Source: Bdellovibrionota bacterium
GTDB taxonomy: Bacteria; Bdellovibrionota_C; UBA2361; CALJRW01
Direction: 5' to 3'
Assembly: GCA_041740355.1 (NCBI GenBank)
Contig: JBGSMD010000048.1
Coordinates: 1 to 64,000, forward strand
Length of the DNA: 64,000 bases
Part shown: one piece after another, positions 1 through 64,000 of the stretch
How the letters are laid out: every line of letters starts with the position of its first letter
Position numbering within the stretch: the first letter of the stretch is position 1
The notes under the pieces: generated by a model
The model's input: only the letters and a program-made list of their open reading frames with translations
Told to the model about the DNA's origin: nothing
Databases searched by the model: none
Position numbers and translations under genes: made by a program

Positions 1-60
1 CGATACCAATAATTCCTTATGGCTCGCTACTTCCTTATTGATTTCTAACTTTCGGGACAC

Positions 61-76
61 ATGTCACTTATGACAT
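61..76. promoter_or_regulatory. Palindrome ATGTCA-CTTA-TGACAT, putative transcription-factor operator
   Basis: Perfect 6-bp inverted repeat with a 4-bp spacer in intergenic DNA, just upstream of a possible minus-strand GTG ORF that runs off the window start. Confidence 0.3.
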
Positions 77-201
77 ATCTTCAAGACTATAGATATAGAA
101 AATCATACTTCTTACGTAATTTATTTATTGGACTTACTATAGTAGCAGTAATAAGGATTTTATTAATGGAATTACTCCAATTTTGACTAATTAGGAGTTT
201 T

Positions 202-360
202 TAGCCTCTATTAGGTATATAAATCTATTTCTTGTCCATACTAGTCTACTATAAGTCTAATTTTTAACTTACATGCTAATTTGCAAATTTATAGCCTATA
301 TATAGTCTACATTTCTTTATATATGCTCATCTAATTTAAATAAAGCCTTTATTCAGGCTA
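202..360 (+). promoter_or_regulatory. Array of 18-bp HipB-type operators (consensus TAGCC-N8-GKCTA)
   Basis: Copies at 202-219 (degenerate), 242-259, 292-309 and 343-360 upstream of the hipB-like gene; same 5-8-5 geometry as the E. coli HipB operator TATCC-N8-GGATA. Confidence 0.55.
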
Positions 361-414
361 TAAAATAGGATATGCTGAAAATTAATTAAGAAAACTCGAT
401 TTTTTGCTAAGAAG

Positions 415-621
415 ATGGAAGACATATTTACTCAACAAGTAGCAGAAGAATTCAAAAAAAGAAGAAAGCAAAGAGGCCTTACTCAACAAGAGATTGCTGA
501 AGCAAATGGTGTTGGCCTCAACTTTATTAAATCAATAGAGTCTGGAAAAAATAATATGCAGTTAAACAAATTACTTCCAGTCTTAGGTTTCTTAGGCATA
601 AAATTAAAAATTGAACTATGA
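415..621 (+). CDS. hipB: XRE-family HTH protein, HipB-like antitoxin/regulator
   Basis: RRKQRGLTQQEIAEANGVGLNFIKSIESGK HTH; first gene of a translationally coupled hip operon. Confidence 0.85.
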   Translation: MEDIFTQQVAEEFKKRRKQRGLTQQEIAEANGVGLNFIKSIESGKNNMQLNKLLPVLGFLGIKLKIEL

Positions 622-950
622 CTCAACTGAAAGTCTATTATCAAGATAAACTAGCAGGATATCTGTCTGAGAAAAAAAGTAATCAGAATGAAATTTATGA
701 ATTTATTTACGATCAAAGTTATTTAGCACAGCCAACAGCACGACCAATCTCAGTAAATCTTCCACTCCAGGCCGACAAATATATTTCCAAACAACTATTC
801 CCATTTTTTGATAACTTACTAGCAGAAGGTTGGTTATTAGATGCACAACTAAAAACTCATAAATTAAATTCGGAAGATCGGTTTGCACTAATTGCAATTT
901 GTGGTTTAGAAACTATTGGCGCAGTAAGCTTGAAGGGAATAGATGAATAA
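618..950 (+). CDS. HipA N-terminal-domain protein (Couple_hipA, HipS-like antitoxin)
   Basis: YEFIYDQSYL...PISVNLP...LFPFFDNLLAEGW...ETIGAVSL motifs; overlaps both neighbours. Confidence 0.85.
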   Translation: MTQLKVYYQDKLAGYLSEKKSNQNEIYEFIYDQSYLAQPTARPISVNLPLQADKYISKQLFPFFDNLLAEGWLLDAQLKTHKLNSEDRFALIAICGLETIGAVSLKGIDE

Positions 951-1893
951 AACTTGTTTAGCCTGCCTTGCACCCCTAGTAAATTTAGAAAATGAGCTAC
1001 ATGTTAAATGTCGTAGGTCACTATTTGGGTCAAGTAAGGTCGCTCTAAAGCTTCCTTTTAGCCGAGTACAGATTATTATCGAGGCTACTCAAAAAGCTCT
1101 AAGAATGTCGCTGGGTGGGGCTCAGCCAAAAGCCTTAGTCGCAATTAAAAAAGGAGAACTTGCAATTGTAGAAAGTAATGGCCTATTTATTTTAAAGCCT
1201 TCCACCGAGGGTCATCCCCACATAAGTGAGAATGAACATTATTGTATGAATGTTGTCCGAAGTTTTTCACTACCTGTGCCTCCATTCTGTTTAATTAAGT
1301 TAGAGGGCAATGAATACGCTTATTTAATAAAAAGATTTGATCGAGAAAAAGAGAAAAAAATCCATGTGGAAGATTTTGCCTCAGTCTTATCTCAAAAATC
1401 TAGTGAGAAATATGAAAAAAGTTATTTAGCTGTTGCCGTGGCCTTAAGCAAACATAGTCGTGACTATGGACTAGAGAGATACCGTTTATTTCAACTAATC
1501 ATCCTTAGTTACGTTATGGGCAATAATGATCTGCATTTAAAGAATTTTAGCTTAATTGATCAAACCTCTCACTACGAACTTAGCCCTTGTTATGATTTCG
1601 TCTGTTCCAAATATTACTATCCAAGTGCCCCTGAAATGGCGATTGAACTAATGCCTGATTACTTAGGCGGATTAGAAACTACTGGATATTATCAAAGAGC
1701 AGATTTTGAGTTATTAGCCAAAGAACTTAAATTAACGACAGCGCAAACTAATAAATCATTCGAAAAATTATTAGATCATAAAACTAAGATTTTTGGATTA
1801 CTGAATAGTTCATTTATACCAAAAGTAGAACAAGAAAAAATTAAGGAGATTATTGAAAATGGTTATCAGAGAATGTTTGGAAGAATGACTTAA
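943..1893 (+). CDS. HipA-family Ser/Thr kinase toxin (HipT-like)
   Basis: MSLGGAQPK Gly-rich loop, ENEH, IKRFDR, EDF, GNNDLHLKNFSL catalytic motif, LSPCYD. Confidence 0.9.
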   Translation: MNKTCLACLAPLVNLENELHVKCRRSLFGSSKVALKLPFSRVQIIIEATQKALRMSLGGAQPKALVAIKKGELAIVESNGLFILKPSTEGHPHISENEHYCMNVVRSFSLPVPPFCLIKLEGNEYAYLIKRFDREKEKKIHVEDFASVLSQKSSEKYEKSYLAVAVALSKHSRDYGLERYRLFQLIILSYVMGNNDLHLKNFSLIDQTSHYELSPCYDFVCSKYYYPSAPEMAIELMPDYLGGLETTGYYQRADFELLAKELKLTTAQTNKSFEKLLDHKTKIFGLLNSSFIPKVEQEKIKEIIENGYQRMFGRMT

Positions 1894-3407
1894 CAGAACA
1901 TCTTATAAACAGGATTATCGGTCTCTTCAATGCAACTAAAACCAGATTTTTTGGCAAGTTCAAGTAGCGGTTGATCCTTGCCATCGGGTATTTGTAGCCC
2001 AACTAAAACTCGTCCGCGATCACTTCCATGAGATCGATAGTGAAAGAGACTTATGTTCCAATTTGATCCGACATAGTCTAAGAAATCGCCCAGTGCCCCT
2101 GAACGTTCAGGAAACTCCATGCGAAAAAGGCGCTCATTTTGAAGGTAAGCTGACTTTCCACCAACCATATGCCGGATATGTAATTTGGCTAATTCATTTT
2201 TAGAAATATCAGAAAAGACAATTCCTTTACTCGATAAGCTTTCAAATAATTTATCACGATCCTCCGGTTTAGGAATACTGACTCCTAAAAAAAGAATTGC
2301 CTTGTCCGGATTATTATAACGATAATTAAATTCCGTAATACTGTACTTTCCTAGAATCTGGCAAAAGCGTTTTAAGCTCCTTGGTTTTTCGGGAATCTCC
2401 ACTGCCAGTAGCACTTCCTTTTTCTCCCCAAGCAGAACACGTTCTGCCACATAGCCTAGGCGATCAAAATTCATGTTGGCACCACAAGCAATCCCAACAA
2501 CATTCTTCCCTTCAATCTTATTAAGTGAAAGATATTTTTTCATTCCGGCAACAGTTAGTGCTCCGGCAGGCTCTACTACTACTCGAGTGTCTTCAAAAAT
2601 ATCTTTAATTGCGGCACAAATTTTATCTGTAGAGACTAGAATAATTTCATCTAATAATTCACGACAAAGCCTAAATGTTTCTACTCCTACTTGCTTTACA
2701 GCTACCCCATCAGCAAAACCACCGACCCAATCAAGTGTTACAATTTTACCAGCTCTGATCGAGTCGTGCATGCTTGCCGCCTCAAATGGCTCCACACCAA
2801 TTAACTTAACATTGGGCCTATGATGTTTTACGTAAAGAGCTATTCCAGCAGCTATTCCACCACCTCCAATAGGTAGAAATAAGTAATCAAACTCATTTAA
2901 TTGTTCACAGATTTCTTTGCCAATCGTACCTTGTCCCGCTATTACATCCGGATCATCAAAGGGATGGATGGAGATATAATTATGTTTTTCAATTAATTCT
3001 TGGGCATGTAAAAATGCTTCATGAACAGAATCTCCGTGTAAAACAACTTCTGCCCCATAGGCTTTTACAGGTCTAATCTTAATTTCTGGAGCTGAGAGTG
3101 GCATGACAATAATAGTGCGGCAGTCGAAGTACTGACCCGCAAAGGCTACTCCTTGGGCATGATTTCCCGCAGACACAGCAATTAATCCTCTTTTGCGTTC
3201 TTCTGATGTTAACTGCGCAATCTTGTTAAAAGCGCCACGAATTTTAAAAGAAAAAACTTCCTGATGATCTTCTCTTTTTAGATATACATGATTTTTTGTT
3301 TTACGGGTTAAGTTCACACAAGGAGTAAGGGCTGTAACAATTGCAGCTTCATAGACATGAGAGTTTTCTATTTTATCTAGATATTCCTGATGACTAAGCA
3401 TTTTCAA
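1890..3407 (-). CDS. ilvA: Biosynthetic threonine ammonia-lyase
   Basis: LKRED..VFSFKIRGA PLP-lysine motif, SAGNHAQG, two C-terminal ACT-like regulatory domains (EIPEKP, EFPERSGAL). Confidence 0.95.
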   Translation of the reverse strand: MKMLSHQEYLDKIENSHVYEAAIVTALTPCVNLTRKTKNHVYLKREDHQEVFSFKIRGAFNKIAQLTSEERKRGLIAVSAGNHAQGVAFAGQYFDCRTIIVMPLSAPEIKIRPVKAYGAEVVLHGDSVHEAFLHAQELIEKHNYISIHPFDDPDVIAGQGTIGKEICEQLNEFDYLFLPIGGGGIAAGIALYVKHHRPNVKLIGVEPFEAASMHDSIRAGKIVTLDWVGGFADGVAVKQVGVETFRLCRELLDEIILVSTDKICAAIKDIFEDTRVVVEPAGALTVAGMKKYLSLNKIEGKNVVGIACGANMNFDRLGYVAERVLLGEKKEVLLAVEIPEKPRSLKRFCQILGKYSITEFNYRYNNPDKAILFLGVSIPKPEDRDKLFESLSSKGIVFSDISKNELAKLHIRHMVGGKSAYLQNERLFRMEFPERSGALGDFLDYVGSNWNISLFHYRSHGSDRGRVLVGLQIPDGKDQPLLELAKKSGFSCIEETDNPVYKMFC

Positions 3408-4197
3408 TTAATTTTAATAGATCGGAGTGGATGATACTATTACTAGCAACATAAGATGTTGCCTGTAAAGACTCTCCTTGATAAGCGAGCTTCTCTCCCA
3501 GTTGGTTACTAACAGTTCCACCACTTTCGGTGATAATCAGATCAAAAGGAGCAAAATCCCAAACTTTTGGCGTTCCTCTGTGTCCAAGTCCATAGATACA
3601 ACCTGCAAGCTGTCCTGTAGCAATTAGGTATTGCGAAGCGCCCGTGTGGTATTTATTAAGAAATTCCCCTGATGGAATCGGCATGTCGCGTAAGTTAATC
3701 GCAGATGGCTGGTAACTGTCGGCATTAACTTGAACTTTCCCAAGTTTGCTAGTGTAGGCCCCCTGCCCTTTAACAGCTAAACATAATTCTGCTTGGGCGG
3801 GAAAATACGCGATCGAAAAATCAACTTCCTGATTAACAACTAAACAGATTAAAATTAAGAAATCATCCATTCCAGCGGCAAAGTTCTTTGTCCCATCTAA
3901 AGGATCAAGATACCAAACTCGATTCGTGTTTTTTGCTTGCTGACTACTCTCTCCGGTTTCTTCGGAAATAATTAAATCTTCTGGGAAATATGCTCTTAAG
4001 GCGGAAAGTAGAATTTCATTAGTAGCAATATCAGCTTCTGTCACCAATGTTCCATCATCCTTACTACTCTGTTGCAAATTCTTGCTCTCAGGATTCCCAG
4101 GCCAATAAGACAATAAAGTTTCTCCCGCCATTAAGACGCTTTCCACTAATTTTTGCTGCTGTTCGCTGAGGTTTAAGTTAATTTTAGAAATATCCAC
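3394..4197 (-). CDS. Inositol monophosphatase/CysQ-family phosphatase
   Basis: VTEAD, ISEE, WYLDPLDGTKNF and WD motifs. Confidence 0.9.
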   Translation of the reverse strand: MDISKINLNLSEQQQKLVESVLMAGETLLSYWPGNPESKNLQQSSKDDGTLVTEADIATNEILLSALRAYFPEDLIISEETGESSQQAKNTNRVWYLDPLDGTKNFAAGMDDFLILICLVVNQEVDFSIAYFPAQAELCLAVKGQGAYTSKLGKVQVNADSYQPSAINLRDMPIPSGEFLNKYHTGASQYLIATGQLAGCIYGLGHRGTPKVWDFAPFDLIITESGGTVSNQLGEKLAYQGESLQATSYVASNSIIHSDLLKLIENA

Positions 4198-4561
4198 TGT
4201 TGTTACTTTGAATGTAGAAGGAAATACAAGTTATCATTACCATTTAAAATGTCAAAATAGCTATAAATTTCAATATTTTATAGTTACTATCTAATTTTTG
4301 CTTCAGTCTAATTCAGGTTATTTTATTTACATATATAGGAACAAGAAGAACAAAAACTTGCTGGCTTAACTTTTCTGATTATTAACTTCTCTGGGGTAAT
4401 GCTATGATCCATAGCAAACTATTCCCTCCTCTTTTTTCAAGTTTTTTTAGTCTAAGGAACGAATTCCTATCAGTTTCAGCCGTAACTTAAGGCCTTATTG
4501 CTGGGTTAAGAATAGATCATTTTAGGGGGAATCTACCTAAATGAGCATTTGTATTGCAAGC

Positions 4562-4598
4562 AGACTGCAGAATCAAATTATAAATGAATCCGCAGTCT
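4562..4598 (-). terminator. Putative hairpin downstream of the 761-aa gene
   Basis: AGACTGC...GCAGTCT imperfect inverted repeat about 25 bp past the stop codon. Confidence 0.35.
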
Positions 4599-4621
4599 TT
4601 ATATTTATGTCACTTAACTAT

Positions 4622-6907
4622 TTATTTCCGAGGAGAACAAACCTCTGTGTTGCTACAGTCTTTAATTAGGCTGTTTAACTCTTTTTTACTTTGACTAACA
4701 ACATCTTGAACATAACCAGATTTAACATCACGTTTAACTTGTTTAAGATCGTAACAAGCTTTCACTTTATTTGCTAAGCTAGTTGCAAGCTTAGAAAGCT
4801 TATTCAGTTTTTTCTGATGTTTTTTTACTTCTTCGGCAAAGGATAAAGTAACACAACTATCCCCGCAAACAGTAATACCTTTGGTGAAGATAGTTAAAGC
4901 TGCCTGGTTAAGTTCTGTGATAATTGTTTTTGCTTCTTTAATCGTCTTGGCTGACTTAACTCCACATGAGTATTGAGCATCACGCTTACCATCGTCCTTG
5001 ATTCGTTTAAACAATCCCTTGGAAAGCTTTTGAAATCTCTTTTCAAAAGCCAAGATTTCTGGTGTTGGCTCCACAATGATACAATTATTTACTGAAATAC
5101 ACTGAGTTGCATCTAAAATGCTTCCACCACATACTCCACAAGCATCAGTTTGCTTATTACTAAAGCAAATATTATCGCAACCTCGATCCGAGTTATTTCC
5201 ACCACAGACCTTACATTCATCCAATGTCATTCCACTAAAGCAAACATTATCACACCCTTTTGCTTCATTCTTACCATTACAGATTCCACAATCATCAATC
5301 ACTGCCTTTCCGCCCATTACTCCATTACAATCTGGAACTGGACACTTTGTTGGATCTGTAATTCCACCACCGCAAACATTACATGAATCAATAGTTTTTC
5401 CACTATTACAAACATTGTCGCAACCTTTGCTAGCATTTTTTCCATCGCATACTCCACAGTCATCAACCACGGATTTGCCACCCATTACTCCGGCACAATC
5501 CTTCTGCTCTGCACAACGAATTTCAATCCCAGAAATATTAGCATCTCCTCCCGAAGCAGTAATATTTAAAGAACCATCAATTACATTTCTTAAGTATGGT
5601 CCATGCTTGAACCATTGACCCGAATTACCACTAGATTGGTTTTGTAAAGCATTGCTTCCTTCAATTTTTAGTGAAAAGTTATCTTTAATATTATCTTCCC
5701 ATGTCCAGACATAAATATTGTAATCATCGGGCAGGATCCCATTCACATTCATGTATAGTTCTTTATTGTTACGTGATCCATGATAGATTGAAGAACGAAG
5801 CATGCTATCCGTTCCGGGGTCACTTAGGGCAGGATTAAGTGGTACTAAATTATTAGTAAAGCTAGTTCCGCTATGGCTAAAATCAACACTACCATTATCC
5901 CAAGACTCTGTTCCAACTAGGCCTGCGACTCCAGCAGTATCTATACCTCGAATCAACTTATTTCCATCTCCAGGCAAACATGCAACTTTTAGTTGATCCT
6001 CAATGGAAATTGCAAGAAAATTCCAAACTAGAGATGCTGGATCAAGGCTAAGTCTTTTAAAATCATCTCTCGAGAAAAGCTGCGTGGAAACTGAAGTTAT
6101 ACCTGCGGGAATCACAATTGGAATATCTAATGTATCCCACTCTTGACCAGAATGACTATTAAGGCAGTCACTGCATTTTGTGGTCGTACCACCAATAGTT
6201 ACTTCAATTGAGTTTGGTCGAACTCCACCACCCGAATGACTACCCTCAACACTGGAAATTAAATAATGTAAAGTGGCACTTCTATCTTTTATGCTTGCTG
6301 GAAATGAAAGTGTTTTTGGATTTGTAGTCTTAAGCGTTCCAGGACTTTTATGATAAGCAAAATCATGTCCATCAAGTATTCCAATGCTCCCCTTAGCTGT
6401 ACCATCATCGTATATAACAATCATACCAGCACCATTACTTGCTTTGCTAAAAGTTAATCCAGAAACTGTGAAATTATTAGTTCCATTAGTTACTAAGTTA
6501 TGATTTGTTATATCAGCTCTGAAGGTTGCCGAGTAATAAGGAAAATTACCTGGGCAATTAGTTTTATCTGGGCAGATATCTCCGATCTTTTCACCTGTGA
6601 TAGTGACTTCGCTTCCACCTTGTTTTTTTAAGATAATAGTTTCATCAACTGGAGTTCCAGTTGTCATGAATCCTTGCCAATACAAAAGGACTTGTTTGAT
6701 GGTATGATTTGGCACATCAATTTTCAAATTACCCGGCTGTGTTAAAAGCCCCACCCCAGCGGTTACCATTCCTGTACCAGAAGCTACTTGAAAAGTTGCA
6801 GGGCCTAAGTTTTCATCATTTGTTTGAATTAGATAGCTACTTGGAATCCCAAGTGTAATTAACAACGCCAGACTCACAATTAATACAAATAGAATTAGTT
6901 TTTTCAT
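4622..6907 (-). CDS. Secreted multidomain protein: beta-sandwich N-terminus, malectin/CBM-like domain, Cys-rich DxCGVCxG repeats, basic Cys-containing C-terminal domain
   Basis: Signal peptide MKKLILFVLIVSLALL; DGSLNITASGGDANISGIEI; repeated DDCGVCDG/GCDNVC. Confidence 0.75.
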   Translation of the reverse strand: MKKLILFVLIVSLALLITLGIPSSYLIQTNDENLGPATFQVASGTGMVTAGVGLLTQPGNLKIDVPNHTIKQVLLYWQGFMTTGTPVDETIILKKQGGSEVTITGEKIGDICPDKTNCPGNFPYYSATFRADITNHNLVTNGTNNFTVSGLTFSKASNGAGMIVIYDDGTAKGSIGILDGHDFAYHKSPGTLKTTNPKTLSFPASIKDRSATLHYLISSVEGSHSGGGVRPNSIEVTIGGTTTKCSDCLNSHSGQEWDTLDIPIVIPAGITSVSTQLFSRDDFKRLSLDPASLVWNFLAISIEDQLKVACLPGDGNKLIRGIDTAGVAGLVGTESWDNGSVDFSHSGTSFTNNLVPLNPALSDPGTDSMLRSSIYHGSRNNKELYMNVNGILPDDYNIYVWTWEDNIKDNFSLKIEGSNALQNQSSGNSGQWFKHGPYLRNVIDGSLNITASGGDANISGIEIRCAEQKDCAGVMGGKSVVDDCGVCDGKNASKGCDNVCNSGKTIDSCNVCGGGITDPTKCPVPDCNGVMGGKAVIDDCGICNGKNEAKGCDNVCFSGMTLDECKVCGGNNSDRGCDNICFSNKQTDACGVCGGSILDATQCISVNNCIIVEPTPEILAFEKRFQKLSKGLFKRIKDDGKRDAQYSCGVKSAKTIKEAKTIITELNQAALTIFTKGITVCGDSCVTLSFAEEVKKHQKKLNKLSKLATSLANKVKACYDLKQVKRDVKSGYVQDVVSQSKKELNSLIKDCSNTEVCSPRK

Positions 6908-7293
6908 TTATGCTTTAGTTATTATTATTCAATGAATTATTTTCATTAAGATGAGGGGATAAGCTTCTCAGTTGCAACTCAATTTTAACAAGTTTTCCTG
7001 CCTCCTAAGTGCTTGATTTTAAGTCTAAATTAAGACTGATAGCTTAAAAAATATCCCACCGCAGATCTGAAAGGTCTCCAGATCCCTCAACCCTAGCCAC
7101 TAGTATGGACATAAATACTTTTGACAACTCCAGAGGATTCTTCTTAACCTAACTAATTTTAAATGATGTATTCAAACTCCGATCAATTAGAAGACTTCAA
7201 AATCAATCTGTGATTATAACTAACTCCAATCCAAATCATCACTTTCTTGTAGATATAATTTATGAAAAACTATCTCTAGAAGATCAGTAAGTT

Positions 7294-7635
7294 ATGTTAT
7301 ATAAATACAACATGAATAAAGTCTTGTCTGATGATTTTATATTTAAAGCCATTGCTCATGAAACTCGTCGTCAAATTTTGGATCTGCTGCAAAAGAAAGG
7401 AAAAACTACTGGTCAACTTTGCCTTGACTTGCCTAAGTTAGACCGGTGCACCGTGATGCAACACTTACGCTACTTGGAAAAGGCTAAGTTAGTTATTGTT
7501 AAAAAGCATGGGAGAGAGCGTTGGAACTATCTGAATGCCTTGCCGATAAAGCGAATCCACGAAAGTTGGATTAATCAATATTCCAGTATCCCCTTGGATT
7601 CACTTATTAAATTACAAAGCAGACTTCAAGGCTAA
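7294..7635 (+). CDS. ArsR/SmtB-family transcriptional regulator (true start possibly ATG at 7312)
   Basis: FKAIAHETRRQILDLL...VMQHLRYLEKAKLV...GRERWNYLN; an ATGTT-N10-AACAT palindrome at 7294-7313 may be its operator. Confidence 0.9.
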   Translation: MLYKYNMNKVLSDDFIFKAIAHETRRQILDLLQKKGKTTGQLCLDLPKLDRCTVMQHLRYLEKAKLVIVKKHGRERWNYLNALPIKRIHESWINQYSSIPLDSLIKLQSRLQG

Positions 7636-7713
7636 ATGCTCAAAAAACTGTTGGAACTCTGCTAAATATTTAAGTATATTTGTGGATAGCTCTTTTTTTT
7701 AATAATAAAATTC

Positions 7714-8076
7714 ATGTACAGCAAATTGAAGAGAACGACTAATAAACAAATTGTTACCCAAATCGAAGATCTACCTAACTCCGATTTCACCAAAGCCTGT
7801 TACCATATCATTGCCAGAATCCCGCGCGGTAAAATTTTAACTTATCAAGCGATCGCTGACCACTTGGGTACAAAAGCTTACCGTGCAGTAGGAACAGCCA
7901 TGGCTAAAAACCCATTAGCACCAACGGTACCTTGTCACCGAGTGGTTAATTCTTCTGGATGCATTGGACAATATGCCTTTGGACAGATTGAAAAAATTAG
8001 GCTTTTACAAAGTGAGGGAGTAGAAATCAAAGACGGCAAGGTGATTGATCTGGAAAAATACTTATACCAGCTTTAA
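7714..8076 (+). CDS. Methylated-DNA-protein-cysteine methyltransferase family (C-terminal domain only)
   Basis: IPRGKILTY, YRAVGTAM..NP, active-site PCHRVV. Confidence 0.9.
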   Translation: MYSKLKRTTNKQIVTQIEDLPNSDFTKACYHIIARIPRGKILTYQAIADHLGTKAYRAVGTAMAKNPLAPTVPCHRVVNSSGCIGQYAFGQIEKIRLLQSEGVEIKDGKVIDLEKYLYQL

Positions 8077-8170
8077 TAAACTTCTCATTACTAGCTAGCT
8101 CCAAAATTTTTGTTTGCCTAGTTAGTGCAATCTCGTATACTTAGCTAAGTTCTATGTTGTCTGCTGTAAG

Positions 8171-10135
8171 ATGTCCCTAAATCAACTATTAGTCAGTTCA
8201 TTTCAAGACTTAGCTGGAGAAATTCCTTCCGGTGTTGTTGGTGCCTTTCTAGAACATCATCTCAACCCAGAATTAAGACATATTTTTGAAGATAGTGACC
8301 TTCCCGATTTCTGTAAATTTCTTTTAGATAATCTTAAAACTCCTGCTCCATTTGCAGGATTAGCACTTGCCCTAAAGAACCTGAATGACGATCTTTCACT
8401 GCACTCAGGTCAATTTTTGCCCGAATCAGAAATTGAGGCAATCCTCTTACAGTTTAATGTCCTTTGTAAATCAGAGACGGGTGAACTGCTAACGGCGGAA
8501 GGATCAGCTCAAGCCTTGGTTCACTTTGGAAAATCCAGTTTCCTACTTTATGGTGGTAAGATTATCACTGGTTTTGAAGATCAAAGATTTAGCAGTTGTC
8601 ATTCGGTAGAAAGCAACTCGGAGGGGCTTTTTAGTGGTGTATTTCAATTTAATGAAGAGTTATTACCTGTCATAAGTTCCAAGATAATTACGGCAATTGG
8701 ACCAAAGCAGATTGATTGTTTTTATGGCCGAGTCCTTGAGGAAGAATGCTTTGGTTGTATCAGATCCGGTGAAGATTTTTACATAGTCGATCGAGGAGAA
8801 ATAAAAAATAAATTAAATTTCATTGTAGAGAAATGTGAAGTTTGTCTAGATCTAGAAGGATTAATGCAGGCAATTATTTATGGACTAACACTAGAGGATC
8901 AGGAGCCAATCCACTACGCTATAGTGAATGGGAAACTACAAAAAGGCATGGGAGGCAGTGAACCTGAAAATGTGAAAAGTCTTTGGGCGGATCCGAAAAG
9001 CGGTAACATTTATTCCATGGTCGTTAACACCAAAATTCCCGGAAAAAGGCTTGGCGAAATTCTAGATGATGATGGCGTACTCCAAACGGCAGAATTAGAT
9101 TACTTGCTTCCTATGATTAATGGTCAAGTTATTGATAATATTAACTATAAACCTATAGATTACATTTTACAGGTAGGCTTTTTTGAAGAACAAATCTTTG
9201 GAAAGGTAATCAGTGCTGGACAGCAAAGTTTCGCTTTGGGGAATAGTATACAGCAAAAAATCAGACACTCTAAAATCACTGAATTTAATTTTAGTAATGA
9301 TTTTATCCGAAGTGGTAATGCTACACTTACTCTGGAAGATGGTCGCTGTGTTCAACTTTATCATGGTGAAATCGTAAGATCGATTGAAGAACAAACTGTG
9401 ATCGATTATCGCCCAATTAATATCGCCAGCGATCAACTGATGACTGGGCCAACTGGGTTTTTTAAATTTAAATTAGGCTGGATGTTAGTGGTCAATGGTG
9501 TGATCGATCAGGATTTAGCAGAACTCGGTAGCTTGCAACTTGATACCTGGGAGTACCAAGCGGACCTTAGTCCTAACTTAAAACTAAGCTTTAGTGGAGT
9601 TGCTTTTAGTCAAGAAAATGCTCATTCTGCCCATAATTTTATTGATTTGTTAGTGATTGATGGCCAGAAATATACAAGTATCAAGGATGAAATGAATGTC
9701 TCGCAGAGATTACTTGGCTATGCAAAAATGAATTTTTTAAATTCTGGTGAGGCTATTTGCCAAGTGATGCTGGGAGATGGAACCTTTGTCTATTACGAGA
9801 ATGAAAGTTTCTATTCACCAAAAGATTTTTTTCTACTTAGTACTACTTGTTTAGCAAAGGAACAATTTAATGTTTATTTAAATCAATTTGATTATTTTGT
9901 GGATCCCAGTGCTTTAAATATTACAGCTTTGGACAACGTTAGAATTGGCTATGATGGGAAGTGTTTCTGCTCATTTAATATTAATGATGTACCCTATTTA
10001 CTCTTAGGGGGAGTGTTGCTCCAACAAAATAGTTCAATTCAAGATTTAGAGCTGAATGTAGAAACAGCAGGGAAAATGTACCTTAGCTTTACTCGTGATT
10101 TAACCATAGAAAGTTATGGATACGAACATTTTTAA
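8171..10135 (+). CDS. Hypothetical protein with repeated beta-rich motifs
   Basis: 654-aa ORF; recurring (L/V)(I/V)xG(K/Q/E)(I/V)I motif; no family recognised. Confidence 0.6.
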   Translation: MSLNQLLVSSFQDLAGEIPSGVVGAFLEHHLNPELRHIFEDSDLPDFCKFLLDNLKTPAPFAGLALALKNLNDDLSLHSGQFLPESEIEAILLQFNVLCKSETGELLTAEGSAQALVHFGKSSFLLYGGKIITGFEDQRFSSCHSVESNSEGLFSGVFQFNEELLPVISSKIITAIGPKQIDCFYGRVLEEECFGCIRSGEDFYIVDRGEIKNKLNFIVEKCEVCLDLEGLMQAIIYGLTLEDQEPIHYAIVNGKLQKGMGGSEPENVKSLWADPKSGNIYSMVVNTKIPGKRLGEILDDDGVLQTAELDYLLPMINGQVIDNINYKPIDYILQVGFFEEQIFGKVISAGQQSFALGNSIQQKIRHSKITEFNFSNDFIRSGNATLTLEDGRCVQLYHGEIVRSIEEQTVIDYRPINIASDQLMTGPTGFFKFKLGWMLVVNGVIDQDLAELGSLQLDTWEYQADLSPNLKLSFSGVAFSQENAHSAHNFIDLLVIDGQKYTSIKDEMNVSQRLLGYAKMNFLNSGEAICQVMLGDGTFVYYENESFYSPKDFFLLSTTCLAKEQFNVYLNQFDYFVDPSALNITALDNVRIGYDGKCFCSFNINDVPYLLLGGVLLQQNSSIQDLELNVETAGKMYLSFTRDLTIESYGYEHF

Positions 10136-10149
10136 TTTATAGTTTATAG

Positions 10150-10252
10150 GTAGGCACCTGCATAATTGAAGACTGGTGACGTACGTTAAAATTAGAAGTT
10201 CTCTTAAATTACAGTGAGTCCATCGGAGTAGCACTACTGCAGGTTAACCTAC
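10150..10252 (-). other. Candidate structured element or small RNA between convergent genes
   Basis: GTAGGCACCTGCA (10150-10162) pairs with TGCAGGTTAACCTAC (10238-10252); higher GC than other intergenic DNA. Confidence 0.3.
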
Positions 10253-10267
10253 AGTGCGTATACTTGG

Positions 10268-11122
10268 CTATGACTCTGCTTGAAAAATTGAATTTACGAT
10301 TTGAGCCAAATTTAGAAACGGTTGCTTAAATTCTACTTTCAACAAATCAAAATTCTTATTCCAAATCAAGATTTTTTCCTCTAAGTACTTTTTAGCATCT
10401 TGGGAGTTTGAAAACTTATTTATTAAAGTTTGTTTATTATTTTTACTATCACTGGAATCCCTTCTCCCCGTTGACTCTGGGGATAAAAAGCAATCTTGAT
10501 AATCATTAATTAATTGGAAAATTAATCCAAACTCCTCCCCTAGTTTTCTTAATTCTTCAATTTGGAACTCAGTGCATTTCGCTTGAATTCCAGCCATCTG
10601 AAAACCACAAGAAAATAATGACGCTGTTTTCAAACGATTAATGAAACTTAAGTCCGGTTCAGAAGTTTGAGTGATGTCTAAAATCTGACCTAAGCAAACA
10701 TGCAAATATCCATTCGTCAAAACTTTACTCAGCGCTCTTAAGTCTTCTCCCCGTGCATTTTCAACAACAACTTGGATTGCTAAGGTTTGTAAGTAATCAC
10801 CTAATAAAATAGCTAGCGGTTCGGAATATTTTTTATGACAACTTAATTTACCTCGTCGGTAATCATCATTATCTAGAGCGGGAAGATCGTCATGAATTAA
10901 GCTAGCTGTGTGTAAAATCTCCAGACTTAGTGCTGTAAAGTAATGCTCTCTCTGTAGCAATTTTAGATCGTCTAAAAGTGCCACAATAATCATCGGGCGT
11001 AATCTTTTGCCCTGATTAAAAAGCATATACCGAGCAGACTCTTGTAAATTTCCATTATCGGGAATCTTATTTAAGATTTGCTCTAAACATTCATCTAAAT
11101 TTACCAAATATACATTTTTCAT
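10268..11122 (-). CDS. ispA: Polyprenyl (farnesyl/geranylgeranyl) diphosphate synthase
   Basis: GKRLRP, LHTASLIHDDLPALDNDDYRRGK, GQILD, KTASL, FQLINDYQD. Confidence 0.9.
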   Translation of the reverse strand: MKNVYLVNLDECLEQILNKIPDNGNLQESARYMLFNQGKRLRPMIIVALLDDLKLLQREHYFTALSLEILHTASLIHDDLPALDNDDYRRGKLSCHKKYSEPLAILLGDYLQTLAIQVVVENARGEDLRALSKVLTNGYLHVCLGQILDITQTSEPDLSFINRLKTASLFSCGFQMAGIQAKCTEFQIEELRKLGEEFGLIFQLINDYQDCFLSPESTGRRDSSDSKNNKQTLINKFSNSQDAKKYLEEKILIWNKNFDLLKVEFKQPFLNLAQIVNSIFQAES

Positions 11123-11143
11123 AATAATATTAACTAGTTAACT

Positions 11144-12409
11144 TTACCAATAATTTTTTGGGGATCTCTGAAGCAGTGATTTTACACCTCCAATCATATA
11201 CATCGACCCAGCTACAATAGTTTCATTTGTTGAGTTATGGCAAGCTTGGGTAATGGCCTCGCCATAATCATTACCATATTGACGGTAACTATTTACACCA
11301 TGACATTCTAAATAAATTGCAATTTCTTCAGTTATAACTGCAACCTCACTATCAGCTAAAACTATATGCCAAAGCACGATAAAATCTTTTAATTTATCAA
11401 CGAAGTATTTCCAGTTTTTTGTTTGTAAGGCTGCAAAAATAATTTGGAAGTCTTTTTTGTATGGATAATTTATTCGTAAATATTCAACTAAAGCATCAAT
11501 TGATGCTGGGTTATGAGCAGCGTCAACTATAAAAGTATTATTTTGATACACGATAGTTTCGTATCTTCCCGGCCAGTAATAATTAGTAATTCCAGTAGAG
11601 ATATGCTCATTTAAACCAAGCAAAAGGCATGTCTCTATTGCTAGGCAATCGTTAATAGCTTTAGTATGATTTTGATAATGATAATTAAATAATTGAATTG
11701 TTAACTTAGAAGATTGAAATTCCATCCCCCTTTCTAGTCTTCTATATGTAAATTCCTTTCCAAACTGAAAAGATAAAGCTTCTTTGCTTTCTGCAATGAC
11801 TGCTCTAATTACATTATTTGCTTCTTCAGGCAATTCTCCAAGTAATATCCTATTACAGTCTTTAATTATCCCTGCCTTCTCCATAGCAATCTTAGAAATT
11901 GTATCTCCTAAGATTAGTTCATGATCTAAACTAATTGAAGTAATAATAACTGCTTCTGGCTTACTTATAACATTGCTAGCATCTAAACGACCACCTAATC
12001 CTACTTCAATTACAATCCAATCCAATGCTTGAAACATAACAAATGCAGTTGCTGTTATCGCCTCATGATAACTTAGATGGACCTCCTCATTCTCCATAGC
12101 ACGTTTAACTCTTAGTGCCGCTTCAGAAATTTCCAACTCTGTAGCTTCTTTGCCATTAATAATAAATCTTTCGTTAAGCCTGATTAAATGTGGGGAAGTA
12201 TTTAATCCAACATTAAATCCAGCAGCTCCAAGAATTGAGGCAATAGCAATGGAAGTTGTTCCTTTTCCATTTGTTCCTCCCACGTGGATAGATTTAGGAC
12301 GATCTTGTGGGTTTCCTAGCTTTTTTAGGACCTTTTTAATACTATCTAAGCCAAATAGAGATTTATTATCCCATTTAGTGAGAGAATTTAAGAAATCAAT
12401 ACCTTTCAT
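11144..12409 (-). CDS. folC: Folylpolyglutamate synthase/dihydrofolate synthase
   Basis: IHVGGTNGKGTT, TSPHL, EVGLGGRLDASN, ISLDH, WPGR, DAAHNP. Confidence 0.95.
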   Translation of the reverse strand: MKGIDFLNSLTKWDNKSLFGLDSIKKVLKKLGNPQDRPKSIHVGGTNGKGTTSIAIASILGAAGFNVGLNTSPHLIRLNERFIINGKEATELEISEAALRVKRAMENEEVHLSYHEAITATAFVMFQALDWIVIEVGLGGRLDASNVISKPEAVIITSISLDHELILGDTISKIAMEKAGIIKDCNRILLGELPEEANNVIRAVIAESKEALSFQFGKEFTYRRLERGMEFQSSKLTIQLFNYHYQNHTKAINDCLAIETCLLLGLNEHISTGITNYYWPGRYETIVYQNNTFIVDAAHNPASIDALVEYLRINYPYKKDFQIIFAALQTKNWKYFVDKLKDFIVLWHIVLADSEVAVITEEIAIYLECHGVNSYRQYGNDYGEAITQACHNSTNETIVAGSMYMIGGVKSLLQRSPKNYW

Positions 12410-12415
12410 AAATTG

Positions 12416-12477
12416 TTGTCCCGCCGTGGGACAAATGAGTTATTCAGAAATTTAAGGAACTGTCCCGCCGTGGGACA
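12416..12477. promoter_or_regulatory. Two identical parS-like palindromes TGTCCC-GCCGT-GGGACA
   Basis: Copies at 12417-12433 and 12461-12477 immediately downstream of the parB stop; GC-rich in an AT-rich context. Confidence 0.7.
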
Positions 12478-12485
12478 CTAATATA

Positions 12486-13337
12486 TTAAGAAATTAGTTT
12501 TCTAAAAACATGTTGAAGATCCGAGTCATTATGAAAGCTAATCTTCAAAGATCCAGCAGGAGACTTAGGTGATTTTCTAGTTAATACAATCTTAAGACCT
12601 AGAGATCTTCGAATCTCGTCTGAAATACGTAAATCCTCTGCAGAAAGTGTTGTTTTACTTGCTTTTCCCGTTTTTTTGTTAATCTTTTGAGACAAGTCGC
12701 TTCTGGTTAAGATGTCAACTTGATTTAAATAGTTAGCACGTTCTTTCGGATCCTCTATCTTGGCAAGAAGTAAAATCTTAGATTCCGAAGCCCCTTGCCT
12801 CAGAGCATTTAGTAGGTCATCAGGCAAATCAAGTAAATCCAAAGATCTCTGTACTGAACTTTTAGATATTCCTAACTTGTCAGCAATATCTCTAACACTT
12901 AATTTATTAGATTCTTTAAGCGTAGATATAGCATAAGATTTTTCTAATGGTGTTAATTCTGATCGTTGTAAGTTTTCTACTAATTGAATTGCTAGTGTCC
13001 TCTCTCCAGTTTGATCATCGGTTGAATCAACAATAGCAGGAATAGATTTTAATCCAGCTAGCATACTAGCTCTTAACCTTCTTTCCCCAGCGATTAATGT
13101 AAATCTAGAGTTCTTATTAGGTTTTACTAGAATAGGAGAGATAACACCGTATGTCTTAATAGATGTAGTAAGCTCTGCTAGCTGGGCTTCATCAAAGTTT
13201 ACCCTTGGTTGATTTGGATCTTTTTCTATTTGATCTAAGGGTATTAGCTTGTAAGGAAGACTGCCAACAAGCTCTCTTTCTTTTAAGCTTGGGCCTGAAA
13301 ATAGGGGATTATTGGAAAAAGTAATATTCTTAACCAT
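12486..13337 (-). CDS. parB: ParB/Spo0J partition protein
   Basis: DPNQPR, LIAGERRLRA CTP-binding motif, LVENLQR, HTH, Spo0J-like C-terminal dimerisation region. Confidence 0.95.
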   Translation of the reverse strand: MVKNITFSNNPLFSGPSLKERELVGSLPYKLIPLDQIEKDPNQPRVNFDEAQLAELTTSIKTYGVISPILVKPNKNSRFTLIAGERRLRASMLAGLKSIPAIVDSTDDQTGERTLAIQLVENLQRSELTPLEKSYAISTLKESNKLSVRDIADKLGISKSSVQRSLDLLDLPDDLLNALRQGASESKILLLAKIEDPKERANYLNQVDILTRSDLSQKINKKTGKASKTTLSAEDLRISDEIRRSLGLKIVLTRKSPKSPAGSLKISFHNDSDLQHVFRKLIS

Positions 13338-14118
13338 TGATAACTTCCTTTGCTAAAGCTTCATAATCATCTGCTCCTGAAGATTTTGGAGCATGCTCGA
13401 AAATTGATTGTCCATTAGCAGGGGCTTCTGCCAAAGCAACATTTGTTCTTATTACAGTATCAAAAACCAATTGTCCAAAGAAGTCACGAATAGTCTTAGC
13501 AACTGCTCTGGCCAGTTTTTTACGATTATCATGGAGACATATTAATACTCCACCAACCTTTAATTCGGGATTATAAATACTTCGAACTTGATCAATTGTA
13601 TCTAATAACTGACGAACTCCATGAAGTGCCAAATATTCACTTTGTACAGGTACGATAACTTTATCCACAGCCGCCAAAGCATTTAAACTAAGCAACCCCA
13701 AGGCAGGAGGACAATCAATTACAATATAATCATATTGATCTTTAATTTTTGATAAGGCACGTTTAAGTAAAAGTTCACGTCCTACCATACCTCCAAGTTC
13801 TAAGTCCGCAGCACTTAATAATAAACTTGATGGAACAACATCTACATTCTCAGAGCGGCTAATTACTACATCTTTAATATCCTTAGATCCTTTAAGAACA
13901 TCATAAATGGTATATTTTGGAGCGAATTCAGCATCTGGATCATTGGCAATTTCATCAGTGTTACTTAAACCTAAATGTGTGGTTAAATTACTTTGAGCAT
14001 CCATATCTACTAAGAGAGTCTTCTTCCCCAAGTTTGCAATTGCAGCACCTAAATTTACACTGGTGGTAGTTTTACCAACTCCACCTTTTTGATTTAGAAT
14101 TCCTATAATCTCGGCCAC
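13330..14118 (-). CDS. parA: ParA/Soj partition ATPase
   Basis: NQKGGVGKTTT deviant Walker A, DMDAQ, IDCPP, LAEAPANG; GTG start with AGGGG RBS. Confidence 0.95.
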   Translation of the reverse strand: MAEIIGILNQKGGVGKTTTSVNLGAAIANLGKKTLLVDMDAQSNLTTHLGLSNTDEIANDPDAEFAPKYTIYDVLKGSKDIKDVVISRSENVDVVPSSLLLSAADLELGGMVGRELLLKRALSKIKDQYDYIVIDCPPALGLLSLNALAAVDKVIVPVQSEYLALHGVRQLLDTIDQVRSIYNPELKVGGVLICLHDNRKKLARAVAKTIRDFFGQLVFDTVIRTNVALAEAPANGQSIFEHAPKSSGADDYEALAKEVING

Positions 14119-14146
14119 TTCTTATCCCCTTTAAAAAACTTATCTA

Positions 14147-14250
14147 AGATCACTATATCTAATCCTCATGAGATCGCGAATAAGATCAAAACAGATCACG
14201 GCAATAATAGATCAACTACCTAGAATCATAAGATGCTGATATCATTGATC
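14147..14250. promoter_or_regulatory. GATC cluster of the putative origin
   Basis: GATC at 14148, 14172, 14184, 14194, 14210 and 14247 (five as AGATC). Confidence 0.6.
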
Positions 14251-14287
14251 TTTTTTATTTATTGTTTGACTCTAGTTAATATACTCA

Positions 14288-14496
14288 TATCGTGATTTGA
14301 AGTAAAATACTATTTACTAGTGTTTAGAAATAAATTCTTCATGAATATCGTGCTCTTAGATAAGTAAAGATTGTGCTTGGAGATTAGTATTATCGGGAAT
14401 TGGCATAAGACTTATCGTTTTTCGAAATAATCTTTATCGTTCTTGGAAGTAAGCTTCATCGTGATTTGAAGTAAGAAATATCGTGCCTACAAATAA
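14288..14496 (+). repeat. Iteron array of a putative replication origin (nine 18-bp repeats, consensus approximately TATCGTGNTTNGAARTAA)
   Basis: Starts at 14288, 14316, 14346, 14369, 14391, 14413, 14435, 14457, 14479; last six at exact 22-bp pitch; followed by an AT-rich tract and repA. Confidence 0.85.
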
Positions 14497-14643
14497 ATAT
14501 TTTGATTTAAGTATTTAATAAGATTAAGATTCTCTACCGCTCACTTATTACAAGTAACTTAAAATAACATTTGTAAACTACTATAAAAGTTAGTAGATCT
14601 AATTTAATAAATATTAGTTTAAAAACATTTTAAATTTTCTTGA

Positions 14644-16140
14644 ATGACAGCACTACCTAAAAAATTATCTGATAACACTGGGGGAGTGTCATTAATCTCA
14701 CGCGATGAGATGAACTTAGCGGAATTTCCACTAACAATGTTATCAAATAGAGCTGATCCAAAAATTAAAACTCTTGAATTCAAAGATATAATAAAAAATA
14801 AAAATGGGCGAGAGGTCAACCGCGAGTGGGTAATTACGGGCACGGATAAATTTGGATTACCTACTGCCTCTGATGACGAAGTCTTACTTGGACTTTTAAA
14901 ATTATCATTTGAGGATCAATTATTTAAAAATAAAAAAGTTACTTTTACGCGCTATGAATTATTAAAGATTTTACGTTGGCCAACAGAAGGGAAAAACTAT
15001 AAACGCCTACTCGGAGCCCTTGATCGCCTAAGTGGTGTTAGAATCAAAGCTACAAATGCTTTTTTTGATAATGAAACAAAAGCCTATAGTACCAAAAACT
15101 TTGGAATTTTGGATGCTTATGAACTAAATGATGGTCGAGAGAATCGAACGAAACCTAGTTATTTTATTTGGAGTGATGAAATTTTCCATTCTTTCCAGTC
15201 AGGCTTTATCAAAAAGTTAGATTTAGATTTTTATTTGGATCTAAACAGTTCAATTTCTAAAAGACTTTATCGCTTTTTAGATAAAAATTTCTGGTATCGG
15301 GCACAACTAAAAATTAATCTTTTTAATTTATGTCACGAAAAAATTGGCATCTCTAGAAATTTTAAATACGCCAGCTCCTTAAAGCAGCAATTGGAACCAG
15401 CCCTAGAGGAGCTATTAAAAGTCAATTTTATTTCTTCTGTAGAATACTTGGGAAAAGGGGCCAAGACTGAAATTATCCTTTCAGGGGCGAGCCTAGTTCC
15501 ACGCTCACAACAACAGCAAGGCAATAATAAGGCTGAAGTTATTCCTGTGACCAGTCCTACTAAAATTGTTAGCCAGGCTAAACCTACAGTTGATCTTGCA
15601 CTTAGTCCCTCAGCGAGGGTCCGTAAATCATTAGAGGAGCGGGGCATTGCGCCGAACCAGTCTGAGATTTTGCTAAAGGCACGAACAGATTATCATCTTC
15701 GAAAGATGGAGATGGTTATTAAATATTTTGATTATTTAATCTCGAGCCATAGTAATCTTGTTAGTACTAGTCCTGTCGGATTCTTGTATAATGCTATCAA
15801 GAAAATTGAAGATTTCGCATTACCTAAATCCTTTAGTATGGAACCGCAAAAACCAATAAATACTAATTATGCGAAGAAACAGCCATCAAAGGATAGCCAC
15901 TTAGGTGAAGAGTATAATAAGTTTTTAGATGTTGAGATAGAAAAGGCTAGGAAAGAGGTTGCCCCAGAAATTCTAGCTAAAATTCAAGCCGAAGTTACAG
16001 TTCAATATGAAAGATTTCGTAATCTAGTTGCGGAGGAAAGATTTAACGACAGTATTAGGCACAGTATAGATCAGAAGTTAATGAAACTTTATGTTATTCC
16101 TGAGTTTGATGAGTGGAAGAGGGGATTAAAAGCAAAATAG
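14644..16140 (+). CDS. repA: Plasmid-type replication initiator protein A (RPA family)
   Basis: DEMNLAEFP, GLPTASDDEVLLGLL, FTRYELLKILRW...GKNYKRL..ALDRL, KRLYRFLDK; divergent from parAB with iterons upstream. Confidence 0.85.
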   Translation: MTALPKKLSDNTGGVSLISRDEMNLAEFPLTMLSNRADPKIKTLEFKDIIKNKNGREVNREWVITGTDKFGLPTASDDEVLLGLLKLSFEDQLFKNKKVTFTRYELLKILRWPTEGKNYKRLLGALDRLSGVRIKATNAFFDNETKAYSTKNFGILDAYELNDGRENRTKPSYFIWSDEIFHSFQSGFIKKLDLDFYLDLNSSISKRLYRFLDKNFWYRAQLKINLFNLCHEKIGISRNFKYASSLKQQLEPALEELLKVNFISSVEYLGKGAKTEIILSGASLVPRSQQQQGNNKAEVIPVTSPTKIVSQAKPTVDLALSPSARVRKSLEERGIAPNQSEILLKARTDYHLRKMEMVIKYFDYLISSHSNLVSTSPVGFLYNAIKKIEDFALPKSFSMEPQKPINTNYAKKQPSKDSHLGEEYNKFLDVEIEKARKEVAPEILAKIQAEVTVQYERFRNLVAEERFNDSIRHSIDQKLMKLYVIPEFDEWKRGLKAK

Positions 16141-16388
16141 CAGACTGCTTTCTCTCTAATTATTGAAATCTTTGCGTTGGCCCTGAAATGAAAATCATTT
16201 TATTTGTTGCCAGAAGCTCCTCTAGAAGTGCTAATTTTAGGAATCTTTCCGGTTGAGCCATTCCTGACTATTTATCGATTGACTAATAGTTGGTCCTTAA
16301 AATAGTAAGTAATATAGGACTATTAACAAAAAAATAGCATACAAGTGTCAATTGTTTACTAATCAGAAACCCCATTTTTTGAATAAAT

Positions 16389-17399
16389 TTATCTCTTAGA
16401 AATTCCAATAGCTTCCCGAACCTTTCTAAGTATTGGATTAGCGATGGCCTCAGCCTTCACTTTGCCCTCTGCTAGAACTTCATCTAAAAACTTTTGATCT
16501 CCACGAATTTCTTCGTACTTAAGCCGCGAGTCATAGACCTCCCGATTAATTGCTTGGAACAGATCTTCTTTGGCGTTTCCCCAACCAAGTCCACCTGCGG
16601 CAAGTCGTTTTTCTAAATCGGCAAACTCACTGTTTGTAGCAAAAAGTTTGTAAAGATTCCCTAACAACGATCCTGCTAATACTTTTGGCTCCTCTAAAGG
16701 TGTTGAGTCTGTGGTTAAAGACATAATCTTTTTCCGTAGTTGTTTTTCAGGAAGCATCAGCTCAATGGTGTTATTGTAACTTTTTGACATCTTCTGGCCA
16801 TCAAGACCTGGAATCAGCATTACATCTTCGGCAATCATCACTTCGGGTTGCTTTAAGATTACTTCTCCAGCTCCATAAATGGCGTTAAACGAGCCTGCAA
16901 TATTACGCGCCATTTCCACGTGTTGCTTCTGATCTTTACCAACAGGGACAACGTCTGGCGCATAAAGCAAGATATCTGCTGCCATTAGGATTGGATAGTA
17001 AAATACTCCTACATTTACTTCATTATTTTTAGCGCGTGCGTCCTTGTAGGCATGACCCTTTTCTAATAAACCTATCCCAGTAACACAGGAGAGATACCAA
17101 GAGAGTTCCACATTAGGTAAATCGGATTGGCGATAGAGCAAATGTTTCTTATAATCCAGCCCAACAGCTATCCATAAAGCTACTTGATGGTAGATACTTT
17201 CTTGCTGTTTTACTGGGTCTTTCTGCTTAGTCAAAGAATGTAAATCTGCTAAGAAATAGAGGCACTGATAATCATTTTGAAGTTTAAGGGCAGGTTTTAT
17301 AGCACCTAAATAATTACCGATATGGATTTCTCCAGAAGTTGTAATGCCTGTTAATGCTCTTTTCATACTAAATAATTGATAATAATTGATTTCTGACAC
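16389..17399 (-). CDS. trpS: Tryptophanyl-tRNA synthetase
   Basis: HIGNYLGA, ADLHSLT, YPILMAADILLY, VPVGKDQKQH, KMSKS. Confidence 0.97.
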   Translation of the reverse strand: MSEINYYQLFSMKRALTGITTSGEIHIGNYLGAIKPALKLQNDYQCLYFLADLHSLTKQKDPVKQQESIYHQVALWIAVGLDYKKHLLYRQSDLPNVELSWYLSCVTGIGLLEKGHAYKDARAKNNEVNVGVFYYPILMAADILLYAPDVVPVGKDQKQHVEMARNIAGSFNAIYGAGEVILKQPEVMIAEDVMLIPGLDGQKMSKSYNNTIELMLPEKQLRKKIMSLTTDSTPLEEPKVLAGSLLGNLYKLFATNSEFADLEKRLAAGGLGWGNAKEDLFQAINREVYDSRLKYEEIRGDQKFLDEVLAEGKVKAEAIANPILRKVREAIGISKR

Positions 17400-17438
17400 T
17401 ATCAGAAATCTTAATTTCTTAATAGACTCGAACTCCGA

Positions 17439-18230
17439 ATGTCACTAAAAAATCTCTTATTCCATAAATCACGAAACCTCAATTTATATCAAGGAAATTG
17501 CTTAGATGTGCTTGCCAAAATTCCAGAGGAGTCGATTGATTTAATTTTTGCCGATCCACCATATAATCTCTCTAACAATGGCTTCACAGTAAAATCCGGC
17601 AAGCGCGTCTCAGTGAATAAGGGACAATGGGATGAGAGCCAAGGAGTGGAAGCTGATTTTGAATTCCATCGATCGTGGATTAATGCTTGTCAGAGAGTGT
17701 TAAAACCAAATGGTACAATCTGGATTAGTGGAACTTATCATTCCATTTATCAATGTGCCTTTGCTTTGCAATTAAGTAATTTCCAGATCTTAAATGATAT
17801 TAGTTGGTATAAACCTAATGCTTCACCTAACATTAGCTGTCGTTACTTCACTGCAAGCCATGAAACCCTTGTCTGGGCTAAGAAAGATCCTAAAGCTAAA
17901 CATACTTTTAATTATCAAGTAATGAAGAAAGGGGATTGGCATGAAAAAGATTTGCTTAAGAATCAAGATAAACAAATGCGCAGTGTTTGGTCGATTCCAG
18001 TTACTAAGAAATCAGAAAAAATTAATGGTTATCATCCCACCCAAAAACCTTTAGAATTATTGACTAGGATTGTATTATCAAGTTCAAATGCCGGGGACAC
18101 GGTATTAGATCCTTTCTGTGGCAGTGGTACAACGGGAGTTGTGGCAATTAGAGAAAAAAGAAAGTTTATCGGTATAGACTTAAGTAAGCAGTATTTGGAA
18201 CTCAGCCAGCAAAGGATTTTAATTAAGTAA
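17439..18230 (+). CDS. Orphan beta-class N6-adenine DNA methyltransferase, DpnA (M2.DpnII)-like, probably GATC-specific
   Basis: DLIFADPPYNLSN, VSVNKGQWD, PNISCRYFTASHE, KQMRSVW, HPTQKP, LDPFCGSGTTG; no adjacent restriction enzyme. Confidence 0.88.
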   Translation: MSLKNLLFHKSRNLNLYQGNCLDVLAKIPEESIDLIFADPPYNLSNNGFTVKSGKRVSVNKGQWDESQGVEADFEFHRSWINACQRVLKPNGTIWISGTYHSIYQCAFALQLSNFQILNDISWYKPNASPNISCRYFTASHETLVWAKKDPKAKHTFNYQVMKKGDWHEKDLLKNQDKQMRSVWSIPVTKKSEKINGYHPTQKPLELLTRIVLSSSNAGDTVLDPFCGSGTTGVVAIREKRKFIGIDLSKQYLELSQQRILIK

Positions 18231-18339
18231 TTTGTGCATAATCATTAATTACAGTTAGACTCAGTAAGAGCTTTTCCTAAAACGTTTTTGATTTACTGCT
18301 TAAATTAAAAAGTTAATCTCTTTTTTTATTTATTATCAG

Positions 18340-19656
18340 TTGAAAGCAACAATCATCATACCAACTTTTGATCACTGTGAGTTAATTCAATTTCCAATTG
18401 AAAGTATCTTACGTCAAACTCATCAAGACTTTGAATTGTTTATCATTGGAGATGGAGCGCCAGAAAAAACTGAACAAATTGTTGCCAAGTACGAAAAGCA
18501 AGACTCTCGAGTTAAATACTTCAAGCATTCAAAGGGTCCGCGCTTAGGAGAAGCCTATCGCCATCCAATTTTGCAACAGGCGACCGGTGATTTTGTTTGT
18601 TATTTAGCTGATGATGATTTGTATCTAGAAAATCATTTAGAAGTTATTGCTAAGGAGTTAACGAATGTTGATTTTACCCACTCTCTCCCAGTAAAAATAT
18701 TACCCGAGGGGAGTATTTATGTTTGGCAAATTGATCTATCCCAAAAGTGGTATCAAGATTTATTGCTCCGAGGTACAAATCGGATACCCTTAGGAATGGG
18801 AGCTCATCGAATGGATTTATATCAGAAGTTGCCTTTTGGATGGCGAACTACGCCAGTCGGAATCCCTACCGATTTATACATGTGGCAACAAATTTTAAAC
18901 TATCAAAATGTTTGTGTTAGCAGTTTATTTGAGCCTACAGTACTCCACTTCGCAAGCCTTGATCGACGTGAAAGTTCACCCGCAGAACGGTTTAAAGAGT
19001 TGGAGTCATACTTTCAACTAATTCAAATTCCCAGCGAACTTGCTAAACTAAAAACTAATATTTCCCAAGCCCAGCAAGAAATTGGATATCAGTTTGAAAT
19101 TGAAATAACAGAATACTCCCGTAATTTGGAACAAAAACTATCTGAGTACATTCAGGTATCTAAACGCGAAGAAAATCATTTGTTAGAAGTAATCACAGAG
19201 TTAAAATTACATCTGGCTAAGCAAGATCTGGAAATAAGAGAAAGAGAAACTAGCTTGGAACATTATGTTATAGTAAATAAACAGGAAGAAAATCGTTTAT
19301 TAGATGTAATTGCCGAGTTAAAATCTCATCTGGTAAAGCAAGATTTGGAAATCATTGAAAGTGAATCGAATTGGCAACAAAAACTAAATGATTACATTAC
19401 TGCTTCAAACCAAGAAGAAAATCATCTGCTGGGAGTAATTTCTGAGTTGAAGAATCATCTGGAAAAGCAAGATCTTGAAATTAAGGAAATAGAATCAAGC
19501 TGGAAACAAAAACTAAATGATTATATTACTGCTTCTAAGCGAGAAGAAAATCATTTGTTGGGAGTAATTACTGAGCTGAAGAATCATCTGGCCACACAAG
19601 ACCTAGAACTGGCAAGGTTAAGAACTATTCATAAAGCAGAGCAAAAAAATGACTAG
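18340..19656 (+). CDS. GT2-family glycosyltransferase with C-terminal coiled-coil repeats
   Basis: IIIPTFD, SILRQTHQDFELFIIGDG, YLADDD; four EENHLL..I.ELK.HL.KQDLEI repeats. Confidence 0.85.
   Translation: MKATIIIPTFDHCELIQFPIESILRQTHQDFELFIIGDGAPEKTEQIVAKYEKQDSRVKYFKHSKGPRLGEAYRHPILQQATGDFVCYLADDDLYLENHLEVIAKELTNVDFTHSLPVKILPEGSIYVWQIDLSQKWYQDLLLRGTNRIPLGMGAHRMDLYQKLPFGWRTTPVGIPTDLYMWQQILNYQNVCVSSLFEPTVLHFASLDRRESSPAERFKELESYFQLIQIPSELAKLKTNISQAQQEIGYQFEIEITEYSRNLEQKLSEYIQVSKREENHLLEVITELKLHLAKQDLEIRERETSLEHYVIVNKQEENRLLDVIAELKSHLVKQDLEIIESESNWQQKLNDYITASNQEENHLLGVISELKNHLEKQDLEIKEIESSWKQKLNDYITASKREENHLLGVITELKNHLATQDLELARLRTIHKAEQKND
19126..19620 (+). repeat. Four 39-43-aa tandem coiled-coil repeats
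   Basis: Units such as WQQKLNDYITASNQEENHLLGVISELKNHLEKQDLEIKEIESS. Confidence 0.85.
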
Positions 19657-20197
19657 TATGATTGAAAAGCAAACTACTAAAATTAAAGACGTTTATTTAT
19701 CACAGCTTAAGATGCACCAAGATGAGCGTGGCATTTTTACTGAAATATTTAGAGAAAATTGGTTTGAAGGAAAAGTTCCTGTTCAGTGGAATATTGTTAG
19801 CTCGGAGGCAGGAGTTTTTCGTGGCTTTCATGTTCATAAGCTACATGCAGATTATTTAACTGTAGTGCAAGGACAAGGAGTTTTTTTTCTAAAAGATTTA
19901 AGAAAGAATTCGGCAACTTTTTTGGTTGAAGAAACAATAGTTTTAACAGCGAAAGCCATGCAGGGTTTAAGTATTCCGACTGGTGTGGCACATGCCTTTT
20001 ATTTCCCCGAACAATCGATGCACGTCTATTCAGTAACTGAGTATTGGAATCCGGAGGATGAATTAGGATTTCATTATCTGGATCCAGAAACAGGATTTGA
20101 TTTTTGTAATTTAACATTTAGTGTTTCTGCCCGAGATTGCGAGCTAGGTAGCCTGAGTTCGCTTCTGGAGCAGCTAGCTAATACTACTTTTGGCTAA
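19649..20197 (+). CDS. dTDP-4-dehydrorhamnose 3,5-epimerase family (RmlC-like cupin)
   Basis: HQDERGIFTE, GVFRGFH, DLRKNS, IPTGVAHAF. Confidence 0.85.
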   Translation: MTSMIEKQTTKIKDVYLSQLKMHQDERGIFTEIFRENWFEGKVPVQWNIVSSEAGVFRGFHVHKLHADYLTVVQGQGVFFLKDLRKNSATFLVEETIVLTAKAMQGLSIPTGVAHAFYFPEQSMHVYSVTEYWNPEDELGFHYLDPETGFDFCNLTFSVSARDCELGSLSSLLEQLANTTFG

Positions 20198-21097
20198 TTT
20201 CATTAACTCCTCTATCCTCTCAACAACAAGGACGCCATCTTTCAAAGAACTCTTTGGTTTTTCACCTTTATTATTAAGGTAATTTACGAAAGCTTCGAGT
20301 TCCGCAAGTAAGGGCATTTCTTCTTTAAAACTAATAAATTCTACATTAGGATTAATGCTTTGCTCCTTTGGATCCCAAGTATAGACTTCAATCTGATTAG
20401 CATAGCCATCTGTTAGCACTAGGATATGCTGTTCAAAACGGAGCTCCATTCTTCTTTCTCTTTTAGTAGATCTGGCACTTACATCAATCTGAACCCAAGG
20501 CTTGTCTCCTAACTGACAACTTAATGATTCAAATTGATCCTGATAAATTATTGCCTGCGCGGAACGAGCTGGTGGAATAAATCCTAAAATCTCATTTAAA
20601 ATACTTAGATCATGCGGCAGTAAAACCCAGACAGGATCATCACCCATATGAGGATTACTCATTGAAAGGCGAGTAGTATAAATAGCCTTGAGTGCACCGT
20701 ATTCACCACTTTGATATAAATCTCGAAGAGCAATAACTCCCTGGTGATATCTCCATTTATCCATAACAAAAATATTGTTAGGGTATTGTGCCAACAACTT
20801 TTTTGCTTCGGCGTATGAATTCGTTAAAGGCTTTTCACAAAAAATTGGTATATTAGGAAAGTACTCTGCTACTTCTTCAATCACGGAATAATGAGAACTA
20901 ATAGTTGTTGCCACAATAATCCCTTGGGGATAAGTAAGTTCAGAAATCGTGCTAACAATATCTGTTATTCCTAGTTCCCTGGCATTGTTTATACTAGATT
21001 CGGAGCGCGCTACGACTTGCACCTCCGCTCCTAGGGTAAGCAAATCCCTTAAAATAAACTTGCCCCAATTTCCACAACCAATAAGTGCAATTTTCAT
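20174..21097 (-). CDS. Gfo/Idh/MocA-family oxidoreductase
   Basis: IALIGCGNWG, FCEKP, LLPHDLS. Confidence 0.88.
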   Translation of the reverse strand: MKIALIGCGNWGKFILRDLLTLGAEVQVVARSESSINNARELGITDIVSTISELTYPQGIIVATTISSHYSVIEEVAEYFPNIPIFCEKPLTNSYAEAKKLLAQYPNNIFVMDKWRYHQGVIALRDLYQSGEYGALKAIYTTRLSMSNPHMGDDPVWVLLPHDLSILNEILGFIPPARSAQAIIYQDQFESLSCQLGDKPWVQIDVSARSTKRERRMELRFEQHILVLTDGYANQIEVYTWDPKEQSINPNVEFISFKEEMPLLAELEAFVNYLNNKGEKPKSSLKDGVLVVERIEELMKLAKSSIS

Positions 21098-21233
21098 ATC
21101 AAAATATTAATAATTTCAAGGTCTTATAAGCTAAATTAAGTTGAAAAATAAATCCTTAGACAGTCATCATAAAGTCAGTATAGGATTACGAATATTAAAT
21201 TCAGTATAATATAATTTTATTTATTTTAAAGAT

Positions 21234-21497
21234 ATGCAAGAAGACTCAAGATACATCAAAATCCATTTCCTTAATGATAAAACAATGACTTTTACATTTC
21301 CACAACAAGTCGAAGCAACATACATGGCGGGAGCCTTGAGGAATATGCAAAATGCACCGCAGCTATTAATCAAAACAGACGAAAGATTCTATATGTTTCC
21401 TTGGACCAGTATTAAATTTATTGAGGCTATTCCTGTACCAGAAGTCGATATCCAAAATTGTGTACAAGGCGCGGAATTACTAGCTAGCACTGATTAA
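21234..21497 (+). CDS. Hypothetical protein
   Basis: 87-aa ORF filling an intergenic gap with plausible composition. Confidence 0.6.
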   Translation: MQEDSRYIKIHFLNDKTMTFTFPQQVEATYMAGALRNMQNAPQLLIKTDERFYMFPWTSIKFIEAIPVPEVDIQNCVQGAELLASTD

Positions 21498-21587
21498 TAT
21501 CAGAAGTATTTAAACTGCAGACTTTAAGTCATTTGATTTGCAGTAGTTGAAAATAATTTTTAAAGAGGATCAAGTTCTTTTGAAATG

Positions 21588-21935
21588 TTAAGCTAAGTCC
21601 ATTAAGGCGACTGAGCCTAGACCAAGTACAATCCCTAGCATTTCTTGGTAAGAAATTTTTTCTCCGTATAGAAAGTATCCCGCAATCAGCAAGGTAATTG
21701 TATTAAAGATGATGAAGATCATTGAGGCGACAGCAATACTCTTATACTTGAACGATAATGCTAAGAAGTTAAGTCCAACAATCCAAATTAATAGCCCAAT
21801 TACATAATAAGCTCGCAGATCAGTAACGATCCATTTTTTCATGACTAAGTCACCGAGTGTTAAAATTACTCCACCAGTTGCTAAAAGGCATAGCGCCCAG
21901 TGTTTATTTATAAATTCAAGGAATGCTGGAGTCAT
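21588..21935 (-). CDS. SMR/DMT-family small membrane transporter
   Basis: Four TM helices; GYFLYGEKIS...GIVLG motif. Confidence 0.75.
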   Translation of the reverse strand: MTPAFLEFINKHWALCLLATGGVILTLGDLVMKKWIVTDLRAYYVIGLLIWIVGLNFLALSFKYKSIAVASMIFIIFNTITLLIAGYFLYGEKISYQEMLGIVLGLGSVALMDLA

Positions 21936-22180
21936 AAAGCTTTTCTAAATGCTTTCTATCCCTCGGTGGAATAGGAAAATCATATAGTTATAATAAAAAA
22001 ACAATAAACTAACATTTAATTATTCGGAAATTACTTTTTGTCATAACTATAACTGGGATAATAAAGTATGTTGAATCAGACAGAAAGGGGTAGTTCGAGT
22101 CTACAAAGTATCAAATACAATTATTAAATCTTAATTTACTTTGTGGGAGCTACCTTAAAAATAATACCTGAGTAAAAGTA

Positions 22181-22561
22181 ATGATGTTTCTTCGAAAAAT
22201 TGGAAAGTGGTCTAAGCAAACAAAAGGAGACTTAATAACTCTGTATTATGCTATCCAAGACCAAGGGACGCCCCTATATTTAAAAATAGCTAGTTTTATT
22301 GTTGTTAGCTACGCCTTAAGTCCAATAGATTTTATTCCAGACTTTATTCCGATAATTGGGCTTCTTGATGATCTAGTCATTGTAACGTTTGGAATTTATA
22401 TAATTGTAAAATTATTGCCACGCATCGTTTTAGATCGATCAAGGGAAAAATCATTAAAATTAAATTCGCGCCCTGTAAGTTTAATTGGAGCAGGAATTGT
22501 TTTCATGCTTTGGGTAGGCTTAACATTTCTGTTGTTCCTATTACTTAAGAAATCTTATTAA
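22181..22561 (+). CDS. YkvA/DUF1232-family membrane protein
   Basis: YALSPIDFIPDFIPIIGLLDD signature. Confidence 0.9.
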   Translation: MMFLRKIGKWSKQTKGDLITLYYAIQDQGTPLYLKIASFIVVSYALSPIDFIPDFIPIIGLLDDLVIVTFGIYIIVKLLPRIVLDRSREKSLKLNSRPVSLIGAGIVFMLWVGLTFLLFLLLKKSY

Positions 22562-23097
22562 TAATCTTGTCAGTAATATTTAATCTGTGAACATCTAGGA
22601 TCTGCTTATAGATTCACATATATAGTCTTAGACTTGAAGGATGCCGTGATTTTCAAACAGTGTTTCAATAAAGAACAATGATACATTTAAATATCTTATT
22701 TTCTAATAAATCTAACAATATAAATATTTTTGACTACTTAGAGATAATAAATATTAGTTTTAATTGGTTATTGTTTACCAAGATTTATCATAAAATCAGA
22801 AAATAAAATTTCAAAATCTGCTAAATGCAATGCTTTGGATATTTTTTTCATATTTCTTAAAACTTCTCGATCGAAGATAACCTTAAACTGAATCGATCTT
22901 TCCTCACTCTAATCATAAGAACAGAAAATTGATTCTTAAGTAGAACACATATTGATTTTTATTTTGTGATTTCTAACGTTTTTTTAAACATGAGCCGAAC
23001 AGAGACTGATTCTAGCTGTATGGTTTGTAAGGTTTTGGCTCAAATAATAATTTTTTTTCGGCATTAATTATTATTTAGATAGTTATTTAAGGTATTT

Positions 23098-26000
23098 ATG
23101 CAAATTACTCCTTGTAATTCTAGGGTAAACTCGTCTGGCCCAGATTCAAATCTCAAGTCTCCGTTTTCTAGTTTAAAATTAGCTTATCATTTTGGACTAT
23201 TTCTACTTCTTAGCATTCCCCAGTTAGTTTTCGCGCAACCTTATGATGCAACTCTATCAGCAACTCCTGGAGCGGAAGGTGGATCAAATGTAATTTTTAC
23301 GGTCACACTAGATGCGATTAACTCCTCAGGATTTCCAATAACGTTTGAATTAAATCCTAATGGAGGCACCGCAAGTGCTGGAGACTTCACGGATTTTACA
23401 GCAGAGACGATTTCTATTCCAAATGGTTCTGATACAGGAACTTTTAATGTTGTGCTTAATGATGATGCTCTTTTTGAAAATACGGAGACACTTGGTGGAA
23501 TAATATCTAATCCATCAGATGGGACAGTCACAATTGTAGGAGCATCTACGGTCACTAATATTACAGACAATGATAACGGCGCAGGAACTGTTACGGCTAA
23601 TTTAAGTGTAACTGATGGGACTGAAGGTTCGACTGATGTTATTTTTACAGCGACTCTTAGTAAAACAAATAATACCGGAAGTCCTATAACTCTCAGTATT
23701 AATCCAAACGGTTTAGGAACCGCCGTTTCGGGGACAGATTATCCAGATTTTACTGGAGGGATAATTACAATTGCTGATGGTTCTGCCACAGGCACTTATC
23801 AAGTGACTCCAGCTTTAGATGGAGAGTTCGAAAATGTAGAAGATTTCGGTGCAATAATTTCTGCGCCAAGTGATCCTGCTGTAGTTGTTGGAACAGCAAC
23901 TGCCACTGGGAATATTAATGATGGCGATACTGCTAATTTAGTACTTAGCGTTACAACGCAAGGAAATGAAGCTGGGCCAGTTAGTATCGTCTACACTGCG
24001 ACACTTTCTAGCATTAACAGTAAGTCTGTTCCAATTACTGTTCAAATTAATCCAGATGGTGGAACAGCAACTGCCAGTAGTGATTATTCCAATTTCTCAG
24101 GTCGAATAATCACAATATTACCTGGAAGTAACAGTGGAACTGTTAATGTTTCTGTTGCAGATGATAATTTCTTTGAAAGTACAGAAACAGTTACTGGAAC
24201 ACTATCAGCGGTCTCCGATCCCGGTGTAACAATCACTGGCCCTTCAGCGACAGCCAATATCACTGATAACGATAATACTGCTGCTAGTGTTAACTCTCTT
24301 TTAACACTTAGTGGTTTAGGTAGCGAAGCAGGTGCTACTACCATGACTTTGACAGTTTCCTTATCCAAGAAGAACTTTACCGGAAGTCCAATTGTTTTTG
24401 ATTTGAGTCAAACCGCTGGAACAGCAACTGATGGTGCGGATTATACAGATTTAACAGGTGCAACTATCTCAGTTGCCAATGGATCAGACATTGGGACCTT
24501 CTCATTTAGTGTGGTGGATGATGCCTTATTTGAAAATGATGAAACTTTTACCATTTCACTTTCCAATCCGAGTAATCCCGCAATTAATCTATTTTCTCCA
24601 AATGCATCTGGGGTAATTGTTGATAATGATAATGTGACTGCTACAACTAATGCCGTATTAAGCGTTAATAATGGAACGGAGGGAGGATCTGATTTAATTT
24701 TCAACGTAACCTTAAGTCAAACTAATAACACGGGCGTTCCAATCACATTTGAAATATATCGGAATGGTGGATCAGCTACTGTAACCACTGATTATAGCGA
24801 TTATGCAGGATTAATTTCTGTACCGAATGGTTCAAATGTTGGAACTTTGAATGTTACTATTGTTGATGACGCTTTTTTTGAAAATTCGGAAACAGTAGCA
24901 GCTGGGATATATAATCCTTCAGATCCAGCCATTCAAATTACAGTTCCAAAAGTTACTGGAAATATTATTGATAATGATAATGTTACTATTGGGGCTGATT
25001 TAACAGCAGAAGTGAATGGAAATGAAGCTGGGAGAGTAAGCATTGTTTATCGCGTAACTTTAACAAATGCTAATAATACAGGTAGCGATATTTTCTTTGA
25101 CATTGATCCAATCGGTGGAACAGCAACTCCAGGAATTGATTATGTAGATTTTACCGGTCGAACAATCCGAGTTGGAAGTGGTAGTAGCATTGGGGAAATT
25201 TCAGTTGAAGTTACCGATGACTCATTAATTGAAAATGATCAAACAGCAGAAGCTGTAATTACTAATAGTAGCGATCCGGCTGTAACTATTGGAACAGCAA
25301 ACGCTACAGCTTCTATAATTGATAATGACAATAGTATTGGATCAATTACGGCAGACTTAGTTCGTTTAGTTGATGGACATGAGTCTGGACTGATTAATAT
25401 AATCTATCAAGTTGAGCTATCAGAAGTTAACTATACTGACTCTGCTATAACTTTTAATATTGATCCGATTGGTGGGACTGGGACTGCTGGGGTAGATTAT
25501 GTTGATTTTACAGGGGCACAAATTGTTGTTCCCTCCGGATCTCGTTTTGGACAATTTACAGTTGCCGTGCTTAATGATCCCGATTTAACTAGCGATACCG
25601 TAGTTGCCCAAATTTCTAGTCCTTCCGATACTAGTATCAATTTAGGTACTGATACAGCAACAGCTACTATTAACGATGATGATGCTCCAACTGGAACTTA
25701 CAACGCTAGTATTAGGGATGCTGTTATTCAAGGTAACGAAACTGGTGTTGTAAACGTTAGTTTTGTTGTTGAATTATCTGAACCTAACACTACTGGCTCT
25801 GCAATAACATTTGATATCAATCCATTAGTTGGTGGAACTGCAACTCTTACTTCCGATTATACCAACTTTACCGGTCAAACTGTAAGTATTCCCAACGGTG
25901 CTTCGCAAGCTACATTTAATGTGACAGTCGTTAATGATACTCTTTATGAAAGTACGGAATCACTCTTTGCAGAAATTTCCAATCCAAGTTCAGGTGCAGT

Positions 26001-29000
26001 TACGATTATTGACTCTGATGCAGTAGGGTATATTTATGACAATGATCAAATTCACTCTGCAGTAATTACTGGAACTGTTAATGGTGCTGAAGCTGGACTT
26101 GTCGCGATGGAGTACACAATCACTATTCCAGTCATTAATAACACTCAAAATCCAATCCAATTTAATATAGCTTCTGCCGGAGGTAGAGCATCTTCAGGAG
26201 TCGATTATGATTCACTAGTTAGTAGTACTATTTCTATACCAGTTGGAGCCAATTCAGTTTCATTCACTGTTGATGTATTAGATGATCTTCTATTTGAGAA
26301 TACTGAAAATGCTATAATTAGTATGTTGAATCCATCTGATCCTGGTATCTATTTGAACTTTGGAAATACCAGAGGTTCGGCTAGTATTATTGACAATGAT
26401 AACATTGGAGTTAATGCTGTTTTAGATGTCCTCCAAGATGGTTCTGAAGCAGGACCGACAAGCATGATTTATCGTGTTACATTATCAGAGCCTAATAACA
26501 CAGGTGGGACAATATTTTTTGACATTGATCCGATTGGAGGGTCTGCTCTTCCAGGGGATGCGGTTGAAAATAATGACTATATTGATTTCACAGGATCTCG
26601 AATTGGTGTTCCAAGTGGATCAAGCACGGGAACATTCTCAGTTTCAATTTCCAATGATACTCGTTTTGAAAATATTGAGACGATTGAGACTGAAATTTCA
26701 AATCCAAGCGATCCCGCCGCGGTATCAATTATTACTGCAGTTGCAACTGGAAATATTAACGATAACGATAATGCTCCAGCAGATGTTACAGCTTCGATAT
26801 CAACCTTTGGAATCGGAAATGAAGATGGACCGACATCTGTTACATTTTTAGTAACTCTTTCTAATATTAACTTTACTGACCAAGACGTAACATTTGATAT
26901 TAATCCAACAGGTGGAACTGCGACTGTCGGAAGCGATTATGTTGATTTCTCTGCAATCCAAGTTGCAATTCCTTATGGACAAGACAGAGCTCTTTACACG
27001 ATTACAGTCTTAGATGATGCGTTATTTGAAAATACGGAAACGATAGAAGCAACACTCAGCAATCCTTCTGATCCAGCAATTGATATTACCACAGCAACGG
27101 CAACAGGACTATTATTAGATAACGATAACGTTACAAATACAATTAATGCAAATCTTTCTGTTACAACTCAAGGCGAAGAAAATCTAACTAATATTGTTTA
27201 CACAGTAACCCTTGACGAAGTTAATGATACGCCATTCCCAATTGATTTCACGCTATATGTTGATGGTGGAACTGCTGTTGCTGGCACAGACTACACAAAT
27301 TTTAACGGAGTAACGATTAGTGTTCCTGTTGGATCTAACCAAGGTACCTATACAGTTAATGTTACTAACGACTTATTATTTGAAAATTTAGAAACAGCTA
27401 TTGCTGAACTTGCTAATCCTTCTGATGCTGCAATTGTAATTGGGACAGCAATTGCAACTGCAAATATTACTGATGACGATGTTACAGTTGCTAATATTGC
27501 AGTAACAACTAATGGGGATGAAGATGGTCCAGTAGATTTAGTTTATACAATAAGCATTTCTAATACTAATGGTACTGGTAGTGATATCGAAATTGATGTT
27601 GATCCAGATGGTGGCACAGCTACAATTGGATCAGATTATACAACATTTGCGGGAAGTACTGTAATTATACCAGATGGAAGTAGCTCGGTAACACTAACAG
27701 TTCCAGTGCTTGATGATTCATTATTTGAAAACACAGAAACCGTAGGTGCTGAAATCTCAAACCTATCGCATCCAAGTTTAAGTTTAGCTACAGCAACAGC
27801 CACAGGAGACATTCTTGATGATGAGAATGGAGTTGGTGCAGTAAATGCAGTTCTCTCGACAATTACTAACGGCACAGAATCAGGAACTCAAATTCGCTAT
27901 CGTGTAACTTTAGCGACTATCAACAATACTGGCTCTCCAATTACTTTTGATATTGATCCAACTGCTGGAACAGCGATTGCTAATACTGATTACACAACGT
28001 TTGCGGGTGCTACAATTACAGTTGCTAATGGTGCAAGTACTGGAGACTTATTAGTAACTGTTACTGATGATACTCTATTTGAAAATACCGAAACTGCCAC
28101 AGCAACTATTACTAACGCTAGTGATCCAGCAATTAATATTTCTACAGGCAGTGCCACAGCAAATATTATCGATAATGATAATACAGCTTCCAGCATTAGC
28201 GCAGTTCTTACTACAACTCAGAACGGCAATGAAACCGGACCAGTTGATATAAGTTTATTGTTAACAATTGGGAAAATTAACAACACCGGAGCACCGATTG
28301 TTTTTACAATTACTCCGAGTGGTGAAGCAGTTTCTGGAAGTGATTATACAGGATTAACAACGATCTCAATTCCAGATGGCTCAGATACGGGGACATTAAT
28401 TTTAACTGTAGTTGATGATCTTTTATTTGAGAATGAAGAGGATGCAACTTTCACTGTAACTGCAGCCACAGATCCAGCGATCACTACAGGTTCAAATACA
28501 ACGCCAACAATTACAGATAACGATAATACTGCGACTAGTATCACAGCAAACTTATCTAAAACAACTGATGGTTTAGAAGGAACAACAAATATTGTCTTTA
28601 CTGTTACTTTAGATAAGGTCAACAATACTCATGCACCAATCTTAATAGATATCGATCCAACAGGTGGAACAGCAATTGCTGGCACAGATTATACTAACTT
28701 TGCTGGTGCTCAGATTTCCATTCCTGATGGTTCAAGCAGTGGAACATATACTGTTATAGTTACCAACGACGCTCTATTTGAGAATACGGAAACAGTTCAA
28801 GCAACAATCACGAATCCATATGATCCTGCTGTTACTTTAGGTACAACATTAGCCACAGCAGATATTGTTGATAGCTCACCACAAGCAACTATCACTGCAA
28901 CTACTAGCGGTAATGAGACCGGACCAGTATCAATTGTTTATTCAGTTAACTTAGGCAAAACAAATGACACAGGAGCCACAATAACTTTTGATGTTGATCG

Positions 29001-32000
29001 TAATACTACTGAAGATGGATCTGCTGATGTAGGTACTGATTATACAAATTTTGATGGAACAACTGTAGATATTATTAATGGCGCCAGCTCTGCTACTGTT
29101 ACAGTTCCCGTCGATGATGATGCTTTGTTTGAGAATAACGAAACAGTTATTGCAACTCTTTCCAATGTTACAGATCCACGCGTAACAATTGCAACAGCCA
29201 ACGCTACAGGAACAATTATTGATAATGATAATCCAACTAATGGAATTCCAATAAACTTAAGTGTTACTCAAGATGGTAATGAAACTGGCCCTGTGTCGAT
29301 CATCTATACGGTTACATTAGGTACTGTAAACAATACTCATGCAGCTTTAGTTTATAATTTAAGAAGTACTGGTGGAAATGCCTCAGTTGGAACTGACTAT
29401 ACTGCACTAAATACAACAACATCGACAATCACAATTCCAGATGGTTCAAATGTTGGAACATTAACTGTTCCAGTTACAAATGATGCCTTATTTGAAAATA
29501 ATGAAACTGTTCAAGCAACCCTTACGAGACAAGCTGTCTTTGATCCCGCTGTCGCTATTGGAACTGGCGTGGCAACAGCAAATATTGTTGACAATGACAA
29601 TGGCGCAACGACTGTTAATGCCTCTTTAAGCACTGTTACTAATGGTACTGAAGCTGGAACTGCAATCCGCTACCGAGTAACTTTGGCCGTTGCTAACAAC
29701 ACGCACGCCCCAATTACTTTTGCAATTAACCCAACAAGTGGAACTGCTACTGCTGTTAGTGACTATACTTTTGGTACAACTACAATTACTGTCGCAGATG
29801 GCGCATCCACTGGGGACAAAACTGTTGCTACCGTAAATGATATACTTTTTGAAAATACAGAAACAGTTGTCTCTACAATTTCAACACCATCTGATCCAGC
29901 AATCAATATTGTAACTGCAAGTTCCAGTGCTAACATCACTGATAATGACTCGCCATCTGCTAGTATTGCAACAACAACTCAAGGGAATGAAACTGGTCCA
30001 GTGTCCATAGTTTATACTGTTAGTATTTCTAGGCAAAATGCTACAGGAGTTCCAATTACATTTAACGTAAATCCAACAGGTGGAAATGCTGATGCCACAG
30101 ATGACTATACAAATTTTGCCGCAACAGTTGCCTCAATTGCGGATGGAGCATCTTCGACAACAGTAACGGTTCCAGTTGTAGATGATTCCTTATTTGAAAA
30201 TACCGAAACAGTTCAAGCAACTATTTCTAGTCCAAGCAATGGTTCCGTGACCATTGGAACTGCTGCTGCGACTGCAAATATTACTGATAATGATAATCCT
30301 GTAAATGGAATCAATATTGATCTTGCAGTAACTCAGGATGGTAATGAAACAGGTCCAGTAAATATTATCTATACAGCTACATTAGCAACTGTAAATAATA
30401 CTCATCAACCACTTATATATAATCTTTTCCGCAGTGGTGGCAACGCATCTATGGGAACAGATTATACTAACTTAGATGCAACAACTACCACGATTTCAAT
30501 TCCTCATGGTTCAAATACTGGTACAAGAATAATTACCGTTGTAAATGATAGTCTGTTTGAAAATGATGAAACTGTTACCGCGACTATGAGTCGACAAGGT
30601 ACTTTTGATCCTGCAGTTCGCATTAATACAGCTTCTGATACAGCTGATATTATTGATAATGATAACGGAGCGGGAACAGTCGATGCAGTGTTAGATGTTC
30701 AGACTCAAGGTATTGAAGGAAGTGTCAACGTGGTATTCCGAGTAACTCTCGAGAATACAAATAACACCCATCTACCAATTAACTTTAATATAGATCCAAA
30801 TGGTGGAACAGCAATTACTGGTACTGATTATACTACTTTTGCTGGTGGAACAATTACAGTTGCCGATGGTTCTAACACTGGGACTTTAACAGTTACATTA
30901 ACTAACGATGCTCTATTTGAAAATCTAGAAACAATTATCGCCTTGATAACTAGTTCGATTGGTATTGACCCAGCTATTAACATATTAACTTCAGGTGCGA
31001 CTGCCAATATTACAGATAATGATACCACTACCGCAAATATTGCTGTTACAACTGATGGTGATGAAACTGGTCCGGTATCCGCTGTTTACACAATTAGTCT
31101 TACAAATGTTAACGGAACAGGAGTTCCAATTACAATTGATGTAAATCCAAATGGTGGAACAGCAACGGTAGCTGGGCTTGATTACACTGATTTTACTGGA
31201 AGCACAGTTAGTATTGCTGATGGTGCAAGTAGCACAACTCTCACTGTTCCAGTAGCAGACGATCTATTACTTGAAAATGATGAAACAATAATTGCTAGAA
31301 TCACTAATCCAAGTAATGGAGCTTTAACGATTGGAACTGCTAATGCTACAGCAGATTTAATTGATAATGATAATACGCCTGGAAGTGTCAATGCCGATCT
31401 AAGTGTAACCACAAATGGAGTAGAAGGTGGGGCGAATATAGTTTACCGAGTGGATATTGGTGCAACAAATAATACACATGCCCCAATAAGTTTTACAATT
31501 AACCCAACAGGAGGTGATGCCACAGCAGGTTCTGACTATACAACATTTGCCAGTGGTACAATATCAGTACCTGATGGAGCAAACTTTGGAACACTAACAG
31601 TCAACGTTACAGATGATGCACTTTTTGAGAACTTAGAAGAAGTTGAAGCAACAATTACTAGCCCTAGTGATCCAGTAATAGATATTAATACTGCAAGTGC
31701 AACAGCCAGCATCACTGATAATGATAATGGAATTACTGCTGTTGATGCCGACTTAAGTGTTACGACTCAAGGTGTCGAAGGAAGCATTAATATTGTTTAC
31801 ACAGTAACATTAGCTAATGCTAACAACACGGGAGTACCAATCACTTTTGCCTTTAATCCAACAGGTGGAACAGCAATTACCGGAACTGACTATACAGACT
31901 TTACTGGTGGAGTAATCTCAATTCCTAATGGATCAGCAACAGGCACATTCACCGTTGTTATTACAAATGATAATTTATTTGAAAATCTAGAAACAGTAAT

Positions 32001-35000
32001 TGGTACAATTAGTGCTGCGTCTGATCCAGCAATTAATATTGTTACAGCAACTGCCACCGCAGATATTACGAATGACGACACTACAACTGCGAGTATTGTT
32101 GCTACAACAGATGGGGATGAAGATGGGCCAATTTCAATTGTTTACACAGTAAGCATTTCGAACACTAACGGAACAGGTCAACCAATTACAATTGATGTTG
32201 ATCCAAATGGAGGTAACGCCACAGTTACCAGTGACTTTGCTGATTTTGCAGGAACAACAGTTACAATTCCAGATGGTTCAAGCTCTGATACAGTAACAGT
32301 TGTAGTTGTTGATGACGCAATCCTAGAACATTTAGAAACAGTAGAAGCTACAATCTCTAACTTAAGTGATGGAGATTTAAGCATTGCAACTGCAAGTGCC
32401 ACAGCTGATATCGTGGATAATGATGATGCCGTTGGTGCTGTCAATGCTGACTTAACTGTTACAACGCAAGGGGTAGAGGGTGGAACAAACATTGTTTATA
32501 CAGTCACTCTTGCTAATGTTAATGGAACTCATAGTCCGATCACCTTTGATATTAATCCATCAGGTGGAACTGCTATCGATGGAACAGATTACACGACATT
32601 TATTAATGGATTAGTTTCAATTGCTGATGGGGCAAGTACAGGCACATATACTGTATTTGTTACTAACGATACGCTATTTGAAAACTTAGAAACTCTGGAA
32701 TCTACAATTAGTAATGTTTCAGATACTTCCGTTAATATTAATACAGCAAGTGCTACTGCAAATATCACTGATAATGATAACGCGGTTGGAAGTATTGACG
32801 CTGACTTATCTGTAACTACTCAAGGTGTCGAAGGAAGTATTAATGTTGTTTACACAGTAACTCTAGGAACAGTAAATAATACAGGTGGACCAATTACATT
32901 TGCCTTTAATCCATCAGGTGGAACAGCAATTGCTGGGACTGATTATACAGACTTTACTGGAGGAGTAATTACAATTCTAGATGGTGAAAGCACAGGAACA
33001 TACACTGTAGTAATTACTGATGATAGTTTGTTTGAAGATTTGGAAACAATAATTGGTACAATTTCAGCGGCTTCCGATCCAGCGATAAATATAGCTACTG
33101 CTTCTGCCACAGCTGATATTAGTAACGATGACACAACTACTGCCAGCATCTCTGCCACAATAAATGGTAATGAAACCGGACCGATCTCAATTGTTTACAC
33201 TGTAACGTTAACAAATGAGAATGGAACAGGAACTGCAATTACCTTTGAAGTCAATCCGAATGGTGGAACCGCTATTGCCGGGATTGACTATACTGACTTT
33301 ACTGCTGGTAGTGTAAGTATTGCCGATGGTGATACAACGGGAACACTAACAGTTCCAGTTGTTGACGATAATATTCTAGAAAATCTAGAAACAGCGATTG
33401 CTGAAATTTCTAATCCAAGTAACGGAGCAATCACAATTGCTACAGCTAGTGATACTGCGGATATCCTTGATAATGATAACGTAGCTGGCACTGTAGATGC
33501 TGATTTATCTGTAACGACTCAAGGTGTCGAAGGTGGATTTAATATCGTTTACACAATAACTCTTGCAAATCCAAATGGAACTGGCGCTCCTCTTACCTTT
33601 AGTATCAATCCAACAGGTGGAACAGCAACTATTACTGATGACTTTACTGACTTTACTGGAGGAACAATTAGCGTTGCAGATGGTGCAAGTACTGGAACAT
33701 TCACGGTCTTTGTTGCCAACGATACATTATTTGAAAATTTAGAAACAGTTGAAGCTACTGTTAGTAGTCCATCAGATCCTGCTATTAATCTTAATACTCC
33801 AACAGCTACAGCTAATATTACAGATAATGATAACGTTGTCGGAAGTATTGATGCTGATCTAAGTGTCACAACGCAAGGTGTGGAAGGAAGTGTGAATGTT
33901 GTTTACACAGTAACATTAGGCACAGTTAATAATACTGGTGGACCAATTACTTTTGCATTTAACCCGACAGGTGGAACAGCAATAACTGGAACTGATTACA
34001 CTGACTTTACTAATGGTGTAATAACAATTCTGGATGGGGAAAGTACAGGGACCTATACAGTAGTAATTACTGATGATAGTTTGTTTGAAAATCTAGAAAC
34101 AATAATTGGTACAATCACTGCAGCTTCTGATGCAGCTATTAATATTGTAACTGCTAGTGCTACAGCAGATATTACAAATGACGACACTACTACTGCTAGT
34201 ATCGTTGCAACTACAAATGGTGATGAAGATGGACCAGTATCAATTGTTTATACAGTAAGCATTTCTAATCCTAACGGTACAGGTCAACCAATTACAATTG
34301 ATGTTGATCCAAGTGGAGGAAATGCTACAGCCGGTACTGATTATACTGATTTTGCCGGAGCTTCTGTCTCAATTGCCGACGGAGAAAGTTCCGATACGAT
34401 AACGTTAGTTGTTGATGATGATGCCATTCTAGAACATTTGGAAACGGTTGAAGCAACAATTTCTAACTTAAGCGATGGAGATTTAAGTATTGCGACTGCC
34501 AGTGCTACTGCTGATATTCTAGACAATGATGACGCTGCAGGTTCTGTTGATGCCGATTTATCTGTTACAACTCAAGGTGTTGAAGGTGGAACAAACATTC
34601 TTTACACAGTAACTCTTGCCAATGTTAACGGAACTCATACTCCAATTACATTTGATATTAATCCAACAGGTGGAACAGCAACTGATGGTTCTGATTATAC
34701 GACATTTAGTAATGGCCTAATTACAATTGCTGATGGTGCAAGCACTGGAACGTATACAGTATTTGTTACAGATGATTCACTGTTTGAAAATTTAGAGACA
34801 TTAGAATCTACTATTAGTAATGCTTCTGATGCATCAATTAATATTAATACAGCAAGTGCCACTGCCGATATTACCGATAATGATAATGGTGCTGGAACAA
34901 TTAATGCCAGTTTAGCAATTACAACTAATGGTAGTGAAAATAATCTGGGAAGTGTAACTGATATTGTAGTTACACTAACTTTAGCAACAATTAACAATAC

Positions 35001-38000
35001 TGGTGCTGATATTACTTTTGACTTGGATTTAAATAATGGCACAGCTACTGCTTGGCAAGATTTTAATGTTAGTGGTGCCGGTTTTGCTACTGTTGTAGTT
35101 CCAAATGGATCAAACACTGCAACTATTATAATCCCAGTGATTGAAGATTCTAATAACGAAGGAACTGAAGACCTAGATGTAGTGATTTTTAATCCATCCG
35201 ATACAGCGATCAATATAGTAACTGGCACAGTTACACCATTTATTGTTGATGATGAGGCTAATAATTGTGGATCTGGCACGCTTGATTTATTTGAACAATG
35301 TGATGACAGTAATACTGATAATGCTGATGGCTGTGACAGCTTCTGCCAAATTGAAACTGGATACACTTGTGAAGGCGAACCAAGCGTTTGTCATGAAACT
35401 TGTGGTAATGGTGTTATTACTGGAAGAGAAACTTGTGATGATGGTAATGAAGTAGATGGAGATGGATGTTCTGATATCTGTCGCATTGAAACAGGCTTTA
35501 GTTGTTTTGGTGATACAAGTCTTTGTGCCAGCGGTTGTGGTAATGGAACAGTTGCTGGGTTGGAAGAATGTGACGATGCCGATAATGTCGATGGCGATGG
35601 CTGCTCAGCAACATGTACACTAGAACCTGTTTGGTCATGTAGTGGCGCAGCACCAAGTATTTGTACTAATACTTGTGGAGATAGCACGCTTGATGCTGGT
35701 GAAGCTTGCGACGATGGTAATGTCACCGAAGGTGATGGCTGTACGGCAAGTTGTGTAATTGAAACTGCCTATAGTTGTACAGGGACTCCTAGTACTTGTA
35801 GCTCAACTTGTGGCGATGCTGAAATTGCTTCTGATGAACAGTGTGATGATGGCAATACCACAACTGGAGATGGTTGTGATGCTAGTTGTTCAATTGAATC
35901 TACATTTACATGTGTTGGTGTGCCTAGTATTTGTTTAGCAACATGCGGTAACAATATTATTACTGATGGCGAAGTTTGTGATGATGGAAATCTAGTTAAT
36001 GGTGATGGCTGTTCTAATACTTGTGAAATTGAAATTGGATCAAGTTGTGTAGGGGAACCAAGTGCTTGTACAGCTACTTGTGGTGATAACACAGTTGACG
36101 TTGGTGAAGCTTGTGATGATGGAGATAATACTAACTTTGATGGTTGTAGTGAAGTTTGCCAAATTGAAATTGGTTATGAGTGTAACGGTAATCCAAGTGG
36201 CTGCTTAGCAACTTGTGGTAACGGCACAATGGAAGGTGGCGAATCTTGTGATGATAAAAATTTCGTAAATGGTGATGGTTGTTCCGCAGCTTGCCGTGTT
36301 GAGGTTGGATTCTCTTGCTTAGGAGAACCTAGTACTTGTGATACAAGTTGTGGTGATGGAATTATTACAGGAACTGAAACATGCGATGATAGTAATGGCA
36401 TCGGAGGCGATGGTTGTTCCGCAACATGTCAGATTGAAGATACTTTTGCTTGTACTGGTGAGCCAAGTAGCTGTTTAGCAACATGTAGTAATGGAACAAT
36501 TGATGCCGGTGAAGCTTGTGATGACGGTAATGCGACTAATGGCGATGGTTGCTCGGCAATTTGTGAAGTTGAAACAGGAGAAAGTTGTTTAAATACATCA
36601 GGTGAGCCAAGTCTTTGCTATACAGCATGTGGTAATGGAACGATTGATGCCTTTGAACAATGTGATGATAGTAACAATACTAGTGATGATGGTTGTTCTG
36701 CAAGTTGCCTAATTGAGATCGGATATGTTTGTACTGGCACGCCAAGCGCATGTGTAGCAACTTGTGGAAATGGACATATTGCCTCACAAGAAGCTTGTGA
36801 TGATGCTAACCAAGTAAGTGGAGACGGTTGTAGCAATGTCTGTCTAAACGAAGTTAATGCGACACTTAGCTTTGACCAAAATGGCACAGAAGCTGGACCA
36901 GATGCCGTGGAATTCTTGGTCACGTTAGATACTGCAAATGCTACGGGCGCAAATCTCAATTTCTTGATTAAGGAAAATGGTGGAGTCGCTAGCACTGGGG
37001 TTGATTACACTGGATTTAATAATCAGATTGTAACTGTCGCCAGTGGAGCAACAACAGGAACATTATCTGTTCCGGTAATTGATGACCTATTATTTGAAAA
37101 CTCAGAAAGTGTTGATGTCCTGCTTAAAGATACTTCACACCCAGCAGTTCTAATTGGTACGGATACTGCTACTGGTGATATTATTGATAATGATAATGTG
37201 ATTACTGCCACTCTTGCTGGAATCACGAATGGTAATGAAACTGGCCCAGTTAATGCTGTCTTCCAAGTAACATTATCAGCAATTAATAATACTGGCTCGC
37301 CAATAACATTTGTTTTAAATCCAAATGGAGGTACGGCAACATTAGGTGATGATTATGCTGATTTCACTGGAACGATAGTAACAATTCCAATTGGAAGTGA
37401 TACTGCAACATTCACTGTGATCATTAATAATGATGCTTTCTTAGAAGCCACTACGGAAACATTAATTGCTGCATTATCGACTTCTAGTGATTCAAGTGTG
37501 ACAATTGGAACTAGTACGGCCTCAATTACTATCAGTGATGATGAAGCCTTGTTAGATGATGATTTTGATACAATTCCTAACTATGTGGAATGTCCAACAG
37601 GTATTCCATGCGTGAATACAGATGGCGATCCAAATCCAAACTATTTAGATACAGATTCTGATAATGATGGTATTCTTGATGATCATGAAACTGTTACTGA
37701 CACAGATGGTGACAATATTCCTAACTACATTGATGAAGATTCTGATAATGATGGTATTAAGGATGAAAACGAAAAGGAAACAGATTTTGATGGAGACTTA
37801 ATTCCAAATTATCTTGATTTAGATTCTGATGGCGATTCAATTCCTGATGCCGAAGAAGGTGATAGCGATCAAGATGGTGATGGACAGCCAAATTATCTAG
37901 ATCTTGATTCCGATAATGATGGAGTAACTGACACTCTAGAAAAAGGGAACACTAACGATGGTGATGGAATTCCTGATTATCTAGATATTGATGCTGATAA

Positions 38001-39045
38001 CGATGGTATTACTGACATTATTGAAGCTGGTGGTGTTGATACAGATCAAGACGGAACAGTTGATGGTTTTGTTGATGCTGACCAAGATGGATTGAGTGAT
38101 AATATTGCAATTACTTCATTAGCAATTCCTGATACCGATGGAGATGGATTACCTGATATGCTAGACATTGATGCTGATGGTGATGGAATTAATGATAATA
38201 TTGAAGGACAAGTTAGCATTGGCTACATAGATCCTTCTGGACTTGATGCTAACAGTAATGGATTAGATGATGCTTACGATGCACTAGTTGGAGGCTTTTA
38301 CATTATACCAGTAGATACTGATAGCGATGGCGATCCAGATTATCAAGATCTTGATTCCGATGGTGATGGATTAAGTGATTACATTGAAGCTTATGATTCT
38401 GATTATGACTTCATCGCCGATGTCCTACCACTTGGTGTTGATAGTGATAACGACGGGTTGGATGATGGATTTGATACCTTTGATCGATCACTTAGTACTA
38501 ATTGGGTAGCTAACCTTCGTGGTTCTAACATCATTTTAAATGATTTGAACTTCGATGGGACTCCTGACTTCCGTGAATTCTGTTCAGGTAGTGATTGTGG
38601 TGGCTGTGAAGAAATATCACCAACTAAGAAAGTTAAGAAGAAAGCTAAGAATGCCAATAATGCAGCAAGTATTCTGCATAACCGAACAATTAGTTTTTCT
38701 CAGCGTGCCGAAGCCTGTGGCTCTCCAGACCTAAGTAAGTCAAGAGTTAAATCTAAGGAGCTTTTAGCACAGTTTAGGGATTTAGTTAATGCGAGCTTCA
38801 AAGATACTAAGCTAGATTGTGCACAGAATGATTGCCTAAATCAATCAAGTAAATCTGTAACTAATAAGCTAAATAGAATTGCTACGCGTTTATTTAAAAT
38901 CGCTAAGAAATCTAAGCTGGAATACATTGATTATTGCAAACCTGTTCACGATCCTAATGACACTCGGAAGAGATCGGAAGATTACTTGGATGATTTAAAT
39001 GCGGCAATTAAAGCATTGCCAAAAAGTCATTTGGTTTGTGATTAA
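23098..39045 (+). CDS. Giant 5315-aa surface protein/adhesin: about 35 Calx-beta-like domains, 12 Myxococcus-type Cys-rich repeats, Asp-rich TSP3-like repeats, basic C-terminal domain
   Basis: Signal-like segment ending VFAQ; GGTAT.G.DY...DD.LFEN.ET repeats; CGNG...E.CDDGN...GDGCS..C repeats; D.DGDG.PNYLD.DSD repeats. Confidence 0.9.
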   Translation: MQITPCNSRVNSSGPDSNLKSPFSSLKLAYHFGLFLLLSIPQLVFAQPYDATLSATPGAEGGSNVIFTVTLDAINSSGFPITFELNPNGGTASAGDFTDFTAETISIPNGSDTGTFNVVLNDDALFENTETLGGIISNPSDGTVTIVGASTVTNITDNDNGAGTVTANLSVTDGTEGSTDVIFTATLSKTNNTGSPITLSINPNGLGTAVSGTDYPDFTGGIITIADGSATGTYQVTPALDGEFENVEDFGAIISAPSDPAVVVGTATATGNINDGDTANLVLSVTTQGNEAGPVSIVYTATLSSINSKSVPITVQINPDGGTATASSDYSNFSGRIITILPGSNSGTVNVSVADDNFFESTETVTGTLSAVSDPGVTITGPSATANITDNDNTAASVNSLLTLSGLGSEAGATTMTLTVSLSKKNFTGSPIVFDLSQTAGTATDGADYTDLTGATISVANGSDIGTFSFSVVDDALFENDETFTISLSNPSNPAINLFSPNASGVIVDNDNVTATTNAVLSVNNGTEGGSDLIFNVTLSQTNNTGVPITFEIYRNGGSATVTTDYSDYAGLISVPNGSNVGTLNVTIVDDAFFENSETVAAGIYNPSDPAIQITVPKVTGNIIDNDNVTIGADLTAEVNGNEAGRVSIVYRVTLTNANNTGSDIFFDIDPIGGTATPGIDYVDFTGRTIRVGSGSSIGEISVEVTDDSLIENDQTAEAVITNSSDPAVTIGTANATASIIDNDNSIGSITADLVRLVDGHESGLINIIYQVELSEVNYTDSAITFNIDPIGGTGTAGVDYVDFTGAQIVVPSGSRFGQFTVAVLNDPDLTSDTVVAQISSPSDTSINLGTDTATATINDDDAPTGTYNASIRDAVIQGNETGVVNVSFVVELSEPNTTGSAITFDINPLVGGTATLTSDYTNFTGQTVSIPNGASQATFNVTVVNDTLYESTESLFAEISNPSSGAVTIIDSDAVGYIYDNDQIHSAVITGTVNGAEAGLVAMEYTITIPVINNTQNPIQFNIASAGGRASSGVDYDSLVSSTISIPVGANSVSFTVDVLDDLLFENTENAIISMLNPSDPGIYLNFGNTRGSASIIDNDNIGVNAVLDVLQDGSEAGPTSMIYRVTLSEPNNTGGTIFFDIDPIGGSALPGDAVENNDYIDFTGSRIGVPSGSSTGTFSVSISNDTRFENIETIETEISNPSDPAAVSIITAVATGNINDNDNAPADVTASISTFGIGNEDGPTSVTFLVTLSNINFTDQDVTFDINPTGGTATVGSDYVDFSAIQVAIPYGQDRALYTITVLDDALFENTETIEATLSNPSDPAIDITTATATGLLLDNDNVTNTINANLSVTTQGEENLTNIVYTVTLDEVNDTPFPIDFTLYVDGGTAVAGTDYTNFNGVTISVPVGSNQGTYTVNVTNDLLFENLETAIAELANPSDAAIVIGTAIATANITDDDVTVANIAVTTNGDEDGPVDLVYTISISNTNGTGSDIEIDVDPDGGTATIGSDYTTFAGSTVIIPDGSSSVTLTVPVLDDSLFENTETVGAEISNLSHPSLSLATATATGDILDDENGVGAVNAVLSTITNGTESGTQIRYRVTLATINNTGSPITFDIDPTAGTAIANTDYTTFAGATITVANGASTGDLLVTVTDDTLFENTETATATITNASDPAINISTGSATANIIDNDNTASSISAVLTTTQNGNETGPVDISLLLTIGKINNTGAPIVFTITPSGEAVSGSDYTGLTTISIPDGSDTGTLILTVVDDLLFENEEDATFTVTAATDPAITTGSNTTPTITDNDNTATSITANLSKTTDGLEGTTNIVFTVTLDKVNNTHAPILIDIDPTGGTAIAGTDYTNFAGAQISIPDGSSSGTYTVIVTNDALFENTETVQATITNPYDPAVTLGTTLATADIVDSSPQATITATTSGNETGPVSIVYSVNLGKTNDTGATITFDVDRNTTEDGSADVGTDYTNFDGTTVDIINGASSATVTVPVDDDALFENNETVIATLSNVTDPRVTIATANATGTIIDNDNPTNGIPINLSVTQDGNETGPVSIIYTVTLGTVNNTHAALVYNLRSTGGNASVGTDYTALNTTTSTITIPDGSNVGTLTVPVTNDALFENNETVQATLTRQAVFDPAVAIGTGVATANIVDNDNGATTVNASLSTVTNGTEAGTAIRYRVTLAVANNTHAPITFAINPTSGTATAVSDYTFGTTTITVADGASTGDKTVATVNDILFENTETVVSTISTPSDPAINIVTASSSANITDNDSPSASIATTTQGNETGPVSIVYTVSISRQNATGVPITFNVNPTGGNADATDDYTNFAATVASIADGASSTTVTVPVVDDSLFENTETVQATISSPSNGSVTIGTAAATANITDNDNPVNGINIDLAVTQDGNETGPVNIIYTATLATVNNTHQPLIYNLFRSGGNASMGTDYTNLDATTTTISIPHGSNTGTRIITVVNDSLFENDETVTATMSRQGTFDPAVRINTASDTADIIDNDNGAGTVDAVLDVQTQGIEGSVNVVFRVTLENTNNTHLPINFNIDPNGGTAITGTDYTTFAGGTITVADGSNTGTLTVTLTNDALFENLETIIALITSSIGIDPAINILTSGATANITDNDTTTANIAVTTDGDETGPVSAVYTISLTNVNGTGVPITIDVNPNGGTATVAGLDYTDFTGSTVSIADGASSTTLTVPVADDLLLENDETIIARITNPSNGALTIGTANATADLIDNDNTPGSVNADLSVTTNGVEGGANIVYRVDIGATNNTHAPISFTINPTGGDATAGSDYTTFASGTISVPDGANFGTLTVNVTDDALFENLEEVEATITSPSDPVIDINTASATASITDNDNGITAVDADLSVTTQGVEGSINIVYTVTLANANNTGVPITFAFNPTGGTAITGTDYTDFTGGVISIPNGSATGTFTVVITNDNLFENLETVIGTISAASDPAINIVTATATADITNDDTTTASIVATTDGDEDGPISIVYTVSISNTNGTGQPITIDVDPNGGNATVTSDFADFAGTTVTIPDGSSSDTVTVVVVDDAILEHLETVEATISNLSDGDLSIATASATADIVDNDDAVGAVNADLTVTTQGVEGGTNIVYTVTLANVNGTHSPITFDINPSGGTAIDGTDYTTFINGLVSIADGASTGTYTVFVTNDTLFENLETLESTISNVSDTSVNINTASATANITDNDNAVGSIDADLSVTTQGVEGSINVVYTVTLGTVNNTGGPITFAFNPSGGTAIAGTDYTDFTGGVITILDGESTGTYTVVITDDSLFEDLETIIGTISAASDPAINIATASATADISNDDTTTASISATINGNETGPISIVYTVTLTNENGTGTAITFEVNPNGGTAIAGIDYTDFTAGSVSIADGDTTGTLTVPVVDDNILENLETAIAEISNPSNGAITIATASDTADILDNDNVAGTVDADLSVTTQGVEGGFNIVYTITLANPNGTGAPLTFSINPTGGTATITDDFTDFTGGTISVADGASTGTFTVFVANDTLFENLETVEATVSSPSDPAINLNTPTATANITDNDNVVGSIDADLSVTTQGVEGSVNVVYTVTLGTVNNTGGPITFAFNPTGGTAITGTDYTDFTNGVITILDGESTGTYTVVITDDSLFENLETIIGTITAASDAAINIVTASATADITNDDTTTASIVATTNGDEDGPVSIVYTVSISNPNGTGQPITIDVDPSGGNATAGTDYTDFAGASVSIADGESSDTITLVVDDDAILEHLETVEATISNLSDGDLSIATASATADILDNDDAAGSVDADLSVTTQGVEGGTNILYTVTLANVNGTHTPITFDINPTGGTATDGSDYTTFSNGLITIADGASTGTYTVFVTDDSLFENLETLESTISNASDASININTASATADITDNDNGAGTINASLAITTNGSENNLGSVTDIVVTLTLATINNTGADITFDLDLNNGTATAWQDFNVSGAGFATVVVPNGSNTATIIIPVIEDSNNEGTEDLDVVIFNPSDTAINIVTGTVTPFIVDDEANNCGSGTLDLFEQCDDSNTDNADGCDSFCQIETGYTCEGEPSVCHETCGNGVITGRETCDDGNEVDGDGCSDICRIETGFSCFGDTSLCASGCGNGTVAGLEECDDADNVDGDGCSATCTLEPVWSCSGAAPSICTNTCGDSTLDAGEACDDGNVTEGDGCTASCVIETAYSCTGTPSTCSSTCGDAEIASDEQCDDGNTTTGDGCDASCSIESTFTCVGVPSICLATCGNNIITDGEVCDDGNLVNGDGCSNTCEIEIGSSCVGEPSACTATCGDNTVDVGEACDDGDNTNFDGCSEVCQIEIGYECNGNPSGCLATCGNGTMEGGESCDDKNFVNGDGCSAACRVEVGFSCLGEPSTCDTSCGDGIITGTETCDDSNGIGGDGCSATCQIEDTFACTGEPSSCLATCSNGTIDAGEACDDGNATNGDGCSAICEVETGESCLNTSGEPSLCYTACGNGTIDAFEQCDDSNNTSDDGCSASCLIEIGYVCTGTPSACVATCGNGHIASQEACDDANQVSGDGCSNVCLNEVNATLSFDQNGTEAGPDAVEFLVTLDTANATGANLNFLIKENGGVASTGVDYTGFNNQIVTVASGATTGTLSVPVIDDLLFENSESVDVLLKDTSHPAVLIGTDTATGDIIDNDNVITATLAGITNGNETGPVNAVFQVTLSAINNTGSPITFVLNPNGGTATLGDDYADFTGTIVTIPIGSDTATFTVIINNDAFLEATTETLIAALSTSSDSSVTIGTSTASITISDDEALLDDDFDTIPNYVECPTGIPCVNTDGDPNPNYLDTDSDNDGILDDHETVTDTDGDNIPNYIDEDSDNDGIKDENEKETDFDGDLIPNYLDLDSDGDSIPDAEEGDSDQDGDGQPNYLDLDSDNDGVTDTLEKGNTNDGDGIPDYLDIDADNDGITDIIEAGGVDTDQDGTVDGFVDADQDGLSDNIAITSLAIPDTDGDGLPDMLDIDADGDGINDNIEGQVSIGYIDPSGLDANSNGLDDAYDALVGGFYIIPVDTDSDGDPDYQDLDSDGDGLSDYIEAYDSDYDFIADVLPLGVDSDNDGLDDGFDTFDRSLSTNWVANLRGSNIILNDLNFDGTPDFREFCSGSDCGGCEEISPTKKVKKKAKNANNAASILHNRTISFSQRAEACGSPDLSKSRVKSKELLAQFRDLVNASFKDTKLDCAQNDCLNQSSKSVTNKLNRIATRLFKIAKKSKLEYIDYCKPVHDPNDTRKRSEDYLDDLNAAIKALPKSHLVCD
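31015..34900 (+). repeat. Higher-order repeat of about 1053 bp (three Calx-beta domains per unit)
   Basis: (N/D)DTTT anchors at about 31015, 32071, 33124 and 34177. Confidence 0.75.
35266..36850 (+). repeat. Twelve ~45-aa Myxococcus cysteine-rich (DUF4215-like) repeats, the last partial
   Basis: CG(N/D)...E.CDD.N....DGC...C.IE.G..C.G.PS.C units. Confidence 0.9.
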
Positions 39046-39054
39046 GATCTGAAA

Positions 39055-39079
39055 GTTGCTAACATAAAATGTTAGCAAC
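39055..39079. terminator. Hairpin between convergent genes, likely terminator
   Basis: Perfect 11-bp stem GTTGCTAACAT-AAA-ATGTTAGCAAC starting 10 bp after the giant gene's stop. Confidence 0.7.
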
Positions 39080-39114
39080 AATTTATTTGAATTACTGATT
39101 CAAAAGCAAAGTCT

Positions 39115-40008
39115 TTATTTTGCAAGCTGAGGCATTTTCCAATTAATATTTTCTTCGCTTGCCGCAGAAGCAAACAAAGGAAGTGCAGTGCTTGGATAAT
39201 CAAATGAAAGTCGAAAAGTTCCAAAGTGAGAAGGTATTACCGTATCAACTTTTAAATCGATTGCAGCTTGTACAGCCTCCTTAGGACTAAGGTGATAATC
39301 TTTTAAAATAAATTCCGGACGAAAAGCACCAATTGGAAGAATCGCAATGTCTGGTTGATAGAGTTCGGCAATTTCATGGAATTGATTAGAATATCCCGTG
39401 TCACCCGAATAGTACAGCGTACTCTTACCATTAGTGATGATGTACCCTAAGGCCTGATACTTAGATTTAAAAGGATGATAACGTGAACCATTATGCATCG
39501 CTGATACTGCTGTAATTTTTAAGTTTCCAATTTGAATCTGTTCTTGAGGGTTTAAATCCGTAATTTGAGTTTTACTTGTTAAAGTTAGTGGTAAAAAATT
39601 TTGGCTGAGTTTTGGTAGAACGATTCTAGTAATCCTAGGAATTTCTTCCAGTGTCGGTATGTCTAAATGATCATAGTGCGCATGGGAAATAATAACTGCA
39701 TCAAGCTCACCGAGTGCTTCAGATTTGATTGGTGCTGAAAAAGTACGACGACTAACTTTACAAAACTCAGAAAGATTAGGATCAAACGCTAAACGTTCAT
39801 TTTCCCATTCAATTAGAAATCCGGCATGACCAAGCCAAGATATTTTTGGTTGGGTATTGTCGGGCTGATAAAAGTTAACCTGCAACTCCTTAGGAATTTT
39901 GTTCCAGCCAGTTGAAATCTGCCAAGATTTATTTGAATCAAACCAGTTTAATTGCCATAAACTTATTAGGATTACGAATAGTAAAAGTATTAAAATTTTT
40001 CTAATCAT
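39115..40008 (-). CDS. Membrane-anchored MBL-fold hydrolase (NAPE-PLD/RomA-like)
   Basis: WLGHA, ISHAHYDHLD, YYSGDTGY, ILPIGAF.P, HLSP.EA, IPSHFGTF; N-terminal TM. Confidence 0.88.
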   Translation of the reverse strand: MIRKILILLLFVILISLWQLNWFDSNKSWQISTGWNKIPKELQVNFYQPDNTQPKISWLGHAGFLIEWENERLAFDPNLSEFCKVSRRTFSAPIKSEALGELDAVIISHAHYDHLDIPTLEEIPRITRIVLPKLSQNFLPLTLTSKTQITDLNPQEQIQIGNLKITAVSAMHNGSRYHPFKSKYQALGYIITNGKSTLYYSGDTGYSNQFHEIAELYQPDIAILPIGAFRPEFILKDYHLSPKEAVQAAIDLKVDTVIPSHFGTFRLSFDYPSTALPLFASAASEENINWKMPQLAK

Positions 40009-41893
40009 TTAAAGATTTTGTTCCAGAAATTTTTGATCTAACTTCAACAAGATAATTGGTGAGGCCAATTATTTCCGCATCACTAAAGTATTCATGTCCG
40101 GGCATTGTAGAACCTGGAATACCAAATTTTATAACTCTCATAATGTTTAAAGAATCGGTGTTTGTCTCATTATAAAATCTAAGCGGATCCTTAAACAAAT
40201 TGGGAGCTTTTATAGTTAACTTATTTTTTAGGAGTGGCTCCTCGTTAGCTTCTGAGTAGTGACACTGGGTGCAAGATTTATCAAATAATATAGCAGCATT
40301 CTCAAAACCAATAGGAGTGAGGTCCTTTTTAGGCTCCCACTTAAAAGCATAATCAACTCTTTTTGCAAAAGTATCTGCACCAAGAGACATCAAATATTCA
40401 ATTAAATCATCGCCCGCTGTATCCTTAAAGAGATGAGCATAAGACGGCATTTTACTACCAGGGGAAATTATTTGTGGCATCATAAAATGAAGCTTTAACC
40501 ACTCCCGATTTCTTCGGTTGCCAATGTTTTGTAAGTCAGGTCCCACACGACGATTGCCAATTAGAGGTGGAATTTGTTTAGTGTGTAAATCTAGGCTCTC
40601 TGCAACAGGTCCCCATAGCTCTTCGTCCTCAGTACCTGGGCGTACAAATTGAGAATGGCAATTAATACAGCCTTCTTGTAAATATATTTGACGACCACGA
40701 ATCTGGGCGTCATCAGCTACAAGATCAACGTTAGAAATAAAGAGGATACTAAATATGATTAGGTAACTAAGATTTTTTTTAAAGATTCTTACCGGAGTAT
40801 AAAGAAAGAGAATTATAGTTCCGGCAATAATCATAAAAAACGCGGGAACATAATGAAGGTCCCCTGCCATGCCAATCCCCATCGCTGAGGCTAACCAGCC
40901 AGCAAAAGCATAAAGGCGTGCGGCTTTAATTTCGGTTGAAATTGTTGGAAGTTTTATACTTAAAAGAGGATAGGCAATTAGAGCAGTAGAGTAAATTGAT
41001 ACTCCCGCGCAGTAAAATACACTTGCGAATACTTCCAGTTGGAGTGATTTTTCTTGTAAGAAATAAACTGCAATTGCTAACAGTAGAAAGGCAGTGATGC
41101 CGAGCAGCTTTGCTTGTCTTAAATCAATTAGTTTTCCAGCAAGAAGAGCAAAGACTAAGTGCACCCCACCATTGGCCCAGAGTCGACCAAAAGATTGCCA
41201 AGTCAGAGATTTGTATTCAGTACTTTGTTGGATCACATAGAAGGCCGCGGAGTCTAACCAGACCAATACGGCAAAGAGCAAAATGCAACTAACTAGTCCT
41301 AGCTTGCGAAAGCTAAAATCCTGCGGAGCAAATTGATCAGAGTTCTTAACTCTTTTATGGAAGGGAGATAGCGCCAAAAAACCTAAAACAACTAAGCATA
41401 AGACTGCCGCAAAGATTGTTTGATTATATGGAGATGCTTGAAAAAGGATTGGTAAATTGCAACAGAAATAAGCTATTCCTGTGCCAAGACCAATTAATAA
41501 TCCGGGAGATTTTGTATTTAGTAATGATTCTAATGATGAGATTGTACTAATCGAAACAAAAGCTATTCCGCAAGCAATTAATAAGGCGACTAGCGAAGCA
41601 AAAAACATAGATTCGATTCCCAAGCTAAGTAAACTTGCTAAAGAGCAAAGTCCTAGTCCGATTAATAAGGCAGTTTTTAGTGTGTAACGCTTAATGAAAG
41701 TAGGTACAAAGAAAGAACAAAGAAATCCTCCCACACCCATAAATCCCATGATAATTTTTAGATTATTATCTGATTTTAACTGAGTTTCTAAATTTTCCAA
41801 AAAGGCAAATTGAGCAAAGATTAAAAAATAAATATAAAGTGTTGCTATTAGTAATACGGCAAGAAAATTTTGAGATCTGGATTTTGAATTCAT
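40001..41893 (-). CDS. Fusion of an MFS-like multi-TM domain, a CcoO/FixO-like cytochrome c and a second cytochrome c domain
   Basis: About 12 TM; GRQIYLQEGCINCHSQFVRP...GNRRVGPDL...PGSKMPSY; second CTQCH...GIPGSTMPG. Confidence 0.8.
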   Translation of the reverse strand: MNSKSRSQNFLAVLLIATLYIYFLIFAQFAFLENLETQLKSDNNLKIIMGFMGVGGFLCSFFVPTFIKRYTLKTALLIGLGLCSLASLLSLGIESMFFASLVALLIACGIAFVSISTISSLESLLNTKSPGLLIGLGTGIAYFCCNLPILFQASPYNQTIFAAVLCLVVLGFLALSPFHKRVKNSDQFAPQDFSFRKLGLVSCILLFAVLVWLDSAAFYVIQQSTEYKSLTWQSFGRLWANGGVHLVFALLAGKLIDLRQAKLLGITAFLLLAIAVYFLQEKSLQLEVFASVFYCAGVSIYSTALIAYPLLSIKLPTISTEIKAARLYAFAGWLASAMGIGMAGDLHYVPAFFMIIAGTIILFLYTPVRIFKKNLSYLIIFSILFISNVDLVADDAQIRGRQIYLQEGCINCHSQFVRPGTEDEELWGPVAESLDLHTKQIPPLIGNRRVGPDLQNIGNRRNREWLKLHFMMPQIISPGSKMPSYAHLFKDTAGDDLIEYLMSLGADTFAKRVDYAFKWEPKKDLTPIGFENAAILFDKSCTQCHYSEANEEPLLKNKLTIKAPNLFKDPLRFYNETNTDSLNIMRVIKFGIPGSTMPGHEYFSDAEIIGLTNYLVEVRSKISGTKSLND

Positions 41894-42291
41894 AAACGAT
41901 GTTTTGAAATCAAGTAGAATTGTAAGATAGCAATACTTAAATCAGCAAGAGCAACTGTTAGCCAAAGAAAATGTAGCAGTCCGAGAGAAACAGTGATTAC
42001 TAAAAACGACCCAATAGTTAATCTTATCAGCCCAGTGAAGGCCCAGAGGCCTTTAACATAAATTAAATAATTTGTGTCACGAAAGTAAAGTGCCGAGATT
42101 AGATATGTACTTCCTACAGCACAGACAAATGCACCAATAAATCTTAAGTAGATTGTTTCTATTGGAATCTCTGGAATAAATAATAGCTTCAGAACAATTA
42201 CCGGGCTGATCATCAGCAAGATCCCCGTCAGGGTATCCATTAGCCCAATAACTGTATTAAGCAGTAAGATTTGTTTTGTTTTTAATCGCAT
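41890..42291 (-). CDS. Small 4-TM membrane protein
   Basis: Hydrophobic 133-aa ORF overlapping both neighbours. Confidence 0.7.
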   Translation of the reverse strand: MRLKTKQILLLNTVIGLMDTLTGILLMISPVIVLKLLFIPEIPIETIYLRFIGAFVCAVGSTYLISALYFRDTNYLIYVKGLWAFTGLIRLTIGSFLVITVSLGLLHFLWLTVALADLSIAILQFYLISKHRL

Positions 42292-43561
42292 ATTTAATAG
42301 ATGAAATAAACCAGTAGACAGAGCAGTAGGTCATTAAAAGACCAGCAATAATTCGCAACAAGTCAAAAGCTTGGCTGTTAAAGTCATTTCGAAATGAACT
42401 GGCTAACGAAGTATTTTCTATGTAACCTAATCCAATTAATGCTCCGAGGTGGATTGCGAGTGCCATATTCCAAAGATAAAAATAAAAATTTTGGATGAGA
42501 TACTTGTGCTGAGTAACTTGCGAACTATTTTGATTTCCCAAGAGAAATAGTATTAGCATAGAAATGGCAGTTAGCATTCCCGCCATAGCTAGGTGACTAT
42601 GGGCAACTAGTAGACTTGTAAATTTTACGTACTCCAACTTACCCGGCAAAAACATAAAAGTTGCCGAGATTGTTAGTAAACTTCCCCAGAAAGCGAAGGA
42701 TATTAACCATAATCTACTCCCAGTGGGCCAATCAAATTTGCGATAATACCAAAAGATAATTGGAATCCAAAGGAGTAAGCTGCCTAGACCCAGGTATTGT
42801 TCTTGGGATAAATTAGTTACATGTCCATGATCCATTAGGCTAAATACTACTAAGTGAGTAATTAGTAATAAGGCAAAGACAAACATGCTCTTATGAAATT
42901 TTAAGGCTTTAGGTAAAAGGCCAGGTAAACAACCAAAAATTAAAATTAGGCCTAGAGTAGAACCGAGTAAGCTAGCTCCGGTAGGTCCTCCGCTCGTTGG
43001 ATTTATTGCTGGGTAGACTTTTTGATTTAGGGCATAATGAAAAACAAATGGAAGGCTACCTAGTAAAACTAATAATGGTATTTTTAGTAAGAGTAATGAC
43101 CAACTTTCCCTAGCCCGACAATTTTTAGTAAGATACGAGTAAGTCAATACTACCCAAAGACTAAAAAATGTGAATTCGAGTACGCTCGCGCTGACTCCGG
43201 TCCATTCTAAAAATATTTTTCCGCTACTATACCCGGCTAGCCAACTTGCCCCACCAATTATTAAAGAAATGGACCAGATCCACATGGCAGCTTCGGCAAG
43301 TCTCTTGGATGTATAAAACCAATGAAAGAGAAGTCCGAGGACTGGAAAGCTTAGCCAACCATAAAGATGGAAATTCAAGTGCAATGGGACTAGTCTACCG
43401 TAGGTTAAAGGAGAGAAGATTAAGCCAATTTCTGGAAAGAGCATTAAGCAACTCATTAGCAAACCAACTAAGTTAGCAAGCAATAACCAAAAGGTACTAA
43501 AGCCAATTACAGAATTTGAATTCTTCTTATTGTTATTACCTAAAGTCAATTGGTATCTCAA
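42257..43561 (-). CDS. Divergent cbb3-type heme-copper oxidase subunit I (CcoN)-like membrane protein
   Basis: LTYGRLVPLHLN resembles CcoN helix II (FGRLRPLHTN); VAHSHLAMAG resembles the helix X HxH; about 12 TM; TTG start. Confidence 0.7.
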   Translation of the reverse strand: MRYQLTLGNNNKKNSNSVIGFSTFWLLLANLVGLLMSCLMLFPEIGLIFSPLTYGRLVPLHLNFHLYGWLSFPVLGLLFHWFYTSKRLAEAAMWIWSISLIIGGASWLAGYSSGKIFLEWTGVSASVLEFTFFSLWVVLTYSYLTKNCRARESWSLLLLKIPLLVLLGSLPFVFHYALNQKVYPAINPTSGGPTGASLLGSTLGLILIFGCLPGLLPKALKFHKSMFVFALLLITHLVVFSLMDHGHVTNLSQEQYLGLGSLLLWIPIIFWYYRKFDWPTGSRLWLISFAFWGSLLTISATFMFLPGKLEYVKFTSLLVAHSHLAMAGMLTAISMLILFLLGNQNSSQVTQHKYLIQNFYFYLWNMALAIHLGALIGLGYIENTSLASSFRNDFNSQAFDLLRIIAGLLMTYCSVYWFISSIKYAIKNKTNLTA

Positions 43562-43682
43562 ATGTTAATTAACCATGCATAAAAGCCGATTGCTATGTAG
43601 TGCAACTGGGAGAAGGAAAATTGCATTGTTGCTAGATTACATCTAAAGTAAAAAATAACAAAATATTTTAAAAAACTATTTC

Positions 43683-45716
43683 ATGCACGCACTACTCAAA
43701 TTTAGTATTAACTATCCAAAATTAATTATTGGACTTATTTTTTTGGTGACAGTTGGTATTTGTTTGAATTTAAGCGGACTTACAATTAAGTCTTCTAATT
43801 TGGATTTAATAGATCAAGAAAATCCAGAAGTTATCAAATTCATGGATTTTTCTCGAGATTTTGGAACTCCTAATAACTTAGTTGTTGCATTAGAGGGGGC
43901 GAACGATTCAACTCTCAGGGAAATCATACCGCAACTTCAGTCTAAAGTAGAAAAAATTTCAGGTGTTCGTAAAGTTATTTCTCAAACCTTAGATCCAGAA
44001 TCTTTATCAGCGTCAGTCCCTATTTACAATTTCTTACATTCAAAAGACCAGAAAATATATTATTTATTTGTTCAACCAGAAGATATTCGAACGGATGTCA
44101 CTCTAATGACACCATTAGTCCAAAAAGTAGAAGAAGTACTTTCTGAAATTAAAAACGTACATCCTAACTTATCAGTCGGACTTACTGGTATTCCTAAATA
44201 TGCACTTGATGATCAGACTGTCATTTCTCATGATGTTAATTACCTATCATGGATTTCACTCGCTTTAGTGATGTTACTCTATGTGATTGCCTTTAAATCA
44301 TTTTGGCATCCGATGTTAGCTACCTTAGTAGTATTAGTTGCCGTTATTTTAACCTTAGGTGTGGCAATGGTCTTCCCGGGTCATTTAACATTACTTTCTG
44401 CTCCTTTTGCAATGATGATTTTTGGGATTGGAACTGATTTTGGAATCCATCTAATCAACCGTTACGAAGAATTACTAGAAGAAAAACTAAGTAATTATGA
44501 AGCAATTTACCGAGCTGGGAAAGAACTGTCTAAGACACTTTTAGCTACCTGTGGAACAACAGCAGCTGGATTTTATGTTCTATGGTTTTCTGGGTTTCAA
44601 GGCTTTCAAGAGCTAGGAGTGATTGCTGGAACTGGGATGATCATTTCTCTAATTATGATGTACACTTTATTACCAGCTGCCATACTTTTTATTAAAGCTC
44701 CAAAACATCAAGAGCACGTTAAAGAAAGTAAAATTTCCCTTAGCCGCTTTTGTTCCACCAAATTTGCATGGTATCTGGCTGGGCTATTATTAATTTTATC
44801 AATTGTTAGTATTTTTACTCCAAAACCAGGCTTTAACTCTGACTACCTTTCTTTACAACCAAAAAATTCTGAGGCTGTGCGCTTAGAGCGTCAAATGGTT
44901 ACTGGCTCAGATTTCTCTCCATACTTCGCAGCGTTTACTGCCAACTCACTAGCGGAATCTGTGGAGATTACTAATAAATTAAGGGAAAGTTCTACTGTTG
45001 GAAATATTAAATCTTTGAGCGACTTTCTGCCACCCAATACTCCGCCCGAAGCTCTTGCAACATTGCCTGCGGAGCTTCAGGAAATATTTATTTCTAAACA
45101 GCAAAAGTTTGCTATTTATGCTTACCCTTTAAATAATATTTGGGATCAAAAATTTGAAGCTGAATTTTTAAATGAAATGCGTTCGATTAGTCAGCAAGTT
45201 ACGGGCATGCCTTTTCTGGGCAATACGATGATGGAACAAACTAAGGAAGCCCTACGCGTAACAACAATGCTGGCTATGCTTACTTTGTTAATTATTTTAA
45301 TTATTGATTTAAAGCGGCCCTTATTAATTTTATTAGCTACTGCTGTTCCAATTATTTCCATGACAGGAACTCAAGCTTTTATGTTATATTTGGGAATTCG
45401 TTTTAATCCATTAAATATCATGGCCTTACCAATAATTGTGGGAGTTTCAATTGATCATGCTATTCACATCATACATCGCTTTCAAGAAGAAAATGGTAAT
45501 CTTGCCAAAACTATGAGTGGGGCGGGAAGAAGTGTCGTCCTGACTAATTTAACAACTTTAGCGGCATTTGGGGCTTTAGCTTTTACTAGCCATGAAGGTT
45601 TAAAATCTTTTAGCTTGATGCTTTGTGCGGGGGTGGTAATTGCCTTAATTTTATCAATTCTTGTTTTGCCCCAAATTTTAAAAACATTTAAATCTAAATT
45701 TTTAATATTAAAATAA
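43683..45716 (+). CDS. MMPL/RND-family lipid transporter (HpnN-like)
   Basis: Two RND halves: GLTG.P, GIGTDFGIH, GVSIDHAIH, LTTLAAFGAL. Confidence 0.85.
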   Translation: MHALLKFSINYPKLIIGLIFLVTVGICLNLSGLTIKSSNLDLIDQENPEVIKFMDFSRDFGTPNNLVVALEGANDSTLREIIPQLQSKVEKISGVRKVISQTLDPESLSASVPIYNFLHSKDQKIYYLFVQPEDIRTDVTLMTPLVQKVEEVLSEIKNVHPNLSVGLTGIPKYALDDQTVISHDVNYLSWISLALVMLLYVIAFKSFWHPMLATLVVLVAVILTLGVAMVFPGHLTLLSAPFAMMIFGIGTDFGIHLINRYEELLEEKLSNYEAIYRAGKELSKTLLATCGTTAAGFYVLWFSGFQGFQELGVIAGTGMIISLIMMYTLLPAAILFIKAPKHQEHVKESKISLSRFCSTKFAWYLAGLLLILSIVSIFTPKPGFNSDYLSLQPKNSEAVRLERQMVTGSDFSPYFAAFTANSLAESVEITNKLRESSTVGNIKSLSDFLPPNTPPEALATLPAELQEIFISKQQKFAIYAYPLNNIWDQKFEAEFLNEMRSISQQVTGMPFLGNTMMEQTKEALRVTTMLAMLTLLIILIIDLKRPLLILLATAVPIISMTGTQAFMLYLGIRFNPLNIMALPIIVGVSIDHAIHIIHRFQEENGNLAKTMSGAGRSVVLTNLTTLAAFGALAFTSHEGLKSFSLMLCAGVVIALILSILVLPQILKTFKSKFLILK

Positions 45717-45721
45717 AAACT

Positions 45722-46321
45722 ATGAAAAAAATAATTCTTATATTAATTTTATTTGTTCCAGTATTTGGTTTCGCACAAACGAATCCGACTTGGCAAATTC
45801 CGCTGAATCTTTCCAATTCAAATACCAAAGTTAGATTTGAGGTTGATACAACTTGGCACATGGTTCATGGAGAAGTTAAATCTGTAACAGGTAAGATCGC
45901 TCTGCAAGATCCAGCGGATCCCTTATCAATTTCTGCTGATATTAAAATTCCAGTTAAAAAAATTACTACAGGCTGGGGAATGCGTGACAGTAGTTTCATG
46001 GATTCAATGAAGGAAGAAGAGTTTCCAGAGATATCATTTAAATCAACAAGTTTCATTCCGAAGGGAGATTGTTCGGTGGAAGCAATCACTGCAAAAAATT
46101 GTTCGGGGGTGTTGAAGGGGAAATTAAAAATTCTTGATGTCGAAAGTGATGCTGACTTAGAAGTTAAGATTACAAAAAATAACGACATGTATCTTGTAAA
46201 GGGAAATATAACTTTTGCCTGGGCTAAATTTAATGTTAAAGATCCATCAATCATGATGGCTAAAGTTAAACCCGATGTGACTGTATTCTGCGAAGTATCC
46301 CTTCCGGCACTTACACAATAA
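45722..46321 (+). CDS. YceI-family polyisoprenoid-binding protein
   Basis: Signal peptide; IPVKKITTG..MRD, FPEISFKS, GKLKI. Confidence 0.85.
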   Translation: MKKIILILILFVPVFGFAQTNPTWQIPLNLSNSNTKVRFEVDTTWHMVHGEVKSVTGKIALQDPADPLSISADIKIPVKKITTGWGMRDSSFMDSMKEEEFPEISFKSTSFIPKGDCSVEAITAKNCSGVLKGKLKILDVESDADLEVKITKNNDMYLVKGNITFAWAKFNVKDPSIMMAKVKPDVTVFCEVSLPALTQ

Positions 46322-46327
46322 GTTTTT

Positions 46328-47236
46328 ATGTTTGAAGTGCAATCTACTAAATTACCAGCTTGGCGTGCATGGCTGTTAGCTATTCGTCTGAAGACACTAA
46401 CAGCATCCATTGCTCCGGTAATATGCGGAGCAGTGATCTCTTGGGAGTTTTTTCCACTACAGATTTCTTTAACTGCAATTCTTTTATTATATGCGATAAG
46501 TTTACAAGTACTATCTAATCTATCGAATGATTACTGTGATCATTTTCGGGGAATAGATACTCCGAATCGAATTGGACCAGTGCGTGTTACTAATTCTGGA
46601 TTAATAAGTCCGGAAAAAATGAAACTAGCAATGTGGCTAAATGTTATTTTCATTCTAATTTTAGGCGCATATCTAGGAACTATTTCCAGCTTCTGGATCT
46701 TTATTATTACTTTAATTGCAATCGCTAGCGCCTATCTTTACAGTGGTGGACCAAAGCCATATGGCTCAATGGGTTTAGGGGAACTATTTGTTTTCATTTT
46801 TTTTGGGCCAATAACGGTTATCGGAACTTATTATATTTTGACTAAACAATTTTCCTTAGATGCTTTAGTACTAGGTATCAGTCTTGGTTTTATTTCTAGT
46901 GCTTTGTTAGTGGTTAATAACATCAGAGATTATGAACAAGATAAATTTGCTAACAAGCGAACCTTAGTAGTTCGTTTTGGAAAATTTTTTGGTCAAATGG
47001 AGTATTTAATTTTAATTCTTTTGGCTGCAATTATTCCTTGGTTTGATGAGCATTTAGTAGAACTTCATCCCTATAGCTTGATCTCAACAACTATCTTGTT
47101 ATTTGCAATTCCCAGTTTTCAGATTGTCTTTAAACATAAATCACCTGTCGAGTTAAACTCAGTAATGGCTAAGACAGCTGCTTATATCATTCTTTTCGGA
47201 CTATTCTTTGGCGCTGGTTTTTTCTTTCACGACTGA
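46328..47236 (+). CDS. menA: 1,4-dihydroxy-2-naphthoate polyprenyltransferase
   Basis: WLLAIRLKTL, NLSNDYCD..RGID..RIGP.R, YSGGPKPYG..GLGE, VNNIRD...D..ANKRTL.VRFG. Confidence 0.93.
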   Translation: MFEVQSTKLPAWRAWLLAIRLKTLTASIAPVICGAVISWEFFPLQISLTAILLLYAISLQVLSNLSNDYCDHFRGIDTPNRIGPVRVTNSGLISPEKMKLAMWLNVIFILILGAYLGTISSFWIFIITLIAIASAYLYSGGPKPYGSMGLGELFVFIFFGPITVIGTYYILTKQFSLDALVLGISLGFISSALLVVNNIRDYEQDKFANKRTLVVRFGKFFGQMEYLILILLAAIIPWFDEHLVELHPYSLISTTILLFAIPSFQIVFKHKSPVELNSVMAKTAAYIILFGLFFGAGFFFHD

Positions 47237-47746
47237 TGATTCTTCGCCATAAACTTTAGTAGCAACTTCTTTGATACTTTTTAAGTAAGAAATATTCTTA
47301 ATCTTATTTTCTTGATCAAGTTGAATGACAGTTAGTTTTCCTTCCTTCTTTGGATATCTTAAATCAAAATCTTCATCCCGTGCCCAGATAATTGGAAAGT
47401 CATACCCGCGCATCTTTGGTCCAGCAAATAGGAAAGTTATAATATCAGGCATGTCACTTATATCAGCAACATATTCTGTTTGATGATTTTTCAAGTAGTC
47501 TTTATCTTTACTATCTAAAGCTTGATGGACTTTTTTAGAAAGACTCATTTCAAAAGAGAGCACAATTACTTTAGTCTCTGGTGACATCGTGTGGGGTTTC
47601 TTATGTTGTGTTTGTAATTTATATGGTTCAAACAGATCGCCAACTTTATACTCTAAAGGTTTGGCTGCTACTTGATCTTCTGCCTGAAGATTAATTGAAG
47701 ATAACAGTAATAAGAAAATGCTTATAGTTTGTGGTAGTAATTTCAT
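47201..47746 (-). CDS. Secreted hypothetical protein, possibly thioredoxin-like fold
   Basis: Signal peptide; YVADISDMP.II..LFA.PKMR.Y.FPI motif. Confidence 0.65.
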   Translation of the reverse strand: MKLLPQTISIFLLLLSSINLQAEDQVAAKPLEYKVGDLFEPYKLQTQHKKPHTMSPETKVIVLSFEMSLSKKVHQALDSKDKDYLKNHQTEYVADISDMPDIITFLFAGPKMRGYDFPIIWARDEDFDLRYPKKEGKLTVIQLDQENKIKNISYLKSIKEVATKVYGEESSVVKEKTSAKE

Positions 47747-47782
47747 ATCAAGCTATTAATAATTAAACGTAATAGTAAGACT

Positions 47783-47905
47783 AAAAAACAATTTACGTAA
47801 GTAAATTGTTTTTTTGAGCTTACTATCCCCCGGAGGGATAATAAAACCATATAGTTATTACAAAAAATAAGTTACTTTTTTTTACTTATACGTAATTTAT
47901 TTTTT
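47783..47905. repeat. Nested inverted-repeat element
   Basis: Perfect 14-bp stem at 47783-47814, central palindrome at 47824-47840, second inverted pair at 47862-47875/47892-47905. Confidence 0.55.
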
Positions 47906-48114
47906 GGAATGACTATAATAGCTTTTACAATAATTACGAAATTAATACTAGCAAATCATTGTATCGTTAAGATTATAATATCCACTAAGGATGTTTAGAC
48001 TCATTAAGAAATACCAAATAGCTTGAAAAAATGCTTTCCTTGTCCAGGAAAGGAGGAAACTTTGGCTAAAGTACTATTCACTTTTCAGGAAACTTTCTTA
48101 ACAAAAGTTTAAAA

Positions 48115-49965
48115 TTATTTTGCAATTTTAAGTCCGCAAGTTTCTTCTAAGGAGCTTAAGTTACTAGCGGAGAATCTAGTTAATCCATAGGCATTTACGT
48201 GTAAGTCAACAAACGATGTTGCTGATGTATACGTAGGATTGATGCCTTGATTATTTACACCTTGTAAATATTGATTTTCTACAACTTTAGTTGCTTTTTT
48301 ACGTGCGGCAGAAACTTCTAAGCCACTTTTGACATATTGCTTAACTAAGGCTTTACGTAGTTTTGTTGCACGGCTAAGTCCAATAGTTTTAAGGTTATTA
48401 ATTGCTGATTTAAATTTATCTAGTTCAGAACTTAGACTCGATGTTTGTAAGCCTGCGGCACAATTATCAATATTCGTACACTCAAAAAGGTAGACGCCTT
48501 GTCCAATAATAGCATTATATGATTCCCACCCTTTAGTATTTTCGGCAGCAGGATCGAAATCATCAACTTTAGCTTTTATACCTAGCTGTTTGTTGATTTT
48601 TTTAATTCTTTGCTCAATCTTAGATGAGATCAGATTTAGTTGAGCCATATCTTGATCTGCCTGAGTGATGGCTTTTAAATCCGCTTGCTTACATTCAGGT
48701 ATAATGGAATTAACTTTTACTTTGACAGCAGTACATTCTGTTTGCAGATTATTAAGTCCATATTCTACTAAAAAGTCTGCGCCAATTGTGTAATCACCAG
48801 CTTGATCTTTAGTTGGTGTCCAATCAATTTTAATTGTTGCTTTTCCATTAGTAGCATCTTCTTCAAAAATTACTTCTTGACCATTTGGTACGTTTGGTTT
48901 TGCGCCAGCAGGTAATCCAGAATAACTGATAATCACAGGAGCTTTTTCTGTATCAAAATAATCTTCATTAATTACTTCAAATGTTAAAGTAGTTGATTGA
49001 CCAATCTCGACGGGGTTAATTGTTACGTTAGATGCACCACAAAGTACTCTGGATTTAGTTTCTAACTCAGGATGAACGCATGTTGAGCAATCTGTTTTTT
49101 GAGTTAGTAAGCTACTGATATAGTTATCAGTGTAAGTCGGCACAGCATTGGCTGCTGCCCAGAACCAAACTCCCACACGTTCAGCAAACTTAATTCCTTC
49201 GTATGTATATGACTTATTGCGCAGTAATAAAGGTTCAACTTGGTGCTCATTAATTCCACTGACATCAAGTTCTAAATGAATAATTTTAGTAGTTGCTGTG
49301 TTGTCAATTGAAAAGCTTACTTTATCTGGTTGATCAACTGAACTGAAAATCTCTTCACGATAATATGGGGCAGTTCGAGCATAAAAACTTTCTTTTAAAC
49401 TTGCTTTGTTAACGTATGGTCCCGTTCCATCACCCAGTGGAAATGTGCTATCAAAACCATTATGAGTTACATTTTGTTTTTCATGAATTTCTCCATTATT
49501 ACAATAAAGATTTAAATGTCCGTTAAAGGCAAAAACATTAACTTTCGGATTAAGTTCATCCGTAAAATCAACATACAAATGACCAACACTGGCTTCACAA
49601 TTTTTACGACTGATATCTAGATCGCCGCTTGTTAAAACTAAATGAAAGAAGTTAGTTGTTTTTCCAGTTGTGGTATCAATTTCTGCCTCTACTGTTAATC
49701 TTTTGGCATCTTGATTGTAATTAAGATCTAGGTAATTAACTTTAACTAAATTATTACGATCCTCAATATCTTGTTGGATTTGGGCATTAGTTTTGGCACA
49801 GCCAACGCCTTCACAAATTACATTTTCGCAGTAATTAATGTCATTAAAATCTGGTATGTGGACGTTATATTCTTTGGTCGTAAGCGAAGGTAAGCCGATT
49901 AAAAGTAGTAATGCTGATGCGGCAGTAATAATTAAAACCTTTCTTTTCATAACAACCCAAATCAA
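48115..49965 (-). CDS. Secreted/membrane-anchored hypothetical protein with an Ig-like domain and a basic Cys-containing C-terminal domain
   Basis: N-terminal hydrophobic helix; SGLPAGA...WTP...QAGDY Ig-like motif; Lys-rich helical C-terminus. Confidence 0.7.
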   Translation of the reverse strand: MIWVVMKRKVLIITAASALLLLIGLPSLTTKEYNVHIPDFNDINYCENVICEGVGCAKTNAQIQQDIEDRNNLVKVNYLDLNYNQDAKRLTVEAEIDTTTGKTTNFFHLVLTSGDLDISRKNCEASVGHLYVDFTDELNPKVNVFAFNGHLNLYCNNGEIHEKQNVTHNGFDSTFPLGDGTGPYVNKASLKESFYARTAPYYREEIFSSVDQPDKVSFSIDNTATTKIIHLELDVSGINEHQVEPLLLRNKSYTYEGIKFAERVGVWFWAAANAVPTYTDNYISSLLTQKTDCSTCVHPELETKSRVLCGASNVTINPVEIGQSTTLTFEVINEDYFDTEKAPVIISYSGLPAGAKPNVPNGQEVIFEEDATNGKATIKIDWTPTKDQAGDYTIGADFLVEYGLNNLQTECTAVKVKVNSIIPECKQADLKAITQADQDMAQLNLISSKIEQRIKKINKQLGIKAKVDDFDPAAENTKGWESYNAIIGQGVYLFECTNIDNCAAGLQTSSLSSELDKFKSAINNLKTIGLSRATKLRKALVKQYVKSGLEVSAARKKATKVVENQYLQGVNNQGINPTYTSATSFVDLHVNAYGLTRFSASNLSSLEETCGLKIAK

Positions 49966-50170
49966 AATACATGTCTAACTAGGTTAAGATGTTATTAAAC
50001 CATAATCAGATTCAAGTAACTAATTGGATTTTATCTAAATCATTGTTTATATTAGTAATTTATGGATCGTTCGATAGTCGAGATTGAATCACAGCAGTTT
50101 ACAATGCCACCTAGCCTACTTAGTAACTAAGTTTTCCTCAGTGTATAGTAATGACAAAAAATAATTTACT

Positions 50171-50297
50171 GCCTGCCTAGCCGAAGCTTCAGCGAAGGCT
50201 GGTTAGTAAATTAAACAAAGTCATTACGGCTAATGCAAATCTTGGATTCCCACATTCGCTTCCTCCTTCGGCGGACAAGAAAGCTATGGCAGACAAG
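50171..50297. repeat. REP-like short palindromic repeat remnants
   Basis: GC-rich GCCTGCCTAGCCGAAGCTTCAGCGAAGGCTGG hairpin, and direct repeats GGCGGACAAG/GGCAGACAAG, in AT-rich intergenic DNA. Confidence 0.5.
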
Positions 50298-50369
50298 TAT
50301 CCAAGTTTGCATAGCTAAAAACAACATAAATAGTGATTCCAAGCATAATCCTTGGTTTATTAAAGTAAT

Positions 50370-51098
50370 TTATTTTTTGGACTCACTGTAAAGGGGCTCA
50401 AATTTACTAACTAATTCTGAAGTGCGATCAATCCCCACTAGTCCATAATCTCTCGGTAATGACCAAGCTAAAAAATTGGTGATATCTTGAATTTTAGCGG
50501 GCTCATGTTCTTCGATAAAGATATTAAAGACCAAATTCATGGAAGGACTTAAAGTCATATCAGTCATCAAGAACACTGCGGGTTCTATAACTCCAAATTT
50601 TTCGCGTAAGGTGTGATAAATATTTCGGCGAATATAAGTCGGCAGATAGGTCTGGCTTGGTTGGGCTAATAAAACTTCTCGTTCTGTGAGATTTGCCTTT
50701 TTCTCATCAGCATTTAAATTTTCCCAACGAGCTTGATCATGAATAAATATGTTTGTTTCTCGGAAGTTCCAAAGATCTCCCGCTGAAAATATCCAATCAG
50801 GCTGACTGTTAGTCTGAGGATTAACCACAATTCCTAATCCATTCTCAGTAACATAATCTAATAAATGTATGACTGAAAATGCTTCAAACGAGATCCCCGG
50901 AGTTGGTAAATTTAGCACAAAGTAAGGAAACTTATCAGGTCCAGTAATAATTTGAGGATCTCCGCAAGTCATACTAGCGGTCGGTATAAACTGAAAGAAA
51001 GAGTTTACCCAGTTGTCTTGTCGTTGTTCAAATGGAACTTTACAAAGATTGAAAATATTATTGGTATACTCAAGATTAAAAAAATTTAGATCTGTCAT
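50370..51098 (-). CDS. Conserved hypothetical protein
   Basis: 242-aa ORF; GPDKFPYF, PDWIFSAGDLW, PSQTYLP motifs; family not certain. Confidence 0.65.
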   Translation of the reverse strand: MTDLNFFNLEYTNNIFNLCKVPFEQRQDNWVNSFFQFIPTASMTCGDPQIITGPDKFPYFVLNLPTPGISFEAFSVIHLLDYVTENGLGIVVNPQTNSQPDWIFSAGDLWNFRETNIFIHDQARWENLNADEKKANLTEREVLLAQPSQTYLPTYIRRNIYHTLREKFGVIEPAVFLMTDMTLSPSMNLVFNIFIEEHEPAKIQDITNFLAWSLPRDYGLVGIDRTSELVSKFEPLYSESKK

Positions 51099-51245
51099 GA
51101 TGTTAAAATAGTTAGTTTTAAATGCATTATTAATTAAAGAGCTTAATAATGTCCATGCAGTTTATTATTATTGATAATTATCATAGTCTGCCAACCTTAT
51201 TCATTAATTCTAATAATCTTAAAGCACACTTTAGTATAGTTCTAG

Positions 51246-52103
51246 ATGTTCAATTTCTTTCCTAACAAACTAATTTTATTAATAGGAGTCATTGGACTCT
51301 TGATAATTGTCTACTTTACAGACTTTGATATCAGTATTTTAGGCCTATTTCTTGATCAAAAATTTTGGATTTACGCGGTCGTCGGATTTTGTGCCCAAAT
51401 GATAGATGGGGCCCTTGGTATGGCCTACGGAGTTAGCTCGACTACTTTTTTACTTAGCGCAGGAGTATCTCCAGCAATAGCAAGCGCAAGTGTGCATATT
51501 GCTGAAATTTTCACTTCTGGTGTTTCTGGATTAATGCACCATAAATTGGGGAATGTGAATAAAAAACTATTTCGCCGCTTAGTTTTGCCAGGTGTAATTG
51601 GCGGAATCTTTGGAGCCTACTTATCTACGATAATTGATGGTAAATGGCTAACTCCTTACATTGCTAGCTACTTGTTAATCATGGGTTTTGTAATTATTTT
51701 TAAGGCATTTAAAAAGAAAGTTCTAAATCCAAAACCAAAAAGATTATTTCCATTAGCTTTGTTCGGAGGATTTGCTGATGCTATTGGAGGTGGAGGGTGG
51801 GGGCCAATTGTAAATAGTACTTTATTAAGTTCGGGTTGGACTCCTCGTTATGCAATTGGGTCGGTTAATCTCGCGGAATTTTTTGTAGCATTTTTTACTG
51901 CACTATCTTTTATTGTTTTTTTAGGGCTTCATAATTGGGAGAACCTGAGTGGAATGGCAACAATTATTGCCGGATTAATTTTTGGCGGTGTATTTGCTGC
52001 CCCCTTTGCTGCCTTGCTCTGTAAAAAGCTTAAAGCAAAAACACTAATGATTATTGTTGGTCTATTAATTATTACTTTAAGTGCTAAGACATTATTCTTT
52101 TAG
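51246..52103 (+). CDS. Sulfite exporter TauE/SafE family
   Basis: AQMIDGALGMAYGV, DAIGGGGWGP. Confidence 0.9.
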   Translation: MFNFFPNKLILLIGVIGLLIIVYFTDFDISILGLFLDQKFWIYAVVGFCAQMIDGALGMAYGVSSTTFLLSAGVSPAIASASVHIAEIFTSGVSGLMHHKLGNVNKKLFRRLVLPGVIGGIFGAYLSTIIDGKWLTPYIASYLLIMGFVIIFKAFKKKVLNPKPKRLFPLALFGGFADAIGGGGWGPIVNSTLLSSGWTPRYAIGSVNLAEFFVAFFTALSFIVFLGLHNWENLSGMATIIAGLIFGGVFAAPFAALLCKKLKAKTLMIIVGLLIITLSAKTLFF

Positions 52104-52185
52104 CCAGAGTATATTTGTGATGTTAAGATTAAAGCTTTTTTGCTAAAAATGATTAAGTCTTGATTACTCTAAATCTTAATTATTC

Positions 52186-53280
52186 ATGAAAAAAATTAAA
52201 GTAGCCTTAATATACAGTACCAATGGTTTTGGTGGAATGGTTACAAATATAGCAAAAATAGTTAATTGCTTACATCGAGATGATTTCGAAGTAATACTAA
52301 TTAGCATAGAAGCTAATAATCCAGTAGCACTTTTGATTGATCAAGAATTATCGACAAAAGTCATGGAACTGGGCTGTCGTGGTCGATTAGATTTTCAAAC
52401 ACTAAATAAACTTCGTAAAATTCTACTTGAGGAAGAGGTTGGCATACTCTCACTTCATGGTTATAAAGCAAATTTTTATGGATTATTTTCGAGTTTTAAT
52501 CTGAAGTTAAAACGAATTAGTACTATTCATGGATGGGTTAGTCAGTCATTAAAATTAAAATGTTATCAGTATCTTGATAAACTTTTAGTATTTAAGTTCG
52601 ACGAAATAATTGCTGTGTCTCCAGCGCAATTAATTAGACATCCTTATCTCAAGTTAATTCGTCATAGAATAACTGTCATTGAAAATGCAATTGATATTAA
52701 TGAAATGAGTATTTCATTAGAGCAGCAGTTAGAAAAAGAAAAAAATGTAATAATTTTAGGAACAAGTTCCAGATTAGAAATTGAGAAGCGAGTTCATGTT
52801 TTAATTCTTGCTTGTAGTAAATTGAAAGTACGAAATTGGAAGTTCTTGATCTTGGGAGACGGTTCGGAACGTCAGAATTTAGAAAGACTTAGCCATTCTT
52901 TAGGTTTATCAGAGGAAATTATTTTTTTAGGTTATCAAAAGAATGTAAAACCTTTTTTGCATTATTTTGATATCTTTCTAAGTGCTTCCTCAATTGAAGG
53001 ACTTCCTAATAGTTTATTAGAGGCTGGTGCATGTGATAATGCTGTGATTGTCAGTGATATCGTCGAACATAGTACGGTTGTCCAGGATAAAATTAACGGA
53101 CTGCATTTCCCACTAGATAATGTTACTATTTTAGCGGAGCGAATCGCCGATTTAATAGAAAATCAAGATTTGCGAGATACTTTAGCGCTCAATCTAAAGC
53201 AGCACTTAATTGAACATTACTCATTAGGGCGAAGAGAGAAGATGTTTAACTCTTTGTTTCTAAAAGCAGGCACTAGTTAA
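52186..53280 (+). CDS. GT4-family glycosyltransferase
   Basis: TIHGW, RLEIEKR, GDGSER, EGLPNSLLEA. Confidence 0.9.
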   Translation: MKKIKVALIYSTNGFGGMVTNIAKIVNCLHRDDFEVILISIEANNPVALLIDQELSTKVMELGCRGRLDFQTLNKLRKILLEEEVGILSLHGYKANFYGLFSSFNLKLKRISTIHGWVSQSLKLKCYQYLDKLLVFKFDEIIAVSPAQLIRHPYLKLIRHRITVIENAIDINEMSISLEQQLEKEKNVIILGTSSRLEIEKRVHVLILACSKLKVRNWKFLILGDGSERQNLERLSHSLGLSEEIIFLGYQKNVKPFLHYFDIFLSASSIEGLPNSLLEAGACDNAVIVSDIVEHSTVVQDKINGLHFPLDNVTILAERIADLIENQDLRDTLALNLKQHLIEHYSLGRREKMFNSLFLKAGTS

Positions 53281-53290
53281 TAGATTAATT

Positions 53291-53857
53291 ATGAAAGAAT
53301 GTCTTAAAAATACTATTCAATTGATCACACGGATTTTTATTTTACCAGTATATTTTGTTTATCTTGTTAACTCTGCTTTATTTGGTAAAGAGCGAGCGTT
53401 CCCTGGATTCTCTCAATTTTTAGCACAGTTTCCGGGGTTAACGGGAATTTATTTGCGACGAGAGTTTTATCGTCTGGTATTAAATAACTGTGCCCGAGAT
53501 TGCGTTATTGGTTATGGAAGTATTTTTGCTCATCACGAGGTTAGTCTTGGTGCAAAAGTTTCCATAGGAAGTTATTGTTGCTTTGGGGCAGTAAAAATTG
53601 CTGAAGGCACACAAATTGCCAGTCGAGTAAGTATTATTTCTGGTTTACATCAACATCAGCGTAATGATCAGCAAGAATTATGTGAGGGACAATTTATTCC
53701 AGTAAGCATTGGAAAACAAGTTTGGATAGGAGAGGGCGCAATTATTGCAAGGGACGTTGGAGATTATTCGAATATTGCAGCCGGTGCTGTTGTGCTAAAA
53801 CCAGTAGCTTCGAATTCCACCGCGGTTGGTAATCCAGCAAAAACAATTAGTAATTAA
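53291..53857 (+). CDS. Hexapeptide-repeat acyltransferase
   Basis: IGKQVWIGEGAII, AGAVV, VGNPAK. Confidence 0.88.
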   Translation: MKECLKNTIQLITRIFILPVYFVYLVNSALFGKERAFPGFSQFLAQFPGLTGIYLRREFYRLVLNNCARDCVIGYGSIFAHHEVSLGAKVSIGSYCCFGAVKIAEGTQIASRVSIISGLHQHQRNDQQELCEGQFIPVSIGKQVWIGEGAIIARDVGDYSNIAAGAVVLKPVASNSTAVGNPAKTISN

Positions 53858-54723
53858 CTTAAGCTTTCTGGAACAAGCCAATCTATTCTATAATTTGCGG
53901 CGGCAATATCACCTAAATTGTTTGCTAGCCATGGAAGTGCTGAATTAATTTGGGAGTCAATTTGCCAAGGACAGTTAATAATAATCAACCCAGTTCCCGC
54001 GATCCCTAAGCCGTAGCGTTCTGCTCTAAAATTAATTTCCACCAAAAGAGTTTTTGGGATTTGTAGATCCTTAATCTGTCGGAGTAAGGTGATTTCATTC
54101 CCTCGTTCCACAACTGGATACCAGATTAAATATATTCCATGAGCAAATCGTTTCAGGCATTCGACTAGTAAAGTTGTAACATTTAGATAATCACTCCTTA
54201 ATTCGTAGGGGGGATCAATTAAGATCACACCACGGGCGGCACGCGGAGGTAAGTGTGATTTGAAATCTTTAAAACTATCTTCTGGGAAAGTTTTAATTCG
54301 TTTATCTCGCGCTTTCCAATCACGCAGTTTTTGATACTCAATGGGATGTAATTCTAATAGAGTCGCCCTATCCTGTTCGCGCATCAGATGCTGAGCCCAA
54401 TAAGGAGAACCAGGGTAAAGCTTAGTATCTTTTGCTTGAGTTTGAATTAAATCGAGAGTCTTTAGCCAAAGCGTGATTTCTGATGGTAACCCTGTTGAGC
54501 TTTGCTCGGCCAGCTGTAAAAGTTTTTTTATACCTGAATCAGCTTCTCCAGTTTTTAAACTTTCGCTGCTTTCTAAGCTATAAGCACCTGCTCCCGCATG
54601 GGTGTCATAGAAATGAAAAGGCGTATCCTTTTTTTTTAGAGACTGAAGTACTAAAAATAGGATGAAATGTTTAAGGACATCAGCCGCATTTCCAGCATGA
54701 TAGCCATGTTGATAACTTAACAT
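53854..54723 (-). CDS. rlmJ: 23S rRNA m6A2030 methyltransferase
   Basis: MLSYQHGYHAGNAADVLKH, DTHAGAG, YPGSP, ELHP, LIDPPYE. Confidence 0.95.
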   Translation of the reverse strand: MLSYQHGYHAGNAADVLKHFILFLVLQSLKKKDTPFHFYDTHAGAGAYSLESSESLKTGEADSGIKKLLQLAEQSSTGLPSEITLWLKTLDLIQTQAKDTKLYPGSPYWAQHLMREQDRATLLELHPIEYQKLRDWKARDKRIKTFPEDSFKDFKSHLPPRAARGVILIDPPYELRSDYLNVTTLLVECLKRFAHGIYLIWYPVVERGNEITLLRQIKDLQIPKTLLVEINFRAERYGLGIAGTGLIIINCPWQIDSQINSALPWLANNLGDIAAANYRIDWLVPESLS

Positions 54724-54972
54724 CGGTATTCTGGTCTCTCTCGAGGTGAGTTTTAAATAGTTCTGAAATGTAGCTCATATCTAAAAGACTGGACTACTGT
54801 GTTATTTGTTTTAATCCAAAACACTAAGTTTTTCAATGGCTTATAAGTAAGATAATTAGCACTTAAAGACTTAAGATTAACTTATTTAAATTCGATAATA
54901 AAAACGAACTAATTTATAGAGTGCCTGTCTAAAGTTGAATAAGTAACATATTTTAATTTTTATATTCTTTAT

Positions 54973-55506
54973 ATGCGACAAACAAAATCATTAAAAATAA
55001 TTGATCAAATTACAATTAAGGAACCATGTCACGAGTCTTGGGATAAAATGAAAGGAAATCAGTCTGCCCGACATTGCGACAGTTGTGTTCATACCGTCAT
55101 AAACCTATCAGCTCTAACAAAGAAGCAAGCAGAAACGATATTAAAGAATCGAGGGAATAAGAGGCTTTGTGTACGCTATGAGATTAGTATTAGTGGATTA
55201 ATTAAGTTTAAAAAAAGTTTCTGGGAGGAATTAAGGCAGATCTGCTCAGTCTTCCTTGCTATAGTTTGTACATTTTTAGGACTTAGCACTATGGCAATAG
55301 CGGAGGATCAGGTCAAAGCACCAGAGATAACACAAGTTCCAAGTGAATCAGTTAAAATGGGAGAGATGCCTATGAATAGTCCTAGCCCTAGTCCAATACC
55401 TAACAAGGAGTTAATGGGAGATGTGGCCATTCGACCAGTGCAGGCAGATGTTAAAATATCGCACGACGCCGTAATTAAAATGGGTAAAGTAGCTGCATCA
55501 GATTAA
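54973..55506 (+). CDS. Hypothetical protein with an N-terminal Cys-rich domain and one TM helix
   Basis: PCHESWDKM...HCDSC...V..LS...RLCVR, then a hydrophobic helix and a low-complexity tail with repeated MG motifs. Confidence 0.75.
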   Translation: MRQTKSLKIIDQITIKEPCHESWDKMKGNQSARHCDSCVHTVINLSALTKKQAETILKNRGNKRLCVRYEISISGLIKFKKSFWEELRQICSVFLAIVCTFLGLSTMAIAEDQVKAPEITQVPSESVKMGEMPMNSPSPSPIPNKELMGDVAIRPVQADVKISHDAVIKMGKVAASD

Positions 55507-55800
55507 CTACTTCAGTTAATAGGAGTATTCCAGCATAAAGAGAATAATTAATTTCGCTTAGATATTATAATTCTCAAAAACTAAAAATGCATTTTGCAAT
55601 TTCCCCGGCCCTTCCGCACTTCCTAAAAAACCAAGCCTGTAAATATAATTTCCTTCAGGGAATTAAGTTTTGGAACGCACTATCTTTATTTTTATAATAA
55701 TGAGGTCTTCGATTAGGAAAGGAACTCTTTATTTATGAACGTACTAATCAATATCTAAAAGGAGAACTTAAGCTTTTAAATCGTGATAGGGTAGCTAAAA

Positions 55801-56898
55801 CTAATCTATATTTTGAAAGCCATGTTCAGTAACTTCTTTGAAAATCATTGGTCGCTCTGTTGAACCATCAGGCATAATTTTAAATTTACCAGAAGCACCC
55901 TCGCGCCAAGCTTCATTGCGAATCTTGGTGTTAAGACATCTTTCTAAATCCATCGCTTTTTCCGACTGACATATACTAGCTTCAGTTAATAACATTGAAA
56001 AACCATCATAGGAAAAAACAAAATCATCAGCGACATCTTCCCCAAGGAGTTTTTTTATTTTTGTTTGAATTTCAGTAAAGCGTTGTTGATTTACCGGAAA
56101 CTTTTGTTGAATGCTCCCCAAGAATGCTTTCCGACCTTTGAGATCGTAAGTTTGTAGCATACTGGATTGAATAATAATGGAACCTTGATACCCAAAGCTC
56201 CGAAGTTGTCTAATGAAAAATACTGCAGTCGGTTCAGATGTCATGACAAAAACAACTTCTGGTTTAGTTCGAAGTAAAGCTTGAACCTCGGTAGCATTTG
56301 GTACGGCGTTGGTGCTTAGTTCGACCGATTTAAAATCAAAATCAAGGGGCTCCTTGTCAATTGCATTTTTAATTGCTGCGGCAAATTGCACTCCAAAGTA
56401 TCCATCCCAGACTAAGGCTACACCTTTCTTCCATTTATTCTTTGCGACTAATTTACTAATAGCTAATCCTTCGTAATCTAGTAATGATAACCATGATAAG
56501 GCGTTGGGATTTTTTGCTTGAAAATCTGCGGAAGATCTTCCTGAAATGAAAAAAGGGATATTATCCTTTTTTGCTAACGGAGCTATTGCTTGAGCACCTT
56601 CTAAGCAAGAGGCTACAAGCATTTGTACCTTTTCCACATAAACTAAATATTGATAGGCACTTAAAGCTTTAGCTGGCGAACAGGTTTCTTCATCTTGGAA
56701 AAATAATTCAGCAGGGGTTTTCGATTCAAGATTTGCAATTTCGATAGCGGTACGGACACTTTTGCCCCAGACGGCCACTCCTCCAGTAAGTGGTGCAATT
56801 ACACCTACTTTAAATTTTTCGTTTGTAGGTGTGAGGTCAATTGCCAGAAGTATTGTCGGGAAGATTAAAAAATAAAGACTGCAAAGAATTTTTGTCAT
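55801..56898 (-). CDS. Type I periplasmic binding protein (branched-chain amino-acid ABC SBP-like), no permease adjacent
   Basis: KVGVIAPLTG..A..G, QDE..C.P, GASG.F...DG. Confidence 0.8.
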   Translation of the reverse strand: MTKILCSLYFLIFPTILLAIDLTPTNEKFKVGVIAPLTGGVAVWGKSVRTAIEIANLESKTPAELFFQDEETCSPAKALSAYQYLVYVEKVQMLVASCLEGAQAIAPLAKKDNIPFFISGRSSADFQAKNPNALSWLSLLDYEGLAISKLVAKNKWKKGVALVWDGYFGVQFAAAIKNAIDKEPLDFDFKSVELSTNAVPNATEVQALLRTKPEVVFVMTSEPTAVFFIRQLRSFGYQGSIIIQSSMLQTYDLKGRKAFLGSIQQKFPVNQQRFTEIQTKIKKLLGEDVADDFVFSYDGFSMLLTEASICQSEKAMDLERCLNTKIRNEAWREGASGKFKIMPDGSTERPMIFKEVTEHGFQNID

Positions 56899-57117
56899 AG
56901 TGGCGGGGATTGAGAAAATATAAAATTATACTAGGCAATTATCAAAATGACCATTTAAAACTCATCGACTCGTATCGATAGAATTTAAAAACAAGCCTTA
57001 GTAAGTAGTTTGCCAAGAATCTACAAAAATTAACAATGTTATGCCTGTTAAATCTTGATTTGTAATAATTTTGTAACAATATTGGTTGCCTAGAAGCATA
57101 GAGAATGATTCCTAAGA

Positions 57118-57789
57118 TTGGTCAGTGAGATGTTAAATACAACTAGAAAATTGCCCGTATTAGCTCATATTGCTCCCTCCCAAGCTATAACTCTTGTTGA
57201 TCGAATAGCTGAATTAAGTCCTGCGAGTCAACTTCGAAGTCTTTACGAATCATCGGTTATTCGTAAAGGCCATGCTCAGGGAGAGTCAGTTTTTGATGCA
57301 CTAGTTCAGTATAAAGACTGGATTAGCAAAGATCCCAGTGTAGCAACTCGGTGCTCTAATCGACAGCTACTAACTAGAACAACACTGGTCGAAAACATGT
57401 CGAAAGTATTGTTTGCAAAGTTTTCAATTATGGAAGGAGTCACGTTTTTTGGCAGTGCGGTTCGTGGAAAAGAACGGCCAGGTAATCTAAATTTAATGAT
57501 TCTAACTTCTCCCCAGGATTTGGACTTTAAGCATAACAGATATTCTCCCGAAGAGATTGCTAAAACTGAGGTTACTAAAATAGAAGATTTTATCAAAACC
57601 AATTTCCCAAGTATTGCAGGTATTAAGGTTAATTTCTTCGTAAACTATACCAATCAAGATCCCTACCTTTCCAATAGTATTTGCGAGACTGGACCTTATC
57701 TTGTTTTTGTTAAAGGCAGAAGTTCAAGAGAGATTTATCACTTTGCCAATACTAGTTGTGTTGATTATTTAAAGAATCGAGATGCTTAA
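57118..57789 (+). CDS. Nucleotidyltransferase-fold protein with a degenerate catalytic motif
   Basis: FFGSAVRG...GNLNLMIL, where the canonical motif is GS..RG....SDxD. Confidence 0.5.
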   Translation: MVSEMLNTTRKLPVLAHIAPSQAITLVDRIAELSPASQLRSLYESSVIRKGHAQGESVFDALVQYKDWISKDPSVATRCSNRQLLTRTTLVENMSKVLFAKFSIMEGVTFFGSAVRGKERPGNLNLMILTSPQDLDFKHNRYSPEEIAKTEVTKIEDFIKTNFPSIAGIKVNFFVNYTNQDPYLSNSICETGPYLVFVKGRSSREIYHFANTSCVDYLKNRDA

Positions 57790-57927
57790 ATGCTTAACAA
57801 AACTTTAGAACATCAGATTATTAGTATTTAATGATCCGAAATGAAGATTTATATTGAAGGAAATTATATTCATTTTTTAAAGCATACAAGAATATGAATA
57901 ATTTTTTTTGGAAGTTTAAGTCTCTGC

Positions 57928-60258
57928 TCAAATATTTGGGCCCTCTGAAAGAGATCCAAAATCAATTGATTTCTTAAGAAGCCAATCTGCTTTTTCTAGA
58001 TCTCGGGGAACTCCTTTGCCTTCTCGGTAAAGCTCTGAAAGACGATGATAGGCACTAGGGTGATTACCTAAAATTGCCTTGTTGTAATAGTGCAGAGCTT
58101 TAGGGTAATTATTTTTTAGTCTCGGACTTTCATAGAAAACTCCTAATAAATAATACGAGTCGATATGTCCTTGAGAGGCCGATTTTTTTAGGTAATCAAG
58201 CGGAACTTCTAGACTATCCTCTTTACCTAATTTAGAAATTAAATAATTGGCATAGTGAAACAGAGCTCCTGGATGCTCAGATTCAGCCAAATATTTTAAG
58301 ATTCGCAGTCCCTCTGATTGTGTAGGTTGATCAATCGATTTAATTAGCAGAAGTGCATAGTTTAATGAGGCATTTGGGTTGCCAGCTTGATAACCTTTTT
58401 GGTAATAACCATAGCTTTTGATTGGATCTTTTATACCATATTGAGTGGTTTGATAGATATCACCTAAAATAGAGTAAGCTTCAATAACATTTTTATTTCT
58501 GGCAATCTCAAGCAGCTTCAAAGCTTCTGGAATATCCTGTTTAACTCCAAAGCCATTTAGATAAATTAAGGCTAACATTAAATTGGCATTAGGATTGTTA
58601 AGTGCTTTTGCTTGTTTTAGTTCCGCCAATGCTTTTTGATAATTTTGAGGATAGATTTCACCTTTTAAATGCTCCACCCCACTATGTACTAGTGCGGCAG
58701 AGAGATTCGCGGCTCTAGCTTGATCTAGATGTTTAGCAGCACTAACTTCATCTTTTGTCTGGCCTAAGCCATAAAGATAAATTTGAAAGAGATCAAAATC
58801 AGCTAAAGGATTAGAGTTGGAAGCAGATTTTTGTAACCAAAAAAATGCTTTATTATAGTCGCGGACTAGTTCTTTTCCTTCTAGATACCGATGTCCTATT
58901 TGATATTGAATGTTGCTATCAGTATTAATTTTTTGAGGATTTAAAGACTGCATAAAAAACTTACCTTCGGCAGTTTGATCTTCCATAATACTAGCAAAAT
59001 AAAACTCTCCAGTAGAATCAAAAATCTTACGATAAATTCCATCTAAATTTACCCCAAGTGGTAAAAGATAGTCCGTATTAGAATTGGAAATTATAATTGC
59101 TTGTTCCCCGAGCTTAAAAAAAATCTTAGCAGTTTCTATTTGCTTTGGATTGCTAACTTTGGCATGTCTTTTGATAAAAAGCCCTAATCCCTTTTCTAGA
59201 CTTGCTTCACCACTAATTTCTGAGGCACTGACGTATCTAGCATTTCTTAAGATACTTAGTGTTAACCTAAAAGATGTTGCTTTCGCGGAATCAATAAATA
59301 GCGTGCCGCCAGATCCATCACTATAGACCCCCACTAGGGCTGAACTTAGTAAGGAAGTATTTTTTAACTTTGTTAAAAGTATATTTCTTTCGTTAATCTT
59401 ATCAAATGAATTTTTCAAGACTAAATCATTGGAGTAACTTTCCCTTAGAAACTTTCCATCAAGTCCTAAATGCTCTTCCCAGTATTTATGATCCTTTTGA
59501 AAAGTTATTTTTTCACGTCCCGTGATCTTTTGTAAGTAAGACTGATAGTTGTTATTAAGACGAGTAGTTTTTTCAGCAATTTGAGTAGTTAGTAATTGTT
59601 TCTCTGCAGGAGTGTATTTTTTGGGTAGAAATTGCTGATCAAAGAAATAAAAGTCGTTAATGTTTTGGTTTGCAGAATTAAAGTGGGTAAGTCTTTCGAT
59701 CTGAGCCTTTTGCTGTATAGAATCAATTGGCTTAGACTTTGTGCCAATCCCTTCATATTCGAGAAACTCTTCATTTTTTGTTACACTATTTGCTAATTTT
59801 GGAAGATTAAGTTTTGGTTCTAAATTACTTGTAGGATCTACAGGTAGTTCTAAGTATTTATTATCTTCGGAAATTTTTAAGGAATTAGGCGGAGCTGTTT
59901 TGGCAGCAGCATCGCTAATTGTTAAACCTAAGTCTTCGAGATTTGGAATATTAATATTACCTGATATCTCATTTGGTAAATTATTTTCATTTTTATTTAT
60001 CGCCACTTCTCCTACATCTTCCCCTATGTTTAAATCTAAGTTAGGTTTAGCAGATATATTAGGAGCAGATTCCTTTGAAAAATCAGAAAAATTAAAACTA
60101 ATTTTTGGTAAGCTTAGCTTGCTAGTAATTTTGCTAGAACTTACACCAATACTTTTTTCTAATTCTGAGCCAGAGAATAAAAGAGCAAGGATCAACGTCG
60201 TTAGGCAGCCTAATAAAAAAGGAATCGAAAGCTTATTGTTTAAAGTTCTCCAGTTCAT
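57928..60258 (-). CDS. Membrane-anchored Sel1-repeat protein
   Basis: N-terminal TM; repeated A...LG..Y..G.GV.KD...A..W..KSA units in the C-terminal third. Confidence 0.85.
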   Translation of the reverse strand: MNWRTLNNKLSIPFLLGCLTTLILALLFSGSELEKSIGVSSSKITSKLSLPKISFNFSDFSKESAPNISAKPNLDLNIGEDVGEVAINKNENNLPNEISGNINIPNLEDLGLTISDAAAKTAPPNSLKISEDNKYLELPVDPTSNLEPKLNLPKLANSVTKNEEFLEYEGIGTKSKPIDSIQQKAQIERLTHFNSANQNINDFYFFDQQFLPKKYTPAEKQLLTTQIAEKTTRLNNNYQSYLQKITGREKITFQKDHKYWEEHLGLDGKFLRESYSNDLVLKNSFDKINERNILLTKLKNTSLLSSALVGVYSDGSGGTLFIDSAKATSFRLTLSILRNARYVSASEISGEASLEKGLGLFIKRHAKVSNPKQIETAKIFFKLGEQAIIISNSNTDYLLPLGVNLDGIYRKIFDSTGEFYFASIMEDQTAEGKFFMQSLNPQKINTDSNIQYQIGHRYLEGKELVRDYNKAFFWLQKSASNSNPLADFDLFQIYLYGLGQTKDEVSAAKHLDQARAANLSAALVHSGVEHLKGEIYPQNYQKALAELKQAKALNNPNANLMLALIYLNGFGVKQDIPEALKLLEIARNKNVIEAYSILGDIYQTTQYGIKDPIKSYGYYQKGYQAGNPNASLNYALLLIKSIDQPTQSEGLRILKYLAESEHPGALFHYANYLISKLGKEDSLEVPLDYLKKSASQGHIDSYYLLGVFYESPRLKNNYPKALHYYNKAILGNHPSAYHRLSELYREGKGVPRDLEKADWLLKKSIDFGSLSEGPNI

Positions 60259-61436
60259 TAAACAGTTTTCTTAACCTCTGCTTTGTTAACCTCTGCTTTG
60301 TTAACCTCTGTTTGTTCCCAATTTTGAAGTTGTGATTTAGCAACCTTTAACTGCGATTCATAAATCTGGTTAAGAATTTCTCGATTCAGTTTTAATTCCT
60401 GATCGGTTCTTTCTTGATTTTTAATTTTAGTAATTTCAATTTCATAATCAGCTTCAATTTTAGCCTTGGCCTCTAAAACGCGAGCAGCTTCTTTCTGTTG
60501 ATTTTTGTAGCTATATAACCAATCTTCATAAGCACCAGATTCTGACATCATTTTAAAAAGCACTGGAGAAACTTCAATAAAAATAAATAGAATTGTAACT
60601 AACCATTTAATCCAAAAAGCTACCTGATCTCTCTCGGTTATTCGATGCAGGGCTTGAATCTTAGATAAAAGCTTGTCAGCTTTGCCATAAGTTTCATCTA
60701 GTGTCTGCTTTGTTTGTTCTTTATTATTGCTAATAGCTAGGATTTTATTACGTTTATCTTCAATCTCGAACTCACGCTCTTTCTTAAATGTTTCAAATTC
60801 CGATCTAAATTGATTAAATCTTTCTAATTTGTCTTGGTAGCGATACCCAATACCTACTTTTCCACTCCCGCCGCTACCATCCCCCTCTTTAATATAATCA
60901 TCTCGGTAAGTATTGTATAACTTTCTTTGCTCAGCAATTTCTAAATTTAAATTTTCAATGTCATTTTTTAATTCACCGATTTTCTGATCATTAACATTTA
61001 ACTTCTCAGTATTCTTTTCTAAGTTTCGACTTTTCTCCTCACTAATTTCGATTTCAATTTCGCTTTGAAAAATACGAAGCTCTAGAGGTGTAGAAATAAT
61101 GAATCCCAGTAGAATCGCCATCATTAAACGAGGGAAAGCAGTGATCGCTTCAGAAAAAGTAATCTTGGGAGTTCCATCTCCTCTGCCGGTTGTACTAACG
61201 ATGTATCGATCTAAGTTGAAAATTACTAGACCCCAAAACATACCAAATAAAATTGCTTTTTGATCATCTTCAAATACCGTATGAAATGCATAACCTCCGG
61301 CACCAAAAGCCATTAATGATGTAAGGAAGATAGTCAGGCCCATTCCAAAATACTTGGCATGATCGCTTGGATAGCGCTTTAAGATTTCTATATTTGCTCC
61401 AGCACACCACCACATAAAATGATTGATTAGGTACAT
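60258..61436 (-). CDS. DUF4407-family membrane/coiled-coil protein
   Basis: FMWWCAGA, KYFGMG, IFNLDRYIVS, PLELRIF..EI, GSGKVG.G, IEVSPVLFK. Confidence 0.85.
   Translation of the reverse strand: MYLINHFMWWCAGANIEILKRYPSDHAKYFGMGLTIFLTSLMAFGAGGYAFHTVFEDDQKAILFGMFWGLVIFNLDRYIVSTTGRGDGTPKITFSEAITAFPRLMMAILLGFIISTPLELRIFQSEIEIEISEEKSRNLEKNTEKLNVNDQKIGELKNDIENLNLEIAEQRKLYNTYRDDYIKEGDGSGGSGKVGIGYRYQDKLERFNQFRSEFETFKKEREFEIEDKRNKILAISNNKEQTKQTLDETYGKADKLLSKIQALHRITERDQVAFWIKWLVTILFIFIEVSPVLFKMMSESGAYEDWLYSYKNQQKEAARVLEAKAKIEADYEIEITKIKNQERTDQELKLNREILNQIYESQLKVAKSQLQNWEQTEVNKAEVNKAEVKKTV
60271..60310. repeat. 15-bp tandem repeat TTAACCTCTGCTTTG, about 2.7 copies
   Basis: Encodes EVNKA-EVNKA-EVK at the DUF4407 C-terminus. 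Confidence 0.85.
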
Positions 61437-62593
61437 TATTTTATTCCTCTAACGTTGTTTAAAATTTTTGTTGGATTAAGATCGACATCAACTTGACTGA
61501 AAAGTTGAGAAGTCTGAGTATTTAAATCTAATTTACTAATACTTGGAGGTAGAATCTTTAATTGCTGAGTGTGAATTGAATGTTCTAGCGTTGTCGGAGT
61601 ATAAGCCAAATTAAAGGCTGGTAGGTTTGTATAATTTGGTTTGGCAAGTTGGCTTGCTATCGGATAAGTTTTTGGCTCAGTCATAATTGGAGCAGTAATA
61701 TGTACATTTACAAATTGATTTTGCTTAATATCGGAATACTTAATCACAAGGTTTTTTTGAAAAATGCCCTGTTTGCTTTTAATTGTAAGCGTGTAGTTTG
61801 TATCAGCTGTTAATTGGACGGTTTGTTGGCCATTAGCTGGGACATTTCCAACACCACTTAGAGTATTCTCTGAGTCAAGTGGGCACTGCCAATAAAGCAC
61901 TGCCTGGTTATCATTACAAAAAACTATTTGTCGATCAGCAAAAAATGAGATTGTCTCATTCGGTACAACACTGATTGGAATTACTCGAGTAAAGCAAAAT
62001 TCATTTGGAGAATAGACGCGTAGTTTAAGTAATTGCTTATAGTTTACTTTAACTTTTCCAGTACCATTAAGTTCAGCTGGTTGATTATTAACCCATAAAT
62101 AAACTTTTACTTTTGTGGGCAAGTCTTGTACTTGCCAGAAATAGTCAACTTCTGTTCCAGCAAAGACTTCAGAATTGGAGGTATAGAAACTTATTAGAGG
62201 GAATTTATAAAAATATTCCTTGGAAATTAATTCACTATTGCCCCTGATCAGATAAAATTGATCAGCCAGCAATTTAATTTTTTCTTGGTTTAACTCTGAG
62301 TAATTTATCGATAAATCATAAGTTTGCTGAAAATCGATAATTGCAAAGCTTGTAATTGATTTTGATATTAGATTCAAATCATTAAGATAATATACAAGGC
62401 TTCCTAATTTGATAATCGATTCCAGCAGCTTAATTTTGCGATCATTCGTGATTACTTCCCGGAAAATAATTTGAAGATCAAGCTGATAATGCTCACGATG
62501 AATTAATAGTTTCTGAAGCAATTCTATGGAAGGTTCTTTTGACAAGTATAAGTATAATGAGTGCTTTGATTTTAGAATTTCATCAATCAGCAT
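61436..62593 (-). CDS. Hypothetical protein: degenerate PLD-like N-terminus plus two Ig-like beta domains
   Basis: ITSFAIID....LSINYS resembles HxK(x4)D...GSxN; ISFYT../ISFFAD...W...G.V...YTL repeats. Confidence 0.55.
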   Translation of the reverse strand: MLIDEILKSKHSLYLYLSKEPSIELLQKLLIHREHYQLDLQIIFREVITNDRKIKLLESIIKLGSLVYYLNDLNLISKSITSFAIIDFQQTYDLSINYSELNQEKIKLLADQFYLIRGNSELISKEYFYKFPLISFYTSNSEVFAGTEVDYFWQVQDLPTKVKVYLWVNNQPAELNGTGKVKVNYKQLLKLRVYSPNEFCFTRVIPISVVPNETISFFADRQIVFCNDNQAVLYWQCPLDSENTLSGVGNVPANGQQTVQLTADTNYTLTIKSKQGIFQKNLVIKYSDIKQNQFVNVHITAPIMTEPKTYPIASQLAKPNYTNLPAFNLAYTPTTLEHSIHTQQLKILPPSISKLDLNTQTSQLFSQVDVDLNPTKILNNVRGIK

Positions 62594-62594
62594 T

Positions 62595-63320
62595 TTATCT
62601 CCTTAAGTGTTTAAAGATAAAAGCGCTTGTTACGGTGGCAATCATTAAATAAATAATTGCCGTGATAATTTCATTGCTAAATAATAAATATAGGCCAAGT
62701 ATGAAGAGACTCATGAGTGATAGTCCCAGAAAATAGTGACAAATAATTTTCCAAATACCAAAGCTATTAGTTTTTATTTCACGGGGTACCCGAGAATAAG
62801 GCTGTTCCCGTTCCTTTCTAGCAATTGACTCTAAATAATATTCTAAAATTTTATTAGTTCTAGTTGTAAGGCTTGTTAATCTTTGATTGTTTTCTGTTTG
62901 ACCTAGACTTAGTAGCACATCTTCAAGGGATGCATAGGCCAGGTCAGTTTTTCTTTGATAATCTTCTAAAACTGAAAAATGACTAGTTTTTTCAAGTTGT
63001 AAATTGGGAGTTAAGATGTTTTTATTAAGTTGGCTCAAAAAAACATGATCTTCTACAACTACTTCCGGATATAAATAAATTTGAAAAAGTTTATTAATAT
63101 CTTCTATAAAATATTCACAGGAAAAGATTTGAGATTTAGGTTGATTAGTATCCAGATTGATTTGATGGTGAGCACGTTTAATAATTTGTTGATTAACCTT
63201 GTCATATAAAATCCAGGCTATCTCAGGACAAAGCTTGGATTTGTTTACTTGCTGCGCTGTGAGATCCGGCGTGAAATCAAGCACTAAGGCAAATGGATTA
63301 GAGTATTCGGCCATCGACAA
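62595..63320 (-). CDS. Degenerate DEDD 3'-5' exonuclease-like domain plus two C-terminal TM helices
   Basis: ALVLDF...EIAWILYD...II resembles the DnaQ-like ExoI region but lacks the DxE pair; hydrophobic C-terminus. Confidence 0.5.
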   Translation of the reverse strand: MSMAEYSNPFALVLDFTPDLTAQQVNKSKLCPEIAWILYDKVNQQIIKRAHHQINLDTNQPKSQIFSCEYFIEDINKLFQIYLYPEVVVEDHVFLSQLNKNILTPNLQLEKTSHFSVLEDYQRKTDLAYASLEDVLLSLGQTENNQRLTSLTTRTNKILEYYLESIARKEREQPYSRVPREIKTNSFGIWKIICHYFLGLSLMSLFILGLYLLFSNEIITAIIYLMIATVTSAFIFKHLRR

Positions 63321-63511
63321 AATATGGTAGTTTTACAAGTAAAAGTAATAAGTTAACTGATTTAAGATTACAACATAATTCTGATGCACAGAGACCTTAA
63401 TAATTGGCAAATAATTAGTGTGCTATAGTTAGAATGTCTTGATTGCAAAGTTATTTAATAACCTTGTTTTATTCTAAAGTTAAAAGCTTTAGTTATTTTA
63501 ACTTTATAAGA

Positions 63512-64000
63512 TTGGTATTAGCCTTGATCAATAAGAAATCAAAAGTAATCATTATCGGAGCAGGTTTTGCCGGACTACAATTAGTCGAGAACCTATCAGA
63601 AGACTATTTTGAGATATTGTTAATTGATAAGTTAAATCATCATCAGTTTCAACCTCTTTTTTATCAAGTTGCTACATCTCAAATTGAACCAAGTAGTATT
63701 TCCTTTCCACTAAGGAAAATCTTCCAAAAAAGAAGTAATTTGCAAATTAGAATGGCAGAAGTTTCTGAAATCATCCCGACTTTAAAAAAGGTTTGCACAA
63801 ATTTGGGCGATTTTGGATATGATTATCTAATTATTGCGACAGGCTGTCAGACTAATTATTTTGGCAATCCGCGTATCGAGCAATATTGCTATGGCCTCAA
63901 AACCACCTATGATGCTATTAAAATCAGAAATGCCCTATTACTAAATTTTGAAAAATGGATTTCAGCAAATCAGGAGGAACTAGAGCTGCTTTCTAATATA
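63512..64000 (+). CDS. ndh: Type II NADH dehydrogenase-family flavoprotein, truncated by the window end (absent from the ORF track)
   Basis: Manual translation: KVIIIGAGFAGL...LIDKLNHHQFQPLFYQVAT...YDYLIIATG; TTG start at 63512 or 63524. Confidence 0.9.
   Translation, partial: MVLALINKKSKVIIIGAGFAGLQLVENLSEDYFEILLIDKLNHHQFQPLFYQVATSQIEPSSISFPLRKIFQKRSNLQIRMAEVSEIIPTLKKVCTNLGDFGYDYLIIATGCQTNYFGNPRIEQYCYGLKTTYDAIKIRNALLLNFEKWISANQEELELLSNI

Follow-up and report, generated by a model that had tools for sequence, protein, structure and literature searches.

The C-terminal domains (CTDs) of T9SS substrates are beta-sandwiches of ~80-100 aa without conserved disulfides, and the PEP-CTERM, MYXO-CTERM and GlyGly-CTERM tags are short, with a motif followed by a transmembrane helix and then a basic cluster; MYXO-CTERM reportedly directs proteins to the surface through T2SS (Sah, Cao and Wall 2020). 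The helical LPS-binding anchor of Caulobacter RsaA and the LapA-type retention module are both N-terminal and belong to T1SS substrates. A C-terminal four-helix bundle (FHB) has been described in NnGH92, a secreted GH92 mannosidase (PDB 7nsn); the FHB has no assigned function there, its deletion cut binding to yeast cell-wall extract by ~50%, and 2rld is listed among its structural neighbours (PMC10167667).

In the window analysed here (the whole 64,000-nucleotide stretch of DNA from a Bdellovibrionota bacterium), profile comparisons place the tails of two putatively exported proteins, of 761 and 5315 aa, in one undescribed C-terminal domain superfamily of ~150 aa, of which a 616-aa protein is probably a divergent 4-Cys member. 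The features concerned, in window positions, are:

4622..6907, minus strand: whole gene of the 761-aa exported protein (ORF and translation)
4625..5083, minus strand: CTD of the 761-aa protein, aa 609-761 (Cys positions, AlphaFold2, profile matches and charge)
5084..5515, minus strand: Cys-rich CGVCxG-type repeats of the 761-aa protein, aa 465-608, immediately before the CTD (translation)
6842..6907, minus strand: N-terminal signal-peptide-like segment of the 761-aa protein, ~aa 1-22 (read from the translation by eye)
23098..39045, plus strand: 5315-aa adhesin-like protein (Pfam matches and N-terminus)
38605..39042, plus strand: CTD of the 5315-aa giant adhesin, aa 5170-5315, 6-Cys subtype (Cys pattern and A3 profile)
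48118..48693, minus strand: tail of the 616-aa protein, aa 425-616, probable divergent 4-Cys member with a C-terminal extension of ~45 aa

In the 761-aa protein the final 153 aa are of a 6(+1)-Cys subtype, with Cys residues (read from the translation) at 609, 648, 681, 685, 718, 751 and 757, spacings of 38, 32, 3, 32, 32 and 5, and 4 residues beyond the last Cys. The first-pass annotation had the coordinates and the Cys spacing right; the final C-x38-C that it gave runs from Cys 718 to Cys 757, and its extra Cys is 751. The last 150 aa have a net charge of +14 and the passenger, which matches no Pfam family, one of -18. The 5315-aa protein, on re-reading of its translation, ends in the spacings already noted for it, C-x36-C-x33-C-x4-C-x33-C-x33-C followed by one residue; its tail carries a charge of +10 and its passenger -683. 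Pfam matches give it an architecture of a signal-like N-terminus, ~20 Calx-beta stretches, LapA domains, DUF4215 Cys repeats, TSP3-like repeats and the CTD. A hydrophobic, signal-like N-terminal segment is present in all three proteins, as had been claimed, and signal-like N-termini were read from the translations of 11/11 candidates in the same genome.

AlphaFold2 predicts the CTD of the 761-aa protein to be a four-helix bundle with a small sheet (pLDDT 90.1, pTM 0.80), with helices at model residues 8-37, 44-67, 83-114 and 125-142, and four strands of 3 residues each beside Cys 1, 73/77 and 143/149. The disulfide-linked helical bundle that had been anticipated as a common fold is what the model predicts for this CTD, with putative Cys pairs. 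No hydrophobic stretch occurs in the tails, which are charged and amphipathic. A Foldseek search against the PDB gave no match at E <= 0.001, and VIA-align returned generic helical bundles alone, with best Z-scores of 9.0 and 9.9, under the bar of ~13 for helical bundles; 2rld is a weak structural match of the model (Foldseek E 0.26, Z 7.4).

Like T9SS CTDs, the domain appears to be folded and to form the very C-terminal end of many Sec-exported surface proteins that are otherwise unrelated; it is lineage-restricted and weakly conserved in sequence, with its substrates scattered in the genome away from machinery. Unlike the T9SS CTDs of the Bacteroidota, it is predicted to be a basic four-helix bundle of ~150 aa with two or three disulfides; the model is helical with four short strands only, and no Por secretion CTD model matched when the three proteins and 13 + 23 aligned tails were scanned with Pfam and NCBIfam. 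The CTERM tags are also C-terminal on exported proteins, often behind the same Cys-rich acidic repeats, but the Bdellovibrionota tails are 150 aa long, globular by prediction and devoid of a hydrophobic helix, and end in Cys plus 0-8 residues; the MYXO-, PEP- and GlyGly-CTERM models of NCBIfam gave no match. The helical prediction and the absence of a Pfam autotransporter match argue against an autotransporter (T5SS) beta-barrel, and the signal-like N-termini, the structured Cys-rich C-terminus and the absence of RTX from the Pfam output against a T1SS/RTX substrate. The RsaA anchor and the LapA retention module are by description folded modules at one end of a large surface protein, which they keep attached to a Gram-negative outer membrane with neither a lipid nor a beta-barrel anchor, and in this the Bdellovibrionota domain may be like them; it differs, again by description, in being C-terminal and on Sec-type Cys-rich proteins. 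The NnGH92 FHB is similarly a four-helix bundle on the C-terminus of a secreted multidomain protein and has 2rld as a common neighbour, but it is only ~90 aa long and of Gram-positive source, and 7nsn is absent among the listed Foldseek and VIA-align matches, which are generic bundles.

The kinship of the tails is not apparent from pairwise comparisons, since BLASTP among the three gave nothing significant (best E 0.20), phmmer likewise, and MAFFT could not align the three tails alone. Profiles built from relatives nevertheless link the 761-aa and 5315-aa types far above reversed controls, as expected of the shared domain on otherwise different exported proteins that had been proposed. The two 6-Cys types (profiles A1 and A2) are matched by hhalign at 94.7% (E 5.7e-8), and at 83.2% (E 8.8e-6) when the upstream Cys motif is trimmed, the reversed control giving E 0.11. 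It is hhalign that makes this tie; the 5315-aa protein is the top non-self match of the A1 profile with an E of only 0.25. The A3 (6-Cys) profile recovers the 5315-aa tail at E 4e-41, and the 761-aa tail at 1.2e-37, a trivial result given that this tail is a member. Alignments of the 4-Cys form (49 sequences) and the 6-Cys form (110 sequences), both trimmed, match each other at 96.0%, with an E of 4.7e-9 as against 0.04 for the reversed control. An untrimmed 4-Cys link at 96.5% was discounted because its score leaned on the upstream CGVC motif; this was evident from small motif-trimmed alignments, in which the 4-Cys form was linked weakly to A1 (6.6%, E 0.0055) and A2 (23.6%, E 8.6e-4), the larger trimmed alignments then restoring the match. 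In addition, the A3 profile directly detects 4-Cys loci, and the A5 (4-Cys) profile matches the 761-aa tail at 5.8e-4, with further motif matches in the upstream repeats of the same protein (aa 479-584).

The main family is the 4-Cys form, C-x70-C-x5-C-x67-C, and the 6-Cys form, which had been noted first, is a minority version. Six Cys columns are invariant in 23/23 aligned tails, and the C3-x3-6-C4 hairpin is in place in 158 of 161. Of these 161 tails, 111 have both Cys 2 and Cys 5, 49 have neither and one is discordant. The 761-aa and 5315-aa tails both have the register C1 ... C3-x3-6-C4 ... C-last. Outside the Cys residues almost nothing is conserved across subtypes, and the sequence diverges fast there. 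A bare Cys regex is unspecific, with 14 near-C-terminal matches among 4983 ORFs, three of them members. The earlier statement that the domain matches no recognised family is borne out: scans of the three proteins and of 13 + 23 aligned tails found no Pfam or NCBIfam family for the domain, Pfam matches to the tails never recurred from one member to another, the ESM Atlas yielded nothing usable, and a search of open-access article texts found no description of the domain. The best match of the A5 profile among PDB sequences, influenza HA2 (E 0.006, 18.6 bits), was rejected as a chance match because no member matches the hemagglutinin Pfam family, no Pfam family has more than one member matching it, and HA2 does not appear among the listed fold-search matches. 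Another candidate for a characterised member, the MIDAS adhesin Bd0875, was set aside, being described as a small lipoprotein without such a tail (PMC11003981).

The 616-aa protein had been put forward as a third copy. Its tail has the four Cys residues ascribed to it, C425-x70-C496-x5-C502-x107-C610 followed by 6 residues, so that C1, C3 and C4 are kept and the last Cys is displaced by the ~45-aa extension. The A5 profile finds this tail in register (hmmsearch E 0.007-0.015), and hhalign matches the tail type to the 4-Cys profile at 81.4% across 96 columns (E 1.2e-5, as against 0.043 for the reversed control). Single-sequence hhalign values need care, as the single-sequence control for C51:4526-7732 scored a spurious 20% (E 0.0011, 24 columns) against a reversed profile. 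The type does not match the 6-Cys profile (1.0% by hhalign), its tails are not basic (+3 and -4), and the AlphaFold2 model, built from four close sequences, is uninformative (pLDDT 47); for these three reasons we regard the third copy as probable rather than certain. The type was found solely in the genus of the source genome.

Membership in the source genome is larger than the three copies first counted, with at least eight. The domain was present in 87/90 sampled relatives of the same order vs 3/33 genomes outside it, which agrees with the lineage specificity proposed for it, and the superfamily is essentially confined to one order of Bdellovibrionota. The 4-Cys form occurs in 81/90 of the same-order relatives with up to 16 matches per genome, and its profile gives ~350 six-frame matches in 124 genomes; the 6-Cys profile alone matches 211 clusters among 1.84 billion representatives, and within the order one large genus (g10) has strong 6-Cys matches. 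The C-terminal position also holds as claimed, the domain ending 0-9 aa before the stop in 146 of 149 representatives and the last Cys lying 0-8 aa from the C-terminus in 161/161 tails. It is single-copy: none of the proteins in sets of 52, 11 and 143 has two. No stand-alone secreted form was found, the short matches being without signal peptides and resembling truncated gene calls. The CTD is net positive in 53/53 tails of one set (median +10) and 84/84 of another (median +17), against a background median of 0 and a 95th percentile of +11 for the last 150 aa of 1282 ORFs of the source genome, and the passengers are net negative in 53/53 and 78/84. Passenger families are of surface or adhesin types (Calx-beta, LapA, TSP3, Big_13, Ca_tandemer, VWA, DUF11, SdrD_B and Ice_binding-like). 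A CGVCxG-type Cys motif precedes the CTD in most family members, and TIGR02232/DUF4215 Cys-rich acidic repeats often lie upstream of CTDs. Poly-Thr/Pro linkers also occur in family members.

We consider it plausible, with a probability of roughly 45%, that this terminal domain superfamily brings exported adhesin-like proteins to the cell surface or holds them there. The CTD is the sole module common to unrelated acidic passengers and is single-copy, terminal and strongly basic, which makes a surface-holding role the most likely one. As the N-terminal signal-like segments suggest, the proteins would be exported by Sec, and once in the periplasm the tail is predicted to form a compact up-down bundle of four helices, in which both tail ends and the central C-x3-6-C hairpin would meet in the small beta-sheet. 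Disulfides, probably two in the 4-Cys form and three in the 6-Cys form, would lock the fold; from the fold topology, and from the joint appearance and disappearance of both Cys residues, we infer that the extra pair of the 6-Cys form ties the helix 1-helix 2 loop to the end of helix 3. In favour of the scheme, the genome encodes a VKOR-type oxidase, and its two secretin genes would in principle give folded proteins a way across the outer membrane. The rigid polycationic bundle may then bind an anionic component of the envelope, or a partner in the outer membrane, with the passenger projecting outward. Several observations speak against it. Pfam models for DsbB and for the T2SS pseudopilin family T2SSK gave no match (genome 97% complete; T2SSK control unspecific). 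In 50 loci no neighbour gene family is conserved, the commonest, which is histidine-kinase-like, occurring at 7. Almost nothing but the Cys residues is conserved across subtypes, so that no evident surface remains on which a single receptor could recognise them all. According to a review, mannose replaces phosphate in the lipid A of Bdellovibrio bacteriovorus (PMC13689555), and if phosphate-free lipid A is shared by the source lineage, electrostatic binding to the cell's own lipid A becomes less likely.

Should such a sorting or anchoring role be correct, the surface adhesin set of a whole Bdellovibrionota order would be definable from sequence alone, giving a handle on how proteins for prey or surface contact are displayed, the 5315-aa giant included, and a compact, portable display tag; a helical, disulfide-locked type would join the few known Gram-negative C-terminal sorting domains. 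More doubtful is a further step, in which the CTD would be the address label of an unrecognised, order-wide Bdellovibrionales pathway of surface sorting and attachment. Outer-membrane machinery dedicated to it would recognise the CTD, making it a functional counterpart of T9SS CTDs or sortase-type CTERM tags, though structurally unrelated to them. The label would then mark the whole adhesin and contact repertoire of mostly predatory bacteria, about four or more proteins per genome. Without any function, too, this is a well-defined domain family new to Pfam and NCBIfam, with hundreds of matches.

A different use of the same charge, which we think unlikely, is that the polycationic bundle, carried at the distal tip of the adhesin, adheres to the anionic LPS of prey or to other surfaces, another part of the protein anchoring it to the producer. 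The uniformly strong basicity of the tails would suit this, as would the Bdellovibrionales/Bdellovibrionota lineage and the fast divergence outside the Cys residues, which is expected of an exposed binding surface. The lipid A of B. bacteriovorus, according to the same review, is without phosphate, unlike usual Gram-negative lipid A (PMC13689555), so that a cationic module would prefer prey envelopes. However, most members have ordinary cleavable-type signal peptides and no other shared module to anchor them, binding modules are not usually limited to one copy at the extreme C-terminus, and a predatory lifestyle is not established for the uncultured source genome.

The domain could instead be purely an export signal, a folded tag read by an outer-membrane translocon (T2SS-like or unknown) and then removed, as are T9SS CTDs. 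Its strictly terminal, single-copy position is consistent with this, and so is the dispersal of the substrates in the genome without linked machinery, as in the T9SS and CTERM systems. The secretin genes fit it too, and two members in the source genome adjoin T2SS/T4P-type ATPase genes. That neighbourhood is not conserved in relatives, however, T2SS-type ATPases adjoining only 3/50 loci, in 2 genomes. No candidate machinery was found, alignments across subtypes show no conserved cleavage motif at the passenger-CTD junction, and 150 aa with three disulfides would be a costly tag to discard; we judge this reading quite improbable.

Four-helix bundles often pair, and Cys-knot or repeat arrays always precede the domain, so that it might di- or oligomerise to bundle adhesin stalks or merely stabilise the end of a repeat array; the seventh Cys of the 761-aa tail could be free for an intermolecular bond. 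This seems very unlikely, given that the AlphaFold2 model is a closed monomeric bundle (pTM 0.80) and that the high net positive charge is unfavourable to self-association, and a cap would need neither such basicity nor lineage specificity.

Finally, a chance coincidence of Cys spacings in low-complexity, Lys-rich helical tails without common ancestry would fit the missing BLASTP, phmmer and MAFFT links and the unrelated ORFs caught by the simple Cys regex, but on the profile evidence it is already contradicted for the 761-aa and 5315-aa copies, given scores far exceeding those of reversed controls, the invariance of the six Cys columns, the pick-up of 4-Cys loci by the 6-Cys profile, and the 211 matching clusters with their consistently terminal match.

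The Cys-bearing C-terminal domain (CTD, or tail) of about 150 residues found on window proteins defines a new, order-restricted superfamily. The domain is basic, occurs once per protein and strictly at the C-terminus, and is carried on acidic exported adhesin-like proteins. Three window genes, read as ORF translations, are the starting point in this genome (3.27 Mb in 74 contigs; window GC about 36%):

4622-6907 (-), 761-aa protein, hydrophobic N-terminus
23098-39045 (+), 5315-aa protein
48115-49965 (-), 616-aa protein

The Cys patterns described in the first-pass annotation are accurate when read from these translations. The 761-aa protein has, in its final 153 residues, Cys at 609, 648, 681, 685, 718, 751 and 757 (spacings 38, 32, 3, 32, 32 and 5, with 4 residues beyond the last), the 5315-aa protein ends in C-36-C-33-C-4-C-33-C-33-C plus 1 residue, and the 616-aa protein in C-70-C-5-C-107-C plus 6 residues. 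No pairwise similarity among the three tails was detectable with phmmer, whose sole matches at E <= 10 were self and a full-length paralogue of the 616-aa protein, or with BLASTP (best E between tails 0.20). A Cys-only regular expression was unspecific, matching unrelated ORFs too.

A six-frame search of 40 relatives with each tail as query recovered the 761-aa type in 11 and the 5315-aa type in 8. All 12 recovered tails of the former follow C-38/39(43)-C-32/34-C-3-C-32-C-30..34-C-2/5-C with 1-7 residues beyond the last Cys (alignment A1); the latter follow C-32/36-C-33/35-C-4-C-33-C-29..36-C and then 1-4 residues (A2), with the exception of one locus with masked letters. A third, far commoner type, reached through a Cys-pattern match in the own genome, has four Cys, C-x70-C-x4/5-C-x67-C and then 1-3 residues (A5), an upstream CGVCxGDGxSC motif, conserved Trp and a VP...S.C end; this tail alone as query matched 29/40 relatives, at most 12 times in one genome.

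Untrimmed, A1 and A2 align in hhalign at 94.7% (E 5.7e-8, 150 columns). As the upstream Cys motif might carry such scores, alignments were trimmed to begin after the first domain Cys and reversed-column controls were added; A1 and A2 then gave 83.2% (E 8.8e-6; control E 0.11). An untrimmed link of 96.5% to the 4-Cys type is partly due to the motif, because small trimmed 4-Cys alignments link weakly, at 6.6% (E 0.0055) and 23.6% (E 8.6e-4). Larger trimmed alignments, of 49 4-Cys tails from fetched loci and 110 6-Cys tails from a representative search, matched at 96.0% (E 4.7e-9, 105 columns; control E 0.04) from the last part of helix 2 through the Cys hairpin and helices 3 and 4 to the C-terminal Cys, and known 4-Cys loci were picked up directly by the 6-Cys profile (E 1e-6 to 1e-7 per genome). 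From the trimmed profile links and this direct detection we conclude that the 4-Cys and 6-Cys types form one superfamily, of which the 4-Cys tail is the widespread form and the 6-Cys tails are forms with an additional Cys pair. The tail type of the 616-aa protein is confined to its own genus and is not basic; it matched the 4-Cys profile (81.4%, E 1.2e-5, 96 columns; control E 0.043) and aligned in register with A5 in hmmsearch (E 0.007-0.015), with no hhalign match to the 6-Cys profile. Thus, of the three tails first proposed to share a domain, those of the 761-aa and 5315-aa proteins are linked by hhalign against controls, and that of the 616-aa protein is probably a divergent member.

AlphaFold2, run on a 23-sequence alignment of 6-Cys tails, returned a confident model (pLDDT 90.1, pTM 0.80); that for the 616-aa tail was uninformative. 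The helical bundle anticipated by the first-pass annotation is predicted, with four helices (8-37, 44-67, 83-114 and 125-142), a small sheet and, we infer, two to three disulfides. The four strands, each of three residues, adjoin Cys 1, Cys 73/77 and Cys 143/149, and the bundle runs up and down such that the N-terminus, central hairpin and C-terminus converge at one end. At the opposite end lie Cys 40, in the helix 1-2 loop, and Cys 110, at the end of helix 3; over 161 tails both are present in 111 and neither in 49, with 1 exception, which is consistent with a C2-C5 disulfide, the counts mostly representing two clades and so not independent events. A Foldseek search with the model gave no match at E <= 0.001, and VIA-align returned generic helical bundles alone (best Z 9.0 and 9.9), under the level signifying more than a common arrangement.

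The absence of a recognised family also held in model searches: no Pfam or NCBIfam model reached cut-off on any tail, and no Pfam family was matched by more than one of 13 and 23 aligned tails. Among 77 full-length representatives, a Pfam family reached E <= 1e-4 in 12, always with its best stretch outside the tail; members are named solely 'hypothetical protein' or 'putative metal-binding motif-containing protein'. Against PDB sequences the 6-Cys profile (A3) found nothing. The best match of the A5 profile (positions 23-122) was influenza hemagglutinin HA2 36-95/132 (E 0.006, 18.6 bits), sharing Q..(I/L)DG and a Trp-containing stretch; this is probably chance, with no support from Pfam scans or fold searches.

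The domain's proposed lineage specificity is borne out among relatives from the Bdellovibrionales and Bdellovibrionota (phylum sample, 124 genomes). Within the same order the A5 profile matched 81/90 relatives, A3 57/90 and either profile 87/90, as against 2/33, 2/33 and 3/33 outside it. Searched against 1.84 billion representatives, the 6-Cys profile gave 211 clusters at E <= 0.001, and in 146 of the 149 best representatives no more than 0-9 aa follow the match; the other three are partial matches. No protein with two copies was found among those examined, and no stand-alone secreted CTD was among the short matches, which are truncated gene calls. Net charge is positive in 53/53 (median +10) and 84/84 (median +17) tails and negative in 53/53 and 78/84 passengers, the remainder of each protein; the median for the final 150 aa of 1282 own-genome ORFs is 0. 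Little is conserved beyond the Cys.

Recognisable passengers are adhesin-like: Calx-beta, LapA, DUF4215 and TSP3 (Pfam) in the 5315-aa protein, Big_13, Big_6 and Ca_tandemer in a 1729-aa protein, and VWA, DUF11, SdrD_B, Ice_binding-like and PAAR motif in others. A5 also picks up the 761-aa protein. Membership of the 5315-aa protein rests on its match to the 6-Cys profile, and the A5 list lacks it. Further own-genome members, by contig, are:

C61:2468-4201, C9:108205-109503, C56:28088-29359, C16:165478-166851, strong 4-Cys members (A5)
C30:153296-158485, C51:4526-7732, intermediate (A5)
616-aa protein pair, C30:170988-172760, marginal (A5, hhalign)

The CTD most likely localises or retains its proteins at the cell surface, since it is their sole common module and is confined to the very end. 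Counting against this is the lack of a conserved surface patch, little being conserved outside the Cys; a further weakness is the failure to find a partner. No conserved partner gene was found near CTD genes in 40 relative loci, 9 own-genome loci and the window (703 ORFs, 53 CTD genes). The top recurrent neighbour family, histidine-kinase-like, occurs at 7 loci, and T2SS/T4P-type ATPases adjoin two own-genome members and recur at just 3 loci in 2 genomes. CTD genes are at times clustered (two in one locus for 5/40 relative loci), and the own genome encodes a VKOR-type oxidase and two secretins. A rival idea, in which the cationic bundle would bind to the envelopes of prey, is favoured by the phosphate-free lipid A reported for B. 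bacteriovorus (PMC13689555). The C-terminal four-helix bundle (FHB) of NnGH92 has no function assigned, and its deletion is reported to have halved cell-wall binding (PMC10167667).

Further features were noted in and beside CTD genes. C51:4526-7732 (locus L064:4526-7729) encodes a 1068-aa exported protein with a PAAR motif, unusual on a Sec-type surface protein, CarboxypepD_reg and a basic CTD. C16:165478-166851 (L061:8479-9849) combines an Ice_binding-like domain, a DUF4215 repeat and a 4-Cys CTD, with two T2SS/T4P-type ATPase genes at 2-5 kb. Adjoining a CTD gene, C61:6008-9454 (L058:6011-9454) encodes a 1148-aa protein in which 18 Cys-rich DUF4215 repeats are accompanied, close to the C-terminus, by a weak match to a Vint/Hint domain. 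A motif, (A/G)L(T/S)(I/L)DxFxGxG, recurs immediately past the signal peptide in many members (P0008, P0012, P0025, P0044, P0059 and others, and own-genome C61:2468-4201 and C56:28088-29359), suggesting that a large subset shares a second, unannotated passenger domain at the N-terminus.

Other window genes also merit mention:

57928-61436, 776-aa Sel1-repeat protein immediately upstream of a DUF4407 protein, with two ORFs without Pfam family downstream
40001-43561, 630-aa FixO and cytochrome c fusion adjoining a 434-aa ORF whose sole Pfam match is a sub-threshold COX1
618-950 and 943-1893, small ORF overlapping a downstream HipA_C kinase gene, likely a HipBA-type toxin-antitoxin pair
12486-13337 (-), ParB
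13330-14118 (-), ParA
14644-16140 (+), Replication-initiator-protein-A family gene

The last three (12486-16140) make up a plasmid- or chromid-like replicon module amid housekeeping genes on this 87.9 kb contig.

What the first reader, a model, noticed from the sequence alone, without database searches (positions are those of the whole stretch)
10268..18230. Plasmid-type iteron/RepA replicon welded into housekeeping genes: chromid origin or Rep-driven chromosomal origin
Seen: ispA-folC-[parS x2]-parB-parA on the minus strand, then GATC cluster, iterons and AT-rich tract, then repA, trpS and a DNA methyltransferase. folC starts within ~10 bp of the parS-like sites and 76 bp after parB, so parAB-folC-ispA look co-transcribed. 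There is no integrase, relaxase, conjugation gene or att boundary in 64 kb, and no dnaA/dnaN/gidAB beside parAB. ParA/ParB look chromosomal (Soj/Spo0J-like) whereas the initiator is plasmid-type. Most long genes within ~25 kb point away from the iteron region. Known: chromids pair plasmid-type Rep/Par systems with core genes. Inference: this is the active origin of a secondary chromosome, or a main chromosome initiated by a domesticated Rep.
Basis: partly seen in the sequence, partly recalled or inferred. Interest (0 to 1): 0.9.

Follow-up and report, generated by a model that had tools for sequence, protein, structure and literature searches.

The report
Origin of an ancient second chromosome
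This stretch is the replication origin and segregation locus of a plasmid-type but essential second chromosome that appears to be inherited throughout a whole uncultured bacterial lineage, making it one of the most deeply conserved split genomes seen so far.

Summary
On the minus strand lie ispA, folC, two 17-nt palindromes, parB and parA. Next comes a 525-nt spacer holding a GATC cluster, 7-8 iterons in 22-nt phase and AT-rich tracts. Then repA (Pfam RPA), trpS and a CcrM-like methyltransferase.

- **Own genome:** dnaA, dnaN and a second parAB sit on other contigs. trpS and folC are single-copy.
- **Conservation:** the RepA ortholog occurs in 86 of 91 genomes of the order and 78 of 78 genomes of the phylum that are at least 90% complete.
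- **Module:** parB-parA-spacer-repA, the iteron core TCGTG at 22-nt spacing and the palindrome TGTCCCAC-N-GTGGGACA are all conserved. The palindrome occurs exactly twice per genome, beside parB.
- **Skew:** in three relatives GC skew switches negative to positive at repA, as at dnaA. The repA contigs are 0.71 and 1.87 Mb, and one carries dnaB and dnaE.
- **A separate bin:** a one-contig 2.28-Mb relative has dnaA but no repA or palindrome.

Best reading (about 0.8): the origin and centromere of a vertically inherited, RepA-driven second chromosome. A single chromosome with two origins is not excluded by skew. It is a new member of a known kind, unusual in depth and size.

The parts
10268..11122 (-). 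ispA (farnesyl-diphosphate synthase type), last gene of the putative parA-parB-folC-ispA operon
   Evidence: Pfam PF00348 at 6e-47 and NCBIfam FPPsyn at 1e-51. The only other hit in the genome is a 27%-identical paralog. It lies next to folC in 15 of 22 relatives' loci that show the full five-gene order.
11144..12409 (-). folC, single-copy, starting 7 nt after a parS2 site
   Evidence: TIGR01499 at 3e-96. It is the only tblastn hit in the genome. It is adjacent to parB in 18 of 22 loci of the order. In G096, from another order, folC is on the dnaA contig.
12417..12433 (.). parS2 site a: a 17-nt palindrome-like centromere site (TGTCCCGCCGTGGGACA)
   Evidence: It is one of only 2 copies in the 3.27-Mb genome. 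The consensus TGTCCCAC-N-GTGGGACA lies downstream of parB in 20 of 21 loci. There are exactly 2 sites per genome, both beside parB2, in 4 of 4 repA-bearing genomes searched, with 0 for the reversed control pattern.
12461..12477 (.). parS2 site b, identical copy, 8 nt after the parB stop
12486..13337 (-). parB2, chromosomal (Spo0J)-type centromere-binding protein
   Evidence: ParB_N at 2.5e-26, HTH_ParB at 5e-9 and TIGR00180 at 5e-42. It is 31% identical to the second ParB on contig C26 and 59% identical to the G016 ortholog. Its best hits in the plasmid collection are Mb-sized records at about 34% identity.
13330..14118 (-). parA2, a short Walker-type partition ATPase whose gene overlaps parB by 8 nt
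   Evidence: AAA_31 at 1e-60. It is 43% identical to ParA on C26 and 69-77% identical across the order.
14138..14251 (.). GATC cluster (6 GATC in 110 nt) containing one inverted iteron-like copy at 14138-14158. It is a putative parA promoter or operator region; function unknown.
   Evidence: (inverted repeat I3, 90% complementary to the iteron at 14345-14365). It is conserved in the same-genus locus L007 but not across the order.
14288..14500 (+). Iteron array: 7-8 direct repeats with core TATCGTG, in 22-nt phase from 14346 to 14500; the inferred RepA binding sites
   Evidence: Across 22 orthologous spacers TCGTG occurs 119 times in the repA sense, against 23 antisense and 6.7 expected. 21 of 22 loci have at least 3 copies, and 36 of 97 gaps are exactly 22 nt.
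14500..14643 (.). AT-rich tract (up to 93% AT) with a 70-nt block (14538-14607) identical in the sister species. It is the inferred unwinding element and/or repA promoter-operator.
   Evidence: No DnaA box (up to 1 mismatch) lies anywhere in 14119-14643.
14644..16140 (+). repA, an RPA-family (PF10134) initiator of 498 aa: conserved N-terminal initiator part, Q-rich linker, and a conserved C-terminal part (about 320-498) without any Pfam family
   Evidence: Orthologs occur in 86 of 91 genomes of the order and 78 of 78 genomes of the phylum that are at least 90% complete. They form one group apart from plasmid RPAs in a quick tree.
16389..17399 (-). trpS, single-copy tryptophan-tRNA ligase
   Evidence: TIGR00233 at 2e-82. 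It is the only hit in the genome. It lies within the 20 kb fetched around repA in 8 of 22 relatives' loci.
17439..18230 (+). CcrM-like beta-class N6-adenine DNA methyltransferase. It neighbours repA only within the genus and its membership of the origin system is doubtful.
   Evidence: PF01555 at 7e-64. NF050803 (CcrM) scores 4e-76 but is far below its cut-off. It was found near repA only in L007.

Best explanation
Window 12.4-16.2 kb is ori2 plus the centromere of a second, essential chromosome (a chromid).

**Replication.** RepA is a winged-helix initiator of the RPA/TrfA/Rep_3 kind. It binds the 7-8 iterons in 22-nt phase at 14288-14500. It opens one of the flanking AT-rich tracts and recruits the host helicase, so that replication proceeds in both directions.

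**Segregation.** ParB2 loads on the two 17-nt parS2 palindromes just downstream of its own gene. Together with ParA2 it segregates this replicon independently of the DnaA chromosome, which has its own ParAB.

**Inheritance.** The module was acquired once, deep in this uncultured lineage. It has been inherited vertically ever since, with housekeeping genes (folC, ispA, often trpS) fixed right beside it.

**What is shown.**
- Gene identities, repeats and their phasing.
- Uniqueness of the parS2 sites.
- Lineage-wide conservation.
- An origin-polarity skew switch at repA in relatives.
- Core genes on the repA contigs.

**What is inferred.**
- RepA-iteron and ParB2-parS2 binding.
- The position of the unwinding element.
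- Co-transcription of parAB-folC-ispA.
- Physical separateness of the replicon.
For: **1. Initiator and iterons.**
- PF10134 scores 66.9 bits against a cut-off of 27.
- The iterons are phased at 22 nt.
- The same core and the same 22-nt spacing recur in 21 of 22 orthologous spacers: 119 sense, 23 antisense, 6.7 expected.
- A plasmid paralog on C40 has its own array sharing the CGTGA core but with a different 3' half.

**2. Private centromere.**
- The palindrome occurs twice in the whole genome.
- It is found in 20 of 21 loci, with covarying arm changes in L095 and L099.
- There are exactly 2 sites per genome, all within about 3.6 kb of repA, in G016, G096, G011 and G009. There are none in G046, and none for the control pattern.

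**3. A separate DnaA system.**
- dnaA is on C56, dnaN on C10 and a second parAB on C26.
- dnaA was found in 109 of 124 genomes of the phylum, and in 72 of 73 high-quality ones.
- In about 97 genomes where both genes were located, they never share a contig.

**4. Vertical inheritance.**
- RepA orthologs occur in 86 of 91 genomes of the order (55 of 55 high-quality) and 78 of 78 genomes of the phylum at 90% completeness or more.
- The five-gene order ispA-folC-parB-parA-repA holds in 15 of 22 loci, and parB-parA-repA in 21 of 22.
- In the quick tree the 27 chromosomal RepAs form one group (SH-aLRT 94). This group splits by order (96 and 93), apart from 8 in-lineage plasmid paralogs and 3 planctomycete plasmid RPAs.

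**5. Origin activity in relatives.**
- G016 contig C3 has negative skew from 49 to 692 kb (19 of 20 samples between 24 and 487 kb, and 20 of 20 bins between 492 and 692 kb). It flips to positive at repA, 692,258.
- G096 contig C2 is negative in 7 of 7 samples to the left of repA (587,062) and positive in 6 of 6 to the right. It has one terminus-type switch at 1.52-1.65 Mb.
- G009 contig C17 flips at about 350 kb, at its repA.
- The polarity matches that at dnaA in G016, G096 and G046.

**6. Chromosome status.**
- trpS and folC are single-copy in the window's genome.
- G016:C3 encodes DnaB, DnaE, DnaK, SufB, Prs, GuaA and Lon.
- GC content of C48 is 0.361, like the rest of the genome.

**7. A dnaA-only bin.** G046 is a single 2,283,970-bp contig at 82% completeness. 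It has dnaA and one ParB of the chromosome-1 kind. It has no repA, no TrpS match and no parS2. Its skew shows one origin, one terminus and the same sign at both ends.
Against: - No closed, circularised assembly was seen. Contig orientation is free, so the skew patterns of G016 and G096 fit one circle with two origins as well as two circles.
- No end overlaps were found on any large contig.
- G046 carries folC on its single contig. It could be a lineage that lost or fused the second replicon, rather than a bin missing it.
- G000 contigs map in a mixed way onto G016 C2 and C3. Gene content of the two replicons is therefore not conserved between families, or paralog noise misleads, since 46% of G016 was not sampled.
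- In G009 repA, parA and parB are each split over 2-3 reading frames, so the module is not indispensable everywhere.
- The window's own skew signal is weak.
- No DnaA box lies in the spacer. Many iteron origins have one (recalled).
- No binding, replication or copy-number data exist.
Confidence: 0.8

Rival explanations
1. There is one chromosome with two different origins. DnaA-oriC and the RepA-iteron origin lie on the same circular molecule and both fire, and ParAB2/parS2 acts as a second origin-proximal segregation system.
For: - After allowing for free contig orientation, the skew patterns of G016 and G096 fit a circle with 2 origins and 2 termini.
- Gene content maps in a mixed way between G016 C2 and C3, as frequent intrachromosomal rearrangement would give.
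- No contig was shown to be circular.
Against: - The two-circle reading gives balanced arms for each replicon. In G096, C1 has dnaA at 2.07 Mb and its terminus within 0.26-0.70 Mb, against a predicted 0.44 Mb. C2 has its origin at 0.587 Mb and its terminus at 1.52-1.65 Mb, against a predicted 1.52 Mb.
- G046 is one contig with dnaA, one origin and one terminus, the same skew sign at both ends, and no repA or parS2.
- A complete private ParABS kept under strong purifying selection (ParA 69-77% identical) is the hallmark of an independent replicon.
- Natural dual-origin bacterial chromosomes are not known, apart from recently fused Vibrio strains (recalled).
Confidence: 0.07
2. This is a domesticated or decaying plasmid remnant integrated in the main chromosome. 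The genes persist but the site no longer fires as an origin.
For: - In G009 repA, parA and parB are frameshifted.
- The window's own skew signal is weak.
Against: - Intact, strongly conserved RepA is found in 78 of 78 genomes of the phylum that are at least 90% complete, with more than 100 invariant residues among 45 sequences.
- Iteron phasing is conserved.
- Sharp skew switches occur exactly at repA in 3 genomes.
- No integrase or att was seen.
Confidence: 0.03
3. The RepA replicon is the primary chromosome, and DnaA no longer initiates anything.
For: - In G016 the repA-side contigs (C3, C1, C5 and C4, about 1.39 Mb if all belong together) exceed the dnaA contig (1.25 Mb).
- They carry dnaB and dnaE and a 16S gene on C1.
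Against: - dnaA is conserved in 72 of 73 high-quality genomes.
- dnaA sits at an origin-type skew switch of its own in G016, G096 and G046.
- dnaA and dnaN lie at facing contig ends in the window's genome.
Confidence: 0.03
4. This is a binning artefact: contig C48 is a plasmid or foreign contig wrongly placed in this genome.
For: The genome is a 74-contig draft.
Against: - GC content is the same as the rest of the genome.
- Single-copy trpS and folC are found nowhere else in the genome.
- The same locus is present in 86 of 91 genomes of the order, including on contigs of 0.7-1.9 Mb.
Confidence: 0.01

Closest known systems
Vibrio cholerae chromosome 2 (RctB, ori2 iterons, ParAB2/parS2)
   Same: Both are essential second chromosomes with a plasmid-like iteron origin, a dedicated initiator and their own ParABS, inherited vertically across a whole taxon. 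Both initiators carry extra domains beyond the plasmid core. (Seen: abstracts of PMC3350373, PMC5397143 and PMC8565311 in the listings. The rest is recalled.)
   Different: - The initiator family differs: RPA/PF10134 here, RctB there.
- No Dam-class methylase was found here.
- No crtS-like coupling site is known here.
- parS2 here is a derivative of the canonical chromosomal parS.
- Conservation here spans a whole (small) GTDB phylum rather than a family.
- In G016 the RepA side may be the larger half.
Deinococcus radiodurans chromosome II and megaplasmid (the cisII and cisMP elements)
   Same: Both have direct repeats (iterons) immediately upstream of a parAB operon on secondary replicons that carry important genes. 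PF10134 rings in the D. radiodurans and T. thermophilus control genomes. (Seen: passages of PMC7671480.)
   Different: - The repeats there are 18 bp, with overlapping non-canonical DnaA boxes and reported binding by DnaA and ParB. The authors found no known initiator on those replicons.
- Here no DnaA box is present, and the parS sites are separate palindromes downstream of parB.
- Deinococcus plasmid RPAs are only about 22-28% identical to this RepA.
RPA-family initiators of Isosphaeraceae (Planctomycetota) plasmids
   Same: These are the nearest named relatives of RepA, at 31-34% identity over 75-82% of its length. They group with this lineage's own plasmid-type paralogs in the tree.
   Different: Those replicons are non-mobilizable plasmids of 25-132 kb. 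The chromosomal RepAs form their own group (SH-aLRT 94) and are at least 39% identical to one another across the phylum.
Classical iteron plasmids (R6K Pi, RK2 TrfA, F RepE, pPS10 RepA) - recalled
   Same: Both have direct repeats phased at about two helical turns next to an AT-rich tract and the rep gene. There are weak Pfam matches to TrfA (3e-4) and Rep3_N (4e-4).
   Different: There is no sequence-level match to any solved structure. An extra conserved C-terminal part of about 180 aa has no family. The replicon is Mb-sized and carries core genes.

Membership tests
Chromid / secondary chromosome (criteria of Harrison et al. 2010, recalled) | Plasmid-type replication and partition system | tested here: met
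   The RPA initiator scores above the Pfam cut-off, and the locus has phased iterons and its own parAB.
Chromid / secondary chromosome (criteria of Harrison et al. 2010, recalled) | Carries core genes found on the chromosome in other bacteria | tested here: met
   trpS and folC are single-copy in the window's genome. DnaB, DnaE, DnaK, Prs and GuaA are on the repA contig of G016. Their copy number in G016 was not checked.
Chromid / secondary chromosome (criteria of Harrison et al. 2010, recalled) | Base composition like the main chromosome | tested here: met
   C48 has GC 0.361, while the large contigs range from 0.354 to 0.371. G096 C1 and C2 are both at about 0.56-0.58.
Chromid / secondary chromosome (criteria of Harrison et al. 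2010, recalled) | Physically separate replicon | tested here: inconclusive
   - The locus has its own origin-type skew switch.
- repA never shares a contig with dnaA in about 97 genomes.
- G046 is a single dnaA contig without repA or parS2.
- However, no circular closure was shown, and the skew also fits a two-origin circle.
Chromid / secondary chromosome (criteria of Harrison et al. 2010, recalled) | Conserved within a genus or higher taxon | tested here: met
   86 of 91 genomes of the order and 78 of 78 genomes of the phylum at 90% completeness or more.
RPA initiators (Pfam PF10134) | Match above the gathering score | tested here: met
   66.9 bits against 27, covering residues 20-244.
RPA initiators (Pfam PF10134) | Sequence-specific binding to iterons and origin opening | not testable with these tools
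   Inferred only, from conserved phased repeats beside the gene.
Iteron-type theta origin | Tandem direct repeats in helical phase next to the rep gene | tested here: met
   There are 7-8 repeats in 22-nt phase. Across 22 loci, 36 of 97 gaps are exactly 22 nt.
Iteron-type theta origin | Adjacent AT-rich unwinding region | tested here: met
   14240-14320 is 75-82% AT, and 14580-14640 is 85-93% AT.
Iteron-type theta origin | DnaA box in the origin (common, not universal; motif recalled) | tested here: not met
   No TTATCCACA with up to 1 mismatch lies in 14119-14643. Window-wide counts are at chance level: 19 found against 20.2 expected.
Iteron-type theta origin | Replication starts here | tested here: inconclusive
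   A negative-to-positive skew switch occurs at the orthologous site in G016, G096 and G009. In the window itself there is only a shallow cumulative minimum.
Chromosomal-type ParABS (Soj/Spo0J-like) | Short Walker ParA plus ParB with N-terminal and HTH domains | tested here: met
   ParA is 262 aa (AAA_31). ParB has ParB_N plus HTH_ParB and matches TIGR00180.
Chromosomal-type ParABS (Soj/Spo0J-like) | Canonical 16-nt parS (TGTTNCACGTGAAACA, recalled) | tested here: not met
   No match with up to 2 mismatches anywhere in the genome. Instead there is a 17-nt relative, TGTCCCAC-N-GTGGGACA.
Dam/SeqA-type methylation-controlled origin | GATC cluster at the origin | tested here: met
   Six GATC in 110 nt, the densest non-coding cluster in the genome. 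It is conserved only in the sister species.
Dam/SeqA-type methylation-controlled origin | Dam (D12-class) methyltransferase in the genome | tested here: not met
   PF02086 gave 0 matches in the 97%-complete genome. The neighbouring methylase is beta-class and CcrM-like, of unknown specificity.
Integrated plasmid / ICE | Integrase, relaxase or conjugation genes, and att boundaries | tested here: not met
   None appeared among the 29 window ORFs scanned; not all ORFs were scanned. The flanking genes are syntenic across the order.

The most novel reading that the evidence does not exclude
In this lineage the DnaA-oriC and the RepA-iteron origin sit on one and the same circular chromosome and both fire. 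That would be a natural bacterial chromosome with two different origins, each with its own ParABS. The frameshifted repA, parA and parB of G009 would then mark a lineage reverting to a single origin. The skew data fit this as well as they fit two circles. Only the balance of the arms, the one-contig genome G046 and prior knowledge speak against it.
Probability: 0.07. Interest if true: 0.95.

Novelty: new member of a known kind. Interest (0 to 1): 0.62.

Why it matters
Secondary chromosomes are usually regarded as traits at genus to family level (recalled). Here the same RepA-iteron-ParABS module is present in every sufficiently complete genome of a whole GTDB phylum. That phylum is small and uncultured, and 124 species genomes of it are held.

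- **Scale.** The module sits on Mb-sized contigs. In one member those contigs carry the replicative helicase and the polymerase III alpha subunit, and they may make up the larger half of the genome.
- **Depth.** If the two replicons are confirmed as separate, this would be among the most deeply conserved split genomes known.
- **Centromere evolution.** parS2 looks like the canonical site with three arm positions changed on each side and one extra central base. This offers a natural example of how a chromosomal ParB-parS pair is re-specified to serve a second replicon.
- **Initiator.** The RPA family has hardly been studied experimentally, so this gives a well-defined set of iterons and initiators to work on.
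- **Genome binning.** Single-contig "complete" genomes of this lineage may lack a whole chromosome. G046, at 82% completeness, looks like such a case.

Tried and rejected
- **Dam/SeqA reading of the GATC cluster.** No D12-class methylase was found. GATC and GANTC are not depleted genome-wide, at 4.27 and 3.30 per kb. The cluster is not conserved beyond the genus. Its function is left open.
- **GATC cluster on C30 as a possible oriC.** It is a coding repeat.
- **Canonical parS and a chromosome-1 parS.** I found no canonical site and no convincing repeated palindrome near parB on C26.
- **DnaA boxes in the spacer.** None were found.
- **Terminators between parB and folC.** None were predicted.
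- **Known RNAs and tRNAs in the window.** None were found.
- **Contig circularity.** No end overlaps were found. Junction-spanning open frames of 243 and 284 codons in G096:C1 and G046:C1 extend only 120 and 69 nt past the junction, so they are not evidence.
- **Skew-sign argument for separate circles.** I withdrew it because contig orientation is free (note 6).
- **Replicon-level gene-content conservation between G000 and G016.** The mapping was mixed and uninformative.
- **RepA against solved structures by sequence profile.** Nothing scored below E 0.05.
- **RepA C-terminal part against Pfam.** Nothing was found at E up to 1.
- **Name of the phylum.** I could not establish it. Homologs are labelled by NCBI as Oligoflexia, Bdellovibrionales, Bdellovibrionota, Deltaproteobacteria or Dadabacteria MAGs.
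- **Literature.** Searches, and a term search within PMC13342612, found no report of a split genome in such a lineage. Supplements were not consulted.
- **Careful tree search.** It did not finish, so the quick tree (SH-aLRT only) is what is reported.

Full report
**What is there**

The window is the first 64 kb of an 87.9-kb contig (C48). The draft genome has 74 contigs, 3.27 Mb and 36% GC, and is 97% complete.
- On the minus strand: ispA (10268-11122), folC (11144-12409), parB (12486-13337) and parA (13330-14118).
- On the plus strand: repA (14644-16140). It matches PF10134 "Replication initiator protein A" at 66.9 bits against a cut-off of 27.
- Then trpS (16389-17399, minus) and a beta-class N6-adenine methyltransferase (17439-18230, plus). 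The methyltransferase's best NCBIfam match is CcrM, but far below that model's cut-off.

parA and parB overlap by 8 nt. The parB-folC gap is 76 nt and the folC-ispA gap is 21 nt. No terminator-like site was found between 12300 and 14700. Co-transcription is therefore plausible, but it is inferred.

**The cis elements**

*The palindromes.* Two exact copies of TGTCCCGCCGTGGGACA lie at 12417 and 12461. They are the only copies in the whole genome, even with 2 mismatches.

*The 525-nt parA-repA spacer (27% GC)* holds four features.
- A cluster of six GATC within 110 nt (14148-14251). It is the densest non-coding cluster in the genome.
- One inverted iteron-like copy at 14138-14158.
- An array of 7-8 same-strand repeats with core TATCGTG, in 22-nt phase from 14346 to 14500, plus one more copy at 14288.
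- AT-rich tracts on both sides of the array, reaching 93% AT just before repA.

No DnaA box with up to 1 mismatch lies in the spacer.

The spacer is 88% identical to that of a same-genus MAG (L007). The GATC cluster, the iterons and a 70-nt block (14538-14607) are all kept.

**The rest of the genome**

- dnaA lies at the start of contig C56 and dnaN at the start of C10. The assembly probably breaks at oriC.
- A second parAB lies on C26. Its ParA is 43% and its ParB 31% identical to the window's pair.
- trpS and folC have no other copy. ispA has only a 27%-identical paralog.
- Two small contigs (C31, C40) carry a 33%-identical RPA paralog with parA. C40's repA is preceded by about ten repeats of its own. 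These share the CGTGA core but differ in the 3' half. That pattern is what one expects if these repeats are the initiators' binding sites.

**Conservation**

*RepA.* Full-length RepA orthologs at about 50% identity are present in the following proportions.

| Sample searched | Genomes with RepA |
|---|---|
| Relatives sample | 40 of 41 |
| Order | 86 of 91 |
| Order, high-quality only | 55 of 55 |
| GTDB phylum, at least 90% complete (all one class) | 78 of 78 |

The database search gave more than 1,100 homologs. The best 120 are about 47-58% identical, apart from the same-genus MAG protein (79%), one partial protein (81% over 62% of the query) and one at 63% over 60%. The named ones are labelled as Oligoflexia, Bdellovibrionota or Deltaproteobacteria MAGs. 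I could not name the phylum.

*Neighbouring genes.* I examined 22 orthologous loci from about 18 families.
- parB-parA-spacer-repA is present in 21 of 22.
- The full order ispA-folC-parB-parA-repA is present in 15.
- folC is next to parB in 18.
- trpS lies within the fetched 20 kb in 8.

*The iteron core.* TCGTG occurs 119 times in the repA sense in these spacers, against 23 antisense and 6.7 expected from shuffles. 21 of 22 loci have at least three copies. 36 of 97 gaps are exactly 22 nt, with 10 more at 21 or 23 nt and 10 at 44 or 45 nt.

*The palindrome.* The consensus TGTCCCAC-N-GTGGGACA lies within 400 nt downstream of parB in 20 of 21 loci. Two loci carry changes on both arms together (TGTACC...GGTACA). 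A whole-genome pattern search found exactly two sites per genome in G016, G096, G011 and G009, all within about 3.6 kb of repA. It found none in G046, and none for the reversed control pattern.

The site looks like the canonical parS (recalled) with TTT changed to CCC on each arm and one extra central base. The canonical site itself is absent from the genome.

*The tree.* A quick maximum-likelihood tree puts the 27 chromosomal RepAs in one group (SH-aLRT 94). Within it, the window's order (20 rows, 96) is split from the other orders (7 rows, 93). The group stands apart from 8 plasmid-type paralogs of the same lineage and 3 Isosphaeraceae plasmid RPAs. The careful search did not finish, and several outgroup branches are long.

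The nearest named plasmid initiators are 31-34% identical (Isosphaeraceae). Those of Deinococcus are about 22-28% identical.

**Is it an origin?**

A negative-to-positive skew switch keeps its polarity when a contig is reverse-complemented. In the same genomes it marks dnaA, which gives an internal calibration.

| Genome and contig | Skew pattern |
|---|---|
| G016 C3 (708,979 bp; genome 5 contigs, 2.64 Mb) | Positive for 1-45 kb, negative from 49 to 692 kb, positive again from repA (692,258) |
| G016 C2 (1,252,138 bp) | Switches at 590-630 kb, where dnaA lies (599 kb) |
| G096 C2 (1,866,914 bp; another order, 57% GC, 3 contigs) | Negative at 100-587 kb, positive from repA (587,062) to 1.52 Mb, negative from 1.65 Mb to the end |
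| G096 C1 (3,256,849 bp) | dnaA at 2.07 Mb. Positive at 0.1-0.25 Mb and 2.8-3.25 Mb, negative at 0.7-1.2 Mb |
| G009 C17 | Switches at about 350 kb, at its repA |

The window's own cumulative skew has only a shallow minimum at 13-18 kb.

**Is it a separate replicon?**

This is the weakest link. Contig orientation is free, so all these patterns fit either of two models:
- two circles, each with one origin and one terminus; or
- one circle with two origins and two termini.

I first noted the opposite and corrected it (note 6).

For two circles:
- Each large contig has its terminus roughly opposite its origin (G096 C1, G096 C2, G016 C2).
- dnaA and repA never share a contig in about 97 genomes where both were located. 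This is weak evidence, given how fragmented most assemblies are.
- The lineage maintains a complete, private ParABS under strong constraint (ParA 69-77% identical).
- G046 fits a closed first chromosome whose partner was not binned. It is a single contig of 2,283,970 bp at 82% completeness. It has dnaA (865 kb) and one ParB of the high-scoring kind that lies on the dnaA contig in G016. It has no repA, no TrpS match and no parS2. Its skew shows one origin, one terminus (1.8-1.95 Mb) and the same sign at both ends.

Against:
- G046 does carry folC.
- No circular closure could be shown.
- G000 contigs map in a mixed way to G016 C2 and C3.

**Chromosome status**

- The repA contig of G016 encodes DnaK, SufB, PRPP synthetase, the DnaB helicase, GMP synthase, DNA polymerase III alpha and Lon.
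- If C1, C4 and C5 of G016 belong with C3, the RepA side (about 1.39 Mb) exceeds the DnaA contig (1.25 Mb). It would also carry one of the two 16S genes.

**Mechanism**

I propose the ordinary iteron mechanism.
1. RepA binds the phased repeats.
2. It opens an adjacent AT-rich tract.
3. It recruits the helicase.
4. ParB2 on the two parS2 sites, working with ParA2, segregates the replicon.

The inverted iteron copy inside the parA-proximal GATC cluster could couple RepA occupancy to par-folC-ispA expression. This is speculation.

RepA has a very conserved N-terminal part. Over 100 invariant positions in 45 sequences fall mostly within residues 20-272. A variable Q-rich linker follows, then a conserved C-terminal part with no known family. 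No structure could be predicted.

**Comparison and novelty**

The system works like the second chromosomes of Vibrio and the secondary replicons of Deinococcus. It meets the chromid criteria that I could test; physical separateness remains inconclusive. It is a new member of a known kind.

Three things are unusual:
- the depth of conservation, across a whole small phylum;
- the Mb size and core gene load;
- the re-specified parS.

Noticed in passing
L107 (G009:C17:341001-361000), about 6.8-10.7 kb in the locus: In this 1.9-Mb, 31%-GC relative, repA, parA and parB are each split over 2-3 reading frames, and folC was not found anywhere in the genome. Meanwhile ispA and the neighbouring ORFs are intact, both parS2 sites remain, and the skew still switches there. 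Either the second-origin module has recently decayed (for example after a fusion), or this is a local assembly error.
   Followed up: partly
G046:C1 (single contig, 2,283,970 bp): This one-contig genome of the same order is 82% complete. It has dnaA, 16S and folC but no repA, no TrpS match and no parS2. Such apparently complete genomes of this lineage may lack a whole chromosome.
   Followed up: partly
G000 contigs C31 (5.4 kb) and C40 (18.7 kb): These are two plasmid-like contigs sharing 4.3 kb at 84% identity. Each has an RPA paralog (33% identical to RepA) and parA. On C40 there are about ten iterons of its own, (A/T)CGTGATC..AGGGAGT.
   Followed up: partly
window 14538-14607: A 70-nt block just upstream of repA is 100% identical between the window and the sister species, although the spacer overall is 88% identical. 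It contains short palindromes and may be the repA operator or promoter, or a small RNA. There was no Rfam hit.
   Followed up: partly
window 17439-18230 and 14148-14251: An orphan-looking CcrM-like methyltransferase and the GATC cluster occur together in the window and in the sister species, but the pair was not seen in other families. A link between them is possible but untested.
   Followed up: partly
window 23098-39045 (+): A giant ORF of 5,315 aa with LapA and many Calx-beta domains (first 3,000 aa scanned). It is probably a large repetitive adhesin.
   Followed up: partly
window 943-1893 (+): A HipA-like kinase (HipA_C, 5e-45), possibly the toxin of a toxin-antitoxin pair. Its neighbour was not examined.
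   Followed up: no
window 40001-43561 (-): FixO and cytochrome c domains, plus a weak COX1 match. These look like parts of a cbb3-type oxidase cluster.
   Followed up: no
many relatives (for example G047:C123:110, G084:C222:83, G068:C245:124, G056:C224:379, G074:C133:330): repA often begins within a few hundred bases of a contig end. The iteron and AT-rich spacer therefore seems to break short-read assemblies. In the same way, dnaA and dnaN of G000 both lie at contig starts (C56, C10).
   Followed up: no
G000 contigs against G016 C2 and C3: Best-hit mapping of 143 conserved ORFs gives mixed C2 and C3 assignments along single G000 contigs (for example C30, C51 and C9). The gene content of the two replicons seems to be reshuffled between families. 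Paralogs and the 46% of G016 that was not sampled may also contribute.
   Followed up: partly
L020:13498-15858 (G016:C3) and G000:C39:66700-69033: A TraG/VirD4-type coupling protein is conserved at 62% identity between the two genomes. This suggests a conserved type IV secretion or conjugation-like system.
   Followed up: no
G016: No ortholog of the window's TrpS was found in G016 (94% complete). The only hit is 29% identical, in a 421-aa open frame on C2.
   Followed up: no
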